Positions 1 through 64,000 of a stretch of DNA of 64,000 nucleotides are shown in pieces. Both the position numbers and the translations under genes were made by a program. The stretch spans positions 378,701 to 442,700 of the forward strand of contig CAVWIH010000014.1 in assembly GCA_963755025.1 (NCBI GenBank), written 5' to 3'. How positions within the stretch are numbered: the stretch's first letter is position 1; every line of letters starts with the position of its first letter. The stretch is from an uncultured Actinomycetes bacterium (lineage in GTDB: Bacteria > Actinomycetota > Thermoleophilia > UBA2241). The notes under the pieces were generated by a model. The model saw only the letters and a program-made list of their open reading frames with translations, was not told the origin of the DNA and ran no database searches.

Positions 1-36
1 AGGCCGACGGCGGCGCCGACCACCCCAGACGTGCGT

Positions 37-76
37 CGGGGCGGAGCGAAGGCCTGCCGGCCTTCGCTCCGCCCCG
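37..76 (-). terminator. Perfect 18-bp inverted repeat downstream of amt; probable terminator/stabilising hairpin
   Basis: CGGGGCGGAGCGAAGGCC-tgcc-GGCCTTCGCTCCGCCCCG, about 25 nt after the amt stop; no U-tract. Confidence 0.55.
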
Positions 77-100
77 CAAGAGGCTTCTGAGACCTGACTC

Positions 101-1331
101 CTAAATCAGGTCGTAGGCGGCCTCGCCGAACTCCGAGTCGTCGAGACCCTTGAGCTGTACCGAGTCGGGCACGCGGATCGGGTCGAAGACGTTGATCAGC
201 TTGAGGATGAGGTACGTCGCCACGAAGGCATACGCAGCCAGCGCGACGGCGGCGAAGACCTGCCAGGCGAAGAAGTGCCAGTGGCCGGTGATCAGGCCCT
301 GGCCGCCGGTCGGGTTGATCGCGTAGGTGGCAAAGACGCCGAGCAGGATGATGCCCAGCGTGCCGCCGACGCCGTGGCAGGCCCAGACGTCGAGTGCGTC
401 GTCCCACTGCATCTTGCTCTTGAAGATGCAGGCGAAGTAGCAGATCGAACCGGCGCCGAAGCCGATGATGAACGCCGCCCAGGTGGGCACGTAGCCGGCG
501 CAGGGAGTGACCGTGGCAAGGCCGGCCACGGCGCCGGTGAGCGCGCCGACCAGGCTGGGCTTGCCGTCGTGCCACCAGGTCAGGGCGAGCCAGGTGCACA
601 TGGCGATCGAGCCGGCGATGTCGGTGTTGACGAAGGCCTGGGCGGCAAAGCCGTTGGCGGCGTATCCGTCGCCGCTGTTGAAGCCGAACCAGCCGAACCA
701 CAGCAGGCCGGTGCCCAGCGCGACGAAGGCCACGTTGTGCGCCAGGCTGCGCTCGCCGGGGGCGAACTTGCGCTTGCCCACCACGAACACCGAGGCCAGA
801 GCGGCATACCCGGCGCTCACGTGGACGACCGCGCCGCCGGCCCAGTCACGCACGCCGTGCTGGGCAAACCAGCCGCCGCCCCAGATCAGATGGACGAACG
901 GGATGTAGACGATGATGCTCCACAGCACGAGGAACCAGAGGTAGCTCTTGAACTTGACGCGGTCGGCGAAGGCGCCGGTGATCAGCGCCGGGGTGATGAT
1001 GGCGAACATCTCCTGGTAGACGAAGTGCGCCTGCGCCGGGATGGTCGGCGCCCACGGTCCGGGCAGTCTGACCGACGTGGTTGAGCATGGCCCAGTGAAA
1101 GTTGCCGATGATGCCGCCGGCGCCGCCCGAGAAGGCCAGCGAGTACCCGAACAGCACCCAGATCGTGGTCACGATGCCCATCGAGATGAACGACTGCATC
1201 ATGATCGCCAGGAAGTTCTTGCGGCGCACAAGGCCGCCGTAGAAGAACGCGAGAGCCGGCGTCATGAGCGCGACCAGTGCCGCGCAGATCAAGACGAACG
1301 CCGTATCTCCTGTGTTGATCTGCCCCACCAT
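101..1331 (-). CDS. amt: Ammonium transporter (Amt/Mep family), frameshifted near 1040-1065
   Basis: N-terminus MVGQINTGDTAFVLICAALVALMTPALAFFYGGLVRRKN (ORF 846-1508 frame) joins MFAIITPALITGAFADR...GGAVVH...DVWACHGVGG (ORF 101-1009); AGGAGG RBS before ATG 1331; both twin histidines present. Confidence 0.93.
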
Positions 1332-1336
1332 CCGCT

Positions 1337-1397
1337 CCTCCTTGGATCCGCTCAGGCGCCAAGGAGGGACCCCCCTCTGCCGCGTGAGCGTCGTTGC
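1337..1397 (-). promoter_or_regulatory. Possible alternative-pairing leader (anti-SD switch, ANTAR-like hexaloop) of amt
   Basis: Minus-strand CCTCTTTGG (1367-1359) can pair with SD-containing CCAAGGAGG (1345-1337) or with AGAGGG (1378-1373); GC-AACGAC-GC hexaloop at 1397-1388. Confidence 0.3.
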
Positions 1398-1708
1398 GGG
1401 CACGCGGGGGATCTGACCTCGACCCCGCATCACCCCGTGGAGCGCTAGTTTGAGCCTTTCCGGGCGGACCCGCAAACCGAACTTTGCCAACGGCGTCGGG
1501 CCACGCATGAGAGAGCGTGCTCGCCGACCACGGCGCCGCCCTCACACCGCGAGGATACTGAACAAGAGACGACTCGCTTTGCGAGTCGAAAGCCGACGCC
1601 GCAGGCAGAAGGAGAGAGGGCTCGTCCGGCCAGATCCTGCTCGCCGTGGACGGCTCGGTGCAGGCAAAGGAGGCGGGCGGGCCGCTTGGCCGACAGCGGC
1701 CCGCGGAC

Positions 1709-1870
1709 CTAGGAGACCAGGTAGCCGCCGGTCTCGTGGACTTCGGGGCGGATCTCCAGGGCGGCGAGCAGGCGGCTGAGGATCTCGTCGTCGCCGACGA
1801 GCAGCGCGCCCAGGTAGTCGCAGCAGTCCAGCGCGCGCTCGACGGTATCGGCGCTCTCCTCGTGGGTCAT
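1709..1870 (-). CDS. Small hypothetical protein (53 aa)
   Basis: GGAGGG RBS then ATG; MTHEESADTVERALDCCDYLGALLVGDDEILSRLLAALEIRPEVHETGGYLVS with GC-rich third positions. Confidence 0.5.
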   Translation of the reverse strand: MTHEESADTVERALDCCDYLGALLVGDDEILSRLLAALEIRPEVHETGGYLVS

Positions 1871-2183
1871 CCGCGTCCCTCCCGCCGGCCCCGCGTGCCG
1901 GCCCTCCGACCTTTCAAGGGTGATATCGGCAGCCGGCCCCGCAGGGAGATAGACGACTGTGCGGGCTCCTGGGGACGCGACCTTCGCCCGGCAGCCCTCG
2001 ACGCGGTAAGTGCAGGCTGAACTCAGGCCTCCCGCAAGGTCTCGGGGCGAGCACGAATCCGTCGTCATGCAAGGCGACGCCAGGCCCGGCGTCAGTCTCC
2101 GGGGCGAAGCGCCGCCGGTGCGGCGCCGGCCCGGGGCGAAACGACGCGCAGCCGCACGACGGGGCGACGGTCCAGGGAGCATC

Positions 2184-2235
2184 TTGACAGACTAATCGTG
2201 ACCTCATATACACGTTGAATACACACGACGTGTAT
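2184..2235 (+). promoter_or_regulatory. Sigma70-type promoter with downstream inverted repeat, driving permease-hydrolase-mttB operon
   Basis: TTGACA (2184-2189), 17-nt spacer, TATACA (2207-2212); ATACAC-acgac-GTGTAT at 2219-2235; AT-rich patch in GC-rich DNA. Confidence 0.65.
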
Positions 2236-2329
2236 CAAGACGAATGAGACCACCCGGAATGTCCGGTCCGACTTGACGAACGACTAGTCGGTTCACGGTC
2301 AGGCCCTGCGCGCTATCGAGGGGGACTCA

Positions 2330-3841
2330 ATGGCAACAGACCCAGTCACTCAGACGAGCGACGAACAGATCCTGCAGACGTTCGGATACCGGCAGCAGCT
2401 CAGGCGCTCGCTCAAGCCCCTGGCCGTCCTGGGCATCTCGTTCTCGTTCATGTCGATCACCACCAGCGTCTACGTGAACTTCGGGTTCGGCCTCGGCAAG
2501 TTCGGCACCGCCAGCATCTGGTTCTGGCCGCTCGTGCTCCTTGGCCAGTTGTTCGTCGCCTTCGTGATCGCCGAACTGGGCTCGCGCATACCCTTGGCCG
2601 GCTACTCCTACCAATGGGGGTCGCGCCTGGTGAACGCGGGCTACGGCTGGTTCATCGGCATCTTCGTCTTCGTCTACCTGCTGACGTGCGTGGCGACGAT
2701 CAGCTACGTGCTCGTCGCCCCCTTCATCGGCGTCATCTTCGGCTGGTCGCTCAGCAACCTCGACCTGCTGCTGATCGCGATCGCCACCGTCGTCGTGCTC
2801 ACCCTCGTGAACCTCGTGGGCGTCAGGCTCTTCGCCCGGGTCAACAATGTGGCGGTCTTCTGCGAGATCGTCTCGACGCTGGTGATTGCCCTCATCGTGG
2901 CCATCGCCGCCCTCGCCAAGCCGGCCAGCCACACTGTCTCGCTGTTCAACACCAACGGCGTGCACGGCTCTGCCATCTGGGGCGCCGTCGTGGGCGCGAT
3001 GGTCATGGGCTTCTTCGCCCTCACCGGCTTCGAGGCGGCCGCCGACATGTCCGAGGAGAGCGTCGGCGCCCGCCGCGCCATTCCCCGCGCCGTCATCTGG
3101 TCACTGGTGGGCACCGGCCTGTTCGGCATGATCGCCCTCATCTGCTTCGCCTCCGCCGTACCCACCGGCCACATGGCCGCCGTCGCCGGCTCATACACGC
3201 CCGTCTACGACGTGGTCTCCTACTGGCTGGGCAGCACCGGAGCGCGCGTGGCCCTTGCGTTCCCGCTGGTGGCGGTGCTCGGCACCTGCCTGTCGGTGGT
3301 CGCCGTGATGGGCCGGCTGATCTTCGCCCTCTCGCGCGACAACGTCGTGCCGTTCTCAAAGCAGCTGCGCGGCGTCAACGGCAGGTCGCAGGTACCGACG
3401 GTCGCGCTCGTGGTCGGCTCACTGCTCGCCATCGCGATGCTCGTCTACGCCTACTACCAGGTCAGCACCTTCGACGTGCTGGTCGGCGCCACCTCGATCC
3501 TGCCGTTCGTCTACTACCTGCTGATCGTGGTCGCCTATGCATTCAAGCGTCGCGAGCTCGAGGCGTTCCACGTGCCCGGCATGTTCACCCTCGGCAAGTG
3601 GTCCAAGGTGGTCTTCGGCATCGCTTTCGTCTGGCTCATAGCGGCGCTGCTCATGCTCACGCTGCAGCCCATGTTCCACCAGGCCGACATCGCCGTGCTC
3701 GGCACGCTGGGCGTGGGGGTCGTGTGGTACGTAGCGGCGCTGCACTGGCGCATCAAGGCCGGCAAGGCCGGCGCGCCCGCGGGCAGCTCAGACGGCGCCG
3801 AAGAGCTCCCGGCGCCTGAGCCGACCGGGGTGGGCGTCTGA
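2330..3841 (+). CDS. APC-superfamily amino acid/amine permease
   Basis: 503 aa, about 12 hydrophobic segments, LQTFGYRQQLRRSL N-terminus, AELGSRIPLAGYSYQW and GFEAAADMSEES motifs. Confidence 0.9.
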   Translation: MATDPVTQTSDEQILQTFGYRQQLRRSLKPLAVLGISFSFMSITTSVYVNFGFGLGKFGTASIWFWPLVLLGQLFVAFVIAELGSRIPLAGYSYQWGSRLVNAGYGWFIGIFVFVYLLTCVATISYVLVAPFIGVIFGWSLSNLDLLLIAIATVVVLTLVNLVGVRLFARVNNVAVFCEIVSTLVIALIVAIAALAKPASHTVSLFNTNGVHGSAIWGAVVGAMVMGFFALTGFEAAADMSEESVGARRAIPRAVIWSLVGTGLFGMIALICFASAVPTGHMAAVAGSYTPVYDVVSYWLGSTGARVALAFPLVAVLGTCLSVVAVMGRLIFALSRDNVVPFSKQLRGVNGRSQVPTVALVVGSLLAIAMLVYAYYQVSTFDVLVGATSILPFVYYLLIVVAYAFKRRELEAFHVPGMFTLGKWSKVVFGIAFVWLIAALLMLTLQPMFHQADIAVLGTLGVGVVWYVAALHWRIKAGKAGAPAGSSDGAEELPAPEPTGVGV

Positions 3842-3877
3842 AACGGGGCGGGCGTCTGAAACGCGGTGCCCGTCTGA
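3832..3877 (+). repeat. 18-bp tandem repeat (about 2.5 copies) that repeats the stop codon in frame
   Basis: GGGCGTCTGAAACGGGGC / GGGCGTCTGAAACGCGGT / GCCCGTCTGA; TGA at 3839, 3857 and 3875. Confidence 0.75.
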
Positions 3878-3929
3878 GGGGCGCCGCGTTCGTCGCCCTG
3901 GCCGTCGCGAACCACCTGCCGAAGATCGG

Positions 3930-4780
3930 ATGCATCACGTGACCTGGACCGTCGACATCATCGAGGTCGGCACGCTGCCCGACACGGCGCTGAGCGCCTA
4001 CGTGTACGGGGCGCTCGACGAGGTGCTCCTCGACGTACCCTGCTTCTGCTGGCTGCTGCGCGACGGGCAGCGGTCGTTGCTGGTCGACACGGGTCCTGAC
4101 CTCGAACAGTCCGTCGACGTCGGCTACGAGGTCGGGGGCGACCCGCGCGCGAGCCTGCTCGCCGCCCTCGAGCGCTGCGGAGTGTCCCCGGCCGGCATCG
4201 ACCAGATCGTCCACACGCACCTCCACCAGGACCACGTGCAGAACGACGCGCTCTTTCCGAACGCGCGGGTGCTCGTACAACGCGAGGAGCTGCGGTCGGC
4301 GCTCGCCACGGAAGCGTCCTGCGAGCTGCTGTCCGCCGCCGCCCGCGAGGCGCTCGCGGCGGGGCCCTACGCCGAGTCGCAGGCGGCCGGCGTGCTGGTA
4401 CCGGGGGATCGCGAGCTTCTGCGAGGCCCTCGGCGAGCGCCTGTGCCCGGTGGACGGCCGTCACGAGGTCGCTGCCCGGGATCACGCTGCTGCCGAACGG
4501 CGGCCACACGACCGGCCACCAGAGCGTCCTCGTCGACACCGACGAGGGCGCCGCCTGCCTGTGCGGCGACATCGTCTCGCTGTCGATCAACCGCGACGTC
4601 GTCGGCCCCATGACTCCCGACGACGACGCGACCCGCACCTTCCTGCGCCGGCTTCGCTCGGAGCGCTGGGAACCGATCCCCGCTCACGAACCGGCCATGC
4701 GCGGCCACCGCTGGTTCGTCGAGGGTGGCCGGTCCGCCGAGACCCGCTCCCGGGAGCGCGACACCGCTCACTCACGATAG
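3930..4780 (+). CDS. Metallo-beta-lactamase-fold hydrolase (AHL-lactonase-like), frameshifted near 4395-4470
   Basis: LLVDTG and HTHLHQDH motifs in 5' frame; GGHTTGHQSVLV, LCGD and PAHE motifs in downstream frame ending TAG 4778-4780. Confidence 0.8.
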
Positions 4781-4834
4781 AGTGGACCAACGCACAGTGT
4801 CGGGTCAGGAGCGACCGAGAATGGAGCTGAGCCT

Positions 4835-6301
4835 ATGAAGCGCAATCTGCAGGCGGGGGCGCGACGCAGCGCCTTGCGCCTTGAGGTCTTCACCGAAGCG
4901 GACCTCGACGACATCCACCGCGGGACACTCGAGATCCTCGAGCGCACCGGCGTGTTCGTCGAAAGCGACGAGGCCCTCGACGTGATGGCCGACGGCGGCT
5001 GCCGGGTCGATCGCGAGACCAAGATCGTCAAGATCCCGCCGTACATCGTCGAAGACGCCATCCGCTGGTCGCCGAGCACGGTGACGCTCTGCGGGCGCGT
5101 GCCCGAGAACGACGTGGTGCTCGAAGGCGGCCGCGTCGGCTTCACCAACTTCAGCGCCGGCATCATGGTCATCGACCCGCGCACCGACGAGTACCGCAAG
5201 TCGACCACGCAAGACGTCGCCGACCTCGCGCTCATCACCGACTACCTGAGCGAGATCGACACCTACGAGCACTCCGTCGAGGGCCGCGACGCGCCCGAAG
5301 AGACGCTGGCCGTGCGCGACACGGCGCTCGCCTTGAAGAACACGACCAAGTGCGTCGGCACCGGCGCGCTCTCCACCTACGACGTCGACGCCATCGTGGC
5401 CATGGGCGCCGCGGTGGCCGGCGGCGAAGACAAGCTGCGCGAACGGCCGCTCGTCTACTTCTGCGAGTGCCCGGTCAGCCCGCTCAAGATCACCCGCGAC
5501 GCCGCCGAGGTCATCATGGGCGCCGCCCGCCACGGCTTGCCCAACAACGTGATCTCCATGGCCATGGCCGGCGCGTCGTCGCCGGTCACCCTGGCCGGCA
5601 CGCTGGTCACCCACAACTGCGAGGTGCTCGCCAGCCTCACGCTGGCGCAGCTCACCGAGCGCGGCGCGCCGACCATCTACGGCTCGTCGACCACCGCCAT
5701 CGACCTGCGGCTCGCCGCGGCGTCGGTCGGCTCTCCCGAGCTCGGCCTGCTCAGCGCCAGCGTGGCGCAGCTCGCGCAACGTTACATGCTGCCCAGCTTC
5801 GTAGCCGGGTTATAGGCAGACTCCAAGCTCAGTGACATCCAGGCCGGTCACGAGAAGACCCTGACCGCCCTCATGGCAGCGTTGGCAGGCGCCAACCTGA
5901 TCTACGGGGCGGGGATGACCGAGTCGGGTGTCACCTTCGATTACGCGCAGTACGTGCTCGACAACGACATGGCGAGAATGATCAAGAAGACGGTGGCGGG
6001 CATCTCCGTCACCGACGAGAACCTCGACCTTGCCGACATCCACGCCGTGGGCTCGTTCGGCGACTACCTGTCGCTCGACTCCACGCTCAAGCACATGCGC
6101 GAGCTCAGTCAGCCGCGGTTCATGGACCGTCGCGTCCGCGAGGACTGGCAGGCCATGGGCGCCAAGGACGCCTACTCCGCCGCCAAGGAGGCGGCGAAGC
6201 AGATCCTTGACGAGCACAAGCCGCTGGCCCTGCCGGGCGAGGTGGCCGACAAGCTCGACGCCATCCTGCACGACGCCGAAGTCCACGGCGGGGTGGTCTG
6301 A
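4835..6301 (+). CDS. mttB: Pyrrolysine-containing trimethylamine:corrinoid methyltransferase (MttB), in-frame TAG at 5813-5815 (Pyl327)
   Basis: ORFs 4835-5815 and 5873-6301 are in one frame separated only by TAG; LPSFVAGL-O-ADSKLSDIQAGHEKT...LAGANLIYGAGM matches the MttB pyrrolysine context; SMAMAGASSPVTLAGTLVTHNCE and IYGSSTT motifs. Confidence 0.95.
5832..5934 (+). other. Long intragenic RNA hairpin downstream of the Pyl UAG (candidate PYLIS-like element)
   Basis: Nested helices 5832-5840/5926-5934, 5845-5850/5916-5921, 5865-5871/5906-5912, apical GTTGGC-aggc-GCCAAC (5881-5896). Confidence 0.55.
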
Positions 6302-6313
6302 GGCCCAGCGTCT

Positions 6314-6358
6314 CAGGGGAGCGGCTTCGGGCTTGCCCGAAGCCGCTCCCCTGTTCTT
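6314..6358 (+). terminator. Intrinsic terminator after mttB
   Basis: 19-bp perfect inverted repeat CAGGGGAGCGGCTTCGGGC-tt-GCCCGAAGCCGCTCCCCTG followed by TTCTT. Confidence 0.85.
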
Positions 6359-6444
6359 CATCGCGCTCGCCACGCGCCGTCGCCGCTCGAGAGGCGGCGC
6401 GGGCTCCCGCGAGCGACCCGCCCGCCGCGACCGGCCGGGCGGCG

Positions 6445-6888
6445 TCAGCTCTGGCTCAGCTTGTCGAGCGCCGACTGCAACGAGGCCTCGTAGGCCTGTG
6501 TCGTGTAGGTGGCTCCTGAGACCCCCTGGATGCTGGCGCTCTGCGCGCTCACCGTCTGCTGCTCCAGCTGCGGCACGGCGACCTGCTCGATCTGCGCCGA
6601 CCTGGGATCGTTCGTGTTGAGGGCGGCGGTCGTGGCCGCGGTGATCTTGCCGTTGGCGACGCTCACCCTGACCTGGATGTCTCCGTAGCGCCCACCGCCG
6701 ATGGCCTCGTCGGTGCCCGTGACCGTCTGCGAGCCGCTCGTGCTCCCCAGGCTCGCCGCCGCAGCTGGTGTGCTCGTGGCGCTCGGCGCCGTCGCCGACG
6801 AGGACGAACCCTCGGGCTTGGGGTGGTAGCCCAGGACGAGCGCCAGACCGGCTCCGGTCGCCACAAGCACGATGATCGCTCGGCGCAT
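6445..6888 (-). CDS. Extracytoplasmic FMN-binding domain protein
   Basis: N-terminal signal/anchor, Ser/Thr/Ala linker, RYGDIQVRVSVANGKIT and IQGVSGATYT flavinylation-type motif. Confidence 0.85.
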   Translation of the reverse strand: MRRAIIVLVATGAGLALVLGYHPKPEGSSSSATAPSATSTPAAAASLGSTSGSQTVTGTDEAIGGGRYGDIQVRVSVANGKITAATTAALNTNDPRSAQIEQVAVPQLEQQTVSAQSASIQGVSGATYTTQAYEASLQSALDKLSQS

Positions 6889-7278
6889 GTCGTGGTCTCC
6901 CTTCCCTGTCGTCGCCGGTGTGCGAGCCGGCGCTCGCGCGCGCCATAGGCACGCCGACCACCGGCGCTTGGCTTTGAGTCTGGCTCATCCTGCCCAGCAG
7001 GGGCTGAGCGTACGCTGAGAGAACACTGAGAATGACGAAGCGCGCCCAATGCGGACGCCTCATGACCGGCGTCGGCAACGGCGCTTTCCCCGTTCGCGGC
7101 GGCCTGCGCCCGTTACGGCGCCACCGCACAAACGACGCTTCTTGCTCAGCTTGTGGTTGTTAACTGCCGATACGGGCCATATAGGCGGTGGCTGGCCACG
7201 GCGTCGTCGTGGCGGCCATCTGTACTAGAGCGCGTACGTTCAGTTGTCGAGACTCGCTCATGAGACCGGGAGCACATC

Positions 7279-7479
7279 GTGGCCAAGGGAACAGTGAAGT
7301 GGTTCAACGCACAAAAAGGGTATGGCTTCATCGAGCAGGCTGACGGAGGCAAAGACGTCTTCGTGCACGTCAACTCACTCGCCGCCGGTGTCGGCACGCT
7401 GGCCGAAGGCCAGACGGTCGAATACCAGGTAGAGGAAGGCCAGAAAGGGCCCCAGGCGGCCGACGTCAGGCCTGCCTGA
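7279..7479 (+). CDS. cspA: Cold-shock protein
   Basis: [18 protein letters not shown]...DVFVH...GQKGPQA. Confidence 0.97.
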
Positions 7480-7511
7480 CCCAAGGTCTCGGTCTAGATC
7501 CCGACACCGCG

Positions 7512-7547
7512 CCCGGCCGGCCCTGCTTCAGGGCCCGGCCGGGTCTT
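7512..7547 (+). terminator. Hairpin after csp gene
   Basis: CCCGGCCGG-CCCTG-ctt-CAGGG-c-CCGGCCGGG followed by TCTT. Confidence 0.6.
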
Positions 7548-7950
7548 CAGCCCCCACACAGCAAGAGGCACAGCGTGGCCGTGGGGCCGGCTGCTACCGG
7601 CCAGAGGCCCCGGCGGGCCGCGCCTTCTCTTCGGCTGGCTCGCTCCACTTCTTCGCGGCGAGCGCCGCGACGCTGCCGGCTACAAGGCTCTGCAGTTGTG
7701 GATACCCCATGACGGACCCCGACTTCGGCTTCTGCGATGCTTCCGCAGCGGACCCTCCGAGAGTGCCGCCGCCGTCATCGCCTTAGCGAGCCCCTTCGCC
7801 CGCTCATACTACTAGCTTACTGCTACCAAAGGCCCGCCGGGCCGTCTCTGGACACATGTTCTACACCCCGCGTCTACGCGACCTGGGTCGTCGGCGCCGT
7901 CAGGCCAGACCAGCCGAGGGCGGCGCCAACGATACGCGGGTCGTTCTGCT

Positions 7951-8712
7951 TCAGCCGTCTACGAGCTGCTGGCCACCGTCGACGTCGTAGGTGGCTCCCG
8001 TGAGCGCGGTGTTGGTCATCAGGTGGACGGCCAGAGCAGCCACGTCGGCGGGGCCGACGACGCGTCCGATGGGCAGCGTGGCGCGCAGCCGGCGGCGGCG
8101 CTCCTCGAGCTCATCGCCGAGGAGCGCCGCCGACAGGCCTGTGTCGACGAAGCCGGGAGCGATCAGATTGACGCGGATGGGGGCGACCTCGAGCGCCAGG
8201 TTGGCGACGAGGGCGGGCATCGCCGCGGTGACCGTCGAGACGATCGCCAATCCCAGGCCGGGACGGCGGGAGCCGGTGCCACCCATGAACACGAGCGAGC
8301 CCCCCGGCCGCACGCGGCCCATGGCGTTGCGGGCGACCTCGAAGGTCAGCATGAGGTGCTCGTCGAGCGCCCGGCGTGTCTGCTCGTAGTCCAGGTCGGC
8401 CAGGCGCCCGTACTTCGGCCGGCCGGCGGTGACCATCACGTGGTCGACCGGCTTGGGCAGCTCCTCAAAGAACCGCCGCAGCGCCGCCGCGTCGGTGGCG
8501 TCGAAGGCCGCGCTGCTGCGCGCCCCCAGTTCGCCCGCGGCCTGCTGCAGACGCCCGGGGTCACGGCCGGTCACAATGACGCCGGCGCCCTCGGCGCCGG
8601 CTCGCCGGCCCACCTCGAAGCCGATGCCGCCACTGCCGCCGATCACGACGACCGTCTGTCCCAGAAGTTCAGGTACGCGCTCGGGCTGCGGCGCGATGTT
8701 TGCTGTGGCCAT
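7951..8712 (-). CDS. Short-chain dehydrogenase/reductase
   Basis: VVVIGGSGGIG nucleotide-binding motif, PIRVNLIAPGFVDT, TGATYDVDGG. Confidence 0.9.
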   Translation of the reverse strand: MATANIAPQPERVPELLGQTVVVIGGSGGIGFEVGRRAGAEGAGVIVTGRDPGRLQQAAGELGARSSAAFDATDAAALRRFFEELPKPVDHVMVTAGRPKYGRLADLDYEQTRRALDEHLMLTFEVARNAMGRVRPGGSLVFMGGTGSRRPGLGLAIVSTVTAAMPALVANLALEVAPIRVNLIAPGFVDTGLSAALLGDELEERRRRLRATLPIGRVVGPADVAALAVHLMTNTALTGATYDVDGGQQLVDG

Positions 8713-8727
8713 GATCTCTCCTTATCG

Positions 8728-10098
8728 TCAGGCGGCCATCGGCGGTCTGACGTCGCTGGCTCCCGACGCCGCCGCGATCTGGCCGCGCAGCGCCTTGAGC
8801 GCATCGACGTAGATCTCCGAGAAGGTCGGGAACGGCTGGATCGTGTCGCGCAGCACGTCGAGCGAGACGCGGGCGCGGATCGCCAGCGTGGCCTGTTGCA
8901 GCCACTCGCCCGCCTCGGGGCCGAGCGCGTAGGCGCCCAGCAGACGTTCGCCGTCGCTCACCAGTGTCAGAAAGCCGTTCTGGTCGGCGGACGCCCTCGT
9001 GTAGGTGGGGGACTTCGCGATCTCAGACACGAGCGCCGTCGCGCTGAAACGCCCGCTCGAAGCGCCCACCGCCGCGGCTTGCGGGTCGGTGTAGACGACG
9101 CGCGGCACGGCCTCGTAGCCGGCCGTGCGCGGCTCGCCCAGGATGTTCGCGGCGACCACCTCGCCCTGGTATTTGCCGACGTGGGTCAGCGGCCAGATGC
9201 CGGTCACGTCGCCGATGGCCCACAGACGGTCGGCGACGCGCAGGTGCGCATCGACCGGTATCCCGTGGCCGTCGGGCTCGATGCCGACGGTCTCGAGGCC
9301 TATCCCGCGCACCCGCGCACGGCGGCCGGTGGCGGCGAGCAGCCGGTCGCCGCGCAGTTCGCGGCCGCCGTCGAGCTCGAGGACATAGTCCGCGCCGTCG
9401 CGCCGCGCGGCGGTCGCGATGGCGGACGGGACGAGCTCGATGCCCTCGCCGCGCAGGGCCTCGCCGAGCGCCTCGCCCAACGGCGCCGCTTCGCGCGAGA
9501 GCAGGTGTGCGGCCCTCTCGACGATCACCGCCTGGCCGCCGAGCCGACGCACGACCTGCGCCATCTCCACGCCGACCGGGCCGCCGCCCAGAACGAGCAG
9601 GCGGCGCGGGATCGCCTTCATCGAGGTCGCCTCGCGGCTCGTCCAGACACCCTCGAGCTCGCGCAGGCCCGGCACGGGCGGCACGACGGCGGCGGCGCCG
9701 TTGGCCAGCACCACGTGATCGGCCGTGTGCCGGACGCCGTCGACCTCGACGACGCCCGGGCCGGCGAGCCGCCCGTTGCCGCGCAGCAGGTCGATGCCGC
9801 GATCGGCCAGCCAGCGCTCCTGCCCCGCGTCGGACCAGTCAGAGACCATGTCGTCGCGCCAGGCAAGCGCCGCTTCGACGTCGACCTCGGCGTTCGCCGC
9901 CGCCTCGCGCGCACCGTGCACCGCCTCGCCGGGCCGCAGCAGCGTCTTCGAGGGGATGCAGGCCCAGTAGGAACACTCGCCGCCCACCAGCTCGCGCTCC
10001 ACGACGGCCACCCGCAGGCCGCCCTCGGCCAGGGCGCCGGCGCAGTGCTCGCCCGGCGCGCCGCCGCCGAGGACGATGACGTCGTAGTCGCTGCTCAT
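8728..10098 (-). CDS. Class I pyridine nucleotide-disulfide oxidoreductase (dihydrolipoamide dehydrogenase-like)
   Basis: GGGAPG FAD motif, [13 protein letters not shown] redox-active disulfide, [11 protein letters not shown] motif; C-terminal QPFPTFSE in place of HPTxSE. Confidence 0.9.
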
Positions 10099-10112
10099 CG
10101 CGGCAGCTCCTT

Positions 10113-10607
10113 TCAGCGGCCGGGAAGCCGCGTCGTGACCTCCTGGAACAGCCAGCCGTTGCCGTCGGGGTCGCTGAACGAGGCGAACGAGCCGTAGCTC
10201 GTGCGCTCGGGCGAGGGCCCGGCGACGCGGCCGGCGACGTGGAACCGGGCGCCGCGCGCGCCTTCGTGGAACACCTCGCTCACCTCGACGCCGCGCGCCG
10301 CCAGGTCGGCGCGCGCGGCCTCGACGTCGGGGACCGCCAGGTACAGGCTCTGGCTCGATCCCGGCGCGGCGGTGGTGAGGCTCTGACCGAACTGGATCGA
10401 ACAGCGAGAGCCAGGGGGCGTGTACTGGACGAGGCGAAAGTCGCCGTCGGCTACGTCGGCGTCGAGCCTCCAGCCGAGGCCCCCGTAGAACTCCTTGGCG
10501 CGATCGACGTCGGAGACCGCGATCACGACCACCTCGAGGTCCACCTCTCCGGCCTTCACCGGCGGAGTGCCCACGGCCCCGTCGCTGCTCCTGGGGACGG
10601 CGCTCAT
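10113..10607 (-). CDS. VOC/glyoxalase family protein
   Basis: [41 protein letters not shown]. Confidence 0.9.
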
Positions 10608-10966
10608 CTCGGGCCCCGTTCCCCTCCGACCCGGTCGCGCCAGTCCCTCGGTGGCCCCGGACTCCAGCCCGGCGGATGGCTGGGCGAGTCCTCGAACTCG
10701 GCCGGCTCCGCGGCGACGTCGTCGGCGTAGCAGTAGACCCAGTCCTCGGCGGGCTCGTAGGACTGGATCACGTGGTGCCCGGTCTCACGGGCATGCGCCG
10801 TCGCGTGGCGGTTGGGCGAGTCGTCGCAACAGCCGATATGACCGCACGTCAGGCAGCGGCGCAGGTGCATCCAGTGCCCGCCGCTCGCCAGGCACTCCAC
10901 GCATCCGGGTCCGCTGGGCTCGACGTCGGGAGACGCCTGAGCGATGTGGTCGCAGGTTTCATCCAT
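10604..10966 (-). CDS. UBP-type zinc finger protein
   Basis: CVEC...[25 protein letters not shown]...[12 protein letters not shown]; start set at MDETCDH. Confidence 0.85.
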
Positions 10967-11120
10967 GGGAGCTACTCCGGGTCCGTCGTCTAGCCGTTCC
11001 AAGTGACATACCCGGCTCTGCCCGGCTCGCGCGATCTCGGCGTTTACGACGGCGGCGTACGCGCCTGACCGGTGGCCGCAGACCCACCGCGCGCGGTCGC
11101 ACGCCGGCCCGGACGCAGGC

Positions 11121-11162
11121 GAAACAAAGCCGCCTGCCCTCTCGAGCGCGGGCAGGCGGCTT
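11121..11162 (-). terminator. Intrinsic terminator ending the mttB-corrinoid-permease operon
   Basis: 13-bp inverted repeat AAGCCGCCTGCCC/GGGCAGGCGGCTT with minus-strand TTTGTTTC tail. Confidence 0.8.
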
Positions 11163-11206
11163 CGGTCACACGGAGCTCTCGGTGGGCCTTCTTGCAGTGA
11201 GAAGCC

Positions 11207-12799
11207 TCAGGCCTCCTCGAGCACCGACGGCGCGGCCACGGCCGCCGGCAGCGCTGCCTCTGTCGCTCCCGAGGTCTCGCCGTCGAGCGCCAGCAGATCG
11301 CTGTCGCTCACGGCGCCGCTCGCGAGGTTGCGCCTGCCGATCAGCCAGAACACCGCGCCGGTGACGAAGAAGAAGCCGAGCGTGCCCAGCGTGACGGTCT
11401 CGAAGAAGACGCGAGAGACTCCCCAACTGGTCTCGATGTCGTAGCTCATCCCCAGCGCGCGATCGAGCAGCCCGGGCCAGAGCAGCGTGATCGCCGTGAG
11501 CACGATGATCGCCTCGGAGAGGATCACGCAGACCCACAGGCCGACGGTGCCGCCCGGCACCCGGAACGGGCGGCGCCGGTCGGGATACTTGCGCCGCAGC
11601 GGGATCACCGAGGGGAGCATGAAGAAGTACATGAGCGCCGTCAGCGAGATGACGAGCGTGACCATGACCGTGAAGAAGCTCTGCAGGCTGCCGCTCGTGA
11701 GCAAGAAGACCAGGGCGACGAAGATCGAGCCGATGACCGCCGAGACCACGTTCATCACGACCGGCGTGCCGGTGCGCCTGGAGAACGTGCCGAGCCACAG
11801 CGGCCCGGCGCCGTCGAGGCCGGCCACCGCCTGCACGCGCACGGCGCCCTGCAGCCAGACGCCGCCGGCGCTGATCACGGTGAGCACGACGAGCGCGCCG
11901 ATGAGGTAGTTGAGCCCCGTGTGCAGGCCACCGTGCAGCACGCCGGCGACCGCGAAGTAGGTGTCGGCGAAGCCGGTCGCGTTCGTGAGCTTACTGGCGG
12001 GGATGACGAGCAGCACACCCAGGATCAGCGAGCCCGTGACGAAGCAGGCCACCAGGCCGGAGCGCAGGATCATGACCGGCACGTCGCGCTGGGCGTTCTT
12101 CATCTCTTCGGCGGCGCCGTTGGAGAGCTCGAACCCTACGAAGAGGAACTGCAGCAGCCCGATCACCGCCAGAAAGCCGGTGACGCTGGGCTTGACCGAC
12201 GACAGGGTCACGGTGCCGGCCGGTTTGCCGTGGCTGATGAGGAAGGCGACGACGAGCACCAGGAAGATGGCCAGCATGAGCAGGCGCACGATCGTGCCGA
12301 GGATGCCGGTCCACTTGCCCCACTTGAGCTCGACGAGCGAGAGGCCCACGATCGCCCACACCACGGCGATGCCCACGACGATCGAAGGCAGCGTGCCCAT
12401 CGGGTTCTTCAGATAGAAGGTGTTGATCGCGGCGACGACCGCCGCCGCCAGCGTGCCGCCCATCCACACCGGGTTGCTCATCCAGTAGAAGACCGAGGTG
12501 AGCGCGCCCGGCAGGCGGCCAAAGGCCATGCGCGGCCACACGTAAGGCCCTCCCTCCACGGGGAAGGTCGAGCCCAGCTCCGCGACGATCATGCCGTAGG
12601 GCACGAGCCACACGAGGAGAATGACGATCAGCCAGAAGAAGGTCTGCCCGAGGCCGTAGGCCGCGGTCACCGCGATCGTGTCGAGGCTGATGAAGGCGGC
12701 GATGGTGAAGAAGACGATGTCGAAGCGCGTCAGGACCTTGCGCATCTTGGCGCGCTCCTGGCCCATCGCACCGGCCGTGGGGTCAGGCAGGGCGCTCAT
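11207..12799 (-). CDS. APC-superfamily amino acid/amine permease
   Basis: 530 aa, AELGSTFPVEGGPYVW, FVGFELSNGAAEEMKNAQRDVP, LRRKYPDRRRPFRVPGG; ATGA overlap with corrinoid gene. Confidence 0.9.
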   Translation of the reverse strand: MSALPDPTAGAMGQERAKMRKVLTRFDIVFFTIAAFISLDTIAVTAAYGLGQTFFWLIVILLVWLVPYGMIVAELGSTFPVEGGPYVWPRMAFGRLPGALTSVFYWMSNPVWMGGTLAAAVVAAINTFYLKNPMGTLPSIVVGIAVVWAIVGLSLVELKWGKWTGILGTIVRLLMLAIFLVLVVAFLISHGKPAGTVTLSSVKPSVTGFLAVIGLLQFLFVGFELSNGAAEEMKNAQRDVPVMILRSGLVACFVTGSLILGVLLVIPASKLTNATGFADTYFAVAGVLHGGLHTGLNYLIGALVVLTVISAGGVWLQGAVRVQAVAGLDGAGPLWLGTFSRRTGTPVVMNVVSAVIGSIFVALVFLLTSGSLQSFFTVMVTLVISLTALMYFFMLPSVIPLRRKYPDRRRPFRVPGGTVGLWVCVILSEAIIVLTAITLLWPGLLDRALGMSYDIETSWGVSRVFFETVTLGTLGFFFVTGAVFWLIGRRNLASGAVSDSDLLALDGETSGATEAALPAAVAAPSVLEEA

Positions 12800-13437
12800 G
12801 TCGTCGACGCAGCAGCGACCAGGGCCTTGGCGCGGTCGACCGCCATGCCGGCGTTGGCGCCGTAGCCGTCGGCGCCCAGCGACTCGGCGAAGGCCTTTGT
12901 GACCGGCGCGCCGCCGACCAGCACCTTGACCTGCTCGCGCAGGCCGGCGTCCTGCAGCGCGGCGATCGTCTCGGCCATGCGCGGCAAGGTGGTGGTGAGC
13001 AGCGCGCTCATGCCGAGGATGGTCGCGTCGTGCTCCTTGACGGCCGCCACGAACTGCTGCGAGGTGACGCCGGTGCCCAGGTTGACGACCGTGAAGCCGG
13101 CGCCCTGCAGCAGCATGCCGACCAGGTTCTTGCCGATGTCGTGCAGGTCGCCTTCGACCGTGCCGATCACCACGGTGCCCAGGCCCCCGCTATCGCCGGC
13201 CCCGAGGTGCGGCTTCAAGATGTCGAGCGCGCCCTGCATGGTGCGCGCGCTGAGCAGCACTTCGGGAATGAAGCAGTCGCCCGAGCGCATGCGCTCGCCG
13301 ACCACGTCCATGCCGGGCAGCAGCGCGTCGTCCAGGATCTCGCGAGCCGGGGCGCCGCTCGCCAGCAGCGCCTGGGTGAGGGCGTTGACCGTGTCGGCGT
13401 TGCCGGCGATCAGCGCCTGCGTGAGTTGCTCTTTCAT
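12796..13437 (-). CDS. Methyltransferase cognate corrinoid protein (MttC/MtbC-like)
   Basis: Cap domain LLPGMDVVGERM...FIPEVLLSARTM; B12-binding GTVEGDLHDIGKNLV, SALLTTT, VGGAPVT. Confidence 0.95.
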   Translation of the reverse strand: MKEQLTQALIAGNADTVNALTQALLASGAPAREILDDALLPGMDVVGERMRSGDCFIPEVLLSARTMQGALDILKPHLGAGDSGGLGTVVIGTVEGDLHDIGKNLVGMLLQGAGFTVVNLGTGVTSQQFVAAVKEHDATILGMSALLTTTLPRMAETIAALQDAGLREQVKVLVGGAPVTKAFAESLGADGYGANAGMAVDRAKALVAAASTT

Positions 13438-13509
13438 CTGTCCCCCTTGGGCAGCCGGCTCGAGCGGGCGAGCCGGCTGCAGTGTCCTTGCAGTCCGCCG
13501 GCGATGCGC

Positions 13510-14983
13510 TCAGGCGACGCCGACCAGCCGGTCCGTCTGCTCGACGATGGCGTGCATGCGCGCGGCGATGTCGTCGGGGATGGGCTCGGGCCGATACTCG
13601 CGCACGACGTCGCGCGCCTTTTCGAGGCAGCGTGGTGTAGAGCTCCTTGGAGCCGCGCGCGTCCCACTCCTCGCGCACGCGGCGATCGAGGAACTGCGGC
13701 TGGCTGAGCTCGCGCATGTGGAGCAGCGTGGCGTCGAGCGAAAGGAAGTCCCCGAACGGACCGACCTGCACGATGTCCTCCACCGCCAGCGTCTCGTCGT
13801 TGACCCGCACTCCACCGACCACGCGCTTGATCATGCGCGCGAACTCGTTGTCCATGACGAACTGTCCGCAATCGAAGGTGACTCCCGACTCGATCATCCC
13901 CGCACCGTAGATCAGGTTGGCCCCTGCCAACGCTGCCATGATTCCGGTGAGGGTCTTCTCGTGCCCGACCTGGGCGTCACCGAGCTTGGCATCCGTCTAT
14001 AACCCGGCGACGAAGCTCGGCAGCAGGTAGCGCCGCGCCATCTGGGTCACCGCCGCGCTGATCATGGCGAGCTCGGGCGAGCCCACGCAGGCAGCCGCGA
14101 GCTTCAGGTCCATGGCCGTCGTGGACGACCCGTACATCACCGGGCAGCCACGCTCGGTGAGCTGCGCCAGCGTGATGCCCGAGAGCACCTCGGCGTTGTG
14201 GGTGACCAGGGTGCCGGCCAGGGTGACCGGCGAGGAGCCGCCCGCCATGGCCATGCTCAGGATGTTGTTGGGGATCCACCAGCGCGACGTCTCGATGATC
14301 ACCTGGGTGGCGTCGCGCGGCAGCTTGAGGGGGCTCACCGGGCAGACGCCGCCGTAGAGGATGGGGCGGCGGCGCAGCTCGTCGGCGCCGCCGACGACCT
14401 CGGCCGCCATCTCGAAGATCGCCCTCGCCTCGATCCGCGACAGCGGTCCTATGCCGATCGGCTTGGTCGTGTTCAGGAGCTGCGCCTCGGTGTGGTGGAC
14501 GGCGGCGGTCTCGGGCGGCACGTCGCTCGCTCCCACGGCGGTCTCGTGGGTGTCGATCTCGCTCAAGTAGTCGTTGAGACGGGCGATGTCGGCGATGTCC
14601 TTCTTGGTCGAGTTACGATACTCGCCGGTCTCGACGTCGATGACCCTGATGCCTTCGCTGAAGTTGGTGAAGGCCACGCGACCCGGCTCCATGACGAAGT
14701 CGTTCTTGGGGTTGTTGCGGCCGTACAGCACGTACCGGCTGGGCGCGGAGCGGATGGCGTCGTCGACCACATGCGGCGGAAAGCGCACGATATGCGTGTC
14801 GCGGTCGACCATGCAGCCGCCGTCGGAGTAGATGTCGAGCGCCTCGTCGTCTTCGACGAAGACACCGGCACGCTCGAGGACTTCGAGACTGGCGAAGTGG
14901 ATCTCCTCGAGCTCGGATTCGGTGAACACGTTGACGCTGAGGCCGCCGCTGCGCGGCCGGCCGGCGAAGAGGTTGCGTTTCAC
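13510..14983 (-). CDS. mttB: Second pyrrolysine-containing MttB, in-frame TAG at 13999-13997 (Pyl329); 1-bp frameshift near 13630
   Basis: GTG start; [43 protein letters not shown]; C-terminus LEKARDVVREYRPEPIPDD...VGVA in shifted frame ending 13510. Confidence 0.93.
13877..13981 (-). other. Long intragenic RNA hairpin downstream of the second Pyl UAG
   Basis: Minus strand GGTGAC-g-CCC pairs with GGG-a-GTCACC; CACCG/CGGTG; ATCA/TGAT; apical GTTGGC-aggg-GCCAAC (13931-13916). Confidence 0.55.
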
Positions 14984-15020
14984 ACTGCACCACCCCCTGG
15001 AACACGTCGTAGGGATTTAC

Positions 15021-15068
15021 TTAGTTACATAACTAACGGTACAGTATCAGATGGTCGAAGGCTGTCAA
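15021..15068 (-). promoter_or_regulatory. mttB operon promoter with palindromic operator
   Basis: TTGACA (15068-15063), 16-nt spacer, TACTGT; perfect palindrome TTAGTTA-CA-TAACTAA (15021-15036) just downstream of the -10. Confidence 0.8.
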
Positions 15069-15171
15069 GACCTCACGGTCACGCCGCGAGTGGCGCGCCC
15101 GGAGGCCGATGGATATCCTCTGGGTAGTCACCGTACGGGGCTCCTCGGGGGCCGACGAAGGGAAGCCGAGC

Positions 15172-15807
15172 TTGACGAGGTACGAGATACCGATCGAGGA
15201 CCCGGCGCCGCATCTGGCGCCGACCGCGGCGCGCATCCTCGACGCCGCCAAACGCGTGCTGGCCCGCGACGGTTTTCGCGCGCTCACCTTCGTCAACATC
15301 GCCGACGAGGCCGCCGAGAACCCGGCCCTCATCCGTTATCACTTCGGCAACAAGGCCGGCCTCATCGCGACGCTCGTCGACTCGGTCCTCTACCTCGAGA
15401 GCCTCGACTTGATCGAGAAGCTCACCAGCGTGCCGCCCGGCGACGAGCGCCGCCGCGCCCTGTTCGCGCTCCACCAGACCTACACCAAAGACCTCGAGGG
15501 CTACCAGCTGTTCTACGAGCTCGTGCCGCACATCTTGCGCGACCCCGAGCTACGGCCACACCTGAGCGCCCTGTTCGACTGGTATCGCAAGCTCGACGCC
15601 TGGGCCCTGGGCGCGCAGCCCGGCACCGAGCACCCGGCGCAGCTCGAACCGCTGGCACTGCTCAGCGTCGCGCTCGCCGACGGCGTCGCTCTGCAGGTCC
15701 AGGTCGACCCCGACCTCGACGTCGGCCCCGCCTTCGAGATCTGGCGCGGGCTGATCCTGAGCTATCTCGACGGCGCCGCCGGCGGCGGCGCACCGCCGCA
15801 ACCCTAA
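15172..15807 (+). CDS. TetR/AcrR family transcriptional regulator
   Basis: ILDAAKRVLARDGFRALTFVNIADEAAENPALIRYHFGNKAGL HTH; start set at TTG 15172 after GAAGGGAAG (ORF track starts 15109); divergent from mttB. Confidence 0.9.
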   Translation: MTRYEIPIEDPAPHLAPTAARILDAAKRVLARDGFRALTFVNIADEAAENPALIRYHFGNKAGLIATLVDSVLYLESLDLIEKLTSVPPGDERRRALFALHQTYTKDLEGYQLFYELVPHILRDPELRPHLSALFDWYRKLDAWALGAQPGTEHPAQLEPLALLSVALADGVALQVQVDPDLDVGPAFEIWRGLILSYLDGAAGGGAPPQP

Positions 15808-17291
15808 CGCAGCTCCTGGTCGGCGGCGGCGACGATGCGCCGCAGCTCCCGTACCTTGTCGTCGGCAAGCGGCGTGGGCACGTAGTGCTCGAGAATATCG
15901 AGCCCGCGCTCGCGAGCGACCTCGACGGGGTTGCGGTAGTGGACGCCGTCGGGGCCGATCTCCTGTCCGATCGAGCGCTCGACGGTCTCTTTCATGTGCC
16001 GCCGGGTATGCGGCTGACCCAAAAAGTGCCCGCCCGGCCCCACCGCGTCGATCACGTCGAGGGCCAGCGTCTCCTCGTCTAACTCGACGTCCTTGAAGGC
16101 GTTGGCGGCGCGGTGGTAGAGGTCGTCGTCGAGCATCATGTGCTCGGGGGTGAACAGCTGATAGCGATTGGTGAGGCCGATCGTGGTCATGAGCTCCGAG
16201 CCGACGAGGCTCGCCACCATCAGCGTGTGCGCCGTCTCGGCGGCGGCCAGCCAGGTGCCCGGCAGGTCGTCGTCTGTGCCAGCGTACCCGCTCATCGCCG
16301 GCAGGCCGAAGTGGTGCACCAGCTCGGTCGGCAGGAAGAGGCCGCGATGGTTGAGCGGCGCCGTCGTCAGCGCGGCCGTGCGCGGATCGGCGTGCACCGG
16401 CAACGGAAAGAGGATCACCGGCGCGCCCGGGTGGGCGAGCTGGATGAGCACGGTGGCGCTGATGAGCTCGGCGAAGCCCATGACGTAGGCGCCGGCCTTG
16501 GTCGCCGGCGCCGTGGTGCCGAAGGTCGGCATGGTCACGAAGCACACCGGAATGCCGGCCTCGGCAAAGACGAGGGCCGCTTCGATCCCGTCCTTGTCGT
16601 TGACCAGCGGCTGCACGGTGCCGATCAGGTCGCTCATCGGCGGCCGGCGCCGCAGCTCCTGCGGGCCGCCGGCGACGACCGTCGCCATCTCCACGGCGTA
16701 GCGCGCCTCGCGCTCGCCCTGGACCATACCCTGGAGGTGCTTGCCGGTGTTGTTCCAGGCCGCCTCCAGCTCGTGCAGCGTGTGCGTGTCGCCGCAGTCG
16801 GCGGCGGCCACGTTCGGCCACCAGAACTGCAGCGAACCGAGGTAGTCGATCATGCGGGTGATGGCTTCGAGGTCTGTCTTGGTCGGCTGGCGGCGCACGC
16901 CGTCGTGCCAGTCGATGACCTCGGTGCCGCAGCCGTTGGTGGTGTTGAAGGTGTCGCCGCCGGCGAGGTCGAGGTCGCGCTCGCCGTCGCGCGAGCCCAG
17001 CCAGAAGTCGCGCGGCGCGCTCGCCAGGGCGCGCGTCACCAGGTCGGGCGAGAGGCGCGCGATCCCCGTGGCGCGGTCGACGCGCGCGCCGTGCTCCTCG
17101 AGGATGGCGAGCGTCTTGGGCGAGGCGAAGCGCACGCCGGTGCGCTCCAGCACCTGCAGCACCGCGTCTTTGTAGCGGTCGAGTCGCGCGCGGTCGTAAA
17201 AGGTCGCCTTGAAGTCGGAGCGCAGCGGCAGGAGTGGTTGCGGCCGGCTGAGGTCGAGGTGGGAACGGCCGAGGTCGAGTTGGCTAGTCAT
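15804..17291 (-). CDS. Non-pyrrolysine MttB-superfamily methyltransferase (about 495 aa)
   Basis: LQVLERTGVRF, PTFGTTAPATKAG, QLAHPGAPV, LALDVIDAVGPGGHFLGQPHTRRH; no TAG at the Pyl-equivalent site (FGLPAMSGYAGTDD); ATG overlaps mtbB TGA (ATGA 17291-17288). Confidence 0.9.
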   Translation of the reverse strand: MTSQLDLGRSHLDLSRPQPLLPLRSDFKATFYDRARLDRYKDAVLQVLERTGVRFASPKTLAILEEHGARVDRATGIARLSPDLVTRALASAPRDFWLGSRDGERDLDLAGGDTFNTTNGCGTEVIDWHDGVRRQPTKTDLEAITRMIDYLGSLQFWWPNVAAADCGDTHTLHELEAAWNNTGKHLQGMVQGEREARYAVEMATVVAGGPQELRRRPPMSDLIGTVQPLVNDKDGIEAALVFAEAGIPVCFVTMPTFGTTAPATKAGAYVMGFAELISATVLIQLAHPGAPVILFPLPVHADPRTAALTTAPLNHRGLFLPTELVHHFGLPAMSGYAGTDDDLPGTWLAAAETAHTLMVASLVGSELMTTIGLTNRYQLFTPEHMMLDDDLYHRAANAFKDVELDEETLALDVIDAVGPGGHFLGQPHTRRHMKETVERSIGQEIGPDGVHYRNPVEVARERGLDILEHYVPTPLADDKVRELRRIVAAADQELR

Positions 17292-18688
17292 GACGTCACT
17301 CCCGTCAGGGTCGTGTGGCGCTTGAAACACTCCACCGAGTTCACCGGCACGTCGAGCGTCTCTGCGATATGGAACTTGGCCGCGATGGCGCCGGGCTGGT
17401 CGGGGTAGGTCAGGTCCTGCACCGGGATGCGGCCAAGTCCGAAGTCGCGGCGCAGGTCGTGCATGGCGATCGTGTCGCTCAAGTCGAGCACCGAGCAGCC
17501 GAGCTTCTCGGCGACGTAGCGCTTGGCCTGCGGGAGACGCATGCCTCGGGTGATCTGCATGCGGGCTACCAGGTCTCCGGCGGTCCGCATTCCGCCCATA
17601 CCCGAGGCGAGCGCGTGAGTGGAGGCTATCCCCAAAGGATCCCCCACGCCTACCTACAAGCCGTCGAGCTTGAGGATGTCGACCAGCGCGCGTGAGGCGC
17701 GCGACGTGGCGTCGACCGGAGGGTAGGGGCTCATCGGCACGCCGCCCACACCCATGCCGGCGTTCATGTGGACGGGGATGGTCGCCTCGGCGGTCACCGG
17801 CTTCACGAGCGCGCAAGCGCGCGCCGTGTTCCAGGCCAGCGACTTGGTGGTGTTCACGTTGACCGCCGGACCGAAGATCGTGGCGCCGGCCGCCGTGACG
17901 GCGCGCAGCTGGTCGAGCGGCCACATGCCGGCGAGGCGGCGGCCCTCGTACTCGAGCTCGCCGTGCATGCCGAGCACGAGCTCGCCGGCCTGGCCGACCT
18001 CGACCCCGATGTCGGGCCAGCGATCGCGGACCTGCCTGACGACCCGCAGCGTAGCCAGCAGGTCGGCGTCGCCGGCCGCGCCGGCCGTGTCGAAATCGAG
18101 GCCGTCGGCGCCGGCCGCGATCATGGTCTCGGCGACGATCAGCATGTCGTGCTCAAGGAGGCCGACGGCCTCTTCCTGGGCGCGGCGCGCTTCTTCGATC
18201 TTGCCCAGGGGCAGCAGCTGCGACCAGTTGTCGGCGGGGCCGTCGGGCTTCGAATAGCGGCCGAGGTCGGGCATGGCGCCGTAGTTCAGAGGGACCACCG
18301 TCTGCAGTTGGGCGTCCTTCATCATCTGCGCCTGAAACGAGAGCACGGTGCGCACGGCCTTGTAGGAGTAGTCGAGGTGCCAGAGCTCGAGCGAGTCGGC
18401 GCCGTGGTGGTTCTGGTAGACGAGCTGCTCGGTGACCGGATGCCCCAGGTCGCCGTTGCCGGCACCGTCGAAGCTGAGCACGACCTCGTCGCCGTAGTCG
18501 ACCGCGGTGAACTTCGATGGCGAGGTGAAGATGTCCAACAGGTGCGCGAGCTCGTCGGCGGCGAGCGGCTCCACCTTGGCGCGCCGCACCGCGGCCGCGA
18601 CTCCGGCCTCGAGGTCGGCCTCGATCTCGGCCGGCGTCATCTCGGCAAGGGAGCCGTCTCCGAGGCGTGTGGGTATGCGATGCGCCAT
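17288..18688 (-). CDS. mtbB: Pyrrolysine-containing dimethylamine:corrinoid methyltransferase (MtbB), in-frame TAG at 17656-17654 (Pyl345)
   Basis: ORFs 17654-18688 and 17288-17647 are in frame; HMNAGMGVGGVPM...[37 protein letters not shown] matches the MtbB pyrrolysine context; DFDTAGAAGDADL, IFGPAVNVNTTKS. Confidence 0.95.
17543..17647 (-). other. Two intragenic hairpins downstream of the mtbB Pyl UAG
   Basis: Proximal GTGGGGG-ATCCT-ttg-GGGAT-ag-CCTCCAC (17647-17619); distal perfect 9-bp GCCTCGGGT/ACCCGAGGC enclosing ATGCGG/CCGCAT and GCCGG-agac-CTGGT (17608-17543). Confidence 0.5.
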
Positions 18689-18718
18689 CGTCCCCCAGTT
18701 TCGTTCGCGGATTCTTAC

Positions 18719-18776
18719 TTAGTTACCTAACTAACTCCTGGCGCGCACGATACCGGGGACCCGGCGGGCGTGTCAA
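18719..18776 (-). promoter_or_regulatory. mtbB operon promoter with the same palindromic operator
   Basis: TTGACA (18776-18771), 18-nt spacer, TATCGT; TTAGTTA-CC-TAACTAA at 18719-18734. Confidence 0.8.
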
Positions 18777-18864
18777 GGCTGCGGCGAGCGGGGCGGCGGG
18801 CGGGGGTCGGCGACACGTGCGCCGACGCTCGGATCGATCGGAGCGCGAGCCTGCGCGGGCGCCT

Positions 18865-19989
18865 CTACACGCGCGCCAGGCCGGCTCCCTCGACGAGGGA
18901 GCGCAGCTTGGCCCACGCCACGGTCGGGGTGACCTGAGGCCGGCCGACGAACGTACCGAAACCGCAGTCCGTACCCGCCACCACGCGCTCCGCCCCGACC
19001 ACCGAGGCGAACCGCTCGAGGCGCTGGGCGACCAGTTCGGGGTGCTCGACGAAGTTCGAAGTCGAGTCGATCACGCCGGGTATCAGGTACTTGCCCTCGG
19101 GCAGCGGCCGCCCGGCGAACACGGTCCACTCGTGACCGTGACGAGGGTTGCTGGCCTCGATCGACAGGCCGAGCGGCGTTGCGTCGAGCACGACGTCGAT
19201 GATGTCGGCCAGGGGGACGTCGTGCGTGTGGGGGCCTTCGTAGTTGCCCCAGCACAGATGCAGGCGCATGCGTTCGGGGGAGATGCCGCGCGTCGCGTGG
19301 TTGAGCGCCTCGACGTTGAGCGCGATGTCGCGGCGGAACTCCTCGAGACTGAGGCCGGCGAAGACCGTGTGTCTGCCGGCCGCCAGGTCGGGACAATCGA
19401 GCTGCAGCGTCACGCCGGCATCGACGATCGCTTCGTACTCCGGCCTCATCGCCTCGGCGAGCGCGCCGAGGTACTGCTCGCGATCGCCGTAAAAGCGGTC
19501 CTCGAAGAAGAGCGCGATCACGCCGGGCGAGGCGGCCGTCATGAACAGCTGGCCCATGTCTGCGCCGGCCGCGCTCGCCGCGGCGCGCAGGTTCTCGAGG
19601 TCGCGCCCCACGGCCTCGTCGTCGCGCCGCCGCACCGGCCCAGTGCAGGCCGGCGTGCGCACCTGCAACCCGCTCAAGACGAGGCCCATGCGCTCGGCGT
19701 CGTCGGGAAAGTCGGCAAGCTCGGCCAACGGCGAGAGGCCGCCGGGCTCTCCTGCGAAGCCGGTCAGGCGGTCCTTGATGTACGTCGAGTAGCCGACCTT
19801 GCTCTGTTCGCCGTCGTTTACGATGTCGAGCCCGATCTCGGCCTGAAGGCGCACGGCCTCGGCGACCGCGGCCGTCACTCGCTGCTCGAGTCCGGCGGGC
19901 GTCCCACCTTCGTCGCGCTCGACGACCATCGCCGCGAGGTCGGCCGGCCGGGGCAGGCTGCCGGTATGTGTCGTGAGAATGCTTGCCAC
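18865..19989 (-). CDS. Cobalamin-independent methionine synthase II family protein (single catalytic barrel, MetE/XecA-like)
   Basis: TTHTGSLPRP, DGEQSK, LQLDCPDLA, Zn ligands HLCWGN and TDCGF; 374 aa, no N-terminal folate-binding barrel; GGAGG RBS before GTG. Confidence 0.9.
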   Translation of the reverse strand: MASILTTHTGSLPRPADLAAMVVERDEGGTPAGLEQRVTAAVAEAVRLQAEIGLDIVNDGEQSKVGYSTYIKDRLTGFAGEPGGLSPLAELADFPDDAERMGLVLSGLQVRTPACTGPVRRRDDEAVGRDLENLRAAASAAGADMGQLFMTAASPGVIALFFEDRFYGDREQYLGALAEAMRPEYEAIVDAGVTLQLDCPDLAAGRHTVFAGLSLEEFRRDIALNVEALNHATRGISPERMRLHLCWGNYEGPHTHDVPLADIIDVVLDATPLGLSIEASNPRHGHEWTVFAGRPLPEGKYLIPGVIDSTSNFVEHPELVAQRLERFASVVGAERVVAGTDCGFGTFVGRPQVTPTVAWAKLRSLVEGAGLARV

Positions 19990-20008
19990 GGCTACCTCCG
20001 GGGCCGCC

Positions 20009-20764
20009 CTACACCGATGCTCCGCTCTTGACCGCGGCCAGATCGGCTTGCAGAGTGGCCATGTCGAGCCCCGGCGGGTCGCCCTGGCCCCACGAGGGCA
20101 GCAGCACGGCGTAGGCTTCGTCGCAGTACTTGGCGAGGAATGCCCAGCTCGCCTTGATCGTCTGACCCCAGGTCACGATCGTCACGCCTTCGGCGGTCAC
20201 ATAGCCGGCCGTGATGACGCAGTGGCCGTTGTCTTCGTTCACCGGCGCCGTCGTGTCGGTCCAGTCGACGACCTTGGGCAGGGCCCTGACCACGCTGTCG
20301 GGCAGCGTCACCCCGATGTAGGCGAAACCGAAGAGATACACCGCCTGCCGCCAGTGGTCGTGGCTGCTCGGGTCGAAGGCGACGTAGGGGCCGCACCGCT
20401 GGCCGGCGACACCGGTCTCCTGCCAGTACTTGAGCACGTCGAGCATGTTCGCGCCGCGGTCGGTATCGGGCTTCCCGGGTACGTAGCCGGTGATCGCCGA
20501 GTAAGCTGCCAGCACCTGTGGCACGGTGATCGACGAAGGCGACTTCTCGCCGTAGGCGTCGCCGATCTGCTCCGCGTGACCGGCGGCCGCACACGTGCAG
20601 TCGCCCACGGTGTCGTTGCCCAGCATCCCCCAGCTCTCGCCGATCTGCGTGTAGTCGGCGGCCGCCGGGATCGGCGGAAGCTGCGGGGTCAGGTAGTTCG
20701 TCAACCAAAGTCTGCGCTCGAGTCTGGCCGGGTCGCTTGGCAGGCGTCCGAGTGCGTAGCTCAC
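20009..20764 (-). CDS. Papain-like cysteine peptidase domain protein
   Basis: WGMLGNDTVGDCTCAAAGH, GHCVITAGY, VTWG; GTG start after GGAAGG. Confidence 0.6.
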   Translation of the reverse strand: MSYALGRLPSDPARLERRLWLTNYLTPQLPPIPAAADYTQIGESWGMLGNDTVGDCTCAAAGHAEQIGDAYGEKSPSSITVPQVLAAYSAITGYVPGKPDTDRGANMLDVLKYWQETGVAGQRCGPYVAFDPSSHDHWRQAVYLFGFAYIGVTLPDSVVRALPKVVDWTDTTAPVNEDNGHCVITAGYVTAEGVTIVTWGQTIKASWAFLAKYCDEAYAVLLPSWGQGDPPGLDMATLQADLAAVKSGASV

Positions 20765-20850
20765 AGCGTGTTCCTTCCACCCAATGCTGGCATGCGCCGT
20801 CTCTTCGTTTCGCCGCCCGGGCGTTCCTTCAACCCGTTTGCCCCGCACGG

Positions 20851-20959
20851 CGGCGAGGCCGCGCCGCGGAGCGGGCGGGCACGCCGGCACGACGGCGCGG
20901 CCGCGCCGCGGAGCGAGCGGTCGCGCCGGCGCGACGGCGAGGGCGCGCCGCAGAGCGGG
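20851..20959. repeat. Intergenic 42-bp tandem repeat, about 2.6 copies
   Basis: CGGCGAGGCCGCGCCGCGGAGCGGGCGGGCACGCCGGCACGA-like units starting at 20851, 20893, 20935. Confidence 0.75.
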
Positions 20960-21526
20960 TCACGCGCCCGCGGTCACGGCCTTCAACTCGTCGAGCGACT
21001 CTCGGATGAGCTGCGCCAGGTCGTCGTTGTCGGCCCCGCCGACCCAGCGCTCGAAGGCGATCTTGAAGACCGCGATCCCCGCTTCAGCCGCCAGGCTCGC
21101 AGCCGGGTCTTTGACGCCGCGCCGGCGCAGCGCCCCGGCGATCGCCGCGGCAAGCGATGCGAGCTTGATCAATTCGCGCTCCTGAAGCGCGGCGTTCGCG
21201 GCGATCACGGCCTGGCGCCGCCGGGCGTAGTCGCGGCGCTCCTCGAACACGGCGCCGGCGGCTTCGAGGGCGGCGGCGACCGCGTCGAGCGGCGCCGCGG
21301 TATCGGGCGCGCCCGCAACGGCGCTCACGAGGAGCTCCTGGAGGGCGCTTGCGCCCGCGAACAGGACCTCGCGCTTGTCGGTGAAATACCGGAAGAAGGT
21401 GCGCTCGGTGAGCCCCGCCTGCCTGGCGATCTCGACCACCGTGGTCTGCTCGAACCCGCGCTCGATGTAGAGCTCGAGTGCCGCCTGTTCGAGCCGTGCG
21501 CGCGCGTTTGGCTCCCATCGACCCAT
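20960..21526 (-). CDS. TetR family regulator, probably leaderless
   Basis: MGRWEPNARARLEQAALELYIERGFEQTTVVEIARQAGLTERTFFRYFTDKREVLF; TACAAT lies 7 nt upstream of ATG. Confidence 0.92.
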   Translation of the reverse strand: MGRWEPNARARLEQAALELYIERGFEQTTVVEIARQAGLTERTFFRYFTDKREVLFAGASALQELLVSAVAGAPDTAAPLDAVAAALEAAGAVFEERRDYARRRQAVIAANAALQERELIKLASLAAAIAGALRRRGVKDPAASLAAEAGIAVFKIAFERWVGGADNDDLAQLIRESLDELKAVTAGA

Positions 21527-21542
21527 GGCCGCGATTGTACCC

Positions 21543-21589
21543 GATGACAGTGACCGACATCGGGTATAGTGATGACGGTTACTGACATC
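21543..21589. promoter_or_regulatory. Paired TetR-type operators between divergent tetR and SDR genes
   Basis: GATGACAGTGACCGACATC (21543-21561) and GATGACGGTTACTGACATC (21571-21589) flank TATAGT. Confidence 0.7.
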
Positions 21590-21646
21590 AGTCTGTCGTC
21601 GGCCCCGCTCTCCGAGGCTCGGACAGGCGATCACCTGGAGGCACTC

Positions 21647-22580
21647 ATGCGTGTATTCGTCACCGGCGCGTCCGGCTGGATCGGCTCCGCCGTCGTTCCC
21701 GAGCTCATCGGAGCCGGCCATCGAGGTCGTCGGCCTGGCTCGCTCAGATGCCTCTGCCGTGGCCCTTGCCGCCACCGGGGCAGAGGTGCAGCGCGGCACG
21801 CTCGACGATCTCGATGTCCTGCGCGCCGCGGCCGCCGCGTCAGACGGCGTCATCCACCTCGCCTTCAAGCACGACATCGCCTTCTCGGGCGACTTTCAGG
21901 GCGCCGCCGACGCCGATCGCCGCGCCGTCGAGACCATCGGCGAGGCGCTCGCCGGCTCCGACCGGCCGTTCGTCATCGCTTCGGGAGTGCTCGGCCTCGC
22001 ACCGGGACGGGTGGCGACCGAGCGGGACGGCCACGGCCTCGACCCGGCTGCGGTCGCTCAGGGCGGTCCCCAGACCCGGCACGTCACCTCCGAGTTCGTG
22101 CTCTCTCTCGCCTCGCACGGCGTGCGCTCGTCGGTCGTGCGGCTTGCTCCAACGAATCACGGCGACGGCGACCACGGCTTTCTCGCGGCCATCGTGGGCA
22201 TAGCTGGCGACAAGGGCGTCTCAGGCTACATCGGCGACGGGTCCAGCCGCTGGCCCGCCGTGCACCGGCTCGACTCCGCGCACCTCTTCTGCCTGGCGCT
22301 CGAGCAGGCGCCGGCGGGATCGACCCTGCATGCGGTGGCCGACGAGGGCGTGCCGATCCGCGACATCGCCGAGGTGATCGGGCGGCGCCTGCAGCAGCCG
22401 GTGGTCTCGATCGCACCCGGCGACGCGGCCGCACACTTCACCTGGCTGGCCGACCTCCTGGTGCTCGACAGCCCCGTCTCGAGCGCGCTGACCCGCGACC
22501 TGCTGGGCTGGGAGCCGGCGCAACCGGGACTCATCGCCGACCTCGACCAGGGCCACTACTTCGACAAGCCGACCGCCTGA
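21647..22580 (+). CDS. Extended SDR / NAD-dependent epimerase-dehydratase, frameshifted near 21720
   Basis: MRVFVTGASGWIGSAVVPELIGAGH continues as EVVGLARSDASA...VIHLAFKHD...RWPAVHRLDSA. Confidence 0.88.
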
Positions 22581-22746
22581 GCGGCGCGAGTCGCGTCGCA
22601 GAAGGCGCTCGCGGCGGCGGGCCCCAGGAGCGCCGGCGTACTTTGCCCCGCCACGAGGCCTGCCGATACACTCCGTGAGATCGGGGCGAAAGCGCCCATT
22701 CCGTAGCGACTAAAGGGTCCGGGGCCGGCCTCGAGGAGCTGAGACG

Positions 22747-23031
22747 TTGATCTCACTGGTCGTCAACGTAGCTCTCGCTGTGCTGCTTGTGGCCGCGTGC
22801 CTGGCCGTCGGCATGAAACTGCGCGGCGTGCCCGTCAGATACGTCGATATCATCGTCATCGCCGCGCTGTGCACCGGCCTCGCCCTGCTGCCGAGCGTCG
22901 GTTGGGCCCTCGGCACACTGATCATGTTCCTCCTCGTCACCCGAGCGGAAGACGTCGACCCATGGCCCGACATGGTCGTGCTTGCGGTCGCGGCGAACGT
23001 GGTGTGGATGTTCGTGCTCGGCACCCTCTGA
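22747..23031 (+). CDS. Small hydrophobic membrane protein
   Basis: 94 aa, 3-4 hydrophobic segments; GAGGAG RBS before TTG. Confidence 0.6.
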   Translation: MISLVVNVALAVLLVAACLAVGMKLRGVPVRYVDIIVIAALCTGLALLPSVGWALGTLIMFLLVTRAEDVDPWPDMVVLAVAANVVWMFVLGTL

Positions 23032-23094
23032 CCGACATCGTGCCGGAGCGTCCCGGGTTCTGACCCCGGAGCCCTTGCGGCGCCAGACGGCAGG

Positions 23095-23541
23095 TCACTG
23101 TTTGGGACCCTCCTTGCCGTTGTTCTCCGGGTCGTCGTCGTGCGCGGCCCGCAGATCGTCGGCCTGCACGGCCCGCGAGTCGTCGAGCGATGAGAGCACC
23201 GCGTCGTCGGCAGCCGTCGCCAGAGCGGTCAGGAGTTCATCGGTGGTCTGGGTGGCATCGTCGCCAAAGCCATGGCGCGTGATGATGTAGTGCTCCTCCT
23301 CAAGAAAGTCGCCCACCGCCTCGTCGCCCGCCTCGTAGAGACGCACCAGCCGCCGCAACCGGGGATCGTGGTCGGGAAGGGCCGCGACATCGCGAGCCGC
23401 CGCGCGCAACGCGTCGGCCGAGCGGTCGTTGCGCCCGTCTTTCGGGTACTCCGCCGCCTTCGAGGCGCGCCACTCCGCGGCGTCTTCGAGGCTGTGGACG
23501 AGTTGTTCACGGTAGTCGCGAACGTTGTTGATCTCTGTCAT
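23095..23541 (-). CDS. Hypothetical protein
   Basis: GGAGGAG RBS then MTEINNVRDYREQLVHSLEDAAEWRASKAAEYPKDGRN. Confidence 0.65.
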   Translation of the reverse strand: MTEINNVRDYREQLVHSLEDAAEWRASKAAEYPKDGRNDRSADALRAAARDVAALPDHDPRLRRLVRLYEAGDEAVGDFLEEEHYIITRHGFGDDATQTTDELLTALATAADDAVLSSLDDSRAVQADDLRAAHDDDPENNGKEGPKQ

Positions 23542-23869
23542 CGCGCTCCTCCCCTGACCGCGCCCCGGCTCGTCCTGTGGCGCCCGAATCGCCCCAACCT
23601 CGCCCGATCGCGCAGTCGCACACCCTGGCAAGCGCCGGCGTGAGTATTCCCCCGGGCGTGGTAGCTCGCGCCGTAGCACGTCACAAGTTGCTGAAAGGCC
23701 AACGCCTTGAGTGCGGCGAGGTCGGGGTAGCTAAGGCCACCGGGCCACCGCCTGCCGAGGCCGCCCGACGGCGGGCGCCCTCGGCAGGCCTCGCGCGCCG
23801 GCCGGACGCCTCGAACAGGGCGACGACGGCCGCCGATGCGCCCGCCAGAACGACGAGGAGCCACTCACG

Positions 23870-26311
23870 ATGGAGCCTATGGGCGATGCAGGACCTGTGG
23901 CCAAGCGCGCAGCCGCGCAAGCGCCGCTCTCGAGCGAGGAGTTGCGCCTGATCGACGGCTACTGGCGCGCGGCCAACTACCTCTCGGTCGGCCAGATCTA
24001 CCTGCTCGACAACCCGCTCCTGCGCGAGCCGCTGCGCCCGGAGCACGTGAAGCCGCATCCTCTCGGTCACTGGGGCACGACTCCCGGGCTCAATCTCGTC
24101 TACGTGCACCTCAACCGGGTGATCCGCAGCTTCGGCCTCGACGCCATGTACGTCTGCGGACCCGGCCACGGCGCCGCCGGCATCGTCGCCAACGTCTACC
24201 TCGAAGGGACCTACAGCGAGGTCTACCCGACGGTCAGCGCCGACGCCGACGGCATGCGCAAGCTCTTCCGCCAGTTCGGCTTTCCGGGCGGCATCCCGAG
24301 CCACGTCGCGCCGGAGACGCCGGGCTCGATCCACGAAGGCGGCGAGCTCGGGTACAGCCTCGCCCACGCCTACGGGGCGGCTTTCGACAATCCCGATCTG
24401 CTGGTCTGCTGCGTCATCGGTGATGGCGAGGCCGAGACGGGCACCCTGGCGGCGAGCTGGCATTCGAACAAGTTCCTCGACCCGGTGCGCGACGGAGCCG
24501 TGCTGCCGGTCCTCCACCTGAACGGCTACAAGATCGCCGGCCCCGCCGTGCTGGCGCGTATCTCGAACGAAGACCTGCGGGACCTGCTGCGCGGCTACGG
24601 GCACGAGCCGTACATCGTGCAAGGCGACGAACCGGCCGCCGTGCACCAGGAGATGGCCGCCGCCCTCGACCGCGCCGTGGAACAGATCCGCGACATCCAG
24701 CGCCGGGCGCGCGAGCGCGACGACCACACGCGTCCCCGCTGGCCGGTGATCGTGCTGCGCACGCCCAAGGGCTGGACAGGGCCCAAGGAGGTGGACGGCC
24801 GGCCGGTCGAAGGCGCCGTGCGAGCCCACCAGGTGCCCATTCCCGACGTACGCGGCGACCATGGTCACCTCGCTCAGCTCGAGGCGTGGCTGCGCGGCTA
24901 TCGGCCCGAGGAGCTCTTCGACGACGACGGCGCCCTCGTCGCCGAGCTCGCCGCGCTACACCCGACCGGCGACCGGCGCATGAGCGCCAACCCCCACGCG
25001 AACGGCGGCGGCTTGCTCAGCGATCTCGTGCTCCCCGATTTCAGGGAGTACGAAGTCGCGCCCGCGGTGCGCGGTCAGACGCGCGCCGAAGCGACAAAGG
25101 TGCTCGGTTCGTACGTGCGAGACCTGCTGGCGGCAAACGGCGCGACCTTCCGCCTGTTCGGTCCCGACGAGACCGCATCGAACCGCCTCTCGGCCGTCTT
25201 TGAGGTCACGAGCCGTACATTCGCGGGTGAGATCCTGCGTGGCGACGACGACCTGGCGCCCGACGGGCGCGTCATGGAGGTGCTCTCGGAGCATCTCTGC
25301 CAGGGGTGGCTCGAAGGCTACCTGCTGACCGGACGTCACGGCCTGCTCGACTGCTACGAGGCCTTCGCCCACATCATCGACGCCATGCTCAACCAGCACA
25401 TCAAGTGGCTGAGAGTGACCCACGCCATCCCCTGGCGACAGCCGATCGCCTCGCTCAACTACCTGCTCTCATCACACGCCTGGGAGCAGGGCCACAACGG
25501 CTTCTCGCACCAGGACCCCGGCTTCATCGATCACGTGATCAGCAAGAAGCTGCGCGACTTCGAAGCCCACGACGACGCTCGGCCCGTCAAAGCCGAGGTC
25601 ATCCGCGTGTTCCTGCCCCCAGACGCGAACACCCTGCTCGTCGTGGTCGACGAGTGCCTGCGCAGCCGCAGCCAGGTGAACGTGGTCGTCGCCGGCAAGA
25701 CGCCGCGCCTGCAATGGCTGTCGATGGACGAGTCCATCCGCCACTGCGCCCGGGGCGCCGGCATCTGGGACTGGGCGAGCACCGACCGGGGCAGCGAGCC
25801 CGACGTGGTGCTCGCCTGCTGCGGCGACGTCCCGACGCTCGAGACGGTCGCCGCCGCCGCCATCTTGCGCGAGCACCTGCCGGACCTCAAGGTGCGTGTG
25901 GTCAACGTCGTCGACCTCATGCGCCTGCAGCCGCAGACCGACCACCCCCACGGCATGTCCGACCACGAGTTCGACGCGCTGTTCACCGAAGACCGGCCCG
26001 TGGTGTTCGCCTACCACGGCTACGCCGGGCTCGTCCATCGCCTTACCTATCGCCGCACCAACCACGGCAACCTGCGGGTGCGCGGCTACAAAGAAGAGGG
26101 CACGACGACGACCCCCTTCGACATGGTCATGCTCAACGACCTGGATCGCTACCACCTGGTCATCGACGTGCTCGACCACGTGCCGGGGCTGGTGTCGCGC
26201 AGCGGCCACCTGCGCCAGGACATGATCGACCAGCGCCTCGCGGCGCGCGCCTACACGCGCGAGCACGGCGAAGACCCGCCCACGGTGCGCGAGTGGACCT
26301 GGCCGTTCTGA
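23870..26311 (+). CDS. xfp: Xylulose-5-phosphate/fructose-6-phosphate phosphoketolase
   Basis: [62 protein letters not shown]. Confidence 0.96.
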
Positions 26312-26321
26312 GGCCGCGAGC

Positions 26322-27509
<1,188 letters not shown>

Positions 27510-27557
27510 GTCAGCCTCCTAGACTTCGCGGCCGCGTGCCGGCCGATGAGAACACCA

Positions 27558-28412
27558 TCATTTGCCCATGCCGAGGGTCAGGCCGCGGACCAGGTACCTC
27601 TGGAAGATGAGGTACACGACGATCGCCGGCAGGGCGCTCAGGAACGAGCCGCCGAGCAGGGCCGGGATGCTCGTCGTGCGGCCGGCGGCCAGGGCCGCCA
27701 GACCGACGGTGATCGTGCGCTGCTGCGGATTCTGCAGAAAGAGGAGGCCGACCAGCAGGTCGTCCCAGATCTGGATGAACTGCAGGACCGCCACCGTCGC
27801 CATGGCCGGGATCGACAGGGGGATGGCGATCCGCAGGAACGTGCGGAAATAGCCCAGACCGTCGATGACGGCCGCCTCGATGAGCTCGTCGGAGATGCCC
27901 CGGTAATGCGTCGCCATGAGGAAGGTGGCGAACGGCGTGCCCAGCGCCGCGTATACCAGGATCGCTCCGGCGTAGCTATTGACGAGACCGAACCTGCCGA
28001 GGTTCACGTATTCCGGGATGATGATCGACTGCAGCGGCACCATCATCGCCGCGACGACCGCGAGAAACACCATCTCACTGCCGCGGTAGCGCAGTTTCGC
28101 AAAGGCAAAGCCGGCGGTCGTGCTGACGAAGAGGATGATGAGGATGGCGACGAAGCAGATCAGCGTGGAGTTCAGCAGCTCGCGCGCCACGGGCAGGTCG
28201 TTGAAGAGCCTGGCCCAGCTGCTCGCCGAGTGCCCGCTCTGCTGGTCGAACTGGGCAGCGGTGCGGAACGCGTTGTTGAGCATGTAGTAGAAGGGGTAGA
28301 GCATGACGACGGCAACGCCGATCATGACGGCGAACAACGCGATCCGCGTCGCTCTGCGGCGCGCGCGTGCGCCCGTCGCCACGGGCCGGCGGACCGTCGT
28401 TTCGACGCTCAC
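27558..28412 (-). CDS. Carbohydrate ABC transporter permease (MalG-like)
   Basis: ELIEAAVIDG EAA motif; GTG start overlapping upstream TGA. Confidence 0.9.
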   Translation of the reverse strand: MSVETTVRRPVATGARARRRATRIALFAVMIGVAVVMLYPFYYMLNNAFRTAAQFDQQSGHSASSWARLFNDLPVARELLNSTLICFVAILIILFVSTTAGFAFAKLRYRGSEMVFLAVVAAMMVPLQSIIIPEYVNLGRFGLVNSYAGAILVYAALGTPFATFLMATHYRGISDELIEAAVIDGLGYFRTFLRIAIPLSIPAMATVAVLQFIQIWDDLLVGLLFLQNPQQRTITVGLAALAAGRTTSIPALLGGSFLSALPAIVVYLIFQRYLVRGLTLGMGK

Positions 28413-29350
28413 GAGCCGCCCCCGTCGTCGGGCCGGATCACCTTCAGCTGCACGAGCCCGACGGTGAGCATGATCACGAACAGGATGATGCCGTACAGCG
28501 CGGCGGTCCCGAACTCGCCGAGCGAGAACGCCGACTGGTAGACGAAGAACTCCAGGGTCGTCGTGCCGTAGCCGGGGCCGCCGTTGGTCATGACGAAGAT
28601 GAGGCTGAAGAGCGCCGAGAAGCAGCTGATCACCGTGATCACGAACGAGAACTGCACGAAACGCCGCAGGAGCGGCAGCGTCACGTGAACGAAGATCTGG
28701 CGGCTGTTCAGGCCGTCGACGCGCGCCGCCTCGAGCAGCGACGGATCGAGGGTCGCCATGCCGGTCAGGAAGATGATCGTGTTGGTGCCGATCATCGACC
28801 AGACGAACGTCAGGGCGAGGGCAAGCAGGGCGGTGTTCTGACTCGCCAACATGTCGGTCCGGTGGGCGCCCAGGCCGATGATGCCGAGCAGCCGGTTCAG
28901 GAGCCCGTTGTAGGCGAAGAACTGCACGGCGACGACGCCGATCACGACCCACGAGATCGCCGTCGGCAAGAAGTAGATGGAGCGGAAGATCTTCCAGCCG
29001 CGGACGTGCTCGTTCAGGAGCGTCGCGATGATGAGCGGTATGCCTATGGCGAACGGCACCGAGAGCAGCAGGAGCGCGTTGTTCTCGATCACTCGCCAGA
29101 AGGTCGGGTCGCGCAGGGCGTCGAGGTAGGCGCGCGGGCCGATCCAGGTCGACGTGATGCCGTTCCAGTCGGTCATCGAGTAGTAGATGGCCTGCCCGAT
29201 GGGGATCACGAGCAGGACCCCGACCACGACGACGGCCGGGACCGACATGAGCATGCCCGCCCTGTGCTTGCGGCGGACCAGGGGGTTGGTGCTGCGGCGC
29301 CGGCGTGAAGGAGCGCTCGCCTTTGTCGTGCGTGCTACTTCGATCGACAC
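28409..29350 (-). CDS. Carbohydrate ABC transporter permease (MalF-like)
   Basis: FRSIYFLP, LLEAARVDG, MTNGGPGYGTTTL. Confidence 0.92.
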   Translation of the reverse strand: MSIEVARTTKASAPSRRRRSTNPLVRRKHRAGMLMSVPAVVVVGVLLVIPIGQAIYYSMTDWNGITSTWIGPRAYLDALRDPTFWRVIENNALLLLSVPFAIGIPLIIATLLNEHVRGWKIFRSIYFLPTAISWVVIGVVAVQFFAYNGLLNRLLGIIGLGAHRTDMLASQNTALLALALTFVWSMIGTNTIIFLTGMATLDPSLLEAARVDGLNSRQIFVHVTLPLLRRFVQFSFVITVISCFSALFSLIFVMTNGGPGYGTTTLEFFVYQSAFSLGEFGTAALYGIILFVIMLTVGLVQLKVIRPDDGGGS

Positions 29351-29380
29351 CTCCGCTACCGCCTGCTCGGCCTAAGGGTC

Positions 29381-29422
29381 GGCTCGTCGCGGCGGCCCCA
29401 CCTGCGGCCGCCGCGACGAGCC
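29381..29422 (-). terminator. Intercistronic hairpin after solute-binding protein gene
   Basis: 17-bp perfect inverted repeat GGCTCGTCGCGGCGGCC/GGCCGCCGCGACGAGCC; typical mRNA stabiliser in ABC operons. Confidence 0.65.
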
Positions 29423-29450
29423 TTTAGCGCGCTAGACAACTAGCTACCTG

Positions 29451-30755
29451 TCAGTAAGAGCTGCCTCGCTGACTGGCCGGCAGCTGCTGCAAGGCGTTCT
29501 GCATCGCCTGCAGCGCCGCCTTGGGGGAGATGGTCCCGTTCAGGACGGAAGGCAGTTCCTTGTTGCCGACGCTCACGATCGACGGCTGGATGACGTTGTC
29601 GATCATGGGATAGACGGTCATCTTCTGCTTGGTGGCGAAATCGAGCATCTGCTGGTTGACGGGGTTCGTGGTCGTGGTGCCCTTGATGGCCGGGATCAGA
29701 CCCGCCGCATTGATGATGGCGGCGGCCTGAGGCGTGGTCATGAAGTCGAGGAACGCCATGTCTTCGGCCTGGTTCTTAGAGTAGGTCATGGCGGAGATGC
29801 CGTCGCCCGCGAAGTCGACGACGCCCTTGACCGGCGTGGGAGTGAACGGCGGCACGAAGGCCGCGACCTTCGAGCCGAGCGCGTCGGTGAACTTCTGGGT
29901 GTCCCAGGTGCCGTCCATGATCATCGCGGCCTTGCCGGTCTCGAAATCGCCGAGGTTGTCGGTCTTGGTGATGACGTCGGGGTTGGTGTAGCCCAGCTTG
30001 TGAAGCTGCGCCCACATCGCCAGCTGCGACTGGTTCGCCGACGCCGTCCACGGGATGGTCCCGTTGTAGAGTCCGAGCCACTGGTCGACGGGGTAGTTGC
30101 CGATCATCATGTAGCTGAGATCGTAGTAGGGGTAGAAGGTGGCCGTCAGCGGCTGGCCGCCGTTGCCGTACGTGAACGGCGTGTAGCCGGCCGCCTTGAG
30201 CTTCTTGCACGCCGCCAGGAGCTGGCTCCAGTCGGTCGGCACCGAGGTGACTCCGGCCTTGGCGAAGGCGGCCTTGTTGTAGAAGCCTATGTAGAACTGC
30301 GTCTCGAGCGGCATCACGTAGGGGCCGTTGGCGGGGTTGAACCCGTCACTCGTCCATTTGAGGGCGTCGGGCTCGATGCGCGCGAGGTCGGCCGCCGGCA
30401 CCTTCCCCTTCATGTTCACCAGGAAGCTCTTGTACTGCAGCGTGAAGAGGCCGGTCCACATGACGGCGAGGTCGGGGCCGGTCTTCGAGATCGCGGCGGC
30501 CTGCAGGAGGGCGAAGTAGTTGTCCGCCGGCTGGCTGACGATCTTGATGGTGACGTTCGGGTGGAGCTTCTCGAAGGCCGTGGCGAGGTTCTGCAGCGCC
30601 GTGGCGTTCTGCTCGGTGCCGTAGTTGTGCCAGATCGTCAGGGTCGTCTTGGCCGTACCTGGGCTGGCGGTAGAGCCTGAGCTCGAGTTGCTCCCGCAAC
30701 CCACCACGACCACGGCCATGATCGCCACGGTCACAAAGAGTAGACACCGTTTCAT
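29451..30755 (-). CDS. Sugar ABC transporter substrate-binding lipoprotein
   Basis: MKRCLLFVTVAIMAVVVVGC lipobox; FEKLHPNVTI, FYNKAAFAKAGV, GKAAMIMDGTW. Confidence 0.92.
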   Translation of the reverse strand: MKRCLLFVTVAIMAVVVVGCGSNSSSGSTASPGTAKTTLTIWHNYGTEQNATALQNLATAFEKLHPNVTIKIVSQPADNYFALLQAAAISKTGPDLAVMWTGLFTLQYKSFLVNMKGKVPAADLARIEPDALKWTSDGFNPANGPYVMPLETQFYIGFYNKAAFAKAGVTSVPTDWSQLLAACKKLKAAGYTPFTYGNGGQPLTATFYPYYDLSYMMIGNYPVDQWLGLYNGTIPWTASANQSQLAMWAQLHKLGYTNPDVITKTDNLGDFETGKAAMIMDGTWDTQKFTDALGSKVAAFVPPFTPTPVKGVVDFAGDGISAMTYSKNQAEDMAFLDFMTTPQAAAIINAAGLIPAIKGTTTTNPVNQQMLDFATKQKMTVYPMIDNVIQPSIVSVGNKELPSVLNGTISPKAALQAMQNALQQLPASQRGSSY

Positions 30756-30966
30756 GCGGCCCCCTTTCGCCGGTTTCTCCCCGTGCGCCTGCGCCGGTCG
30801 GCGCACCCCGTGCACGCAGGGATCGACCCCATAATTGAACGCCCGATCGAGCGCGTGCAACTGTTTGCCCCCCGCGCGGCTCCGCCGGAACCGTTCGGCT
30901 GCCCAAGCCGGCAAGCCTTTGAAGGCGACTCGGCCTCATCTGATGCCGGGCCGCCCCCTCGCGCGA

Positions 30967-31940
30967 CTACCGTCCCGCCTCCCACGTAGGGTCCCAGGCG
31001 TCGCCGCTCACGACCGGCAAGGCAAACCCGACCTGCCGTGCGAACGGCTCCAGCACGCCTGCGATCGCGTCGTCGTCGGTCGACGGGCGCGCCGGGCAAG
31101 CGAACACGGACCATTCCTCAGCGTGCGAGATGGTCTTCCCAGGCGCCACCGACTGCAGCGGAGAGAGCGATTCGATGTCGATCCCCCAGCCGGCCGTGTA
31201 GGCCTCTGCGCTGCATCCCCCGTCCGGGTACGGCGCCCCCGGTTCGTGCCTGAACCGCTTCACCAGGCAGCAGCCGTTGTTGAGGTAGGCCAGCCAACCC
31301 GCCTCGTTGGCGTACCCCAGCTTGAACGCGGCGTCGTTGGCCGCATCGTGGTCGAGCACGACGTACCGCTGCCCCCAGTGCACTCGAGGGTCGTCCAGGC
31401 GCGCATACGACCAGAGCGCGTAGTGGGCGTTGGGCAGCAGTCCGGCGTTCCGCTGGACGACGGGCAGGATCAACCGGCCGTTGGGCGCGCCGAGGAACAA
31501 CGACCAGACCGCCATCTCGATCGGCCAGGCGCCCTTGTTGGTGAGGCTGCTCGTGACGGCGATCGACCCCGCCCCAAAGCGCACCTCGATCGACTTTGCG
31601 ATGTGAGTCCACGGCTCCTCCGCCTGCACGAGCAGCACGCCATCGTCCAGAGCTCGTAGCGTTCGAGGGGATGGTCGTCGGTGGCGTAGCTCCTCGGGAA
31701 GGCCTCGGGGCTGTGCCAGACCCGATGCCCGCCGAGGTAGCGGTAGACCGAGCCGTCGGGCAGGTCCTCTTTGAGGCCGCACTCGTCTGCGAACATGTTC
31801 GGCCCGCCCGGCAGAGAGACGTGCATGATGCGGGGCCCCACGTCCAGCGTGACGATCGCTTCGAGCGACCCGGAGGACAGCCGCAGGGCGCGCCCGTAGC
31901 TCAGGTACCGTTCGATCTCTGCGCATGCCATGGCGCTCAT
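30967..31940 (-). CDS. DUF4380-like (galactose-mutarotase-fold-like) protein, frameshifted near 31640
   Basis: IVTLDVGPRIM...GGHRVWHSPE in 5' frame; YPDGGCSAEAY...IESLSPL...HAEEW in 3' frame. Confidence 0.6.
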
Positions 31941-31968
31941 CGCACCCCTCCCTTCGCCCGGACCGCCG

Positions 31969-32463
31969 TCACTCGCCGACGATCTGGACCCGCACCGTGC
32001 GCTCCCGCGTGCGTGTCTGGTCGAAATCGGCGAAGTAGAACCTGCCGAAATCGCCGAGCATCATGGCGCCGTCCACGACCGGCACGCTCTGGGACCGCCC
32101 GAGGAGCACCGACCGCAGGTGGGCGTCGGTGTTGAGCGACCAGGACGGCAGCTCGTCACGGCCCCTTGCGGCCTCGATATGCAGGGGGCCGGGATGGTGG
32201 TACTGCCCCTGCGTGCGGCAGGTGGGAGCAAGGCCGTCGAGAATCGTCACGAGGTCCTGCATGAGCAACTCAGTGCCCCAGTAGTCGACGTCGTCAGACG
32301 CCTCCTGGATCAGCACGCTGCAGGTCGTGTGCTGCGAGAAGACCATCAGGATGCCGTTCCTGATGCCCGAGCCGGCAAGCACCTCCTCGACCTGTGGGGT
32401 CACGTCGTCGAATGTCGGACGTCTGTCCGACTGCACGGTGAACGTGCCGTGATGAACCGCCAT
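31969..32463 (-). CDS. YjbQ family protein
   Basis: FSQHTTCSVLIQE, NTDAHLRSVLLG, FADFDQTRTRER. Confidence 0.88.
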   Translation of the reverse strand: MAVHHGTFTVQSDRRPTFDDVTPQVEEVLAGSGIRNGILMVFSQHTTCSVLIQEASDDVDYWGTELLMQDLVTILDGLAPTCRTQGQYHHPGPLHIEAARGRDELPSWSLNTDAHLRSVLLGRSQSVPVVDGAMMLGDFGRFYFADFDQTRTRERTVRVQIVGE

Positions 32464-32473
32464 CCTGCCTCCC

Positions 32474-33179
32474 TCAGTGGATGCTGTCCCAGGACTCACG
32501 CATCGCCTTGATCATCGACTCGAGCATCGCCGCGGGGTCGGGCGCCGTGAAGACCGCGCTGCTCGACCCGGCCCCCTGCGCTCCGGCGGCGGTCACGTCG
32601 TAGACGTCTTGCGGGCCGCTGATGCCCGCGCCGTGGAGCACGCGCACGGCCGGATCGACGCTCCAGATGGCCTCGTTGGCCGCGGCGATCGCCGAGCCGC
32701 TGCCTTCGCCGCGCCGCCCGCCGGCGATGAGCTCGGGCGCCTCCACGATGATGATGTCGGGCGACAGAGCGGCTACGGCGACCGCGTCGGGCACGTCGTC
32801 GGCGCAGACCATCGTGGCGAGTCCCACCTCGTGGGCGCGCCGCCATCGTCTCGACGAGCTCGGTACGCGTGAGGCGTCGCTCGACGTGGTTCAGCAGGAC
32901 GCCCTCGGCGCCGGCCGCCTTGACCGCTTCGGGCAGGACCGAACCGACGCCGCGGCCGGGATGCAGCGGGTCCATGTGTTGCGCGAAGACCAGAAGCCGG
33001 TCGACCGCCCGGGCGATGACGGGGATGTCGACGTATTGGGGAGTGACGATGATCTGCACGTCGTAGCTGCGGCTCAGCACGTCTGCGCGCTTGGCGAGCT
33101 CGAGCAGCCCCGCCCCGTAGGAATAGGCCTTCGGGCCGATCTCGAAGAACGGCGGCGTGATCTCAAGCTCGGGACGCAT
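32474..33179 (-). CDS. Archaeal-type triosephosphate-isomerase-like protein, frameshifted near 32840
   Basis: VFAQHMDP, LPEAVKAAGAEGVLLNHVERRL, IVEAPELIAGG, VLHGAGIS. Confidence 0.8.
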
Positions 33180-33244
33180 CGCGGATCTCCTCGCTGGCCG
33201 CTGCGACTGTGGGCCGGACTGAAGCGGGTGGCGCCGTGCTCACC

Positions 33245-34633
33245 TCAGACGACCACCGCTTCGATCTGCAGCATGCGAGCCAGCGCGAGCAGCTGAGCCG
33301 TCCAGCTACCCTGGGCCGCCGCCATGTGGTGCCCCGCGCCCGCCTTGCACCACGCCGTGCACCAGTCGGCGATCTCGAGGGCGCCGTGGCGGAACAGCGT
33401 CTGGGGCGCCGACACCGGGCGCGGCGGGTAGGTCAGGAACTCGCCCTCGGAGATCACGAACCGCCAGCGCCCCTCGCCCATCGGGACCAGCGCCAGGTTC
33501 GTCACCGGCCCGGGCCGGTACGCGAACTCAAACCCGGCGCCGAACCCGTGTACTCCCGTGTAGTAGATCGAGTGCTTGATCTTGGCGGTCCCGGGCTCCG
33601 CCAGGGCGGGGTTGCCGTGGCCGTCGTGCGAGAAGACGACGGCGTTGTTGTCGAAGTCGATGACGTAGTTCTCGACCGTCGTCGACTGGCCGGCGAGCTC
33701 CTGAAGGGCGAGCTGGGCGACGCCGCAGCTCACGTCGCCTTCCGGCGCGGCCGGGATGCCGATCGCGCACAGCCGTCCGGTCGCGTACGAGGGGATGATG
33801 CCGATCCGGGGATCGCTCAGCCAGATCTGGTCGAGGGCGGTGAAGACGTCGAAGTGCTGCTCTTTTGTGACCGACTCCAGGGCCAGCGCGAGGCGCACCG
33901 AGCGCTCGAAGAGCGCGGGCTCCATGTCGACGGTGTAGGCCGCCCTCTCCGCCGCGGCGAGCGCATCGACCTCGGCCTGGGGGATCTCGCCGAACCGGAC
34001 CGCGATCTTCTCGGGTTCCAGCGGCCACACGATCGGTCCGAGCTTCTGGCGAAAGGAGAGGCCGTCGATCATGAGGTCGGTCATGCCCTCGAAGGGGTGC
34101 CCGACAAGGCCGACCCGGGCGTTGCGCAGCCGGCGCCGCACGGCGGCGGCCTGGACGATCTCGTGGACGCGGCGTCTGCCCGACTCGTCGTCCCACTGCG
34201 AGGTGACCATCTCGAACTCGCGCCCGGTGCGCAGCAGGACGGCGGTGAGCTCCGGCATGCCGGCCATGCCCGAGTTGAGCATGATCACGTCGAAGTCGTC
34301 GTCTTCGCCGAACCTGCGGATCTTCTGCGTGTTCCACACGAGGACCGGGGCGGTCGTGTCGATGAAGCAGCGGGCCGGGACGGCGCCCTTCGTGTAGGCA
34401 AGCTCCGTGGCGACGATGATGTCGACGTCCTCGGCGTTGAACAGGCGGGCTGCCGCGGCCGCCTGCTCTTCCTCTTCGACGAGCCCCGGGTGGACGACGT
34501 CGCCAAAGGCGGCGAACACGTCGGCGATCTCTCGCGCGGCGGCGGTCGCCGCGGGCCGCATGTGCGCGGTCTTGTTGTAGTCGTCCTCGAGCAGAGCCAT
34601 GACCAGGACCCCGATCTTCGGCTTCACGGCCAC
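33245..34633 (-). CDS. L-arabinose/L-fucose isomerase family protein
   Basis: PVLVWN, FEGMTD, APEGDVS, SHDGHG, AGAGHH; 462 aa. Confidence 0.75.
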   Translation of the reverse strand: MAVKPKIGVLVMALLEDDYNKTAHMRPAATAAAREIADVFAAFGDVVHPGLVEEEEQAAAAARLFNAEDVDIIVATELAYTKGAVPARCFIDTTAPVLVWNTQKIRRFGEDDDFDVIMLNSGMAGMPELTAVLLRTGREFEMVTSQWDDESGRRRVHEIVQAAAVRRRLRNARVGLVGHPFEGMTDLMIDGLSFRQKLGPIVWPLEPEKIAVRFGEIPQAEVDALAAAERAAYTVDMEPALFERSVRLALALESVTKEQHFDVFTALDQIWLSDPRIGIIPSYATGRLCAIGIPAAPEGDVSCGVAQLALQELAGQSTTVENYVIDFDNNAVVFSHDGHGNPALAEPGTAKIKHSIYYTGVHGFGAGFEFAYRPGPVTNLALVPMGEGRWRFVISEGEFLTYPPRPVSAPQTLFRHGALEIADWCTAWCKAGAGHHMAAAQGSWTAQLLALARMLQIEAVVV

Positions 34634-34684
34634 CGTGTCACCTCCGGTTTCGTGTGTTGACGTGCCGGCGCCCTTCGCACTGTG

Positions 34685-36211
34685 TCAGGTCGCCCCCGCG
34701 TCCGAGTACATCGGCCGGAGCGCCTCGAAGAGCTGGATGTAGCGAGCGTATGCCGCGTCGTAGGCTTGATGGGCCGCGGGATCGGGCGGGTACCGCTCGC
34801 CGATCCTCACCATGGCCGCCGCGGCGGCTGCCAGGTCGGGGTAGACGCCGGCGGCGACGCCGGCCAGCATGGCGTCGCCGCGAATGGCCGCGTCCTCTCC
34901 CTGAAGGGTGACCACGGGCAGCCCGCAGACATCGGCCTTGATCTGGTTCCAGAGCGCGCTGCGGGCGCCGCCGCCGTGCGAGCGTATCTCGCGCGCCTGC
35001 GCGCCCGCGCCGGCCAGAAGCTCAAGGTTGCGCCGCAGCATGAAGGCGACGGCCTCGAGGACGGCCCGCACGAAGTGCGCCTTGCCGTGGTGCAGGGTGA
35101 ACCCGTAAAACGCTCCGCGTGCACCTGGTTCGTACTCCGGGCTGAAGGCGCCCATGAGGTGGGGCAGCATGATCAGGCCGTCGGCCCCCGGAGCGATCGG
35201 GGCGGCGAGCGCGGTCAGCAGGTCGTAGGCGCTGCCGTTCTCGCGCTCCGCGCGCGCCACCTCGTCTGCGCCGAACTGGTTGCGAAACCAGGTGAGCGTC
35301 ATGCCCCCGGTCGGGCAGACCGGGCAGTAGAGGTACCGGTCGCGCGCCGAGTGGATGTAGACGGGCGTCTGGCGCGTCGGGTCGCCGCCGTGGCGGTCGA
35401 CCGAAGCCTGCAGGGTCAGGGCCCCGCCGCTGCTCTCCGAGACGACGTCGGGGCCGACGTTGCCCACGCCGACCGCGCCGGCGCACTGGTCCATCCCGCC
35501 GGCCACGACGAGCGCTCGGGCAGGCAGGCCGAGCGCTGCGGCGGCCCGCGGCGCGAGCGCGCCGACGACGGCGCCGGGCGCGACCGGCTCGGCCAGCCGG
35601 TCCTGATCGATGCCCACGACCTCGAGCATGGGTTCCCACCAGCGCCGCTCGACGATGTCGTAGAGGAGCGAGCTGCAGGCGACGCCGCCCTCGGTGACGA
35701 AACGGCCGGTCAGGTGGTGCAGGACGAAGTCCTCGACGAAGAGGAACCGCGCCGCCCGGCCGAACACGTCGGGCTCGTGGCGACGCCACCAGAGGATCTT
35801 GCAGGCGGTCCAGGTCGGAATGACGGAGGGCACCCCCGTGACTCCGTAGACCGTCGCGTCGTCGAAACGCCGGGCGATCTCTTGCGCCTCGTCGGTGGCC
35901 CGGTTGTCGAGCCACACGAGCGCCGGGGCCAGCGGGCGGCCCTGCTCGTCGACCGCGACCACGGTCTCTCCCTGGCTCGACACGGCGATCGCCGCGACGG
36001 CGTCGGGGTCGGCCCCAGGTACGGCCAGCACCCTGCGGATCGCGGCCTGGGTCGCGCTCCAGTAGACGCCGGGGTCGAGCTCGGCACGGTCGGGCCCGGG
36101 GTGGTCGAGCCGGTATTCCTCGGCGGCCGAACCGAGCAGCCGACCCGAGGGGTCGTAGAGCCCGGCCTTGACCGAGGTCGTCCCGATGTCCAGCCCTATG
36201 AGGAGGCTCAT
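34685..36211 (-). CDS. FGGY-family carbohydrate kinase (xylulokinase-like)
   Basis: MSLLIGLDIGTTSVKA, WLDNRA, GGMDQCAGAVG, GGGARSALWNQIKADV. Confidence 0.92.
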   Translation of the reverse strand: MSLLIGLDIGTTSVKAGLYDPSGRLLGSAAEEYRLDHPGPDRAELDPGVYWSATQAAIRRVLAVPGADPDAVAAIAVSSQGETVVAVDEQGRPLAPALVWLDNRATDEAQEIARRFDDATVYGVTGVPSVIPTWTACKILWWRRHEPDVFGRAARFLFVEDFVLHHLTGRFVTEGGVACSSLLYDIVERRWWEPMLEVVGIDQDRLAEPVAPGAVVGALAPRAAAALGLPARALVVAGGMDQCAGAVGVGNVGPDVVSESSGGALTLQASVDRHGGDPTRQTPVYIHSARDRYLYCPVCPTGGMTLTWFRNQFGADEVARAERENGSAYDLLTALAAPIAPGADGLIMLPHLMGAFSPEYEPGARGAFYGFTLHHGKAHFVRAVLEAVAFMLRRNLELLAGAGAQAREIRSHGGGARSALWNQIKADVCGLPVVTLQGEDAAIRGDAMLAGVAAGVYPDLAAAAAAMVRIGERYPPDPAAHQAYDAAYARYIQLFEALRPMYSDAGAT

Positions 36212-36228
36212 CTGGAGACCGTCGACGA

Positions 36229-37044
36229 TCAGTCCAGACCGTACTTCTCCGCCACCGCGCCGGGCTCGGCGCCCGCCTTCACGACCTCCTGCAACGCTTC
36301 GAGGAACCGCTCGGGCTCCTTGGCGCAGACCACGTTGCGCCCGAACACCACACCACGGGCGCCGTCGCGGATGGCGGTGGCGGCCAGCTCGAGCGCGTCG
36401 ATCTCGCGGTCGGCCTTCTTGGAGCCCAGGGCGAGGATGGGCACGGGCGTCGACCGCACGACCTCGGCGAACCGGTCGCCCGTGTGGAAGGTCTTGATGA
36501 GATCGACCCCAAGCTCGGCGACGATCCGGCAGCCGATCGAGATCTGCTCGTGGCGCTCTTCGGGGGCGACATCCTCGTGTCCGGCCGGATACACCTCGCC
36601 GACGATCGGCACTCCCGCCTCGCGCTTCTGCGCGACGCAGCGTGCGACCTCGGCCACGTTCTCGGCGTCGACCGCCTCTGAGCCGGTCTTGATGGACATG
36701 CCCACGAGCACGATGTCCGCACCCAGAGCGACCGCCTGCGCGGCCGAGAGCATGGGGACCGTGCGGCTCTCGTGGTACCCCCACTGGCTCGCGTACTGGG
36801 TGCCCCAGTTGAGCCGGAGCAACAGCGCCGGCGCCCCGCGGGTGCCGAACACCCTGGCCGTGTGGGCCACCATCCCGGGGCTCATCAGGATCGCGTCGGC
36901 GCCCTTCAGGCGCTCGACGAGGGTCCAGGGGTGCTCAAACCCGGGTCGGGGTCCGTTGTACAGGCCGTGGTCGATCGCCACGACGACCGCGTTCGCGCCC
37001 CCGTCAAAGAGCCGGCTCAATCGGATGTCTTCGCCTGTTGACAC
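36229..37044 (-). CDS. Class I aldolase (DhnA/LsrF family)
   Basis: VVAIDHG, AELGVDLIKT (Schiff-base Lys), GVVFGRNV; GTG start after AAGGAG. Confidence 0.88.
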   Translation of the reverse strand: MSTGEDIRLSRLFDGGANAVVVAIDHGLYNGPRPGFEHPWTLVERLKGADAILMSPGMVAHTARVFGTRGAPALLLRLNWGTQYASQWGYHESRTVPMLSAAQAVALGADIVLVGMSIKTGSEAVDAENVAEVARCVAQKREAGVPIVGEVYPAGHEDVAPEERHEQISIGCRIVAELGVDLIKTFHTGDRFAEVVRSTPVPILALGSKKADREIDALELAATAIRDGARGVVFGRNVVCAKEPERFLEALQEVVKAGAEPGAVAEKYGLD

Positions 37045-37207
37045 TCGTGGTTCTCCTTTCGAAGACGCATCGAACAACGCCGCCGGCTCGCGACGACGCC
37101 GGTCCTCCTACCCGTCCAGCCCTCTCGAGACAGCGACAGGATAGCAGCAGGCAAACAGAGGAGTCATAGCCGCCGCCCCGCGGTGACGCCGCCCGCGAAG
37201 ACGGGGT

Positions 37208-38821
37208 ATGAGATGGAGGGGACGGTCTCTCGACGACGACGCACCGGTGGACCTCTACGACCAGACAAAGCACGCACGACGGTGGCTTGGGCGGCGCTTC
37301 GAGCGGCACCTCGACAGGCTGACCGAGCGCCTCGGGGGTCCGGCGCGGCGTCAGGTCGTGCTGCTCCTCGGGCTCGTGCTCGCGCTGAACACGGCCGACG
37401 GCAGCGCGATCGGGGCGCTCGCCACCCAGCTCGAACCGGGCCTGCACATAGGCGCGGCCGAGCTCGGCCTGCTGGTCACCGTTTCGTCGCTCGTGGGCGC
37501 GCTGGCCGCCATACCGTGCGGCGTCATCACCGACAAGACGCGGCGCGTGCGGTTCCTCAGCCTGAGCATCCTGCTCTGGGGCGCGGCCGAGGGGGTGAGC
37601 GGCCTCGCGACCTCGTTCGCCATGCTCCTGCTCACGCGCCTTGCGATCGGCGCGGTCACGGCGAGCGCCGCGCCGGCCGTGGCGTCGCTGACAGGCGACT
37701 ACTTTCCGGCCGGCGAGCGGGGCCGCATCTACGGCTTCATCATCACCGGCGAGGTCGTCGGCGCCGGCTTTGGCATAGCGACGGCGTCGCTGGTCTCGGG
37801 GCTGCTCGGCTGGCGCGCCGCCTTCATCGCCCTGGCTGTGCCGAGCATCGTCCTGGCCTGGGCGCTGTGGGCGAAGCTGCCCGAACCCGCGCGCGGCGGC
37901 CAGAGCAGGCTCGAGCCCGGCGCCACCGAGATCGTGGCGGCCGACGAGATCGAGGACTCCGCGGAGCCGGCCCAACGAGACGCCGCCGGGGCCGACCGTT
38001 CCGACGACCTCGTCCTGCGCAAGGTCGAAGAGCAGGGCGTCGTCCCCGACGAGGACGTGGTCGTCGTCGCCGACCCGGCCCAGATGACCACCTGGCAGGT
38101 CATGCGCCACGTGCTGCGCGTGCGCACGAACGTCACGATCATCGTGGCTTCCTCGCTGGGCTACTTCTTTCTCGCCGGCCTGCGTACGTTCGCCGTGGTC
38201 TTCGCCAGCGGCCAGTTCCGCGTGGGTCAGGGCCTGGCGACGGTGGTGCTCGCGGTCATCGGCCTCGGCGCCGTGGGCGGCCTGCTGGTGGCCGGGCGCC
38301 TTGCCGACGGGCTGGTCAGGCGCGGGCGCGTCGACGCCCGCATCGTGGTGGCCGCGATCGGCTACCTGGTCGCCGCGGCGCTCGTGCTGCCCGCGCTGCT
38401 GTCGACGAGCCTCGTCGTCTCGCTGCCGTTGCTGATCGTCGCGGCGGCGGCGATCTCGGCGCCCAACCCGCCTCTCGACGCGGCCCAGCTCGACGTCATG
38501 CCGGCCCAGCTCTGGGGTCGCGCCCAGGGCATAGGCACCGCCCTGCGCAACTCGCTCGAAGCGATCGGTCCGCTGCTCTTCGGGCTGCTGGCCGAGGCGT
38601 TCGTGGCCGGCAACGTCACCATCTCATCGACGGCCGACAAGGCCGGCCTCGCCGCCCAGACTCACGGGCTTCAAGTGGCGTTCCTCATCATGCTGGCGCC
38701 GCTGGTGGGCGCCGGTGTGCTGCTGCTCGTCATGCGGCGTCACTACGCCGTCGACGTCGCCTCGGCCGGCAAATCGGAGCGCCAGGGCGGCGCCCAGAGC
38801 GAGTCGCGCCGCGCGGCCTGA
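37208..38821 (+). CDS. MFS transporter
   Basis: GVITDKTRRVR motif A, SLTGDYFPAGERGRIYG, 12 TM segments; start uncertain. Confidence 0.88.
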   Translation: MRWRGRSLDDDAPVDLYDQTKHARRWLGRRFERHLDRLTERLGGPARRQVVLLLGLVLALNTADGSAIGALATQLEPGLHIGAAELGLLVTVSSLVGALAAIPCGVITDKTRRVRFLSLSILLWGAAEGVSGLATSFAMLLLTRLAIGAVTASAAPAVASLTGDYFPAGERGRIYGFIITGEVVGAGFGIATASLVSGLLGWRAAFIALAVPSIVLAWALWAKLPEPARGGQSRLEPGATEIVAADEIEDSAEPAQRDAAGADRSDDLVLRKVEEQGVVPDEDVVVVADPAQMTTWQVMRHVLRVRTNVTIIVASSLGYFFLAGLRTFAVVFASGQFRVGQGLATVVLAVIGLGAVGGLLVAGRLADGLVRRGRVDARIVVAAIGYLVAAALVLPALLSTSLVVSLPLLIVAAAAISAPNPPLDAAQLDVMPAQLWGRAQGIGTALRNSLEAIGPLLFGLLAEAFVAGNVTISSTADKAGLAAQTHGLQVAFLIMLAPLVGAGVLLLVMRRHYAVDVASAGKSERQGGAQSESRRAA

Positions 38822-38907
38822 GGCGCGACGACCGCCACGGCCGCCAGGTACGGTCTGAGGACGCGACGACCGCCACAATCGCCGGGTACGGCCGGCATCG
38901 AAGACCC

Positions 38908-39678
38908 TCAGGCCGCACGCCGCTGCTGCCGCCCCGACCGGGCCTCGCCGAGCAGCTCGCGAAGGGCAAGGGCATCGCGCACGGCGTTGCCCTTGGCGTC
39001 GTTGTTGAAGTAGCAGTAGACGTCGCGTCCGTCGGCCCGCCAGTCCCGGCAGCGCGCGGCCCACGCCTCGAGCGTCGCCCTCTCGTATCGGCCGCCGTAG
39101 GCGCCGTCGGGGCCGTGAAAGCGCACGTAGACGAGACCCGCAGCGCCCTCCACAGGCTGCCGCGGCCATTCACGGCGGCGCCAGTCGTGCAGGCACACGG
39201 CGACGTGGTGCTCGGCGAGCACGTCGTAGACCCGTGTGTCGTCCCAGCTGCGGTGGCGAAACTCGACGACGAACCGGCCCCTTCCGGGCAGCGCGTCAAG
39301 AAACGCCGACAGGCGCTCGTCGTCGCGCCGCATGGTGGGAGGGAGCTGAAAGAGGACGGGGCCGAGAGCGCGGCCCAGCCGCCGCGCGCTGTCGAGCTCG
39401 CGAGGCACCGTCTCCTGCGCGTCGTTCAACCGTTTGGTGTGCGTGATGAAGCGGTTGGCCTTGACCGCGAACACAAAGCCGCGCGGCGCGGCGTCGCTCC
39501 AGGCGCGCATCGAGGCGTCGGGCGGCGTCCGGTAGAAGCTCGAGTTGAGCTCGACCGTATCGAAGCGCTCGGCGTAGTAGGACAACCATTCACGGCTCGG
39601 CACATCGCTGGGGTAGAAGACGCCCTTCCAATGCGCGTACGACCACCCCGATGTGCCGATGTGGATCCGACCCGCCAC
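38908..39678 (-). CDS. DUF72 family protein
   Basis: IGTSGWSYAHWKGVFYP, VELNSSFY, LFQLPP, YVRFHG, YFNND. Confidence 0.93.
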   Translation of the reverse strand: MAGRIHIGTSGWSYAHWKGVFYPSDVPSREWLSYYAERFDTVELNSSFYRTPPDASMRAWSDAAPRGFVFAVKANRFITHTKRLNDAQETVPRELDSARRLGRALGPVLFQLPPTMRRDDERLSAFLDALPGRGRFVVEFRHRSWDDTRVYDVLAEHHVAVCLHDWRRREWPRQPVEGAAGLVYVRFHGPDGAYGGRYERATLEAWAARCRDWRADGRDVYCYFNNDAKGNAVRDALALRELLGEARSGRQQRRAA

Positions 39679-39730
39679 GTTCGCTCGTCCCCTTCAAGTC
39701 CGAGGGCGCGTCTCGTGCGCCCCGCCAGGC

Positions 39731-40654
39731 CTACGCGGCCTGTCCCAGTGCAGACGGCGGCTCCTGGTCTCGGGACTGAGCGTCGCGCACGAGGCGCTCG
39801 ATGCGCCGTCGAAACTCCTTGGGCGACTCTCCGTAGATCCGCCTGCCCAGCCGCCACGCCTTGTGCTGCAGCTGCGCGCGGCGTTGCTCGGCCAGCTCGA
39901 TCACCGGGTCGGCCGGCACTGCGACCCGCCCGGCGAGCCCGTCGGGTTCGCCCAGCAGCACGACGAGCATGGCCAGGTCGTGATCGTCGCCCAGCAGGTC
40001 GGCCAGACGCTGGGCCTGTCCCGTGTAGGCTTCGATGGCCGCCGACCACGCCGACTCCAGCAGCCCCACCTGATACGCCAGGTCCTTGGCGCGCTTGCGC
40101 CACTCGTGCAGGGCCTCGACGCTCGGCTCCCGCCGGGCGCGGACCCAAGCCTTGCGTCCGCGCCGGTACGTGCGCTGCAGCTCGTCGAACAGCTGCGGCC
40201 AGCCGATCTCCCACAGCGGCCAGCCTTCGACGTCGTTGCGTACGCCCGCCAGCACGTCGCGCCGGGCGGCCAGCTCGTCACCGCCGCTCGACGCCCGCTG
40301 GGCCAGGACCGCTTCGAAGGCCGCATACGTGCTGTCCGGAAGGCGGCCGACGTAGCGCGCCTGCAGTCCCCGCAAGGCGACCGGCGCTACGTCGGCGTCG
40401 CGCGCCGCCGAGATCGTGCGGGCGCTCTCGCGTAGCGTGCTCATCTCGGCGGCGTAGAGATCCGCCTTCAGCGCCGGCCGCATCAGGCGCAGCAGCGAGC
40501 GGCTCTTCTTGAGGTCCTTCCTGACGTCGTGCAGCAAGGTCGTGCGATCGTCACGCTCGCTGTCGAATCTGCCGACCGCCGTGTCGAGCCGGGCCGCCAG
40601 CGTCTGTCGGGCCGTGACTGCGGGTGGCTGGTCAAGGTCTAACCTGTACGACAC
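39731..40654 (-). CDS. CHAD domain protein
   Basis: LHDVRKDLKKSRSLLRL, ARDADV, LHEWRKRAKDL, LGDDHDL; start approximate (VSYRL). Confidence 0.85.
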   Translation of the reverse strand: MSYRLDLDQPPAVTARQTLAARLDTAVGRFDSERDDRTTLLHDVRKDLKKSRSLLRLMRPALKADLYAAEMSTLRESARTISAARDADVAPVALRGLQARYVGRLPDSTYAAFEAVLAQRASSGGDELAARRDVLAGVRNDVEGWPLWEIGWPQLFDELQRTYRRGRKAWVRARREPSVEALHEWRKRAKDLAYQVGLLESAWSAAIEAYTGQAQRLADLLGDDHDLAMLVVLLGEPDGLAGRVAVPADPVIELAEQRRAQLQHKAWRLGRRIYGESPKEFRRRIERLVRDAQSRDQEPPSALGQAA

Positions 40655-40792
40655 GGAGGGAACCTCCCGATCGCGATTGCCTGTCGGAGACGTTCCGGCG
40701 GGGTCGGCGCCCAGGACCGACCTCAAACCGAGGGCGACGCCTCAAGCCGGACGACACCTCAGGCCGCGGGCGACGCCGCCGCGGGCGACGCC

Positions 40793-41170
40793 TCAGGCCG
40801 CCTTCTTCTGCTGCCAGGGCGCCGTCTCGCCGAACTTCTCGTAGTAGCGCGCTATTGAGCGCTTGACGCCCGCGACATCGCCACGTGGCAGGTCGACGCC
40901 GCCGCGTGCCCCGTTCACCACCTGGGCCGCCGACATCACGGCCCGAGGTACCATCGTGAGCTCACCGCCGATCACGTCTGCGATGGGCAGCTTGTAGGCC
41001 GTGAACTCGTCGGCGCGTGCGGCGTCGTACCACAGAAAGGCCTTGCGGTAGCGAGCGTTGGGCGCCGATTCGGCGTGCGCCCAGCGGCGCACGCGCTTGT
41101 CGGCTGCATCACCGTTCCACGAGCGGCCGCGGTCGGCCACAGGCAGGTTCGAGTAGCGGATCGCAGTCAT
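40793..41170 (-). CDS. Hypothetical protein resembling a domain of phage head-associated proteins
   Basis: GGAGG RBS; WNGDAADKRVRRWA...YRKAFLWYD...YKLPIADV...GARGGVDLP. Confidence 0.65.
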   Translation of the reverse strand: MTAIRYSNLPVADRGRSWNGDAADKRVRRWAHAESAPNARYRKAFLWYDAARADEFTAYKLPIADVIGGELTMVPRAVMSAAQVVNGARGGVDLPRGDVAGVKRSIARYYEKFGETAPWQQKKAA

Positions 41171-41219
41171 GCGTAACCTCCTTCGATCGTAGCGTGGCCC
41201 AGGGTGAGGGAGCGCCCGC

Positions 41220-41375
41220 TCACCACCGATACCAGCGCGCCGTACTGCCGCGCGCGAAGAACCCGATGATCCAGATGATCGCCAGCACGGCCGCCAGGAT
41301 GAACAGCCACTTGACGATGAACCCCAGCCCGAACAGAAGGGCGATGATCACCAAGAGGAGAACCAGAGCCAGCAT
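41220..41375 (-). CDS. Small hydrophobic protein (51 aa), absent from ORF track
   Basis: AGGAGG RBS; MLALVLLLVIIALLFGLGFIVKWLFILAAVLAIIWIIGFFARGSTARWYRW. Confidence 0.8.
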   Translation of the reverse strand: MLALVLLLVIIALLFGLGFIVKWLFILAAVLAIIWIIGFFARGSTARWYRW

Positions 41376-41580
41376 GTTGTCGCCACCTCCTTCCACCTGA
41401 ATCGCCCACCCGGCGTCCTACGGTCGAGTGGTCCATATGGAGTGAACCTCGCCAAAAGTTTGACTCTAGGTAAGCTGTTTCCGAGACCGGCGCGCTACAA
41501 ACCGCGGGGGCGGCGGCGAGTCCGGCCGGCGTCTCGCGCCGTGTCGCCACCTGTCGACGGCACCGCAGAGCCGGTGCGTG

Positions 41581-42525
41581 TCAGTGCCTGCGTTCGGGTT
41601 CCTCTCCGAGCCACTCCGGGTGCTGGGCGGTGCCGTCGAAGAGCGACGTGGTCTTGAAGGGTTCGAGCTCGCCGTCCGCCGCGGCGCTCGCGGTTCTCGC
41701 CAGGAGCGCCGCCACCTCCCTGCGCTCGAGGGGACGAAACGTGCGCACCGCCTCAAGGGCTTGATCGAGAACGGCCAGGCTGTCGATGCCGGTGATCACT
41801 ACCGAAGTGGGCAGGTTCAACGCGTACTGCAGACATTCGATCGGCGTCACCACGTGCGACTCCGGCAGCACGCCGTCGGCCATGCTCTTCATGCCCAGGA
41901 CGCCGACGCCGTGCTCGAGCAGGCGCGGGAGTACAAGCGCTTCGAAGCTGCGGTAGTGGGCGTCGAGAACGTTCAGCGGCATCTGCACCGCGTCGAAGGC
42001 AAAGCCGTGCGCGGCGGCGACTTCGAGCATGTGCAGATGGATGCGCGGGTCTTTGTGCCCCGTAAAACCGATGTAGCGCAGTTTGCCGGCTACGCGAGCC
42101 TCGACCAGCGCGGCGTTGGCGCCGTCTTCGCGAAAGATGCGATGCGGGTCTTCGAAGCGGATGACCTCATGGTGCTGCACGAGGTCCAGCCGGTCGACTC
42201 CGAGGCGGTGAAGCGATTCGTCAAGCTGGCGCGTCGCCTCCTTGCTTGAGCGGCCGTCGATCTTCGTCATGAGAAAGACCCTGTCGCGGTACCCGTCGCG
42301 CAACGCCTTGCCCATGCGGATCTCACTGCGGCCGTCGTTGTAGTCCCAGCAGTTGTCCAGAAAGGTGACCCCGTTGTCGACAGCCGTGCGGACGATCCTG
42401 ACGGCGAGCCGCTCGTCCACGTGGGGGAGGCCCAGGTGGAACCCGCCGACTCCGATGGCCGAGACCCTTTCCCCGGTACTACCCAGAGTGCGGTAGAGCA
42501 TTTGTCCGCGCGCTCCTTCCGGCAT
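41581..42525 (-). CDS. Aldo/keto reductase
   Basis: MLYRTLGSTGERVSAIGVGG, FLDNCWDY, FLMTKID, RYIGFTGH. Confidence 0.92.
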   Translation of the reverse strand: MPEGARGQMLYRTLGSTGERVSAIGVGGFHLGLPHVDERLAVRIVRTAVDNGVTFLDNCWDYNDGRSEIRMGKALRDGYRDRVFLMTKIDGRSSKEATRQLDESLHRLGVDRLDLVQHHEVIRFEDPHRIFREDGANAALVEARVAGKLRYIGFTGHKDPRIHLHMLEVAAAHGFAFDAVQMPLNVLDAHYRSFEALVLPRLLEHGVGVLGMKSMADGVLPESHVVTPIECLQYALNLPTSVVITGIDSLAVLDQALEAVRTFRPLERREVAALLARTASAAADGELEPFKTTSLFDGTAQHPEWLGEEPERRH

Positions 42526-42563
42526 AGCTGTCGATCCTCCTGACGAGCCGGCCCTCGCCCTGG

Positions 42564-42824
42564 TCAGACCGCACCCTCCGGCGGCCAGTAGCCCACGGCG
42601 TAGGCGATCCACGACCCGACCAGGTTGCCGGCGACCCCGGCGACCACGATGCCGAGCAGGCTGAGGTGGCCCTCGCTGACGGCAAAGCCGGCGAAGGGCA
42701 TGGTCGCTTCGCTGGGGATGGGGATGCAAGCGCTCTCCAGCAGCATGAGCACAAAGACGGCCGGCAGACCCCAACTGCCGATGAGGTGCGTGCACCATTG
42801 GACGACGTCGTTGGTGATCGACAT
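42564..42824 (-). pseudogene. Truncated DedA family gene (N-terminal 86 aa only)
   Basis: LMLLESACIPIPSEATMPFAGF...GNLVGSWIAYAVGY then stop; no DedA C-terminal half before the next gene. Confidence 0.7.
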
Positions 42825-42992
42825 GCCTGGCGATCCCTCCAGCCCGAGGCGGCTCATCCCTGCGAAGGCGTTTGCCCCGCGCAATCGCAGAGGACGCCGT
42901 TAGAGCCCACAAGCGGCACGACGGCCAACGGTCTGCCGCCGCACGCCACGGGTGAACTACCCGGAGAGGCAGATCCGTCCAAGGAGAGCACG

Positions 42993-43430
42993 ATGGAGAC
43001 TCAGCTCAATGCCTATCTCAACTTCCGCGACAACGCCCGGCAGGCCATGGAGTTCTACCGCAGCGTCTTTGGCGGCAAGCTCGAGATCAGCACCTTCAAG
43101 GACTACCAGGCCTCGTCGGACCCGAGCGAAGACGACAAGGTGATGCACTCGGTGCTGCGTACCGACGGCGGCATGACGATCATGGCGGCCGACGTGCCCA
43201 ACAGCATGGACTACCAGCCCGGGAGCAACTTCAGCCTCTCGCTCTCGGGCGACGACGAGCAGCAGCTACGCGACTACTACGGCAAGCTCAAGGACGGCGG
43301 GGCCGAGACCATGCCCCTCGCGAAGGCCCCGTGGGGCGACACCTTCGGCATGATCCGCGACCGCTACGGCATCAGCTGGCTGGTCGACATCTCACAGGCC
43401 GCGGCGCAAGAGACCACGCAGGCGGCATGA
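42993..43430 (+). CDS. VOC family (PhnB-like) protein
   Basis: METQLNAYLNFRDNARQAMEFYRSVFGG...PWGDTFGMIRDRYGISW. Confidence 0.92.
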   Translation: METQLNAYLNFRDNARQAMEFYRSVFGGKLEISTFKDYQASSDPSEDDKVMHSVLRTDGGMTIMAADVPNSMDYQPGSNFSLSLSGDDEQQLRDYYGKLKDGGAETMPLAKAPWGDTFGMIRDRYGISWLVDISQAAAQETTQAA

Positions 43431-43619
43431 CGGGCGCCACGGGAGCGGAATAGCGCGTCGCCGCGCGGCGCTCGCGCCTGGCTATCGGACGAGCGGCATC
43501 AAGCTTGAGGTCACCACCCGCATCGCGGTCATCGACCTCGTCCCCCGCGTCGTCGCCGACCTCGTCGCCCGTCACGCTATCCGACCTTCCTCGGCCGCCC
43601 CTGGCGGCCCACCTCCAGC

Positions 43620-43728
43620 CTGCAACGACCTTTGCGATGATGAGCGCGACTACGGCGGCGTGGAGGGCGATGGTGAGAGGCAGCATGATCCAGCCGCTCA
43701 GTGCTCGCGCTTCACGTTCGCTGGTCAT
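43620..43728 (-). pseudogene. Possible N-terminal remnant of an SPFH-domain membrane protein gene
   Basis: AAAGGA RBS, MTSEREARALSGWIMLPLTIALHAAVVALII then loss of coding character. Confidence 0.3.
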
Positions 43729-43874
43729 GGCGTTCCTTTCGTGGCTTCACGGTGGCTTCGGTATGATATCACCACGAAATCGCAACCGCAAACACCCAGC
43801 TCCGCGAAGAGCCGGTTCTAAACGGCAGGTCGCCGGCGCTCGGATCGGCGCCGGCTACCTCTGCCGGCAGGCGC

Positions 43875-44627
43875 CTACGACGGTATCCGCGCGGCGATGC
43901 CGTCGAGCACGCAGGCGAGGCCGAACTCGAAGCGCTCATCGCGCGTCTCGGCCGCGTCGGGGTCGATCCCCTCGTGGAAGACGCGCAGCAGGCGTGAGAA
44001 GCGCCCCGACCGTTCGAGGCTGATCCACCACGACCGCATGGCCGCCTCGATCTCGCCCTCGCTGAGTCCGGCGCCGGCCTGCTCCTGTTCGACATGGCTG
44101 TCCCGCATCTCGTTGAGGACCGAGCCCGTAACGTAGGTCATGACGGTCGTGAGGATCTGGATCGCGGTGCGCGTCTCGATGGCAAGGCCGTCGAGGCTGG
44201 CGAGTGAGCGTTCGATGTTCAGGAGCCCATTGGGTCCGGGTGGCCTGCCCGCCATGAAGTCGAGCTTCCAGCGGTGGCGCAGCAGCGAGGCGCGCTCGCG
44301 CCGTGCGATCTGCGCGAGGTCGTTCCGCCAATCGCCGCTCGGGTCGACTGTCGCCTCCTCAGCCTCGACGGCGTCGACCATGAGGTTCAGGAGCTGCTCC
44401 TTGCTGGCGACGTGCCAGTACAGCGACATGGTTCCGGCGCCCAGCTCCTTGGCGATGCGCCGCATGTTGATGGCCTCGGCGCCCTCGGCATCGGCCAGGG
44501 CGACCGCAGCCGTGACGATCTCAGTGCGCGACAGGGCCGAGTCTCGCTGTCCCTGCTGGGAGCGCGGCGCCCCCCGCCGCGGTGCGACGGCCGAATACGG
44601 TGGCCACAGGTCGTCGAGGTCTTCCAC
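43875..44627 (-). CDS. TetR family regulator with TetR C-terminal domain
   Basis: LSRTEIVTAAVALADAEGAEAINMRRIAKELGAGTMSLYWHV, FEFGLACVLDGI. Confidence 0.92.
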   Translation of the reverse strand: MEDLDDLWPPYSAVAPRRGAPRSQQGQRDSALSRTEIVTAAVALADAEGAEAINMRRIAKELGAGTMSLYWHVASKEQLLNLMVDAVEAEEATVDPSGDWRNDLAQIARRERASLLRHRWKLDFMAGRPPGPNGLLNIERSLASLDGLAIETRTAIQILTTVMTYVTGSVLNEMRDSHVEQEQAGAGLSEGEIEAAMRSWWISLERSGRFSRLLRVFHEGIDPDAAETRDERFEFGLACVLDGIAARIPS

Positions 44628-44653
44628 CGCTTTGTCCTCCAGGCTCCGCTGCG

Positions 44654-44706
44654 CGTACGTTGTATGTTACTCTCGTACAGTGTACTATATGCTCGTACCT
44701 TGTATG
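44654..44706. promoter_or_regulatory. Three 20-bp-spaced CGTAC-n3-GTAY operators between tetR and ABC exporter
   Basis: CGTACGTTGTATG (44654), CGTACAGTGTACT (44674), CGTACCTTGTATG (44694). Confidence 0.75.
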
Positions 44707-44719
44707 AGAAGGAGGACCC

Positions 44720-45703
44720 ATGGGCGCATCACTGGCCATTGAAGCAGTGGGCATAGACAAGTCGTTCGGCGAGACCCACGCCCTCGCCGGGCTCGATCTC
44801 GAGGTAGAGCGGGGCACCATCCTCGGCGTGCTCGGGCCCAACGGCTCCGGCAAGACGACGGCCGTGCGTGTCCTCACAACGTTGCTGCGAGCCGACGGCG
44901 GCACCGCGCGAGTCAACGGCTACGACGTGGTCGCCCAAGCGACGCAGGTGCGCCGCTGCATCGGTCTGTCGGGGCAGTCGGCGGCCCTCGACGAATCGCT
45001 CACGGGGGCGGCCAACCTGGTGATGATCGGGCAGCTCTGCCGGCTTTCGCGGCGCGATGCCCGGCAAAGGTCTGACGAGCTGCTGTCCCGGTTCGACCTG
45101 ACCGACGCCGGAGACCGCGGGGTGAAGACCTACTCGGGCGGCATGCGCCGCAGGCTCGACCTCGCCGCCAGCCTCGTGACCCGCCCGCCGATCCTTTTTC
45201 TCGACGAACCCACCACCGGCCTCGACCCGCGCAGCCGTTCGGTCCTGTGGGACATCATCCGCACCCTCGTGGCCGACGGCACGACCGTGTTCCTCACGAC
45301 GCAGTACCTGGAGGAGGCCGATCGGCTGGCCGACCGGATCGTCGTCATCGACAAGGGTTCGGTCATTGCCCAGGGCTCGTCAGACGAGCTGAAAGCCGAG
45401 GCCGGCGGGGACCGCCTCGCCGTCACCGTGGCCCTGGAGTCCGATCTGGCGGCGGCGCGCGAGGTGCTTGCCCGGCACGCCGAAGGCGAGCTCCACGTCG
45501 ACCCGGAGCGGCGGGTGGTCCACGCGCTGGTGGCCGATGGCGCCCGGTCCATTCCGGCGATCGCCGCGGCGATGAGCACGGCGGGCGTGCTGATGGACGA
45601 CCTGGGCATGCTGCGGCCCTCGCTCGACGACGTCTTTCTCACCCTCACGGGCCACTCCGCGGCTCCCGTCTCCGCTCCCGACAAAGAAGAGGCACTCGTA
45701 TGA
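44720..45703 (+). CDS. DrrA-like ABC exporter ATP-binding subunit
   Basis: GPNGSGKTT, YSGGMRRRLDLAASL, FLDEPTTGLDP, LTTQYLEEAD. Confidence 0.93.
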   Translation: MGASLAIEAVGIDKSFGETHALAGLDLEVERGTILGVLGPNGSGKTTAVRVLTTLLRADGGTARVNGYDVVAQATQVRRCIGLSGQSAALDESLTGAANLVMIGQLCRLSRRDARQRSDELLSRFDLTDAGDRGVKTYSGGMRRRLDLAASLVTRPPILFLDEPTTGLDPRSRSVLWDIIRTLVADGTTVFLTTQYLEEADRLADRIVVIDKGSVIAQGSSDELKAEAGGDRLAVTVALESDLAAAREVLARHAEGELHVDPERRVVHALVADGARSIPAIAAAMSTAGVLMDDLGMLRPSLDDVFLTLTGHSAAPVSAPDKEEALV

Positions 45704-46551
45704 CGATCGCTCCGACATCGCCGCTTGCCACTCCGGCCGAGCCCCTGCTCGCTCAGCTGTGGTGGTCGATCCGCAACGCCCTGGTGCTGACCCGTCGCGG
45801 CATCGCGCGCATCATCCGGGAGCCCTCACAGCTCCTCGACGTCACCGTCCAGCCCCTCATCTTCGTGCTGCTCTTCGTCTATGTCTTCGGCTCGGCCATT
45901 CGGCTGCCGGGCGGAGGCAGCTATCACGAGTACCTCGTCGGCGGCATGTTCGGGATGGCCCTGGTCGGGACGGCCCAGGGCACCGCGGTCGGAGTCTCGG
46001 CCGACATGGCGACCGGCCTCATCGACCGCTTCCGGTCGCTGCCCATCGCGCGTTCCTCGGTGCTCGTGGGCCGCGTGGTGACCGACCTGCTCACCCAGGT
46101 GATCGCCACCGGTGTCCTCGTCATCACCGGGTTCGCCGTGGGCTGGGGCATCCACAACGGCGTCGCCGACGCGCTGGTGGCGTTCGGCCTGTGCCTGCTG
46201 ATCGCCTTTGCGATGACCTGGGTGGGGGCTTGCGCCGGCATGCTCTTCAAGTCGGCGGAGGCCGCTCAGGCGATCGCCTTAATCTTCTTCTTGCCGCTGA
46301 CCTTCGTCTCGAACACCTTCGTGCCCACACAGGGCATGCCGGCCTGGCTGCGCACGGTGGCGGAGTGGAACCCGGTGAGCGCGGTCGCCTCGGCGTGCCG
46401 CAAACTCTTCGGCAACCCCAACCCGGCCGCGAACATCGGCGCCTGGCCCATGCAGCATCCGGAGCTGGCCACCGTCGTGTGGTCGATCGGCTTGATCGCC
46501 GTGTTCGCGCCGCTCGCCGTCTACCTCTACCGGCGCAAGTCGCTGGGCTAG
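45700..46551 (+). CDS. DrrB-like ABC-2 permease
   Basis: GLIDRFRSLPIARS, PLTFVSNTFVP, WNPVS; ATGA overlap. Confidence 0.92.
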   Translation: MTIAPTSPLATPAEPLLAQLWWSIRNALVLTRRGIARIIREPSQLLDVTVQPLIFVLLFVYVFGSAIRLPGGGSYHEYLVGGMFGMALVGTAQGTAVGVSADMATGLIDRFRSLPIARSSVLVGRVVTDLLTQVIATGVLVITGFAVGWGIHNGVADALVAFGLCLLIAFAMTWVGACAGMLFKSAEAAQAIALIFFLPLTFVSNTFVPTQGMPAWLRTVAEWNPVSAVASACRKLFGNPNPAANIGAWPMQHPELATVVWSIGLIAVFAPLAVYLYRRKSLG

Positions 46552-46618
46552 AGTCGAGCCGGCAGACGTGCCGGTCGCCGGCGCCGGCCGACGGCGCCGG
46601 CCTGCCGCCGCTGATGGG

Positions 46619-47185
46619 TCAGCGGTGCCGCCGGTAGCGCAGCTCGACGACCCCGTTGCCGGAGGCGGCGCTCGAGATCAGGTCGAGCCGGTACGACTTG
46701 GGGACGTCGTCGAACAGCACGGTGCCCTCGTCGGCGACGTAGGGATACAGGGACACGCGGAGCTCGTCGATCAGGTCGAGCCTCATGAGCGACCGCCAGA
46801 ACCTGACGCCGCCCCAGACCACGATGTGGCCATCGCCGCCCCGCCTGAGCTTGTCGATCTCTTGCGCCGTGTCGCCGTCGGCGATGGTGGTGTTGGCCCA
46901 CTCGGCCGTTTTCAGGGTGCGCGAGAAGACGACCTTATGCCCGGCGTTGACGATGCCAGCCCACGGGTGGTCGGGGCTCGGCGCGAGGTGCTCGGCCATG
47001 CCTTCGTAGGCGGTGCGACCCATGACGTGCGCGTGGGCGCTCCGCAGAAAATCGAGTGTCTGCTCGTCGCGTCCCAGGCCCTGCAGGTCGACCAGCTCGA
47101 AGCAGACCTTCCAGAACTCGGTGCCCTCGTCGGCGAGAAGGCCGTTGAGCGAGTAGTTGAACACCGTCGCTATGAGTTTCCGCAT
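46619..47185 (-). CDS. Dihydrofolate reductase-like (RibD C-terminal) protein
   Basis: MRKLIATVFNYSLNG, MGRTAY, KVVFSRTL, LIDELR. Confidence 0.88.
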   Translation of the reverse strand: MRKLIATVFNYSLNGLLADEGTEFWKVCFELVDLQGLGRDEQTLDFLRSAHAHVMGRTAYEGMAEHLAPSPDHPWAGIVNAGHKVVFSRTLKTAEWANTTIADGDTAQEIDKLRRGGDGHIVVWGGVRFWRSLMRLDLIDELRVSLYPYVADEGTVLFDDVPKSYRLDLISSAASGNGVVELRYRRHR

Positions 47186-47339
47186 CTCGGGACCTCCTTC
47201 GCCGCGGGTAGTGCGGGTATCTGTACCCCGGGGGACGCACCGAAAGGCCGTGAACACCAGGAACAACGGACTCGCCGGGAACGTTCCGATCAGGGCCCTA
47301 CCGGGCTCAACTCCCGAACCGTCCCGAAAGGATCGCAGA

Positions 47340-47717
47340 ATGCCGAAGGAACACTGGAAGACCGAGCCCGACCAGAAAGACTTCGAAAGCGCCGCCAGCT
47401 ACCTGAGTCTCATCCTCGCCGCGCCCGCCGTCGGCGCGACGGTCGCGGCGTTGCGCACGGCGCCGCTTGAACACGGCGAGGCAAGCGACCTGCTCCGTGC
47501 GAGCACCCTCCCCCTGCTCGACGACGATGACGCCCTGGTGCTCAAGGACCTCGCCAAGGTCAAGAAGGGAGAGAAGCTCTCGCCGGTGCTCCTGGTGCGC
47601 GGCAGTATCGCCACCAGCGTGCCGCTCACGGTAGCCGACGGCTACCACCGGATCTGCGCAAGCTACGCGATCGACGAGGACGAGCTCGTGCCCTACCGCA
47701 TCGTCGATCTCGCCTGA
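47340..47717 (+). CDS. Conserved hypothetical protein
   Basis: AAAGGA RBS; MPKEHWKTEPDQKDFESAASYLSL...LSPVLLVRG...ADGYHRICA. Confidence 0.75.
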   Translation: MPKEHWKTEPDQKDFESAASYLSLILAAPAVGATVAALRTAPLEHGEASDLLRASTLPLLDDDDALVLKDLAKVKKGEKLSPVLLVRGSIATSVPLTVADGYHRICASYAIDEDELVPYRIVDLA

Positions 47718-47739
47718 GGTCGCCCGAGCCGACCGGCGG

Positions 47740-48324
47740 TCAAGGCCGGACCCGCAGCCGCATCACCCACCGCCACTTGGCTATCTGCCGGTCGCGTTCG
47801 AAGCCGAACTCCTCGAACAGGTCGGTCGGGCCCGTGTGAAAGTAGGCGCCGCGCTGCGGGGCGCGCCCCTCGACTTGCTCGGGGTAGGCCTCGACGAGCC
47901 CGCCTCCGGCGTCGCGGATGGCAGCCAGCGCCCCGCCGAGGGCCGCGCGGGCGACCCCACTGCGCCGGTGCCCGCTCCCGGTGAAGATGCAACCGATCCG
48001 CCAGTCGGGCAGCTCGCCCAGGCCCCTGGCATAGGCTTTCGGGTTCTTGATGTTGGGAAGCTCCGTCGGCCGTCCGTACTGGCACCAGCCGACGCAGTCG
48101 TCGCCGTCGTACACGAGGATCTGGTGAACCGTTCCGTTGCGCACGTGGGCTTCCTTTGCCCGACGGTTTCCGGAGACGGTATGACCCTTGCCGACGCCCT
48201 CCGGGTGGAACCCCATGCACCAGCAGCCGCCCCAGACCCCGTTGTTGGCCTCCACCAGACGGGCGAAGTCGTGCCAGGTATCGGGACTGAGCGGCCGCGT
48301 CAGATGGGAGTCGACCCGTGCCAT
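47740..48324 (-). CDS. GNAT family acetyltransferase
   Basis: GGCWCMGFH, VGWCQYG, HRRSGVARAAL acetyl-CoA motif, VEAYP. Confidence 0.85.
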   Translation of the reverse strand: MARVDSHLTRPLSPDTWHDFARLVEANNGVWGGCWCMGFHPEGVGKGHTVSGNRRAKEAHVRNGTVHQILVYDGDDCVGWCQYGRPTELPNIKNPKAYARGLGELPDWRIGCIFTGSGHRRSGVARAALGGALAAIRDAGGGLVEAYPEQVEGRAPQRGAYFHTGPTDLFEEFGFERDRQIAKWRWVMRLRVRP

Positions 48325-48538
48325 CCAGCCGTTATGCCCGGCTGCGGCTTCGCAGCGGCGACCAGCCGTTTCGCGGGCGCAGGCGCGACTGTGGCCGGCT
48401 CCAACGCCATCGCCCATCCGCCGTGTTCGCGGCCGCGGGCGAGAGTATCATCTGAAAACAAAGCAACGGTCATGCCGTCCTTGGGCGTCTCTCACCCGAC
48501 CACGGCGCTTTGCCGATGGGGGGAGTGCTGTCAGCCGC

Positions 48539-50077
48539 ATGACATGGTCGGGGCCCGATACCACAGCCCGGGCGCGTCGCGTCGCAAGCGCGCAGCAGAC
48601 CGTTGCCTGGCTGCGCTCACGTCGCCATCTGGTGATGGCGCTCACCGTGGCCGGCGTCGCGGTGTCGTTCCTCCTCGACCTCGTCATACCCGGGTACGCG
48701 ATCGCCGGGCTGTACCTTGTGCCGCTGCTCCTCGTTGCCTTCGTGCTCCGCGAGCGACGCATCGTCGCCTTGGTCGGCGTCCTGTGCCTGGCCTTGACCG
48801 TGCTCATGATGATCGTCCAAGGTCGAGCGGACAGCCAGAACATCCTGCTCATCGTGTTTGGTGCGCTCGCCGGAAGCGGGCTGATCGTGTTGGGGTCCAT
48901 GTACCAGCGATTCGACCAGCTCTACGAGAACGAGAGGTCGACGACGGCACGGCTCCATTCCCTGGCCGCACAGGTGCAGCGGCTCCAGGAAGTGTCGGTG
49001 CTCGACTCGGACCGTCCGCTGTCGGAACTGCTCCTGGACGTCGTCAGGCAGGCGCGCCAGCTCCTCGGCAGTGACGGCGGCAGCCTGTTCCGCTTCGAGG
49101 CCGCCGAACACGTGCTGAGCCTGCAGGCGGCAGACGGTCTGTCTGACGACCGCACCCCAACTCCCTTGCCGATCGGCGACGACCCCCTCGGTCGGGCGGT
49201 CTCATCGAGGCGGCCGGTGGCCCTGCCCGACGTCGCAGCGGGGCAAAGCGATGTTCGCAGTCCCGACATCGGCTGCCGCGCCTGCCTGGCGGTGCCTTTG
49301 GTCGTGCGTGACGATGTGTACGGCGTGATCGCGCTGTACTACGGCAGGGCCACGACCTTTGACGACAACGAGGTCCGCCTTGCCTCGTCGTTTGCCGATC
49401 AGGCCGCCCTGGCCATCGAGAACGCCCGGCTGCGCGAGCAGATCGAGCGCGGCGCTGCGGCTGCCGAGCGCTCGCGCCTCGCCCGCGAGCTGCACGACTC
49501 GGTGACGCAGTCGCTGTTCGCCGCCAGCCTCACGGCCGAGGCCCTGCTGCAAGATCCCGAGCCGGCGTCGGCGCGGGCACGCCGGAACCTGCTCGACGTG
49601 CAGCGGCTCACGCGAGGCGCTCTCGCCGAGATGCGCACGCTGCTGCTCGAGATGCGCCCGGGCACCCTGGCGCAGTCGTCGCTCGACGACCTGCTGGCGC
49701 ACGTCGTGCAGGCCGCCGAGGCTCGCACACACACGGCGATCGCGCTGAACGTCGACGACGACCTGCGGGCGCTGCCCGCCGACGTGACCGTCGCTCTGTA
49801 CCGCATCGCCCAGGAGGCCACGAACAACATGGTGCGCCACGCCCAGGCCGGCCGGGCGTGGGTGACGCTGGCGCACTCAGACGATACCGTACGACTTCTG
49901 GTCGGCGACGACGGCGAGGGGTTCGACCGCGCCAGCGTCGGCGCCGAGCAGCTCGGGCTGCGCATCATGCGCGAGCGAGCCGAGGCCGTGGGGGCCCGTC
50001 TGGAGGTCGACACCAGGGTCGGTGACGGCACGGAGGTCAGCGTCACGTGGTCGGCCGGGCAGGAGGATGGGGCGTGA
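48539..50077 (+). CDS. Membrane GAF-domain sensor histidine kinase (HisKA_3)
   Basis: 4 TM segments, GAF region, ERSRLARELHDSVTQ H-box, QEATNN, DDGEGF; start uncertain. Confidence 0.9.
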   Translation: MTWSGPDTTARARRVASAQQTVAWLRSRRHLVMALTVAGVAVSFLLDLVIPGYAIAGLYLVPLLLVAFVLRERRIVALVGVLCLALTVLMMIVQGRADSQNILLIVFGALAGSGLIVLGSMYQRFDQLYENERSTTARLHSLAAQVQRLQEVSVLDSDRPLSELLLDVVRQARQLLGSDGGSLFRFEAAEHVLSLQAADGLSDDRTPTPLPIGDDPLGRAVSSRRPVALPDVAAGQSDVRSPDIGCRACLAVPLVVRDDVYGVIALYYGRATTFDDNEVRLASSFADQAALAIENARLREQIERGAAAAERSRLARELHDSVTQSLFAASLTAEALLQDPEPASARARRNLLDVQRLTRGALAEMRTLLLEMRPGTLAQSSLDDLLAHVVQAAEARTHTAIALNVDDDLRALPADVTVALYRIAQEATNNMVRHAQAGRAWVTLAHSDDTVRLLVGDDGEGFDRASVGAEQLGLRIMRERAEAVGARLEVDTRVGDGTEVSVTWSAGQEDGA

Positions 50078-50721
50078 ACAGTAACGCGGCGGCGCCGACG
50101 ATCAGGGTGATGATCGTCGACGACCACGAGCTGGTGCGCAGCGGGCTCGAGAACATCCTGCGCCTGTTCGACGACATCGAGCTGGTGGCGCAGGCCGACA
50201 GCGGGGCGCAGGCCGTCAGGTCGTGCGGGCAGGCCAGGCCCGACGTGGTCCTCATGGACCTCGTCATGCCGGGCATGAACGGCGTGGCGGCGACCGAGGT
50301 GTTGCTGCGCGAGCACCCCGGCACGCGCGTGCTGGCGCTGACCAGCTTCTCAGACGAGGAGCTGATCGAGGGCGCGCTGCGCGCCGGGGCGATCGGCTAC
50401 CTGCTCAAGAACATCAGCGGCGCACAGCTGGCCGACGCCATCCGCGCCGCCCACGCCGGCCGCTCGACCCTCGCTCCCGAGGCCGCCGAGGCCCTGATCC
50501 ACGTGGTCTCCACGCCCGACGCCCCCGGCGGCGACCTCACCCGGCGCGAGCGTCAGGTGCTCGCTCTCATGGCCGAGGGGCTGTCGAACGCCGACATCGC
50601 CGACCGCCTGGTGATCAGCCGCTCGACCGCCAAGACCCACGTGAGCAGCGTGATCGCCAAGCTCGGCGCCTCGAGCCGTACCGAAGCGGCCACCATCGCC
50701 GTGCGGCGGCGGCTCGTTTAG
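50074..50721 (+). CDS. NarL/LuxR-family response regulator
   Basis: IVDDHELVR, DVVLMD, GYLLK, LTRRERQVLALMAEGLSN; GTGA overlap with kinase. Confidence 0.93.
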   Translation: MNSNAAAPTIRVMIVDDHELVRSGLENILRLFDDIELVAQADSGAQAVRSCGQARPDVVLMDLVMPGMNGVAATEVLLREHPGTRVLALTSFSDEELIEGALRAGAIGYLLKNISGAQLADAIRAAHAGRSTLAPEAAEALIHVVSTPDAPGGDLTRRERQVLALMAEGLSNADIADRLVISRSTAKTHVSSVIAKLGASSRTEAATIAVRRRLV

Positions 50722-50742
50722 GCGCTCGGCCTGCGGCGGAGT

Positions 50743-51024
50743 TCAAGCTGCGTCGTCGATGCGCTCGTCTAACCGGACCGTGACTGCTTCGCCGGCCTTC
50801 TTGCCGATCGCGCGGCGGACATCGTTTGTGATCAGAAGCTTGTGCAGACCTTCACCCATCGTCATGAACGAACTGCGAAACGGGTGACCGTCGGCCGTGC
50901 CCCGCACCTTGACCAGCCCGCGGGTACCGAAATACTCGACCGATCCGGGCCAGACGACGTAGCCCCAGCCGCCGCTCTTGCTCCTTTGCAGAGGCACGAC
51001 GAACTCGGTACTGATTGCGCTCAT
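50743..51024 (-). CDS. DUF1905 domain protein
   Basis: [37 protein letters not shown]. Confidence 0.8.
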
Positions 51025-51158
51025 GAGAACTCCCTCCACGACATAGCTGTCTCACGCATTCGATGTGGCAAAACGTTCTTCGTGATCTCGATTCAGACCA
51101 TTCGCACCATCGCAGGCGGCACGGCGCGCCGACTCGCTCTCCAGCGCTGCCACCATCG

Positions 51159-52382
51159 TCAGACCCAGTCGTAGGCGCTCTCGCCGTGGATCTCCTCGTC
51201 GAGACCCTTGAGCTGCACCTGGTGTGACAGCTGCACGCTGGCGACCAGGTCGACGACCTTCAGGATGGCGAAGCTCATGCAGAAGGCGTAGCTCACGGCG
51301 ATGGCGACGCCGGCGCACTGCAGGCCGAACTGCCTGCCGTCGCCGGCCAGCAGGCCGTTGTGGCCGCCGACCGACGCGTAGGCGAACCAGCCCACGCACA
51401 GCGTGCCGAACAGGCCGCCGACGCCGTGCACGCCCCAGACGTCGAGCGAGTCGTCCCAGCCACGCTTGGCGCGCAGGTGGGTGGCGCCGTAGCAGATCCA
51501 GCCGGCGGCCAGGGCGACCATGGCAGCCGCCCAGGTGGGCACGTAGCCCGCGCAGGGGGTCACGGCGACGAGCCCGGCGAGCACCCCGGTGAGGGCGCCC
51601 ACCATGCCGGCCTTGCCGGTGCGCACCCAGTCGGTGAACATCCACACCAGCATGGCCAGGCCGCCGGCGATGAAGGTGTTCACGAACGCCTGCGCGGCGA
51701 CCCCGTTGGCGTGCATGGCGCCGGCCGGATTGTCGCCCAGCCAGCCGAACCACAGCAGCCCGAGGCCGATGGCGATCAGCGGGATGTTGCTGGGCCGTTC
51801 GTCTTCGCCGGGCGCGAACACGCGCTTGCGCACCACGTAGACCGAGGCCAGCGCGGCAAAGCCGGCGCTCGCGTGCACGACCATGCCGCCGCCGAAGTCG
51901 AGCACGCCCCACCGCTGCAAGAAGCCGCCGCCCCAGACCCAGTGCGCCAGCGGCACGTAGACCAGCAGGCTCCACATGGTGAGAAAGGCGATGTAGCTCT
52001 TGAACGGCACGCGGTCGGCGAAGGCGCCCGTGATCAGCGCCGGCGTGAGGGCCGCGACGGTGAGCTGAAAGACGAAGAAGGCGAGGAAGGGCACAGACGG
52101 GGCGTACTGCGCGTTGGGCGCCTGGCCGACGTTGTTCAAGAAGAAGTAGTGCAGGTTGCCGATGATGCCGTGCACGTCGGGACCAAAAGCCAGGCTGAAC
52201 CCGCAGATGACCCAGATGGCCGTCACGACGCCGAGGCTCACGAAGCTCTGCATCATGATGGTGATGACGTTCTTGCGGCGCACCAGGCCACCGTAGAAGA
52301 ACGCCAGACCGGGTGTCATGATCGCCACCAGCGCGGCGCAGAGTAAGACGAACGCGGTGTCACCTGGGCTGATGTGGTTCAT
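51159..52382 (-). CDS. amt: Second ammonium transporter (Amt family), divergent pore residues
   Basis: MNHISPGDTAFVLLCAALVAIMTPGLAFFYGGLVRRKN, DFGGGMVVH, DVWGVHGVGG; GGAGGG RBS. Confidence 0.93.
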   Translation of the reverse strand: MNHISPGDTAFVLLCAALVAIMTPGLAFFYGGLVRRKNVITIMMQSFVSLGVVTAIWVICGFSLAFGPDVHGIIGNLHYFFLNNVGQAPNAQYAPSVPFLAFFVFQLTVAALTPALITGAFADRVPFKSYIAFLTMWSLLVYVPLAHWVWGGGFLQRWGVLDFGGGMVVHASAGFAALASVYVVRKRVFAPGEDERPSNIPLIAIGLGLLWFGWLGDNPAGAMHANGVAAQAFVNTFIAGGLAMLVWMFTDWVRTGKAGMVGALTGVLAGLVAVTPCAGYVPTWAAAMVALAAGWICYGATHLRAKRGWDDSLDVWGVHGVGGLFGTLCVGWFAYASVGGHNGLLAGDGRQFGLQCAGVAIAVSYAFCMSFAILKVVDLVASVQLSHQVQLKGLDEEIHGESAYDWV

Positions 52383-52600
52383 GACGGCGCTCCCTCCTGC
52401 CGTTGGCGCAGTGACGGGACCATGCAGAATCCGGCACGAGACCAAGCCGCCGGCTGCTGGCTGCAATCAGACCACGAGCAGTCGAGCGGCGCATCGGGCT
52501 GCGGGCCAGTATGGGAGTGGGCCGCTTGGCCAGCCTGCGCATCGGCCAGATGGCCGATGACTTCTAAGATGGTCGCCGTCGCACCCAGCGCGGCTATCGG

Positions 52601-53923
52601 TCAGGCGACCCACACGAACAAGGCGATCGCAATGAGGCCGGCCGCCAGCCAGCGCAGTCGGTCGGCTCGTGACGGCGGGACGCCGGCGACGATCGAAAGA
52701 CCGGCGAACACGAGCAGTATCGGAAAGTCGACGTACCGTTCAAACCAGCGCGGGTTAGCCATGGCGCTCAGCAGCAGGCCGAGGAGCGCGCCGATAAGCA
52801 CGCGACTTCTCGGCTCGGAGATCCGAGTCGACACGATAGCCGCGGTCGCCGCCGTCCCCAAGGGCACCAGGGCCCACCAGAGCAAGCTCACCCCCGCGAC
52901 CTGTGGGGCGTCGACACGAGTGAGCAGAGCGATGAATGCCACGCTTGGGTTGAGCACGCCGGCGGCAAGCAGCGCTCCCGCGCCGACCGCCGGGAGCGCG
53001 ACGCCGACCAGCCAGGTCGGGTGTTCTCGAGCGCGTCGCGCCCAGGCGACGAGCTCGGCGGTCGGGACCATGATGAGGGCATACGTGCCGACGACGCCAA
53101 GGCTCAGCAGGAGGTTGCGCGCACGGCGGGCGACTTCGATAGAGGTAGCCGTGGCGCCGCCGGAGGGCAGGAGAGCGCCCCAGTAGGTGAGCAGCGCCGC
53201 CAGGGGCACGACACCGAGGACGATCAGGCCGAGACCAGCCAGCCGTCGACCGCGCGAGACCGGCACGCTCATCAGCGTGACCAGAGCGGGCAGCACAAGC
53301 CACACCGCGATCTGGCGCATGAGCGTGGCGGCAGCAAGGCAGGCGGCGAACCCGGCCAGCCGGGCCAAGGTCGGTCGTTGCAGGTAGGCGAAGAGGCGCT
53401 CGAGCCCGAGCACCACGAAGAACCAGGTCGGGTTGTCGGTGAGCACGTGAAATGACTGGCCGAAGAACAGCGGAGAGACGACGAGCAGCAAGGTCAAGGC
53501 GAGCGCGTCGAGAGGCCCGGCGCGAAGACGATCGCGAAACAGCACGTAAGCGACCGCACAGGTGCCCCACGAGAACGCGGCGACCACGAGCCGTATGGCC
53601 ACGAGGGAGCTGCCGAACGGTCGCGAGAGCGCCGCCAGCAGCCAGTATACGAGCGGGCCTTCCCAAGAGGCGTACCCCTTAAGGAGCGGGCGGGGCCACT
53701 GGCGGATCACCATCTGGACGATCTGGTAATGGACGCCCTCGTCGCCTGCCTGGAAGGCGTTGAAGTCGCGGTAGAGCCCGTGGGTTCCGACGATGATCAA
53801 GACGAAGGGCAGCGCCAGCAGGAACAGATGCGCCCAGCGAGACTCAGACAGCAGGGGCAGACGGCTGGTGACGCTGGTGCTCGGAGGAGCTATCGCGGAT
53901 GTGTGTTGCATCGAGCAAGTCAC
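52601..53923 (-). CDS. GT-C (PMT/family 39-like) membrane glycosyltransferase
   Basis: GDEGVHY after first TM, GPLVYWLLA, LTDNP, LMRQ; about 11 TM segments; alternative start ATG 53911. Confidence 0.7.
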   Translation of the reverse strand: MTCSMQHTSAIAPPSTSVTSRLPLLSESRWAHLFLLALPFVLIIVGTHGLYRDFNAFQAGDEGVHYQIVQMVIRQWPRPLLKGYASWEGPLVYWLLAALSRPFGSSLVAIRLVVAAFSWGTCAVAYVLFRDRLRAGPLDALALTLLLVVSPLFFGQSFHVLTDNPTWFFVVLGLERLFAYLQRPTLARLAGFAACLAAATLMRQIAVWLVLPALVTLMSVPVSRGRRLAGLGLIVLGVVPLAALLTYWGALLPSGGATATSIEVARRARNLLLSLGVVGTYALIMVPTAELVAWARRAREHPTWLVGVALPAVGAGALLAAGVLNPSVAFIALLTRVDAPQVAGVSLLWWALVPLGTAATAAIVSTRISEPRSRVLIGALLGLLLSAMANPRWFERYVDFPILLVFAGLSIVAGVPPSRADRLRWLAAGLIAIALFVWVA

Positions 53924-54030
53924 CTTCTCTTCGCTGTGTACCTACTGGCAGGTATCGGCGCTATCGAAGGCGACTGTAGCCGGGGACGGCTTGCGGCAGA
54001 CCAGGCCGCCGGGAGAAATGGTCGGCCCGC

Positions 54031-54879
54031 TCAGAGGCCGCCGATGCGGCTGACGGGCCAGTAGGTGAAGAACGCCTCACCGATGATCGCGCCCTTCGGC
54101 ACGGCGCCCCAATAGCGGCTGTCGTCTGAGTCGGTGCGGTTGTCGCCCATCACGAAGTAGCGGCCCACAGGCACGCGATAGGGCTGGGCGAGCGACCACG
54201 GCGGGCTCGGATCGTCGCTCGTCGAAGAGTAGGCGGGCCGGGTCGGCTCCACGACACCGCCAACCTTGTCGACAAAGGAGTCGCTGGCCTGCACGCCGTT
54301 TACGTAAAGTCGCCCGTTGCGCAGCGCCAGCAGATCGCCAGGCAGGCCCACGACCCGCTTGATGAGCACCTCGTTACCGAGCGCAGCACTGCGAAAGACG
54401 ATGATGTCGCCACGATGGACGGACCGGAAGCGATAGACCAGGCGGTCGACCAGCACGCGTTGATTGGGCACCAGAGTGTTGGCCATCGAGTCCGAGGGAA
54501 TGCGGTAGGACTTGACCACGTAAGCCTGCACGAGCCACGCACAACCAACCGCCAGCAGCGCGGTGAGGGTCCAGGCCAGGATCGCACGGCCCAGGCGGCC
54601 ACTGGACCTGACTCTGTGAAGTTCGCCGCCAGTGGCTGGCCCAGGCGCTGCGATCTCTGTGGGCAGATGCTCGCCAGGGCGGGCGCGCAGCTCGGGAGGG
54701 ACTGGCCTGACGCGCGCGGCGGGCTCCTGCGAGTGCCGCCATTCGGGCGCCGTATAGATGCCGTGCTCGACCAGATGGGCGCGCAATCGCCAGCGGTTGC
54801 CGAAACGTGCACGGCAGCGCGAGCACACGAAGGTCACGTCCGAGCGGTCCGGGTCCGGTCTACCCTGTACGCCGCTCAT
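54031..54879 (-). CDS. lepB: Signal peptidase I with N-terminal C2H2 zinc finger
   Basis: IPSDSM (Ser), IKRVVGLPGD (Lys), MGDNRTDSDDSRYWG; N-terminal FVCSRCRARFGNRWRLRAHLVEH before the TM helix. Confidence 0.85.
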   Translation of the reverse strand: MSGVQGRPDPDRSDVTFVCSRCRARFGNRWRLRAHLVEHGIYTAPEWRHSQEPAARVRPVPPELRARPGEHLPTEIAAPGPATGGELHRVRSSGRLGRAILAWTLTALLAVGCAWLVQAYVVKSYRIPSDSMANTLVPNQRVLVDRLVYRFRSVHRGDIIVFRSAALGNEVLIKRVVGLPGDLLALRNGRLYVNGVQASDSFVDKVGGVVEPTRPAYSSTSDDPSPPWSLAQPYRVPVGRYFVMGDNRTDSDDSRYWGAVPKGAIIGEAFFTYWPVSRIGGL

Positions 54880-55860
54880 TGCCTAGGCTGCCTGTTCGGG
54901 CGTTGCTGCCACCTCACGTGGATCTCCCTCAGTACGCTGTGCGGCGAGCCAACGGGGTAGCCCTCGCCGGCCGACGCGGGTCGCGCTACCAGCTGCGTAA
55001 TCGTTGAAGTTGCCAAGCCATGGGGTCGCCGCGCCAACGCCGCTGTCGAGCTGCTGTTGAGCTGCACACGAAGGCTCACGTTCTCGGTGCCGGGCCCTAC
55101 GTGCAAGGGCATGTGAGCTGAGCTGGGATTCCGGGCAGGCGCCGCGCTGGTCGGCCACCTGGGGGGCCGAGCGCATCGCCCAGCCCATCGCCTCTCGTGA
55201 TGTTACTGGAGGTGGCGGTGAGGCGCACGCCCGGCGGCTGCGCCACATGCTGCGCCTGGCAGACAAGCCCTCCGGGTACCCCAGGCGAGCGATGAGCACA
55301 GCGACCCAAGCTCTCGCTTCTCAGGCCTTAACATGAGCAGCCGCGAATCCCAAGATCGCCCCGTCTGCAGGGTAAACGACGAAACAAATCCGAAGCCTCA
55401 GCGGGTCCGTACGTACCTTCTGAGCCTTGACGCCCACGAAAATGGCCGGTAAGGTCCGCCGCGTTTACCGGCTAGGCAACGCCTCGACACCGACCAACAA
55501 TGCACGGCGCTCCATGACGGTGCGCGCCCTAAGGAAGTCCGCCAGACTTCCGAAAGGAGGCAGGTCATGTACCGGCAACGTTCGGCTCCGGCCATCCGGC
55601 ACCTTACCCACTCTTCTGCCGTCAGACTCCTCTTAGCAGCCACCAGACGACGCTAGCTGCGCTGCTCCCCCCTGCGCTGGGGGCGAGGGCCGCCCGGGCG
55701 GCCCACCCCGCGCTCCCCAGCTCCACTGCATAGGTCGGGCGAGCTTCAGCATGCCTTGTTCGTTCCATAGGCGAGGGTCGCGAGCAGGAAGGCGCGGCAT
55801 GACAGGAAGGGTGGCCGCCAAACCAGGCCAGCCTTCACAGGCAAGGAAACGGAGCCCTGG

Positions 55861-57882
55861 ATGAAACGCCAGCACCTCATCGGCGCGGCCGTAGCGACGA
55901 TCGTGATCATCCTCGTCGCCTCGGCCGTCGCCTCGGCGATGTCGCCACCCAAGCAGCACGTGACCGGTGCCGCCGGCCAGCACGACCGCGGCAAGGTCTG
56001 GAGCGGGTCGCACACCAAGGCCATGCCGACATCCGACCCGAGCCCATCGACGGCGCCGACGTCCACGCAGGCATCCTCGGTGGCCGCAGCCGCGACGCCT
56101 ACGGCGACGCCGAGCGCAGCACCCACTACGGCGCCAGCGCCCTCGACGACCGCGACGCCGAGCACAGCGCCCACTCCAGCGCCCGCGCCCTCGACGACGC
56201 CGACGGCGACATCCGGGAAGACGCCCAAGCCCTCGGCAGCCCCGACCTCGACGCCCACCGCCACGCCCACGACGACCCCCGCGCAGACCAAAGCGCAACT
56301 GCTGGCGAGGCAGAAGAAGGCGCGCCGCGCAGCCGCACGCCGTGCCGCGGCCCTGGCACGACGCGAAGCTGCAGCGGCGGCACGCCGAGCCAAGGCGGCG
56401 CGTCAGGCAGCGGCAGCGCGGCAGGCGGAGACTGCGGCGGCCGCGCGTGAATCAACGGCTGCGCCGGTGACAGCTGCGGTAGCGCCACCAGCGCCGGCCG
56501 GCCCTTCGCTCGCAGCGGGGGCATACAACCTCTCGGGTTGGGCGCAGGCGCTGCTGAAGGCCCTCGACATGCCCCTCAGCGCCCAGAACGTCACTGCGAT
56601 CACGTCTTGGGAGATAGCTGAAGGCGGCAACTGGCACAACTCGGCGCACTACAACCCACTCGACACGACCATGCCCGAGCCTGGTTCGACCGCGATGAAC
56701 TCGGTCGGCGTACAGGCGTACACGAGCTGGTCCGAGGGGCTTACGGCCACGGTCGCCACGCTGACAAACGGCCTGTACGGCGGCATCCTCGCCGCTCTGC
56801 GAGCAGGTGACAGCGCCCTCGCCGTGTCGGCTGCGGTGGGCGACTCGCCGTGGGGCACCGGAACCTTCGCGGTCTGGACGACCGCGCCGCCGACGCAGAC
56901 CGCGACGCCCACGCCGACCGCGACCCCCACGGTCACCCCCACGCCCACGCCCACCCCGACCAAGAGCACGACCCCCACGCCCACCCCGACCCCGACCGTG
57001 ACTCCCACGGTCACCCCGACCACGACCCCCACGCCGGTCTCCGGCGACACCACGGTCACCGGCCAGACCTTCAACACCTACACCATCCCCGCCGGCACCC
57101 ACGACGTGGACTACGTCGCCTGCACCTTCAACGGCGGTAACGCCTGCACAGCCGTGCTCACCTTGAACCAGACCTGCTACGACCTCACCTTCACCGACTG
57201 CACGGTCGGCTCGGGCCCCTGGAACGGCGTCACCATCAACGTCACAAACGGCAACATCCACGACATCACCTTCACCGGCTGCCACATCCTGGCGGCGGGG
57301 CGCATGGGCATCGAGTGCACGCAGCGTCCGGCCTCCAACACCGTGGGCTACAAGGACATGAAGTTCATCAACGACACGATCGAGCCCTCAGCCGAAGAGG
57401 CGATGAGCTTCGACGGCGGCTACTTCGCCGCCAACAGCCTGATCGACGGCTGCACGATCAACGGCTCCGACAACCAGGCAAACCCGGCCTACTCGGGCGC
57501 CATCGAGATCAACGGCCCGACCTACTTCACGGTGCAGAACACGACGATCTACGCCTGCCGCAAGAACGCCTTCAACCTCGAAGGTCCGGCCGGCGCCAAC
57601 GGTCACCTCGTCTTTGCAAACGACACGGTCGACTACTCCGTGCAGAAGGAGAGCCAGCCCACCGACGCCTCCACGGCGCGCCTCACCGAGCTGCAGAACG
57701 TCAACGACGCGGTCTTTAGCAACTGCAAGTTCGTCATGGGCCACGCCTGGAACGCGGGCTACTGGACGAGCTCCTCCAACAACGACCTCTCGACCTCGAC
57801 CCTGACGGGCTCGGGTAACGGCGGCAGCGGCTTCACGCTCGACTCCGCCAGCACCGGCAACAAGCTGCCGCAGAGCAAGTAA
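55861..57882 (+). CDS. Secreted modular protein: Pro/Thr linker, Ala/Arg helix, lysozyme-like domain, PT linker, right-handed beta-helix
   Basis: Signal peptide; WEIAEGGNWHNSAHYNPLDTT...GVQAYTSW; TPTPTP repeats; Asn/Thr-rich repeats such as DITFTGCHI, FINDTI, IDGCTING. Confidence 0.75.
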   Translation: MKRQHLIGAAVATIVIILVASAVASAMSPPKQHVTGAAGQHDRGKVWSGSHTKAMPTSDPSPSTAPTSTQASSVAAAATPTATPSAAPTTAPAPSTTATPSTAPTPAPAPSTTPTATSGKTPKPSAAPTSTPTATPTTTPAQTKAQLLARQKKARRAAARRAAALARREAAAAARRAKAARQAAAARQAETAAAARESTAAPVTAAVAPPAPAGPSLAAGAYNLSGWAQALLKALDMPLSAQNVTAITSWEIAEGGNWHNSAHYNPLDTTMPEPGSTAMNSVGVQAYTSWSEGLTATVATLTNGLYGGILAALRAGDSALAVSAAVGDSPWGTGTFAVWTTAPPTQTATPTPTATPTVTPTPTPTPTKSTTPTPTPTPTVTPTVTPTTTPTPVSGDTTVTGQTFNTYTIPAGTHDVDYVACTFNGGNACTAVLTLNQTCYDLTFTDCTVGSGPWNGVTINVTNGNIHDITFTGCHILAAGRMGIECTQRPASNTVGYKDMKFINDTIEPSAEEAMSFDGGYFAANSLIDGCTINGSDNQANPAYSGAIEINGPTYFTVQNTTIYACRKNAFNLEGPAGANGHLVFANDTVDYSVQKESQPTDASTARLTELQNVNDAVFSNCKFVMGHAWNAGYWTSSSNNDLSTSTLTGSGNGGSGFTLDSASTGNKLPQSK

Positions 57883-57925
57883 CAGCAACTCCACAAGGCA
57901 GCGAGCTGTCCCAGGGCAGCGAGAC

Positions 57926-57968
57926 GCGGCGGGGCGGGCCACCTGACGGTGGCCCGCCCCGCCGCTTT
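57926..57968 (+). terminator. Intrinsic terminator
   Basis: 18-bp perfect inverted repeat GCGGCGGGGCGGGCCACC-tgac-GGTGGCCCGCCCCGCCGC then TTT. Confidence 0.85.
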
Positions 57969-58053
57969 ACGTGCCCGTCCGGACGAGCCCGCTGCCCTTT
58001 CCGCGACCGACCTTGTACTGTATGGCTACTATCGTGCAGGTCTTGGGGGGGTC

Positions 58054-60806
58054 ATGAGACGGATCTTGGTCGCGGGCATCGTCGTTGTCGCAGTGGCGTG
58101 CCTGGGGGGCGTCGTCGCCGGTTCCGCTCACGCCTACGTGCCCGACGGCACTCAAGGTTGGTACTGGCAGATGCCGCAGCCCGCGGCCGGTCTGGCCGAC
58201 GTCACCTTCGCCGACGCCGGCGACGCCTGGGCGGTGGGGGCCGGCGGGGTCATCCTGCACAGCACCGACGCCGGCCAGACCTGGGCGGCCCAGCAGTCCG
58301 GCACCGTCGACGACCTCGATTCGGTGAGCTTCGCCGACGCCCAGCACGGCTGGGCCTCCGGCGCGTCGACCTGGGACGACCCCGGGCAAAACGTCGTCCT
58401 CGCCACCACCGACGGCGGCGCAACCTGGGTCGACCGCACCCCCAGCGGCCTCACCCGGACCCTGACCAACGTCAGCTTCGTCGACGACCAGAACGGCTGG
58501 GCGGGCACGACGAGCGGCTATGCGGCGCATACGACCGACGCCGGCCTCACCTGGACCACCAGGCGTGTCGGGACCGCCAAGGGCGCGCTCGCCGTCGACT
58601 TCGCGAGCGCCTCCAGAGGCTGGGCCACAGAGGATGGCGACGTCGTGTGGCGCACGACCAACGGCGGGGCGACCTGGTCGATCGTGCATCGCTTCGACAC
58701 TCAAGAATTCGTCGACTTCACCGACTCGAGTCACGGCTGGGCTGCGCTGGGGACCTATGGCAACGAGAGCGTATCGTTCTCCTTTCTTGCTACCAGCGAC
58801 GGCGGCGTCCACTGGCGCGTCGTGCGCCGCATCGCCGACGCCTGGATCTCTGCGTTCCACACCTCGAGCCCTCTCTACGCCGCCTTCGTCGGCGTGGTCG
58901 AGAACGGCAGCACGGTCTCCGACTCTCTGGCGGGCTCCTACATCGTGAGCGCGACCACCGACGGCGGCATGAGCTGGACCACGCGGCACATAGGGAGGAC
59001 CCTTGCGCCTGCGGCGATTGCGGGCCGAGGCAGCGCGCTGTGCGCGGTGGGCGAAGGCATCGTCGCCTTGGCCGACGCCGGCGGCTCCTGGAGCGCGGCG
59101 AGCTCCGGCCAGCAGTACTCGCTCAACGACGGCGTGGCGGTCTCGTCGTCCGACCTGTGGGCGGTCGACGACGGGGGTGCACTCCTGCATAGCTCCGACG
59201 GCCGGCAGTGGGCGGAACAGCCCAGCCCCGTGCGCTGGTCGCAGGAGCTGCGCGCCCTGAGCTTCCCCGACGTAAACGACGGCTGGCTCGTGGGGACCAC
59301 CCAGTCGTTCTCGGCGGGGTCATCTTGCACACCTCCGACGGCGGCGCCACCTGGAGTCCCCAGGCGTCGAGCCTCGCCGGGGGCTTGTCGGCGTCGATTT
59401 CGTCGACGCCGCGAACGGCTGGGCGATCAGCGACGACCCCTGGGGCTCCGGGAACGGCGGCGCCATGACGGCGATCGAACGCACGACCGACGGCGGGGCG
59501 TCGTGGCTGGCGCAGTACGTGAACGGCAATCCGTCGCTGACCGCTGTCGATTTCGTCGACGCGACGACCGGCTGGGCGGGGGGCAGCGCCGCGAACGGCG
59601 AGGCGGCAGTCGTGTACAAGACGACCGACGGCGGCCAGAGCTGGGCGACCGAGGCGCTGCCTAAGGGGCTTACGGGTCTCAGCGGCCTGCAGTTTATAGA
59701 CCAGAACGAGGGCTGGGCGGTCGGCTCGAGCTTCGCGGAGTCCTCGGCGCCCACGCCGCAGGGCTGGCTGCTGCACACCACCGACGGCGCGCCACCTGGG
59801 CTGCGGTGACCACGGCGCCCGCGGGATCGTTCGTCGACGCGGTCCACTTTCTCGACTCCCAGCACGGCTGGCTGGCGGGGCTGGGCGTCGGGCCACCACC
59901 GACGGCGGCGCCACCTGGGCGAAGGTCGCCGGCGGCGAGACGACGACGATCGCCGCTACCGACGCGACACACGTGTGGGCCTTTGGTGACGGCATCGTCG
60001 CGACGCTCGACGGCGACGGCGGCGATGCTGCCCCGCCGCAGACCCTCGACGACGCCGACTGGGCCTGGCACCGTCTCCGGTCACGATCGCGCTGACCGCG
60101 AGCGACACGGGCGGCTCCGGCGTCAAGGACACGCAGTTCAGCTCGGACGGCGGCTCCACCTGGCAGCCGGGAACGGCGATCGCCGTGCCCGCGCCGGCCG
60201 ACACCCACGCGAACGACGGCGAGCACATCTTCCTCTACCGCTCGACAGACAACGCCGGCAACACCGAGGCGACCGAGATCTGCGGCGTGGGCATCGACAC
60301 CGTCGGGCCGGTCTGCGGTGCGCTCAAGAACGCGACCGCCGGCGCCGGCAAGTCGGCCATCGTGCGCTTCAAGGCCGCCGACGTGACCAGCGGCGTGGCC
60401 GTGGCGACGGTCCGCATCGAGACCCGTGCCGGCCGCGTCGTGCACACGCTGGTCGCCCGCTCCGGCGACTGGTCCATGGACCCGGCGCCCGCCTACCCGC
60501 TGGCTGCGCTTCACCTGCAAGCTCAAGCCCGGACTGTACCGCGTGGTGGTGCGCGCCGTCGACCGCGCCGGCAACCTGCAAACCAGGACCGGCCGCGGCT
60601 GGCTGCGCGTGGTGCGTAGCGGCGGACCGAAGGCCACGCCGCCATTCTGGCCTTCCGGACTGCCGGCGAGGGGCCTGCGTCCGGCGCGCCCCGGCAGCGG
60701 CTCGCGGGCGCGCCCAGCGCGCGCCGGCCTCCTCGGGTCGCTGTGGAGTGAGCCGCCGTGGCAGGCGGGCGGCGGGCGGCTCGCCGTCACAGATATGGCA
60801 GAGTAG
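58054..60806 (+). CDS. Secreted YCF48/BNR-repeat beta-propeller protein with C-terminal Ig-like domains, several frameshifts
   Basis: Many TTDGGATW-type repeats with FxDxxxGW across ORFs 57949-59664, 59465-59809 and following; SDTGGSGV, YRSTDNAGN, AVDRAGN. Confidence 0.75.
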
Positions 60807-60841
60807 AAGGCGGACGCGACACCGACAGGGGAGAAAAGCCC

Positions 60842-62304
60842 ATGGCAATCGCTCTCACCCCCAAGACCACGATCGGCACGCTGCTCAAGGACTATCCGTT
60901 CCTGCTCGACTTCCTGGCCGACTACCACCCCGAGCTCAAGAAGCTCACCAACCCGGTCATGCGGCGCACCATGGGCCGCACCGCGACCCTCGAACGGGTC
61001 GCGGCGCAGTGCGAGGTGCCGCTCGACCGCCTCATGAACGACGTGGCCGCCGAGGTCGCGAGGGTGACCGGCGAGCGCCCGGAGATCGCGCAGACCGCGG
61101 TCGCCGGCATCGACCCCGTGCGCCAGGAGGAACTGAAGGCGATCATCACCGCGCTGCATACCGGTAGCACGCCCGACGACGTCAAGCCGCGCTTCGCCGC
61201 GCTGATCGGCGACATCGAACCTACCGAGATCGCCGCCATGGAAGAGGCGCTCATGGCCGAAGGCCTGCCCGAAGACGAGGTCAAGCGGCTCTGCGACGTG
61301 CACGTGCAGGTCTTCGCGGACGCCCTCGAGGACCACGAGCCGGTTGCCGCTCCCCAGGGCCACCCCATCGACACCTTCCAGCGCGAGAACCAGGCGTTGC
61401 TGCAGATCACGCAGTCCATCCGCAAAGTGGCGGAGCGCATAGGCACGCCGCCTGGCGCCGCCGAATGGCAGCGGCTGAAGCCCGCCCTGGCGGCGTTGGT
61501 CGACCGCCTGCTCACCGTCGACCGCCACTACCTGCGCAAAGAGAACCAGCTCTTCCCGTTCCTCGAGAAGCACGGCGTCGAGGGTCCGGCCAAGGTCATG
61601 TGGGCCCTGCACGACGACATCCGCACCGTGCTCAAGGAGCTGCGCGGCGCGCTCGCCGACGACGATGCCGCAGCCGCCGTGCACGCCGCCACCGAAGCCG
61701 CCATCATGGCCGACGACATGGTCGTGAAAGAAGAGAAGATCCTCTTTCCCATGGCGGTCGACACGCTCTCCGAGGCGGAGTGGCGCGAGATCCGCGCCGG
61801 CGAGCCCGAGATCGGCTACTCGCTGATCACCGACGTGCCGAGCTGGCCGGGCGCCGGCGCCGAAGGCGCCACGCCGGCGCCGCCCGTCGCCGCCGGCTCG
61901 AGCGAGTTCCTGCAACTGCACACCGGCGGCATGAGCCTCGAACAGCTCAACCTCATGCTGGGCAAGCTGCCGCTCGACGTGAGTTTCGTCGACGAGCACG
62001 ACGAGGTGCGCTTTTACTCAGAGGGCGAGCGCGTGTTCCCGCGCTCGCCGGGCGTCATTGGCCGCAAGGTGCAGAACTGCCACCCGCCGGCCAGCGTGCA
62101 CAAGGTGCAGGCGATCATCGACGCCTTCCGCGCCGGCCGCGAGGAGACCGCCGAGTTCTGGCTCACCCTCGACGAGAAGTTCCTGCATATCCGCTACTTC
62201 GCCGTACGCGACGCCGAGGGCGCCGACCGCGGCGTGCTCGGTACCCGCAGAACGTGACGGCCATCCGCGCGCTCGAGGGGCAGCGGCGCTTGCTCGACTG
62301 GTAA
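60842..62304 (+). CDS. DUF1858/DUF438-hemerythrin-PAS protein, frameshifted near 62245
   Basis: LTNPVMRRTMGR, LCDVHVQVF, GHPIDTFQREN, HYLRKENQLFP, MWALHDDIR, IGRKVQNCHPPAS; ends LEGQRRLLDW. Confidence 0.9.
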
Positions 62305-62371
62305 GCTGGCGCGCGGCGAGCGGGTGCTCACGCGCGCCCTCGACCACGCCGACGGCGACGAAAGGACACAC

Positions 62372-63330
62372 GTGGCCCTGAACGACTACCCGATCGACCT
62401 GCGGGTCGACTACCCGCCGCGCAGCTCGCGCGCCTGGGCCGCACTGACCATCGTCTGGATCAAGTTCGTCGCCCTCATACCCCACTTCTTCGTGCTGGCC
62501 TTTCTCGGCATCGCCCAGCTCGTCGTGGCGTTCGTCGCGCAGATCGTGGCGGCCATCAAGGGGGAGTACCCGCAGGGCATGTTCACGTTCGTGGCCGGCG
62601 TGCTGCGCTGGAACACTCGGGCTTTCGCGTTCTTCTTCTCGATCACCGACCGCTACCCGCCGTTCGCGCTCAACCCGACCCGACGTACCCGGTCGATGGG
62701 TGCTCGAGCGCCCGCCCGCAGCAGCCGTACGCCGTCTTCACCGTCATCGTCCAGGTCGCGCTCGTCGTCGCCTTCATCGCGTTCATCGTCTACCTCATCC
62801 ACCAGGGCTCGAACACGACGACGTTCGACAGCGACAACGTCAGCGCTCCGCGCCTCAACTTTGGCTCGCCGACCGGCGGTGGCGGTCTGGTGCTGCGCGA
62901 CCTCGCCGCGCTGCCGCACTACATCGTGCTGTTGGTCCTGGGCATCGCCGCGGCCGTCGTGTGGATCGTGGTGCAGTGGGTCATCCTCTTCGCCGCCGCC
63001 TACCCGCGGGGCATGTTCGACTTCAGTGCCGGAGTCCTGCGCTTGCAGACGCGGGTCAGGGGCTACGCCCTCGGCCTGAGCGACCGCTACCCGCCGTTCA
63101 CCCTCGAGCCGTCGATCGGTGCGACGGCGCCCGGTCTCGCGCCGGCTGCCTGGGGCGCCACGGCCGTGCCCGGCGCCGCGCCTGCGTCGGCGCCGCCCGC
63201 CTGGTATGTCGACCCCTCCGGACGCCACACCCACCGCTACTGGGACGGCGCGCAGTGGACCCCGCACGTGGCCGACGGCGGGCAGGCCTCGTACGAGCCG
63301 CTCGTGGGTCCGGGAGCGCCGGGCGCCTGA
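62372..63330 (+). CDS. DUF4389 membrane protein with C-terminal DUF2510, frameshifted near 62675-62730
   Basis: Two LIPH/LPHY...DRYPPF repeats; AWYVDPSGRHTHRYWDGAQWT. Confidence 0.85.
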
Positions 63331-63396
63331 CACGGGGCCGGCTGCGCGGACCGGCGGCGACCCGCCCGGCTACGCCGCCATCTCACGAGTGTGCCG

Positions 63397-64000
63397 TCAG
63401 CCCACCTTGGGCGCCGCGAAGGCATGCGGCAAGGCACGCAGTACGGCGTCGACCACCAGGCGGGTCGTGTCGGGCCGCAGGTGCACGCCGTCGTAAAAGC
63501 CAGTGGCGGAGCCGCCGATGCTCGACAGCCGGCTGAAATCGAGGACGTTGAAGCGCGTGCTGCGTTGCAACCCGCGCAGATAGGCGAGCACCAGGCGATC
63601 GCGTGCCTGCCACCCGTGGCGGTAGATGGCCGCCAGGTAGCGCGGCTGCAGGGGCGCCAGCACGACCGTCGGCCGGGCGCCCATGTCGTTCATGAGGCGG
63701 AGGGTCAGCACGAAGTAGTGGCTGCCCGGATCGATGCGCGGTGGCTGTCGGCGGTAGAAGCGCAATGCGGCCGCGATGTCGCCGTTGACCCGCCGCCGAA
63801 ACGACCGCACCGAAGCGGCGGCAGAGATGGGGTCGGCGATCGTGAAGCCGTTGGGTGCGATGACGCTGGGCTCCTTGGCGCCGGCGAGCAGGGCTGTGTT
63901 CGCCAAGGCGCGAGGCGACCGAGCTGCGACTCGACCAGCGCACTCGGCAAAAAGCGCGCCAGGAACGGATCTTCGAGCAGGGCCGCCCCCGGCGAGAACT
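63397..64000 (-). CDS. Partial hypothetical protein, possibly SGNH/DltD-like; runs off the window edge
   Basis: VVLAPLQP and FYDGVHL (DxxH) near C-terminus; 5' part outside window and probably frameshifted near 63910. Confidence 0.5.
   Translation of the reverse strand, partial: VLAGGGPARRSVPGALFAECAGRVAARSPRALANTALLAGAKEPSVIAPNGFTIADPISAAASVRSFRRRVNGDIAAALRFYRRQPPRIDPGSHYFVLTLRLMNDMGARPTVVLAPLQPRYLAAIYRHGWQARDRLVLAYLRGLQRSTRFNVLDFSRLSSIGGSATGFYDGVHLRPDTTRLVVDAVLRALPHAFAAPKVG

What the first reader, a model, noticed from the sequence alone, without database searches (positions are those of the whole stretch)
4835..18688. Three pyrrolysine-encoding methylamine methyltransferases in a high-GC, actinobacterium-like genome
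Two mttB paralogs (TAG 5813-5815; 13999-13997) and one mtbB (TAG 17656-17654) each have one in-frame amber codon. Each falls exactly at the pyrrolysine site known from Methanosarcina MttB and MtbB, with conserved sequence continuing after it. Together with a corrinoid protein, permeases and a regulator, this implies anaerobic TMA to DMA to MMA demethylation using the 22nd amino acid. Pyrrolysine is best known from methanogens and some Firmicutes and Deltaproteobacteria. The surrounding genes look actinobacterial (inference). Standard annotation would split or pseudogenise all three genes. pylTSBCD, mtmB, a RamA-type activase and a corrinoid:THF methyltransferase are not in this window.
Basis: partly seen in the sequence, partly recalled or inferred. 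Interest (0 to 1): 0.85.

Follow-up and report, generated by a model that had tools for sequence, protein, structure and literature searches.

The report
Pyrrolysine methylamine methyltransferases in a Thermoleophilia genome
A soil or peat actinobacterium of the class Thermoleophilia carries genes for breaking down trimethylamine and dimethylamine that need the rare 22nd amino acid pyrrolysine; the genes are real, but this has already been reported for its close relatives.

Summary
Two mttB genes and one mtbB gene each carry one in-frame TAG at the family's pyrrolysine site. All three pass NCBIfam equivalog cut-offs and match Rfam PYLIS models that start on the TAG.

The TAG is kept in 107 of 108 mtbB copies and 34 of 35 Pyl-type mttB copies from 64 related loci. 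Sequence after it is under purifying selection.

The closest relative is MAG bog_752 (93% identity). Its genus is classed as Thermoleophilia, order UBA2241.

No pyl genes lie in the window. One related Thermoleophilia MAG has pylSc beside a TAG-bearing mtbB, and NCBI names PylS in Thermoleophilia MAGs.

- mttB2 has a 1-base insertion near 13630 that breaks its last 36 or so codons. This is either a mutation or an assembly error.
- A fourth, non-Pyl MttB-family gene lies at 15804-17291.
- The trait is already published for Actinobacteriota MAGs, including genus Bog-752 (PMC10805028), and PylRS for two Actinobacteria (PMC9630628).

One result seems new. The codon before the TAG is almost always the rare Leu codon TTG or TTA.

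Verdict: a new member of a known kind, of moderate interest.

The parts
4835..6301 (+). mttB1, a pyrrolysine-type trimethylamine:corrinoid methyltransferase, 488 aa. The in-frame TAG is at 5813-5815 (codon 327), preceded by the rare codon TTA.
   Evidence: 670.6 bits against cut-off 525; 7XCM E 8.5e-110; codon 327 aligns with Pyl334
5813..5912 (+). Rfam PYLIS_3 match starting on the TAG of mttB1. Synonymous sites here are largely frozen across relatives.
   Evidence: (77.3 bits)
2330..3841 (+). APC-family permease upstream of mttB1; a candidate methylamine or amine transporter (inferred).
11207..12799 (-). APC-family permease, the last gene of the mttB2-mttC-permease unit. It is conserved next to mttC in relatives.
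   Evidence: (62-87% identity in 6 of the 15 closest loci)
12796..13437 (-). mttC-like corrinoid (B12-binding) protein, 213 aa.
   Evidence: B12-binding and B12-binding_2; pyl_corrinoid 184 bits, MtbC 190 bits, MtgC_2 219 bits; all below the equivalog cut-offs
13510..14983 (-). mttB2, a pyrrolysine-type TMA methyltransferase with TAG at 13999-13997 (codon 329). It is frame-broken by one extra base at about 13630. The true C-terminus, in another frame, ends at TGA 13512-13510.
   Evidence: most relatives listed show one alignment gap against the window; the printed L001 and L003 alignments place it at this site; in-frame part 649.6 bits
13900..13999 (-). Rfam PYLIS_3 match starting on the TAG of mttB2.
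   Evidence: 74.6 bits
15109..15807 (+). TetR/BetI-type regulator. It is divergent from mttB2 (125-bp gap) and convergent with the non-Pyl mttB homologue.
   Evidence: 60-82% identity in 14 of the 15 closest loci
15804..17291 (-). Non-pyrrolysine MttB-superfamily methyltransferase. Gly stands at the Pyl column. Its ATG overlaps the mtbB stop (ATGA), and it ends in TAG. The substrate is unknown.
   Evidence: MTTB 196 bits; nearest solved relative is MtgB, 9YCE/2QNE; 271.9 bits, below 525
17288..18688 (-). mtbB, a pyrrolysine-type dimethylamine:corrinoid methyltransferase, 466 aa. The TAG is at 17656-17654 (codon 345), preceded by TTG.
   Evidence: 527.6 bits; 422.3 bits against 369.1
17557..17656 (-). 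Rfam PYLIS_2 match starting on the TAG of mtbB. Its 3' hairpin, 69-97 nt after the TAG, is supported by covariation in 92 homologues.

Best explanation
The window comes from a high-GC bacterium of the class Thermoleophilia (Actinomycetota), close to MAG bog_752. It encodes a corrinoid-dependent system for demethylating methylamines. The substrate-activating enzymes, MttB for trimethylamine and MtbB for dimethylamine, need pyrrolysine inserted at a single UAG.

Proposed mechanism:
1. An APC-type permease imports the amine.
2. MttB or MtbB binds the amine to the pyrroline ring of pyrrolysine and passes one methyl group to the Co(I) corrinoid of the MttC-like protein.
3. An enzyme not encoded here passes the methyl group on.
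4. A TetR/BetI-type repressor, divergent from mttB2, controls the unit.

The UAG is decoded by a Pyl-tRNA/PylS system encoded elsewhere in the genome. It competes with termination, because TAG is still an ordinary stop codon in this genome.

Shown here: gene identity, the position and conservation of the TAG, translation of the sequence downstream of it, the conserved gene module, and PylSc in a related MAG. Inferred: the substrates, an anaerobic lifestyle, the fate of the methyl group, and the presence of pyl genes in this particular genome.
For: Gene identity and the Pyl site:
- NCBIfam equivalog cut-offs are passed by all three genes.
- Rfam PYLIS_3, PYLIS_3 and PYLIS_2 start on the three TAGs.
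- MttB1 codon 327 aligns with Pyl334 of the M. barkeri MttB structure.
- The Tyr364 and Met249 equivalents are kept in both window copies, and in 34 of 34 and 31 of 31 Pyl-type relatives.

The TAG is read through:
- TAG is kept in 107 of 108 mtbB matches and 34 of 35 Pyl-type mttB matches across 64 loci.
- For mtbB, dN/dS after the TAG is 0.11-0.22, against 0.08-0.24 before it. For mttB2 it is 0.14-0.38, against 0.12-0.26.

Context and taxonomy:
- The module mtbB, non-Pyl mttB, tetR, mttB, mttC, permease recurs in the 15 closest loci: mtbB in 15, tetR, mttB2 and the non-Pyl mttB in 14, mttC in 7 and the permease in 6, at 60-93% identity.
- 59 of 64 loci, from 45 MAG isolates by my count, are labelled Actinomycetota, Thermoleophilia or Actinomycetes. 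The best is bog_752 at 93%. Genus Bog-752 is Thermoleophilia, order UBA2241 (supplement).

Pyl machinery in the clade:
- Locus L026 is from a Thermoleophilia MAG, on a 1.14-Mb contig. It has a PylSc gene at 11668-12525, scoring 314 bits against cut-off 178, convergent with a TAG-bearing mtbB.
- More than 1900 PylSc-like proteins were found. 118 of the 120 listed have a high-GC composition. Two of those listed are named by NCBI as the PylS large subunit of a Thermoleophilia MAG and of an Actinobacteria MAG.

Literature:
- PMC10805028 (passages) reports expression of Pyl-type mttB and mtbB by Actinobacteriota MAGs.
- PMC9630628 (passage) reports PylRS in two Actinobacteria.
Against: - No pylT, pylS, pylB, pylC or pylD lies in the 64-kb window. 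The rest of this genome could not be searched.
- Among the 59 actinobacterial loci, only L026 shows a pyl gene within 10 kb of mtbB. No pylT was found in L026.
- ARAGORN also missed any pylT near PylSc in L023, so its silence carries little weight.
- mttB2 is frame-broken here.
- No methylcorrinoid:acceptor methyltransferase, RamA-type activase or mtmB lies in the window.
- TAG ends 7 of 38 Pfam-supported genes, so read-through must be partial or regulated.
- The Gly110 equivalent, called fully conserved in PMC9842639, is Ser in both window MttBs.
- No protein-level evidence exists for pyrrolysine in any actinobacterium, as far as my searches reached.
Confidence: 0.87

Rival explanations
1. 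The three genes are decaying relics. The lineage once decoded pyrrolysine but this organism has lost the pyl genes, so translation stops at UAG and the products are inactive fragments.
For: No pyl genes lie in the window. mttB2 carries a frameshift, and an amt gene at 101-1541 is also frame-broken. This could mean gene decay.
Against: dN/dS after the TAG is as low as before it in comparisons with four relatives. The TAG and the frozen synonymous sites around it are kept. The frameshift is unique to this sequence in the alignments with relatives and may be an assembly error. mttB1 and mtbB are intact.
Confidence: 0.05
2. The UAG is read through, but by something other than Pyl-tRNA: a standard amino acid from a suppressor or near-cognate tRNA.
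For: No pylT was seen in any of the 60 loci scanned, nor in the window. TAG remains a common stop codon.
Against: PylSc is present beside mtbB in a related MAG, and is widespread in high-GC metagenome proteins. The active-site partners of pyrrolysine, the Tyr364 and Met249 equivalents, are kept only in the TAG-bearing copies. The non-Pyl paralogues show that when pyrrolysine is given up the codon becomes a sense codon. The tRNA genes next to mtbB paralogues are ordinary tRNA-Thr.
Confidence: 0.04
3. The in-frame TAGs are sequencing or assembly artefacts in otherwise ordinary genes.
For: The assembly holds at least two frame-broken genes.
Against: The same codon is TAG in 107 of 108 and 34 of 35 homologous copies from independent assemblies.
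Confidence: 0.01

Closest known systems
Methanosarcina barkeri MttB (PDB 7XCL/7XCM; PMC9842639) with its corrinoid protein MttC
   Same: Full-length alignment at E 8.5e-110. The UAG aligns with Pyl334. The Tyr364 and Met249 equivalents are kept. A corrinoid protein gene follows mttB2.
   Different: The host is bacterial and high-GC. The Gly110 equivalent is Ser. The residue before Pyl is Leu, encoded by a rare codon, where the archaeal enzyme has Ser. No MT2, RamA or pyl genes lie nearby.
mtbB/mttB clusters of Thermoleophilia MAGs (locus L001 from MAG bog_752; genus Bog-752, order UBA2241), reported as expressing Pyl-type mttB and mtbB in PMC10805028
   Same: The same gene order (mtbB, non-Pyl mttB, tetR, mttB, mttC, permease) at 81-93% protein identity, with TAG at the same sites.
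   Different: The flanks differ. The window has an additional mttB1 locus and a frameshift in mttB2. dS is about 0.3-0.5, so this is a different species.
Desulfitobacterium hafniense MtgB, a non-Pyl glycine betaine methyltransferase (PDB 2QNE/9YCE)
   Same: It is the nearest solved relative of the fourth gene, 15804-17291 (E 9e-48). Both lack the UAG.
   Different: The relationship is distant, and the substrate of the window's protein is unknown. Here the gene is translationally coupled to a Pyl-type mtbB.
Bacterial pyrrolysine systems of Bacillota and Deltaproteobacteria (split PylSn plus PylSc; PMC9630628)
   Same: The related MAG locus L026 has a stand-alone PylSc of bacterial length (285 aa). 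TAG stays in use as a stop codon.
   Different: In L026, pylSc sits alone beside mtbB, with no pylT or pylBCD within 10 kb. That the classical clusters are contiguous is recalled, not tested here.

Membership tests
MttB, pyrrolysine-type trimethylamine:corrinoid methyltransferase (NCBIfam TIGR02369) | Score at or above the curated equivalog cut-off (525 bits) | tested here: met
   MttB1 scores 670.6 bits. The in-frame part of MttB2 scores 649.6 bits.
MttB, pyrrolysine-type trimethylamine:corrinoid methyltransferase (NCBIfam TIGR02369) | In-frame UAG at the position of Pyl334 of M. barkeri MttB | tested here: met
   Codon 327 aligns with chain residue 334 of 7XCM. Pyl334 is named in PMC9842639. 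MttB2 codon 329 falls in the same alignment column.
MttB, pyrrolysine-type trimethylamine:corrinoid methyltransferase (NCBIfam TIGR02369) | Active-site Tyr364 and Met249 | tested here: met
   Y357 and M242 in MttB1, and the same alignment columns in MttB2. Relatives have Y in 34 of 34 and M in 31 of 31 copies.
MttB, pyrrolysine-type trimethylamine:corrinoid methyltransferase (NCBIfam TIGR02369) | Gly110, in a cis Gly-Thr peptide, stated to be 100% conserved in Pyl-MttBs (PMC9842639) | tested here: not met
   The aligned residue is Ser in both window copies. Among 31 related Pyl-type copies it is S in 14, G in 12 and D in 5. The role described is for a main-chain carbonyl, so this counts against the 'invariant' claim more than against membership.
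MttB, pyrrolysine-type trimethylamine:corrinoid methyltransferase (NCBIfam TIGR02369) | Intact reading frame to the family's C-terminus | tested here: inconclusive
   MttB1 is intact. MttB2 has one extra base near 13630 relative to its relatives. A real mutation cannot be told from an assembly error without reads.
MtbB, pyrrolysine-type dimethylamine:corrinoid methyltransferase (TIGR02368, PF09505) | Score at or above the curated cut-offs, over the full length | tested here: met
   422.3 bits against 369.1, with model positions 1-465 of 466 matched. Pfam scores 527.6 bits.
MtbB, pyrrolysine-type dimethylamine:corrinoid methyltransferase (TIGR02368, PF09505) | In-frame UAG at the family's Pyl site | tested here: met
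   Rfam PYLIS_2 model positions 1-3 (UAG) fall on 17656-17654. The same column is TAG in 107 of 108 homologous copies. No solved structure exists to compare with.
Pyrrolysine-decoding organism | pylT, pylS (Sn and Sc) and pylBCD in the same genome | not testable with these tools
   All are absent from the window, and the rest of the genome was not available. In relatives, PylSc was found in 1 of 59 actinobacterial loci (L026). NCBI-named Thermoleophilia PylS proteins exist.
Pyrrolysine-decoding organism | Pyrrolysine shown in the protein | not testable with these tools
   This needs mass spectrometry.
Non-pyrrolysine MttB superfamily (MtgB-like quaternary amine methyltransferases) | MTTB fold, no UAG, and a sense codon at the Pyl column | tested here: met
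   Gene 15804-17291: Pfam MTTB 196 bits, Gly at the Pyl column, and a score below the TMA equivalog cut-off.
Rfam PYLIS_2 / PYLIS_3 elements | Match above the gathering score, starting at the UAG | tested here: met
   73.7-77.3 bits against 36-38. The 3' hairpin of PYLIS_2 has 96.3% of cells paired, and 71 double-change cells against 19.4 in shuffles (0 of 500 shuffles reach the observed value). Whether it promotes Pyl insertion was not tested.

The most novel reading that the evidence does not exclude
Thermoleophilia of anoxic soils, peat and sediments are a large, overlooked reservoir of pyrrolysine decoding. Two things point this way. First, 45 species-level MAGs carry up to four TAG-bearing mtbB paralogues per 21-kb locus. 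Second, TAG remains a common stop codon in this genome, yet the UAG sits in a selected mRNA context: a rare UUG or UUA Leu codon immediately before it, and frozen synonymous sites and hairpins after it. This context may act as a recoding signal that favours Pyl-tRNA over release factor 1.
Probability: 0.25. Interest if true: 0.7.

Novelty: new member of a known kind. Interest (0 to 1): 0.42.

Why it matters
It confirms, gene by gene, that pyrrolysine-dependent methylamine use reaches into Actinomycetota, and shows that it is common in one class. I found TAG-bearing mtbB in 45 species-level MAGs, against the 'two Actinobacteria' listed in the 2022 PylRS survey.

These bacteria would compete with methylotrophic methanogens for TMA and DMA in peat and wetland soils. 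That bears on methane budgets.

Standard annotation truncates these genes, so their abundance is undercounted.

The biased codon before the UAG, in a genome that still uses UAG as a stop, offers a simple and testable handle on an open question: how bacteria tell a Pyl codon from a stop codon.

Tried and rejected
Linking pyl genes to this genome:
- I compared the contig lengths of the PylSc hits with those of my loci. The only match was L026 itself.
- The protein-atlas search gave a weak lead only: one PylSc-like cluster, score 0.92, with Actinomycetota as its commonest phylum.

Looking for pylT and pyl genes near mtbB:
- ARAGORN on the window and on 60 loci found no tRNA with a CUA anticodon.
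- An Rfam E-value scan of L026 found none either.
- ARAGORN also found nothing beside PylSc in L023, so this absence is weak evidence.
- NCBIfam on 89 and then 84 representative ORFs from the loci found PylSc in one cluster only (L023 and L026), and no PylB, PylC or PylD. ORFs under 100 aa, such as pylSn, and singleton ORFs under 180 aa were not scanned.

Ideas rejected:
- The recurrent tRNA genes beside mtbB paralogues might have been suppressor tRNAs. Their sequences are canonical tRNA-Thr with UGU or CGU anticodons.
- The MetE-like gene at 18865-19989 might have been the methyl acceptor enzyme of the module. It has no counterpart next to mtbB in any of the 64 loci, so this remains an unsupported lead.
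- Several recurrent 'unknown' ORF clusters in the loci had no Pfam hit. They are probably antisense ORFs of a high-GC genome.

Literature:
- Searches for pyrrolysine with Thermoleophilia, Actinomycetota, or Actinobacteria plus mttB or pylS found no paper that describes pyl genes, or Pyl peptides, of Thermoleophilia.
- I did not open the supplements of PMC9630628, which name its two Actinobacteria.

Full report
**What is there**

The window is about 69% G+C throughout. Reading TAG as a residue joins three pairs of split ORFs into full-length genes:
- mttB1, 4835-6301 (+), 488 aa, TAG at codon 327.
- mttB2, starting at 14983 (-), TAG at codon 329.
- mtbB, 18688-17288 (-), 466 aa, TAG at codon 345.

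Pfam assigns MTTB (316 and 294 bits) and Dimeth_Pyl (528 bits). The curated NCBIfam equivalog cut-offs are passed: 670.6 and 649.6 bits against 525, and 422.3 bits against 369.1. Rfam's PYLIS_3 (twice) and PYLIS_2 match at about twice their gathering scores, with the model's first three positions, UAG, on the three TAGs.

MttB1 aligns end to end with the solved M. barkeri MttB (7XCM, E 8.5e-110). Its codon 327 falls on chain residue 334, which is Pyl334 according to PMC9842639 (passages read). No MtbB structure exists for comparison.

**Is it more than chance?**

Of these, 59 are labelled Actinomycetota, Thermoleophilia or Actinomycetes, from 45 different MAG isolates by my count of the table. 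The best is MAG bog_752 at 93% identity.

In those loci the codon aligned with the window's TAG is TAG in 107 of 108 mtbB matches. The exception is a frame-broken copy in L062. It is also TAG in 34 of 35 mttB matches of at least 49% identity, the exception being a frame glitch in L008. All 87 more distant MttB-family matches have sense codons.

Against four orthologues, mtbB has dN/dS of 0.11-0.22 after the TAG and 0.08-0.24 before it. Against three orthologues, mttB2 has 0.14-0.38 after and 0.12-0.26 before. The downstream part is therefore translated in frame and kept by selection.

1. mttB2 is frame-broken. After 'SKELYTT' the frame runs into Arg-rich nonsense across mttC. The true C-terminus lies in another frame and ends at TGA 13512-13510. 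Most of the relatives listed show one alignment gap against the window, and the printed L001 and L003 alignments place it at this site, at about 13630. The insertion is therefore specific to this sequence. An amt gene at 101-1541 (-) is also split between two frames, and some related MAG loci show frame-broken copies. An assembly indel is thus at least as likely as a real mutation. I cannot decide without reads.

2. Between tetR and mtbB lies a fourth MttB-family gene, 15804-17291 (-), scoring 196 bits on Pfam MTTB. It has no TAG and has Gly at the Pyl column. It falls below the TMA equivalog cut-off, and its nearest solved relative is the glycine betaine enzyme MtgB. Its ATG overlaps the mtbB stop codon (ATGA), which suggests coupled translation.

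3. The genes form a conserved module in two units: mtbB with the non-Pyl mttB, and mttB2, mttC and an APC permease, with tetR divergent from mttB2. Its parts recur among the 15 closest loci at 60-93% identity: mtbB in 15, tetR, mttB2 and the non-Pyl mttB in 14, mttC in 7 and the permease in 6. The flanking genes and the mttB1 locus do not recur.

**Who is it?**

The supplement of PMC10805028 classifies genus Bog-752 as Actinobacteriota, Thermoleophilia, order UBA2241. PMC7438021 (passages) describes UBA2241 MAGs as coming from a thawing permafrost gradient and from lake hypolimnia. The window's proteins are 81-93% identical to those of bog_752, with dS of about 0.3-0.5. It is therefore a related but different species. 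The order assignment is an inference from the nearest relative.

**Where is the pyrrolysine machinery?**

It is not in the window:
- ARAGORN finds no tRNA.
- Pfam on 31, 26 and 18 ORFs finds no PylS, PylB, PylC, PylD, RamA, MtmB or pterin-binding methyltransferase.
- tblastn with three PylSc proteins finds nothing.

Among the loci, PylSc appears in L023 (a Dehalococcoidales MAG) and in L026. L026 is from a Thermoleophilia MAG, on a 1.14-Mb contig. There a 285-aa PylSc, scoring 314 bits against a cut-off of 178, lies tail to tail with a TAG-bearing mtbB. No pylT or pylBCD lies within 10 kb.

Searching with high-GC PylSc proteins gave more than 1900 relatives. Of the 120 listed, 118 have a high-GC amino-acid composition. 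Two of those listed carry NCBI names: pyrrolysine--tRNA(Pyl) ligase large subunit of a Thermoleophilia MAG and of an Actinobacteria MAG. The clade therefore has the synthetase. For this particular genome that remains an inference.

**How it most likely works**

Established knowledge of the MttB/MttC and MtbB/MtbC systems (PMC9842639) gives the chemistry. Pyrrolysine's imine binds the amine, and the methyl group goes to Co(I) of the corrinoid protein. The window supplies the two substrate-specific methyltransferases, one corrinoid protein, permeases and a repressor.

The window does not hold the enzyme that takes the methyl group from the corrinoid, the reductive activase, or mtmB. A RamA/AcsV-like activase does occur in 7 related loci. 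A MetE-like gene at 18865-19989 sits just upstream of mtbB but is not conserved there in relatives. I do not count it as part of the system.

**Decoding context**

TAG ends 7 of 38 Pfam-supported genes in the window, including the non-Pyl mttB right after mtbB. UAG is therefore ambiguous, as in other Pyl bacteria.

Two features suggest selection on the mRNA around the Pyl codon.

1. The codon before the TAG is TTA in both mttB genes and TTG in mtbB.
   - In the high-GC mtbB copies, the preceding residue is Leu in 84 of 105, and 81 of those 84 use TTG. The 21 other conserved Leu columns of the same alignment use TTA or TTG in 38 of 1965 cases.
   - In Pyl-type mttB, 31 of 31 preceding Leu codons are TTG, against 53 of 867 elsewhere.
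   - The window as a whole uses TTA 4 times and TTG 57 times in 1108 Leu codons.
   - The copies are related, so these counts are not independent. The other Leu columns share the same phylogeny, however, and have drifted to CTC or CTG.

2. Synonymous sites after the TAG are frozen, including codons that are rare for this G+C content. In mtbB, a hairpin 69-97 nt downstream has 96.3% of cells paired, with 71 double-change cells against 19.4 in shuffles (0 of 500 shuffles reach it). Slid controls pair at 31-48%. This hairpin is the 3' stem of Rfam PYLIS_2, so it is known. I found no mention of the codon bias before the UAG in the papers I read. The one paper on PYLIS that I searched (PMC3639795, passages) considers downstream sequence only.

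**Comparison with the known, and novelty**

[quoted passage not shown] Its main text and the five supplement files held never mention pylS, pylB or pylT.
- PMC9630628 (passage) counts PylRS in two Actinobacteria, a figure repeated in PMC11764691.

The finding is therefore a new member of a known kind. This analysis adds the following:
- The breadth of the trait in Thermoleophilia: 45 MAG isolates and up to four mtbB copies per locus.
- A direct link between pylSc and mtbB on one Thermoleophilia contig.
- The conserved module that includes a non-Pyl paralogue.
- Departure from the 'invariant' Gly110: Ser in both window copies, and S 14, G 12, D 5 among 31 relatives.
- The rare codon before the UAG.

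**Limits**

- The rest of the genome, the metagenome and viral contig collections, and cluster membership look-ups were not available.
- No tree with archaeal or Bacillota references was built, so nothing can be said about the donor.
- pylSn-sized ORFs (under 100 aa) were not scanned in the loci.

Noticed in passing
window 5810-5815, 13997-14002, 17654-17659; loci L001-L064: The codon just before the Pyl TAG is a rare Leu codon: TTA in both mttB genes and TTG in mtbB. Across high-GC relatives it is TTG in 81 of 84 (mtbB) and 31 of 31 (mttB) Leu codons. Other conserved Leu columns of the same genes use TTA or TTG in only 1.9% and 6.1% of cases.
   Followed up: partly
window 13620-13640 (-): mttB2 has one extra base relative to its relatives. 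This shifts the frame about 36 codons before the true stop at 13512-13510. It is either a real mutation or an assembly error.
   Followed up: partly
window 15804-17291 (-): A fourth MttB-family gene without TAG, with Gly at the Pyl column. Its start overlaps the mtbB stop (ATGA) and it is conserved in this position in 14 of the 15 closest loci. Its substrate is unknown.
   Followed up: partly
window 101-1541 (-): An ammonium transporter gene is split between two frames. Pfam profile positions 1-76 fall in one frame and 80-399 in another. A second, intact amt gene lies at 51159-52466.
   Followed up: partly
window 5813-5917 (+) and 13895-13999 (-); alignment A3: The roughly 100 nt after the mttB TAG are nearly invariant at synonymous sites across 34 copies, including rare codons (GGT, GCA, TTG). 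A GCGUUGGC...GCCAAC hairpin is predicted but never varies, so covariation cannot support it.
   Followed up: partly
window 5150-5160 (MttB1 residues 104-109) and the equivalent in MttB2: The residue aligned with Gly110 of M. barkeri MttB, reported as 100% conserved, is Ser in both window copies. Among 31 related Pyl-type copies it is S in 14, G in 12 and D in 5.
   Followed up: partly
window, 38 Pfam-supported genes: TAG is an ordinary stop codon for 7 of 38 genes (TGA 29, TAA 2). In the six cases that could be followed, the next in-frame stop lies 13-53 codons further on. Pyl read-through would therefore lengthen these proteins.
   Followed up: partly
loci L004, L012, L015, L025, L053 and others: mtbB is heavily multiplied in Thermoleophilia MAGs: up to four TAG-bearing copies within 21 kb, in several sequence groups of about 60% identity. 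L004 holds a duplicated block of about 7.6 kb. The paralogues may have different substrates.
   Followed up: no
loci L011, L013, L014, L025, L042-L044, L047, L050 and others: A canonical tRNA-Thr(UGU) gene lies within a few hundred bases of one mtbB paralogue group, and a tRNA-Thr(CGU) gene lies 5-8 kb upstream of the window-type group. This may mark an integration site. The window itself has no tRNA gene.
   Followed up: partly
L026:11668-12525 (-): In one Thermoleophilia MAG, pylSc stands alone, tail to tail with mtbB, with no pylT, pylSn or pylBCD within 10 kb. In that genome the pyl genes appear to be scattered.
   Followed up: partly
window 18865-19989 (-): A MetE-like protein (Meth_synt_2 catalytic domain only, 374 aa) lies just upstream of mtbB on the same strand. 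It is not conserved there in relatives. It could be a methylcorrinoid-using methyltransferase, but this is an unsupported lead.
   Followed up: partly
loci L041 and L060: Two contigs labelled Deltaproteobacteria carry mtbB and mttB copies of the Thermoleophilia sequence type (60-62% identity, with the same motifs around the TAG). This points to mis-binning or to transfer.
   Followed up: no
loci L034, L038 and others: Recurrent neighbours of mtbB in relatives are a RamA/AcsV-like corrinoid activase (7 loci) and a KamA-type lysine 2,3-aminomutase (6 loci). Neither is in the window.
   Followed up: no

Follow-up and report, generated by a model that had tools for sequence, protein, structure and literature searches.

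The coding sequence of trimethylamine methyltransferase genes (mttB) of the pyrrolysine (Pyl) type carries, shortly 3' of the in-frame UAG codon, an RNA hairpin that is very probably real and maintained by purifying selection at its synonymous sites. Its retention of rare codons makes it a candidate, and the first concrete one, for a bacterial signal connected with the decoding of pyrrolysine. It would bear on how cells distinguish UAG as a pyrrolysine codon from UAG as a stop, a sharp question here given that about one third of the long ORFs of this genome (269 of 756, by crude calling) end in UAG.

Two Pyl-type mttB genes and the fold behind their UAG codons

The window, meaning the whole 64-kb stretch of DNA analyzed here, holds two Pyl-type mttB genes (Table 1). 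The ORF of gene 1 is matched by PF06253 (Pfam MTTB) with 317 bits, and homology indicates that its UAG is probably translated as pyrrolysine. Gene 2 has an apparent 1-nt insertion near position 13630 that shifts the C-terminal frame. The Pyl machinery is present in the genome, with pylT, PylSc, and PylD. Contigs from RNA libraries of two runs span the UAG and the hairpin of gene 1 (5680-6037 in X1 and 5641-6036 in X2), no internal promoter or terminator was found within 5600-6300, and the terminator of gene 1 itself lies at 6314-6353.

Table 1. Positions of the two mttB genes of the window and of the elements of their hairpins
Feature	Positions	Strand	Basis
Gene 1, Pyl-type trimethylamine methyltransferase mttB	4835..6301	+	ORF, translation, single in-frame UAG
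Gene 1 UAG, in frame, predicted pyrrolysine codon	5813..5815	+	Sequence; aligns with the UAG of 147 homologs
Long hairpin, gene 1	5832..5934	+	MFE, shuffles, pair counts
Helix H1, gene 1	5832-5840 with 5926-5934	+	
Helix H2, gene 1	5845-5850 with 5916-5921	+	
Helix H3, gene 1	5865-5871 with 5906-5912	+	
Helix H4b, gene 1	5877-5879 with 5897-5899	+	
Apical stem-loop H4a, gene 1, GUUGGC-AGGC-GCCAAC	5881..5896	+	Most conserved part
Gene 2, second Pyl-type mttB	13509..14983	-	ORF, Pfam
Gene 2 UAG, in frame	13997..13999	-	Sequence
Long hairpin, gene 2, equivalent to that of gene 1	13877..13981	-	MFE, shuffles
Apical stem-loop, gene 2, GUUGGC-AGGG-GCCAAC	13916..13931	-	Sequence, folding

The minimum free energy (MFE) structure of gene 1 has exactly the helices that a first-pass annotation of this DNA had named, and the equivalent hairpin that it had placed in gene 2 is confirmed. 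Folding of both genes also bears out its remark that the middle helix is rebuilt from different sequence between the paralogs. The base of the hairpin starts about 16 nt (15-16) 3' of the UAG. With dinucleotide shuffles as the reference, the gene 1 RNA (-53.3 kcal/mol; z -4.12) is more stable than all of 200 shuffles and the gene 2 RNA (-47.5 kcal/mol; z -3.04) is equaled by 1 of 200. The comparison with synonymous-codon shuffles, which had been proposed as a check, separates the two genes: gene 1 stands out clearly (z -4.04; 0/500), whereas gene 2 taken alone is not significant (z -1.54; 41/500), its hairpin being weaker because GGG at codon +11 breaks H2. When a fixed 150 nt past the UAG is folded instead, the synonymous shuffles give z -1.84 for gene 1 (24/500) and +0.06 for gene 2 (256/500).

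The raw stability of the hairpin is ordinary for a genome of 70% GC. Indeed, 7.4% of the 103-nt windows in the 64 kb (n = 3196) fold at or below -53.3 kcal/mol and 22.6% at or below -47.5 kcal/mol, and other windows at -59.0 kcal/mol lie within both genes. An extra helix closer to the UAG (nt 10-14 with 124-128, TCGAA/TTCGA) was rejected as conserved; TCG at codon +3, which this helix needs, is used in 8 of the 36 representatives that have Ser.

Selection on structure and synonymous sites

Selection acts on the hairpin as an RNA structure; it is no chance fold. Beyond what the protein demands, structure is kept in three bacterial groups at the apical stem and in Thermoleophilia also at H1 and H2, but not at H3. 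When 48 windows are compared with synonymous shuffles across 22 Thermoleophilia Pyl-mttB genes, the one that holds the hairpin comes out lowest in mean z (-2.16; next -1.30), and in a scan of 11 genes by 9-nt steps it is again the lowest, of 142 windows (-2.06; next -1.51), where window means average -0.45 with a standard deviation of 0.41. All 85 genes of the Thermoleophilia group that were scored have z below 0 (mean -1.95).

The synonymous constraint that the first-pass annotation had suggested looking for is evident: variability at synonymous sites (Hobs/Hexp) falls to its gene-wide minimum, 0.51-0.57, at codons +17 to +37, and rare codons are nearly fixed. GCA is present in 86 of 86 sequences as against 2% usage elsewhere in the same genes, TTG in 78 of 86 as against 4%, and GGT at codon +11 in 68 of 86 as against 7%; codon +6 ends in T in 74 of 86. 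Dipeptide or codon-pair context as the source of these rare codons is rejected by the counts elsewhere in the same genes, where GGT is used before Asp in 2 of 65 cases, TTG before Ala in 5 of 288, and GCA before Gly in 3 of 243. As for the unusual codons said to be kept in both paralogs, this applies to GCG, TTG, and GCA (codons +22 to +24) and to GAT, whereas the first GCA (codon +21) varies and TTC is the preferred codon anyway.

Pairing follows the same pattern, with a value of 0.922 observed against 0.666 expected from amino acids and codon usage, and with far larger differences at pairs 21-121 (0.86 against 0.06), 36-106 (0.77 against 0.09), and 70-83 (0.95 against 0.07). The apical stem has a mean pair probability of 0.85-0.96 over 86 sequences. 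The most strongly fixed site of all is the unpaired A of the loop, which is the third base of GCA and is found in 86 of 86 sequences of the Thermoleophilia group and 32 of 33 of the Desulfobacterota group, in which GCA usage is 2% and 17%, respectively. Selection is seen for H1, H2, and H4 only; H3 is variable in register and is unpaired at two positions in 48 and 51 of 84 sequences. RNAalifold, also proposed as a check, returned from the 86 sequences the apical stem together with unrelated weak pairs (-8.49 kcal/mol) and not the long hairpin.

Covariation, too, had been proposed as a check. In alignment A2, 89.1% of the cells pair, as against 27-41% when the partner is slid, and double changes occur at 12 pairs, as against 6.4 in shuffles (0/500). 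Pair 69-84, which closes the apical stem, covaries between two synonymous sites as G-C and A-U (GC 21, AU 10, GU 1, other 1 in alignment A3), and the AT status of its two sites is correlated with r 0.86, the first of 666 third-position pairs (next 0.66). Drift in GC content was discarded as the cause: no other third-position pair ranks higher, either overall (n = 666) or outside the Thermoleophilia group (n = 903). On the tree, it underwent about 5 independent co-changes and none in the opposite direction, and a sign test corrected for relatedness gives a median p of 0.06. Pair 66-86 comes down to 1-2 events on the tree, and of 10-12 independent changes of U70 to C only 1 was compensated. Once corrected for relatedness, the covariation is thus modest.

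These data bear on the possibility that no RNA function exists and that the hairpin is a side effect of constraint on the protein, of codon bias, of gene conversion among paralogs, or of a protein-bound DNA palindrome (TTGGCA-NN-TGCCAA), which we consider very improbable. This explanation draws on the ordinary stability for the GC content, on the weak RNAalifold support, and on codon usage, from which the commonest codons for Gly-Asp-Ala-Gln and Ser-Gly-Val-Thr would already give 9 of 10 H1 pairs; furthermore, GGT at codon +25 turns the core into a perfect 6-2-6 palindrome at the DNA level. It is at odds, however, with the fixation of rare codons against 2-7% usage, dipeptide context being excluded, and with the retention of the same nucleotides across groups that are 48-63% identical in protein and about 20 points apart in GC. 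Further points against it are that G-U pairs are tolerated in the hairpin, that the sense strand folds more stably than the antisense strand in 71 of 86 sequences, that ordinary codons encode the ALAGA residues where non-Pyl paralogs share them, and that a promoter-like site is absent.

Distribution and link to the UAG codon

The apical core, a stem of 6 bp capped by a loop of 4 nt, reads (G/A)UUGGC-AGGN-GCCAA(C/U), spans nt +69 to +84 from the U of the UAG, and is common to Thermoleophilia, Desulfobacterota, and some of the Firmicutes group. Helices H4b, H2, and H1 lengthen it to a hairpin of some 105 nt, but in Thermoleophilia only. This hairpin occurs in all five Pyl-mttB paralogs of the genome and in relatives, and the 14-nt core motif has four copies genome-wide, each 69 nt past a Pyl-mttB UAG; the genome-wide search, which included the other Pyl genes, gave none outside mttB. 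In the Firmicutes group, mean z is -0.39, and the exact 14-nt core is present in 10 of the 27 Pyl-mttB genes and missing in 17.

The data support a tie between the hairpin and UAG-bearing mttB. An intact apical stem was found in 0 of the 10 closest non-Pyl homologs and 0 of the 19 non-Pyl paralogs of this genome, and the stem is lost in L217, a Trp-substituted homolog placed inside the Thermoleophilia Pyl clade. Non-Pyl homologs differ in substrate and regulation, and therefore the missing element in them cannot separate a role in decoding from a role particular to the Pyl-mttB clade. In a small test on the Pyl-mtbB of the same genome (6 genes, 90-nt windows, 15-nt steps), no outstanding structure followed the UAG, the best post-UAG window having a mean z of -1.08 and lower values lying elsewhere in the gene.

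Comparison with known recoding elements

One parallel is the bacterial SECIS, for example that of Escherichia coli fdhF, an in-frame hairpin just 3' of a recoded stop codon that is under a dual protein and RNA constraint and whose apical loop bases are conserved because a partner reads them. The invariant loop A agrees with such conserved unpaired apical bases. The SECIS is obligatory, works via SelB, and serves UGA instead of UAG at a shorter spacing than that found here; we know of no Pyl-specific elongation factor, and no candidate binding factor was found near pylT in the 19 kb scanned, which holds PylD and PylSc. In RNA viruses, extended 3' stem-loops stimulate the read-through of stop codons by near-cognate tRNAs on eukaryotic ribosomes. 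They resemble the present hairpin in being long, imperfect, and positioned shortly 3' of a leaky UAG, but with a spacer of about 8 nt as against 16 nt here.

The region has a label in Rfam. RF02510 (PYLIS_3, "Pyrrolysine insertion sequence mttB") takes in the same stretch, from the mttB UAG through the following 100 nt. Both genes of the window far exceed its gathering score of 38 bits, gene 1 with 77.3 (5813-5912) and gene 2 with 74.6 (13999-13900), and all five Pyl-mttB of the genome are above it. Its consensus differs, however, in having about 8 pairs in four tiny helices, none of which is part of the hairpin described here. Read from the NC line, the non-standard pairs among the 8 of the model number about 4 for gene 1 and 2 for gene 2, so that the consensus pairing is not formed; the match is driven by coding sequence and not by structure. 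The model ends at +100, and the 3' arms of H2 and H1 are consequently cut off. At the apical position, the consensus (cUa GCa GGu GCa AAc) is unable to form the stem; the comparison with archaeal mttB was made through this consensus line alone.

The PYLIS of Methanosarcina mtmB, cited as Rfam RF01982 in PMC3639795, is likewise a stem-loop inside the reading frame that immediately follows a Pyl UAG and has been proposed to favor Pyl insertion; it is reported to raise the yield of full-length product and not to be essential (PMC3639795). It differs in gene family, domain of life, sequence, and fold. The hairpin shares with a PYLIS its in-frame location immediately past a UAG, here one in an MTTB-family gene and predicted from homology to be read as Pyl, and departs from an element common to all Pyl genes of an organism in that the motif is confined to mttB. 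The portion of PMC1976440 available to us reports no common structure in bacteria. The claim that no bacterial equivalent had been described thus agrees with the literature within the partial texts searched; it needs amending in that RF02510 already labels the region, with a different structure.

Possible roles of the hairpin

We tentatively propose that the hairpin may act in cis on the ribosome at the upstream UAG, where it would favor Pyl-tRNA(CUA) over release factor 1. Given the reach of the mRNA entry channel relative to the A-site codon, the base of the hairpin would lie beyond this channel when the UAG is in the A site. By the same geometry, the spacer of 15-16 nt is too long for direct contact with the ribosome that decodes the UAG, and this counts against a decoding role. 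The fixation of loop A, stronger than that of any other site, leads us to favor a SECIS-like mode over a simple mechanical roadblock; the loop would then be read by a partner (a protein or the ribosome). The hairpin would be an enhancer specific to mttB, and Pyl decoding at large would not depend on it. The first-pass annotation went further and took the hairpin as the putative signal that tells sense UAG from stop UAG; against this reading count the RNAalifold result, the lack of such an element in Pyl-mtbB and in many Firmicutes Pyl-mttB, and the distance of 16 nt between the UAG and the hairpin base. Base pairing of tRNA-Pyl with the mRNA was rejected, the duplex (-45.9) being no better than shuffles (mean -50.9; 80% as low).

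It is also possible, though rather unlikely, that the hairpin is a post-transcriptional element of the Pyl-type mttB mRNA that is unrelated to UAG decoding and tunes methyltransferase expression, for example as a binding site for a regulator or RNase or as a stabilizing hairpin. Its loss in non-Pyl homologs would then follow from their other substrates and different regulation. The confinement to one gene family and the lack of the element in Pyl-mtbB fit such a role, as do the Desulfobacterota and Firmicutes sequences, which keep only the apical part at a distance of at least 65 nt from the UAG, and the placement of both inferred Pyl losses on long branches or in a separate clade; the invariant loop A would point to recognition by a partner more than to bulk stability. 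This role leaves unaccounted for the position of the element, about 1 kb into the coding sequence and directly 3' of the recoding site, which is where known bacterial in-frame recoding elements sit. Moreover, no UAG-less gene examined has an intact copy, and no regulator is known or was found.

A link to the UAG could also exist with no enhancement of decoding, if the hairpin formed only where ribosomes stop at the UAG and then flagged unread mRNAs for decay or kept Rho or nucleases off the untranslated 3' portion. We regard this as quite improbable. A base 16 nt past the UAG would leave the hairpin folded under a waiting ribosome, by the geometry given above, and the long, mostly double-stranded stem, found in Thermoleophilia only, suits such a sensor. 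RNA-library contigs from three studies end at 6033-6037, a weak hint given that neither contig ends nor uncovered stretches show where an RNA ends. The invariant loop base would be left unexplained.

Returning to the decoding role, its boldest form, which we consider improbable, is that bacteria using UAG both as a common stop and as a Pyl codon mark their mttB mRNAs with a SECIS-like element, in which the C-AGGN-G loop and a putative partner would bias the ribosome to Pyl-tRNA. If true, such marking would overturn the current view that Pyl decoding proceeds without a cis signal. Should the role prove unrelated to decoding, the hairpin would still be a clear case of RNA structure inside a bacterial coding sequence.

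The hairpin can serve as a marker for annotating Pyl-mttB genes and is a possible part for better amber suppression with the Pyl system. A defined short hairpin, with rare codons in three bacterial groups and lost together with the UAG, makes the question one that can be tested at the bench, and synonymous and compensatory variants already exist in nature, namely GCG...AAC and GCA...AAU.

Pyl-type methyltransferase genes of the source genome

The source genome G000, from an uncultured Thermoleophilia (3.37 Mb, 70.7% GC), encodes a pyrrolysine machinery comprising tRNA-Pyl(CUA), PylSc (277.6 bits) and PylD (173 bits). Its 34 MTTB-family matches correspond to about two dozen paralogs, with one in-frame TAG in five, and seven Pyl-type mtbB hits were found in addition. 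This methyltransferase repertoire is very large for an uncultivated Thermoleophilia lineage, and our literature search on pyrrolysine and Thermoleophilia returned a single unrelated soil study. By crude ORF picking (>=300 codons, GC3 >0.85, GC2 <0.55), UAG is the stop codon of 269 of 756 long ORFs. A tRNA-Sec gene is present as well.

Two of the Pyl-type mttB genes, hereafter gene 1 and gene 2, lie in the window. Compared with its ortholog L066, gene 2 shows an apparent 1-nt insertion (ACG-C-TGC CTC vs ACG TGC CTC), which places the C-terminal ~40 residues in another frame so that translation runs past the proper stop near 13511; either gene 2 is a pseudogene or the MAG assembly is in error here. 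The fifth Pyl-mttB paralog is split into two adjacent matches whose frames differ (profile positions 29-404 and 403-498), suggesting a further frameshift, and its apical stem is the compensated variant GCUGGC-AGGG-GCCAGC.

Features of the window and of related loci (window positions unless a contig is named)
Feature	Position	Strand	Remark
Gene 1, mttB (PF06253)	4835-6301	+	profile score 317 bits
In-frame UAG, gene 1	5813-5815	+	single one in ORF
Hairpin, gene 1	5832-5934	+
Strong terminator-like hairpin	6314-6353		immediately after gene 1, unlike gene 2
Corrinoid (B12-binding) protein gene, PF02310 + PF02607	12796-13437	-	directly downstream of gene 2
Gene 2, mttB (PF06253)	14983 to about 13509	-	profile score 294 bits
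In-frame UAG, gene 2	13999-13997	-	single one in ORF
Hairpin, gene 2	13981-13877	-
Apparent 1-nt insertion, gene 2	13621-13640	-
mtbB gene	17288-18688	-	PF09505, 527.6 bits
In-frame UAG, mtbB	17656-17654	-
Fifth Pyl-mttB paralog	G000:C21:4604-6017
tRNA-Sec	C24:14507-14604		G000
L217, non-UAG homolog	G009:C11:10533-12572		window's own genus

A selected stem-loop lies downstream of the UAG codon

The first-pass annotation had drawn a long hairpin 3' of the UAG in both genes, and its folds were reproduced in both RNAs (gene 1, -53.3 kcal/mol, z -4.12; gene 2, -47.5 kcal/mol, z -3.04). Against codon shuffles preserving the protein and the gene's own codon usage, the hairpin of gene 1 stood out (z -4.04, 0/500) but that of gene 2 did not (z -1.54, 41/500). 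The absolute stability of the fold is ordinary at this GC content: 7.4% of all 103-nt windows across the 64 kb fold as well as the hairpin of gene 1, and better-folding windows exist within both genes.

UAG-bearing mttB genes were considered as a set drawn from three sources, namely 41 related genomes (with such genes in 23 of the 24 of the same family, several paralogs each), the best 80 of 493 stretches confirmed among 605 candidates in a one-genome-per-species scan, and samples of two further groups, with matches in 15 of 201 and 22 of 301 genomes. They provided 147 distinct UAG+150 segments, 86 from a Thermoleophilia group, 27 from a Desulfobacterota group, 27 from a Firmicutes group and seven from genomes G041-G045, these labels denoting the origin of the loci and not checked taxonomy. 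The first 135 nt 3' of the UAG are free of indels in all 147.

Folding along the gene singles out the hairpin. Indeed, for 22 diverse Thermoleophilia-group genes its mean z (-2.16) is the lowest of 48 windows (next, -1.30) and the flanking windows have positive means; in 9-nt steps over 11 genes, no other of the 142 windows scores below it (-2.06; next, -1.51; average of window means -0.45, sd 0.41). The mean z at the hairpin is -1.95 in the Thermoleophilia group (negative in 85/85 genes), -1.19 in the Desulfobacterota group and -0.39, which equals background, in the Firmicutes group. Furthermore, 96 genes were aligned by codon and thinned to 46 representatives with <85% nucleotide identity; their usage-relative synonymous heterozygosity stays at 0.8-1.0 for most of the gene and is lowest (0.51-0.57) between codons +17 and +37, counted after the UAG. 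Gene 1 and its homologs show a second, weaker synonymous dip (0.61-0.69) upstream of the UAG, around codons -286 to -277; the second-lowest folding z (-1.51) falls at a different place within the gene's 5' third, around nt -722 to -731.

Codon choice in the Thermoleophilia group follows the helices, here numbered H1 to H4 with positions counted from the U of UAG. Nearly fixed codons include TTG at +23 (78/86, 4% usage elsewhere in the same genes), GCA at +24 (86/86, 2%), GGT at +11 (68/86, 7%), TCG at +37 (82/86, 38%) and any T-ending codon at +6 (74/86). All rare choices but one supply a pairing base, with fixed partners in U21-A121, U36-A106, U70-A83, G69-C84 and G114-C28; the exception, the A of GCA, is an unpaired loop base and varies least among all synonymous sites. 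An effect of neighbouring residues was ruled out by codon counts in the same context elsewhere, and the ALAGA residues of non-Pyl paralogs of G000 are encoded by ordinary codons. Over 25 pairs of H1, H2 and H4, pairing exceeds the expectation from amino acids and codon usage in the Thermoleophilia group (0.922 vs 0.666), the Desulfobacterota group (0.749 vs 0.616) and the Firmicutes group (0.611 vs 0.568), the enrichment being confined to apical pairs in the latter two.

Covariation supports the apical stem-loop

Over the 86 sequences of the Thermoleophilia group, 89.1% of cells are paired in the named structure vs 27-41% with slid partners, and 12 pairs are changed on both sides vs 6.4 in shuffles (0/500). 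Pair 69-84 closes the apical stem-loop (G/A)UUGGC-AGGN-GCCAA(C/U): among 33 Desulfobacterota-group sequences it is GC in 21, AU in 10, GU in one and other in one. The two sites being third codon positions, the double change (GCG...AAC to GCA...AAU) is purely synonymous. The AT-status correlation of sites 69 and 84 ranks first of 666 third-position pairs (r 0.86; next, 0.66) and first of 903 outside the Thermoleophilia group (0.79), and GC drift is therefore no explanation. The exact core TTGGCAGGNGCCAA occurs in 101 of the 147 segments, with a standard pair at 69-84 in 99 of these 101.

These raw figures weaken once corrected for kinship on a FastTree tree from which the 45 codons of the element were left out. 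Site 69 changed independently 8-9 times; site 84 followed in about five and went the opposite way in none (sign test, median p 0.06). Pair 70-83 underwent 10-12 independent U70-to-C changes, one of them compensated (CTG with AGC), and the U-A cases of pair 66-86 amount to 1-2 events. RNAalifold narrowed the proposed long hairpin to its apical stem (-8.49 kcal/mol), the rest not being recovered. The evidence for the apical stem-loop is thus good, and codon choice within the Thermoleophilia group speaks for H1 and H2. H3 is variable filler: in the register tested, two of its positions lack a partner in over half of the sequences. Tolerance of G-U pairs, together with a sense strand stabler than the antisense in 71/86 sequences, favours an RNA over a DNA palindrome. 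Taken together, an mRNA stem-loop that is real and under selection appears highly probable.

Relation to the UAG codon

The stem-loop is specific to UAG-bearing mttB. The core has four copies in G000, or five counting the CTG/AGC variant, always 69 nt downstream of the UAG of a Pyl-mttB gene. Ten close homologs have His, Ala, Trp, Ile or Leu at the UAG position, and none retains an intact stem or the loop A, L204 and L222 keeping 5/6 stem pairs; eight of the ten fall in one clade. L217 has TGG (Trp) in place of UAG and ordinary codons in the hairpin region. It nests among 74 Thermoleophilia-group Pyl genes that form a set with good support and may represent a recent Pyl replacement, its placement being unsure because of its long branch (0.74). 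The tree would thus imply two losses of Pyl, with the element absent in both.

We tentatively consider a putative cis element acting on the upstream UAG to be the most likely reading. The main rival, a regulatory or stability element independent of decoding, would suit a motif that is specific to mttB and was not found in mtbB of G000, but has against it the absence of an intact stem from all ten non-UAG homologs, and seems only somewhat less likely. Against a general Pyl signal, six mtbB genes of G000 have no outstanding structure 3' of their UAG, and the exact 14-nt core was not found in 17/27 Firmicutes-group Pyl-mttB. A 16-nt spacer separates the UAG from the hairpin base; with the UAG in the A site of the ribosome, the base falls about 6-9 nt beyond mRNA entry, and a roadblock mechanism therefore fits poorly for the putative cis element. 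No promoter-like or terminator-like sites were found within the element, and no special complementarity to tRNA-Pyl.

The closest analogues of the stem-loop are PYLIS and the bacterial SECIS. Rfam RF02510 (PYLIS_3) matches both genes via coding-sequence similarity, but its structure is minimal and differs from the hairpin, and its consensus at the apical position (CUA GCA GGU GCA AAC), probably dominated by archaeal genes, makes the stem impossible. For D. hafniense and the Olavius delta1 symbiont, PMC1976440 reports 'no obvious common structure', and according to a 2024 preprint there is no validated mechanism. The stem-loop is new as a described structure, no description of the hairpin having been found in the openly searchable literature on PYLIS and pyrrolysine.

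In two runs, each from a different study, RNA-library contigs span the UAG and the hairpin, which indicates presence in RNA libraries and nothing more. Metatranscriptome contigs X1, X2 and X4 (three runs, three studies) all end at 6033-6037, about 100 nt past the hairpin, and leave the final 260 nt of gene 1 uncovered; this hints only weakly at an RNA end or a strain difference. Finally, the UAG region of the window's mtbB, a Pyl-type dimethylamine methyltransferase gene, matches Rfam RF02509 (PYLIS_2, 73.7 bits), and a rare GGA in Ala-Gly-Asp (GCC GGA GAC/GAT CTG GT), kept in 7/7 mtbB paralogs, may mark a small local hairpin.
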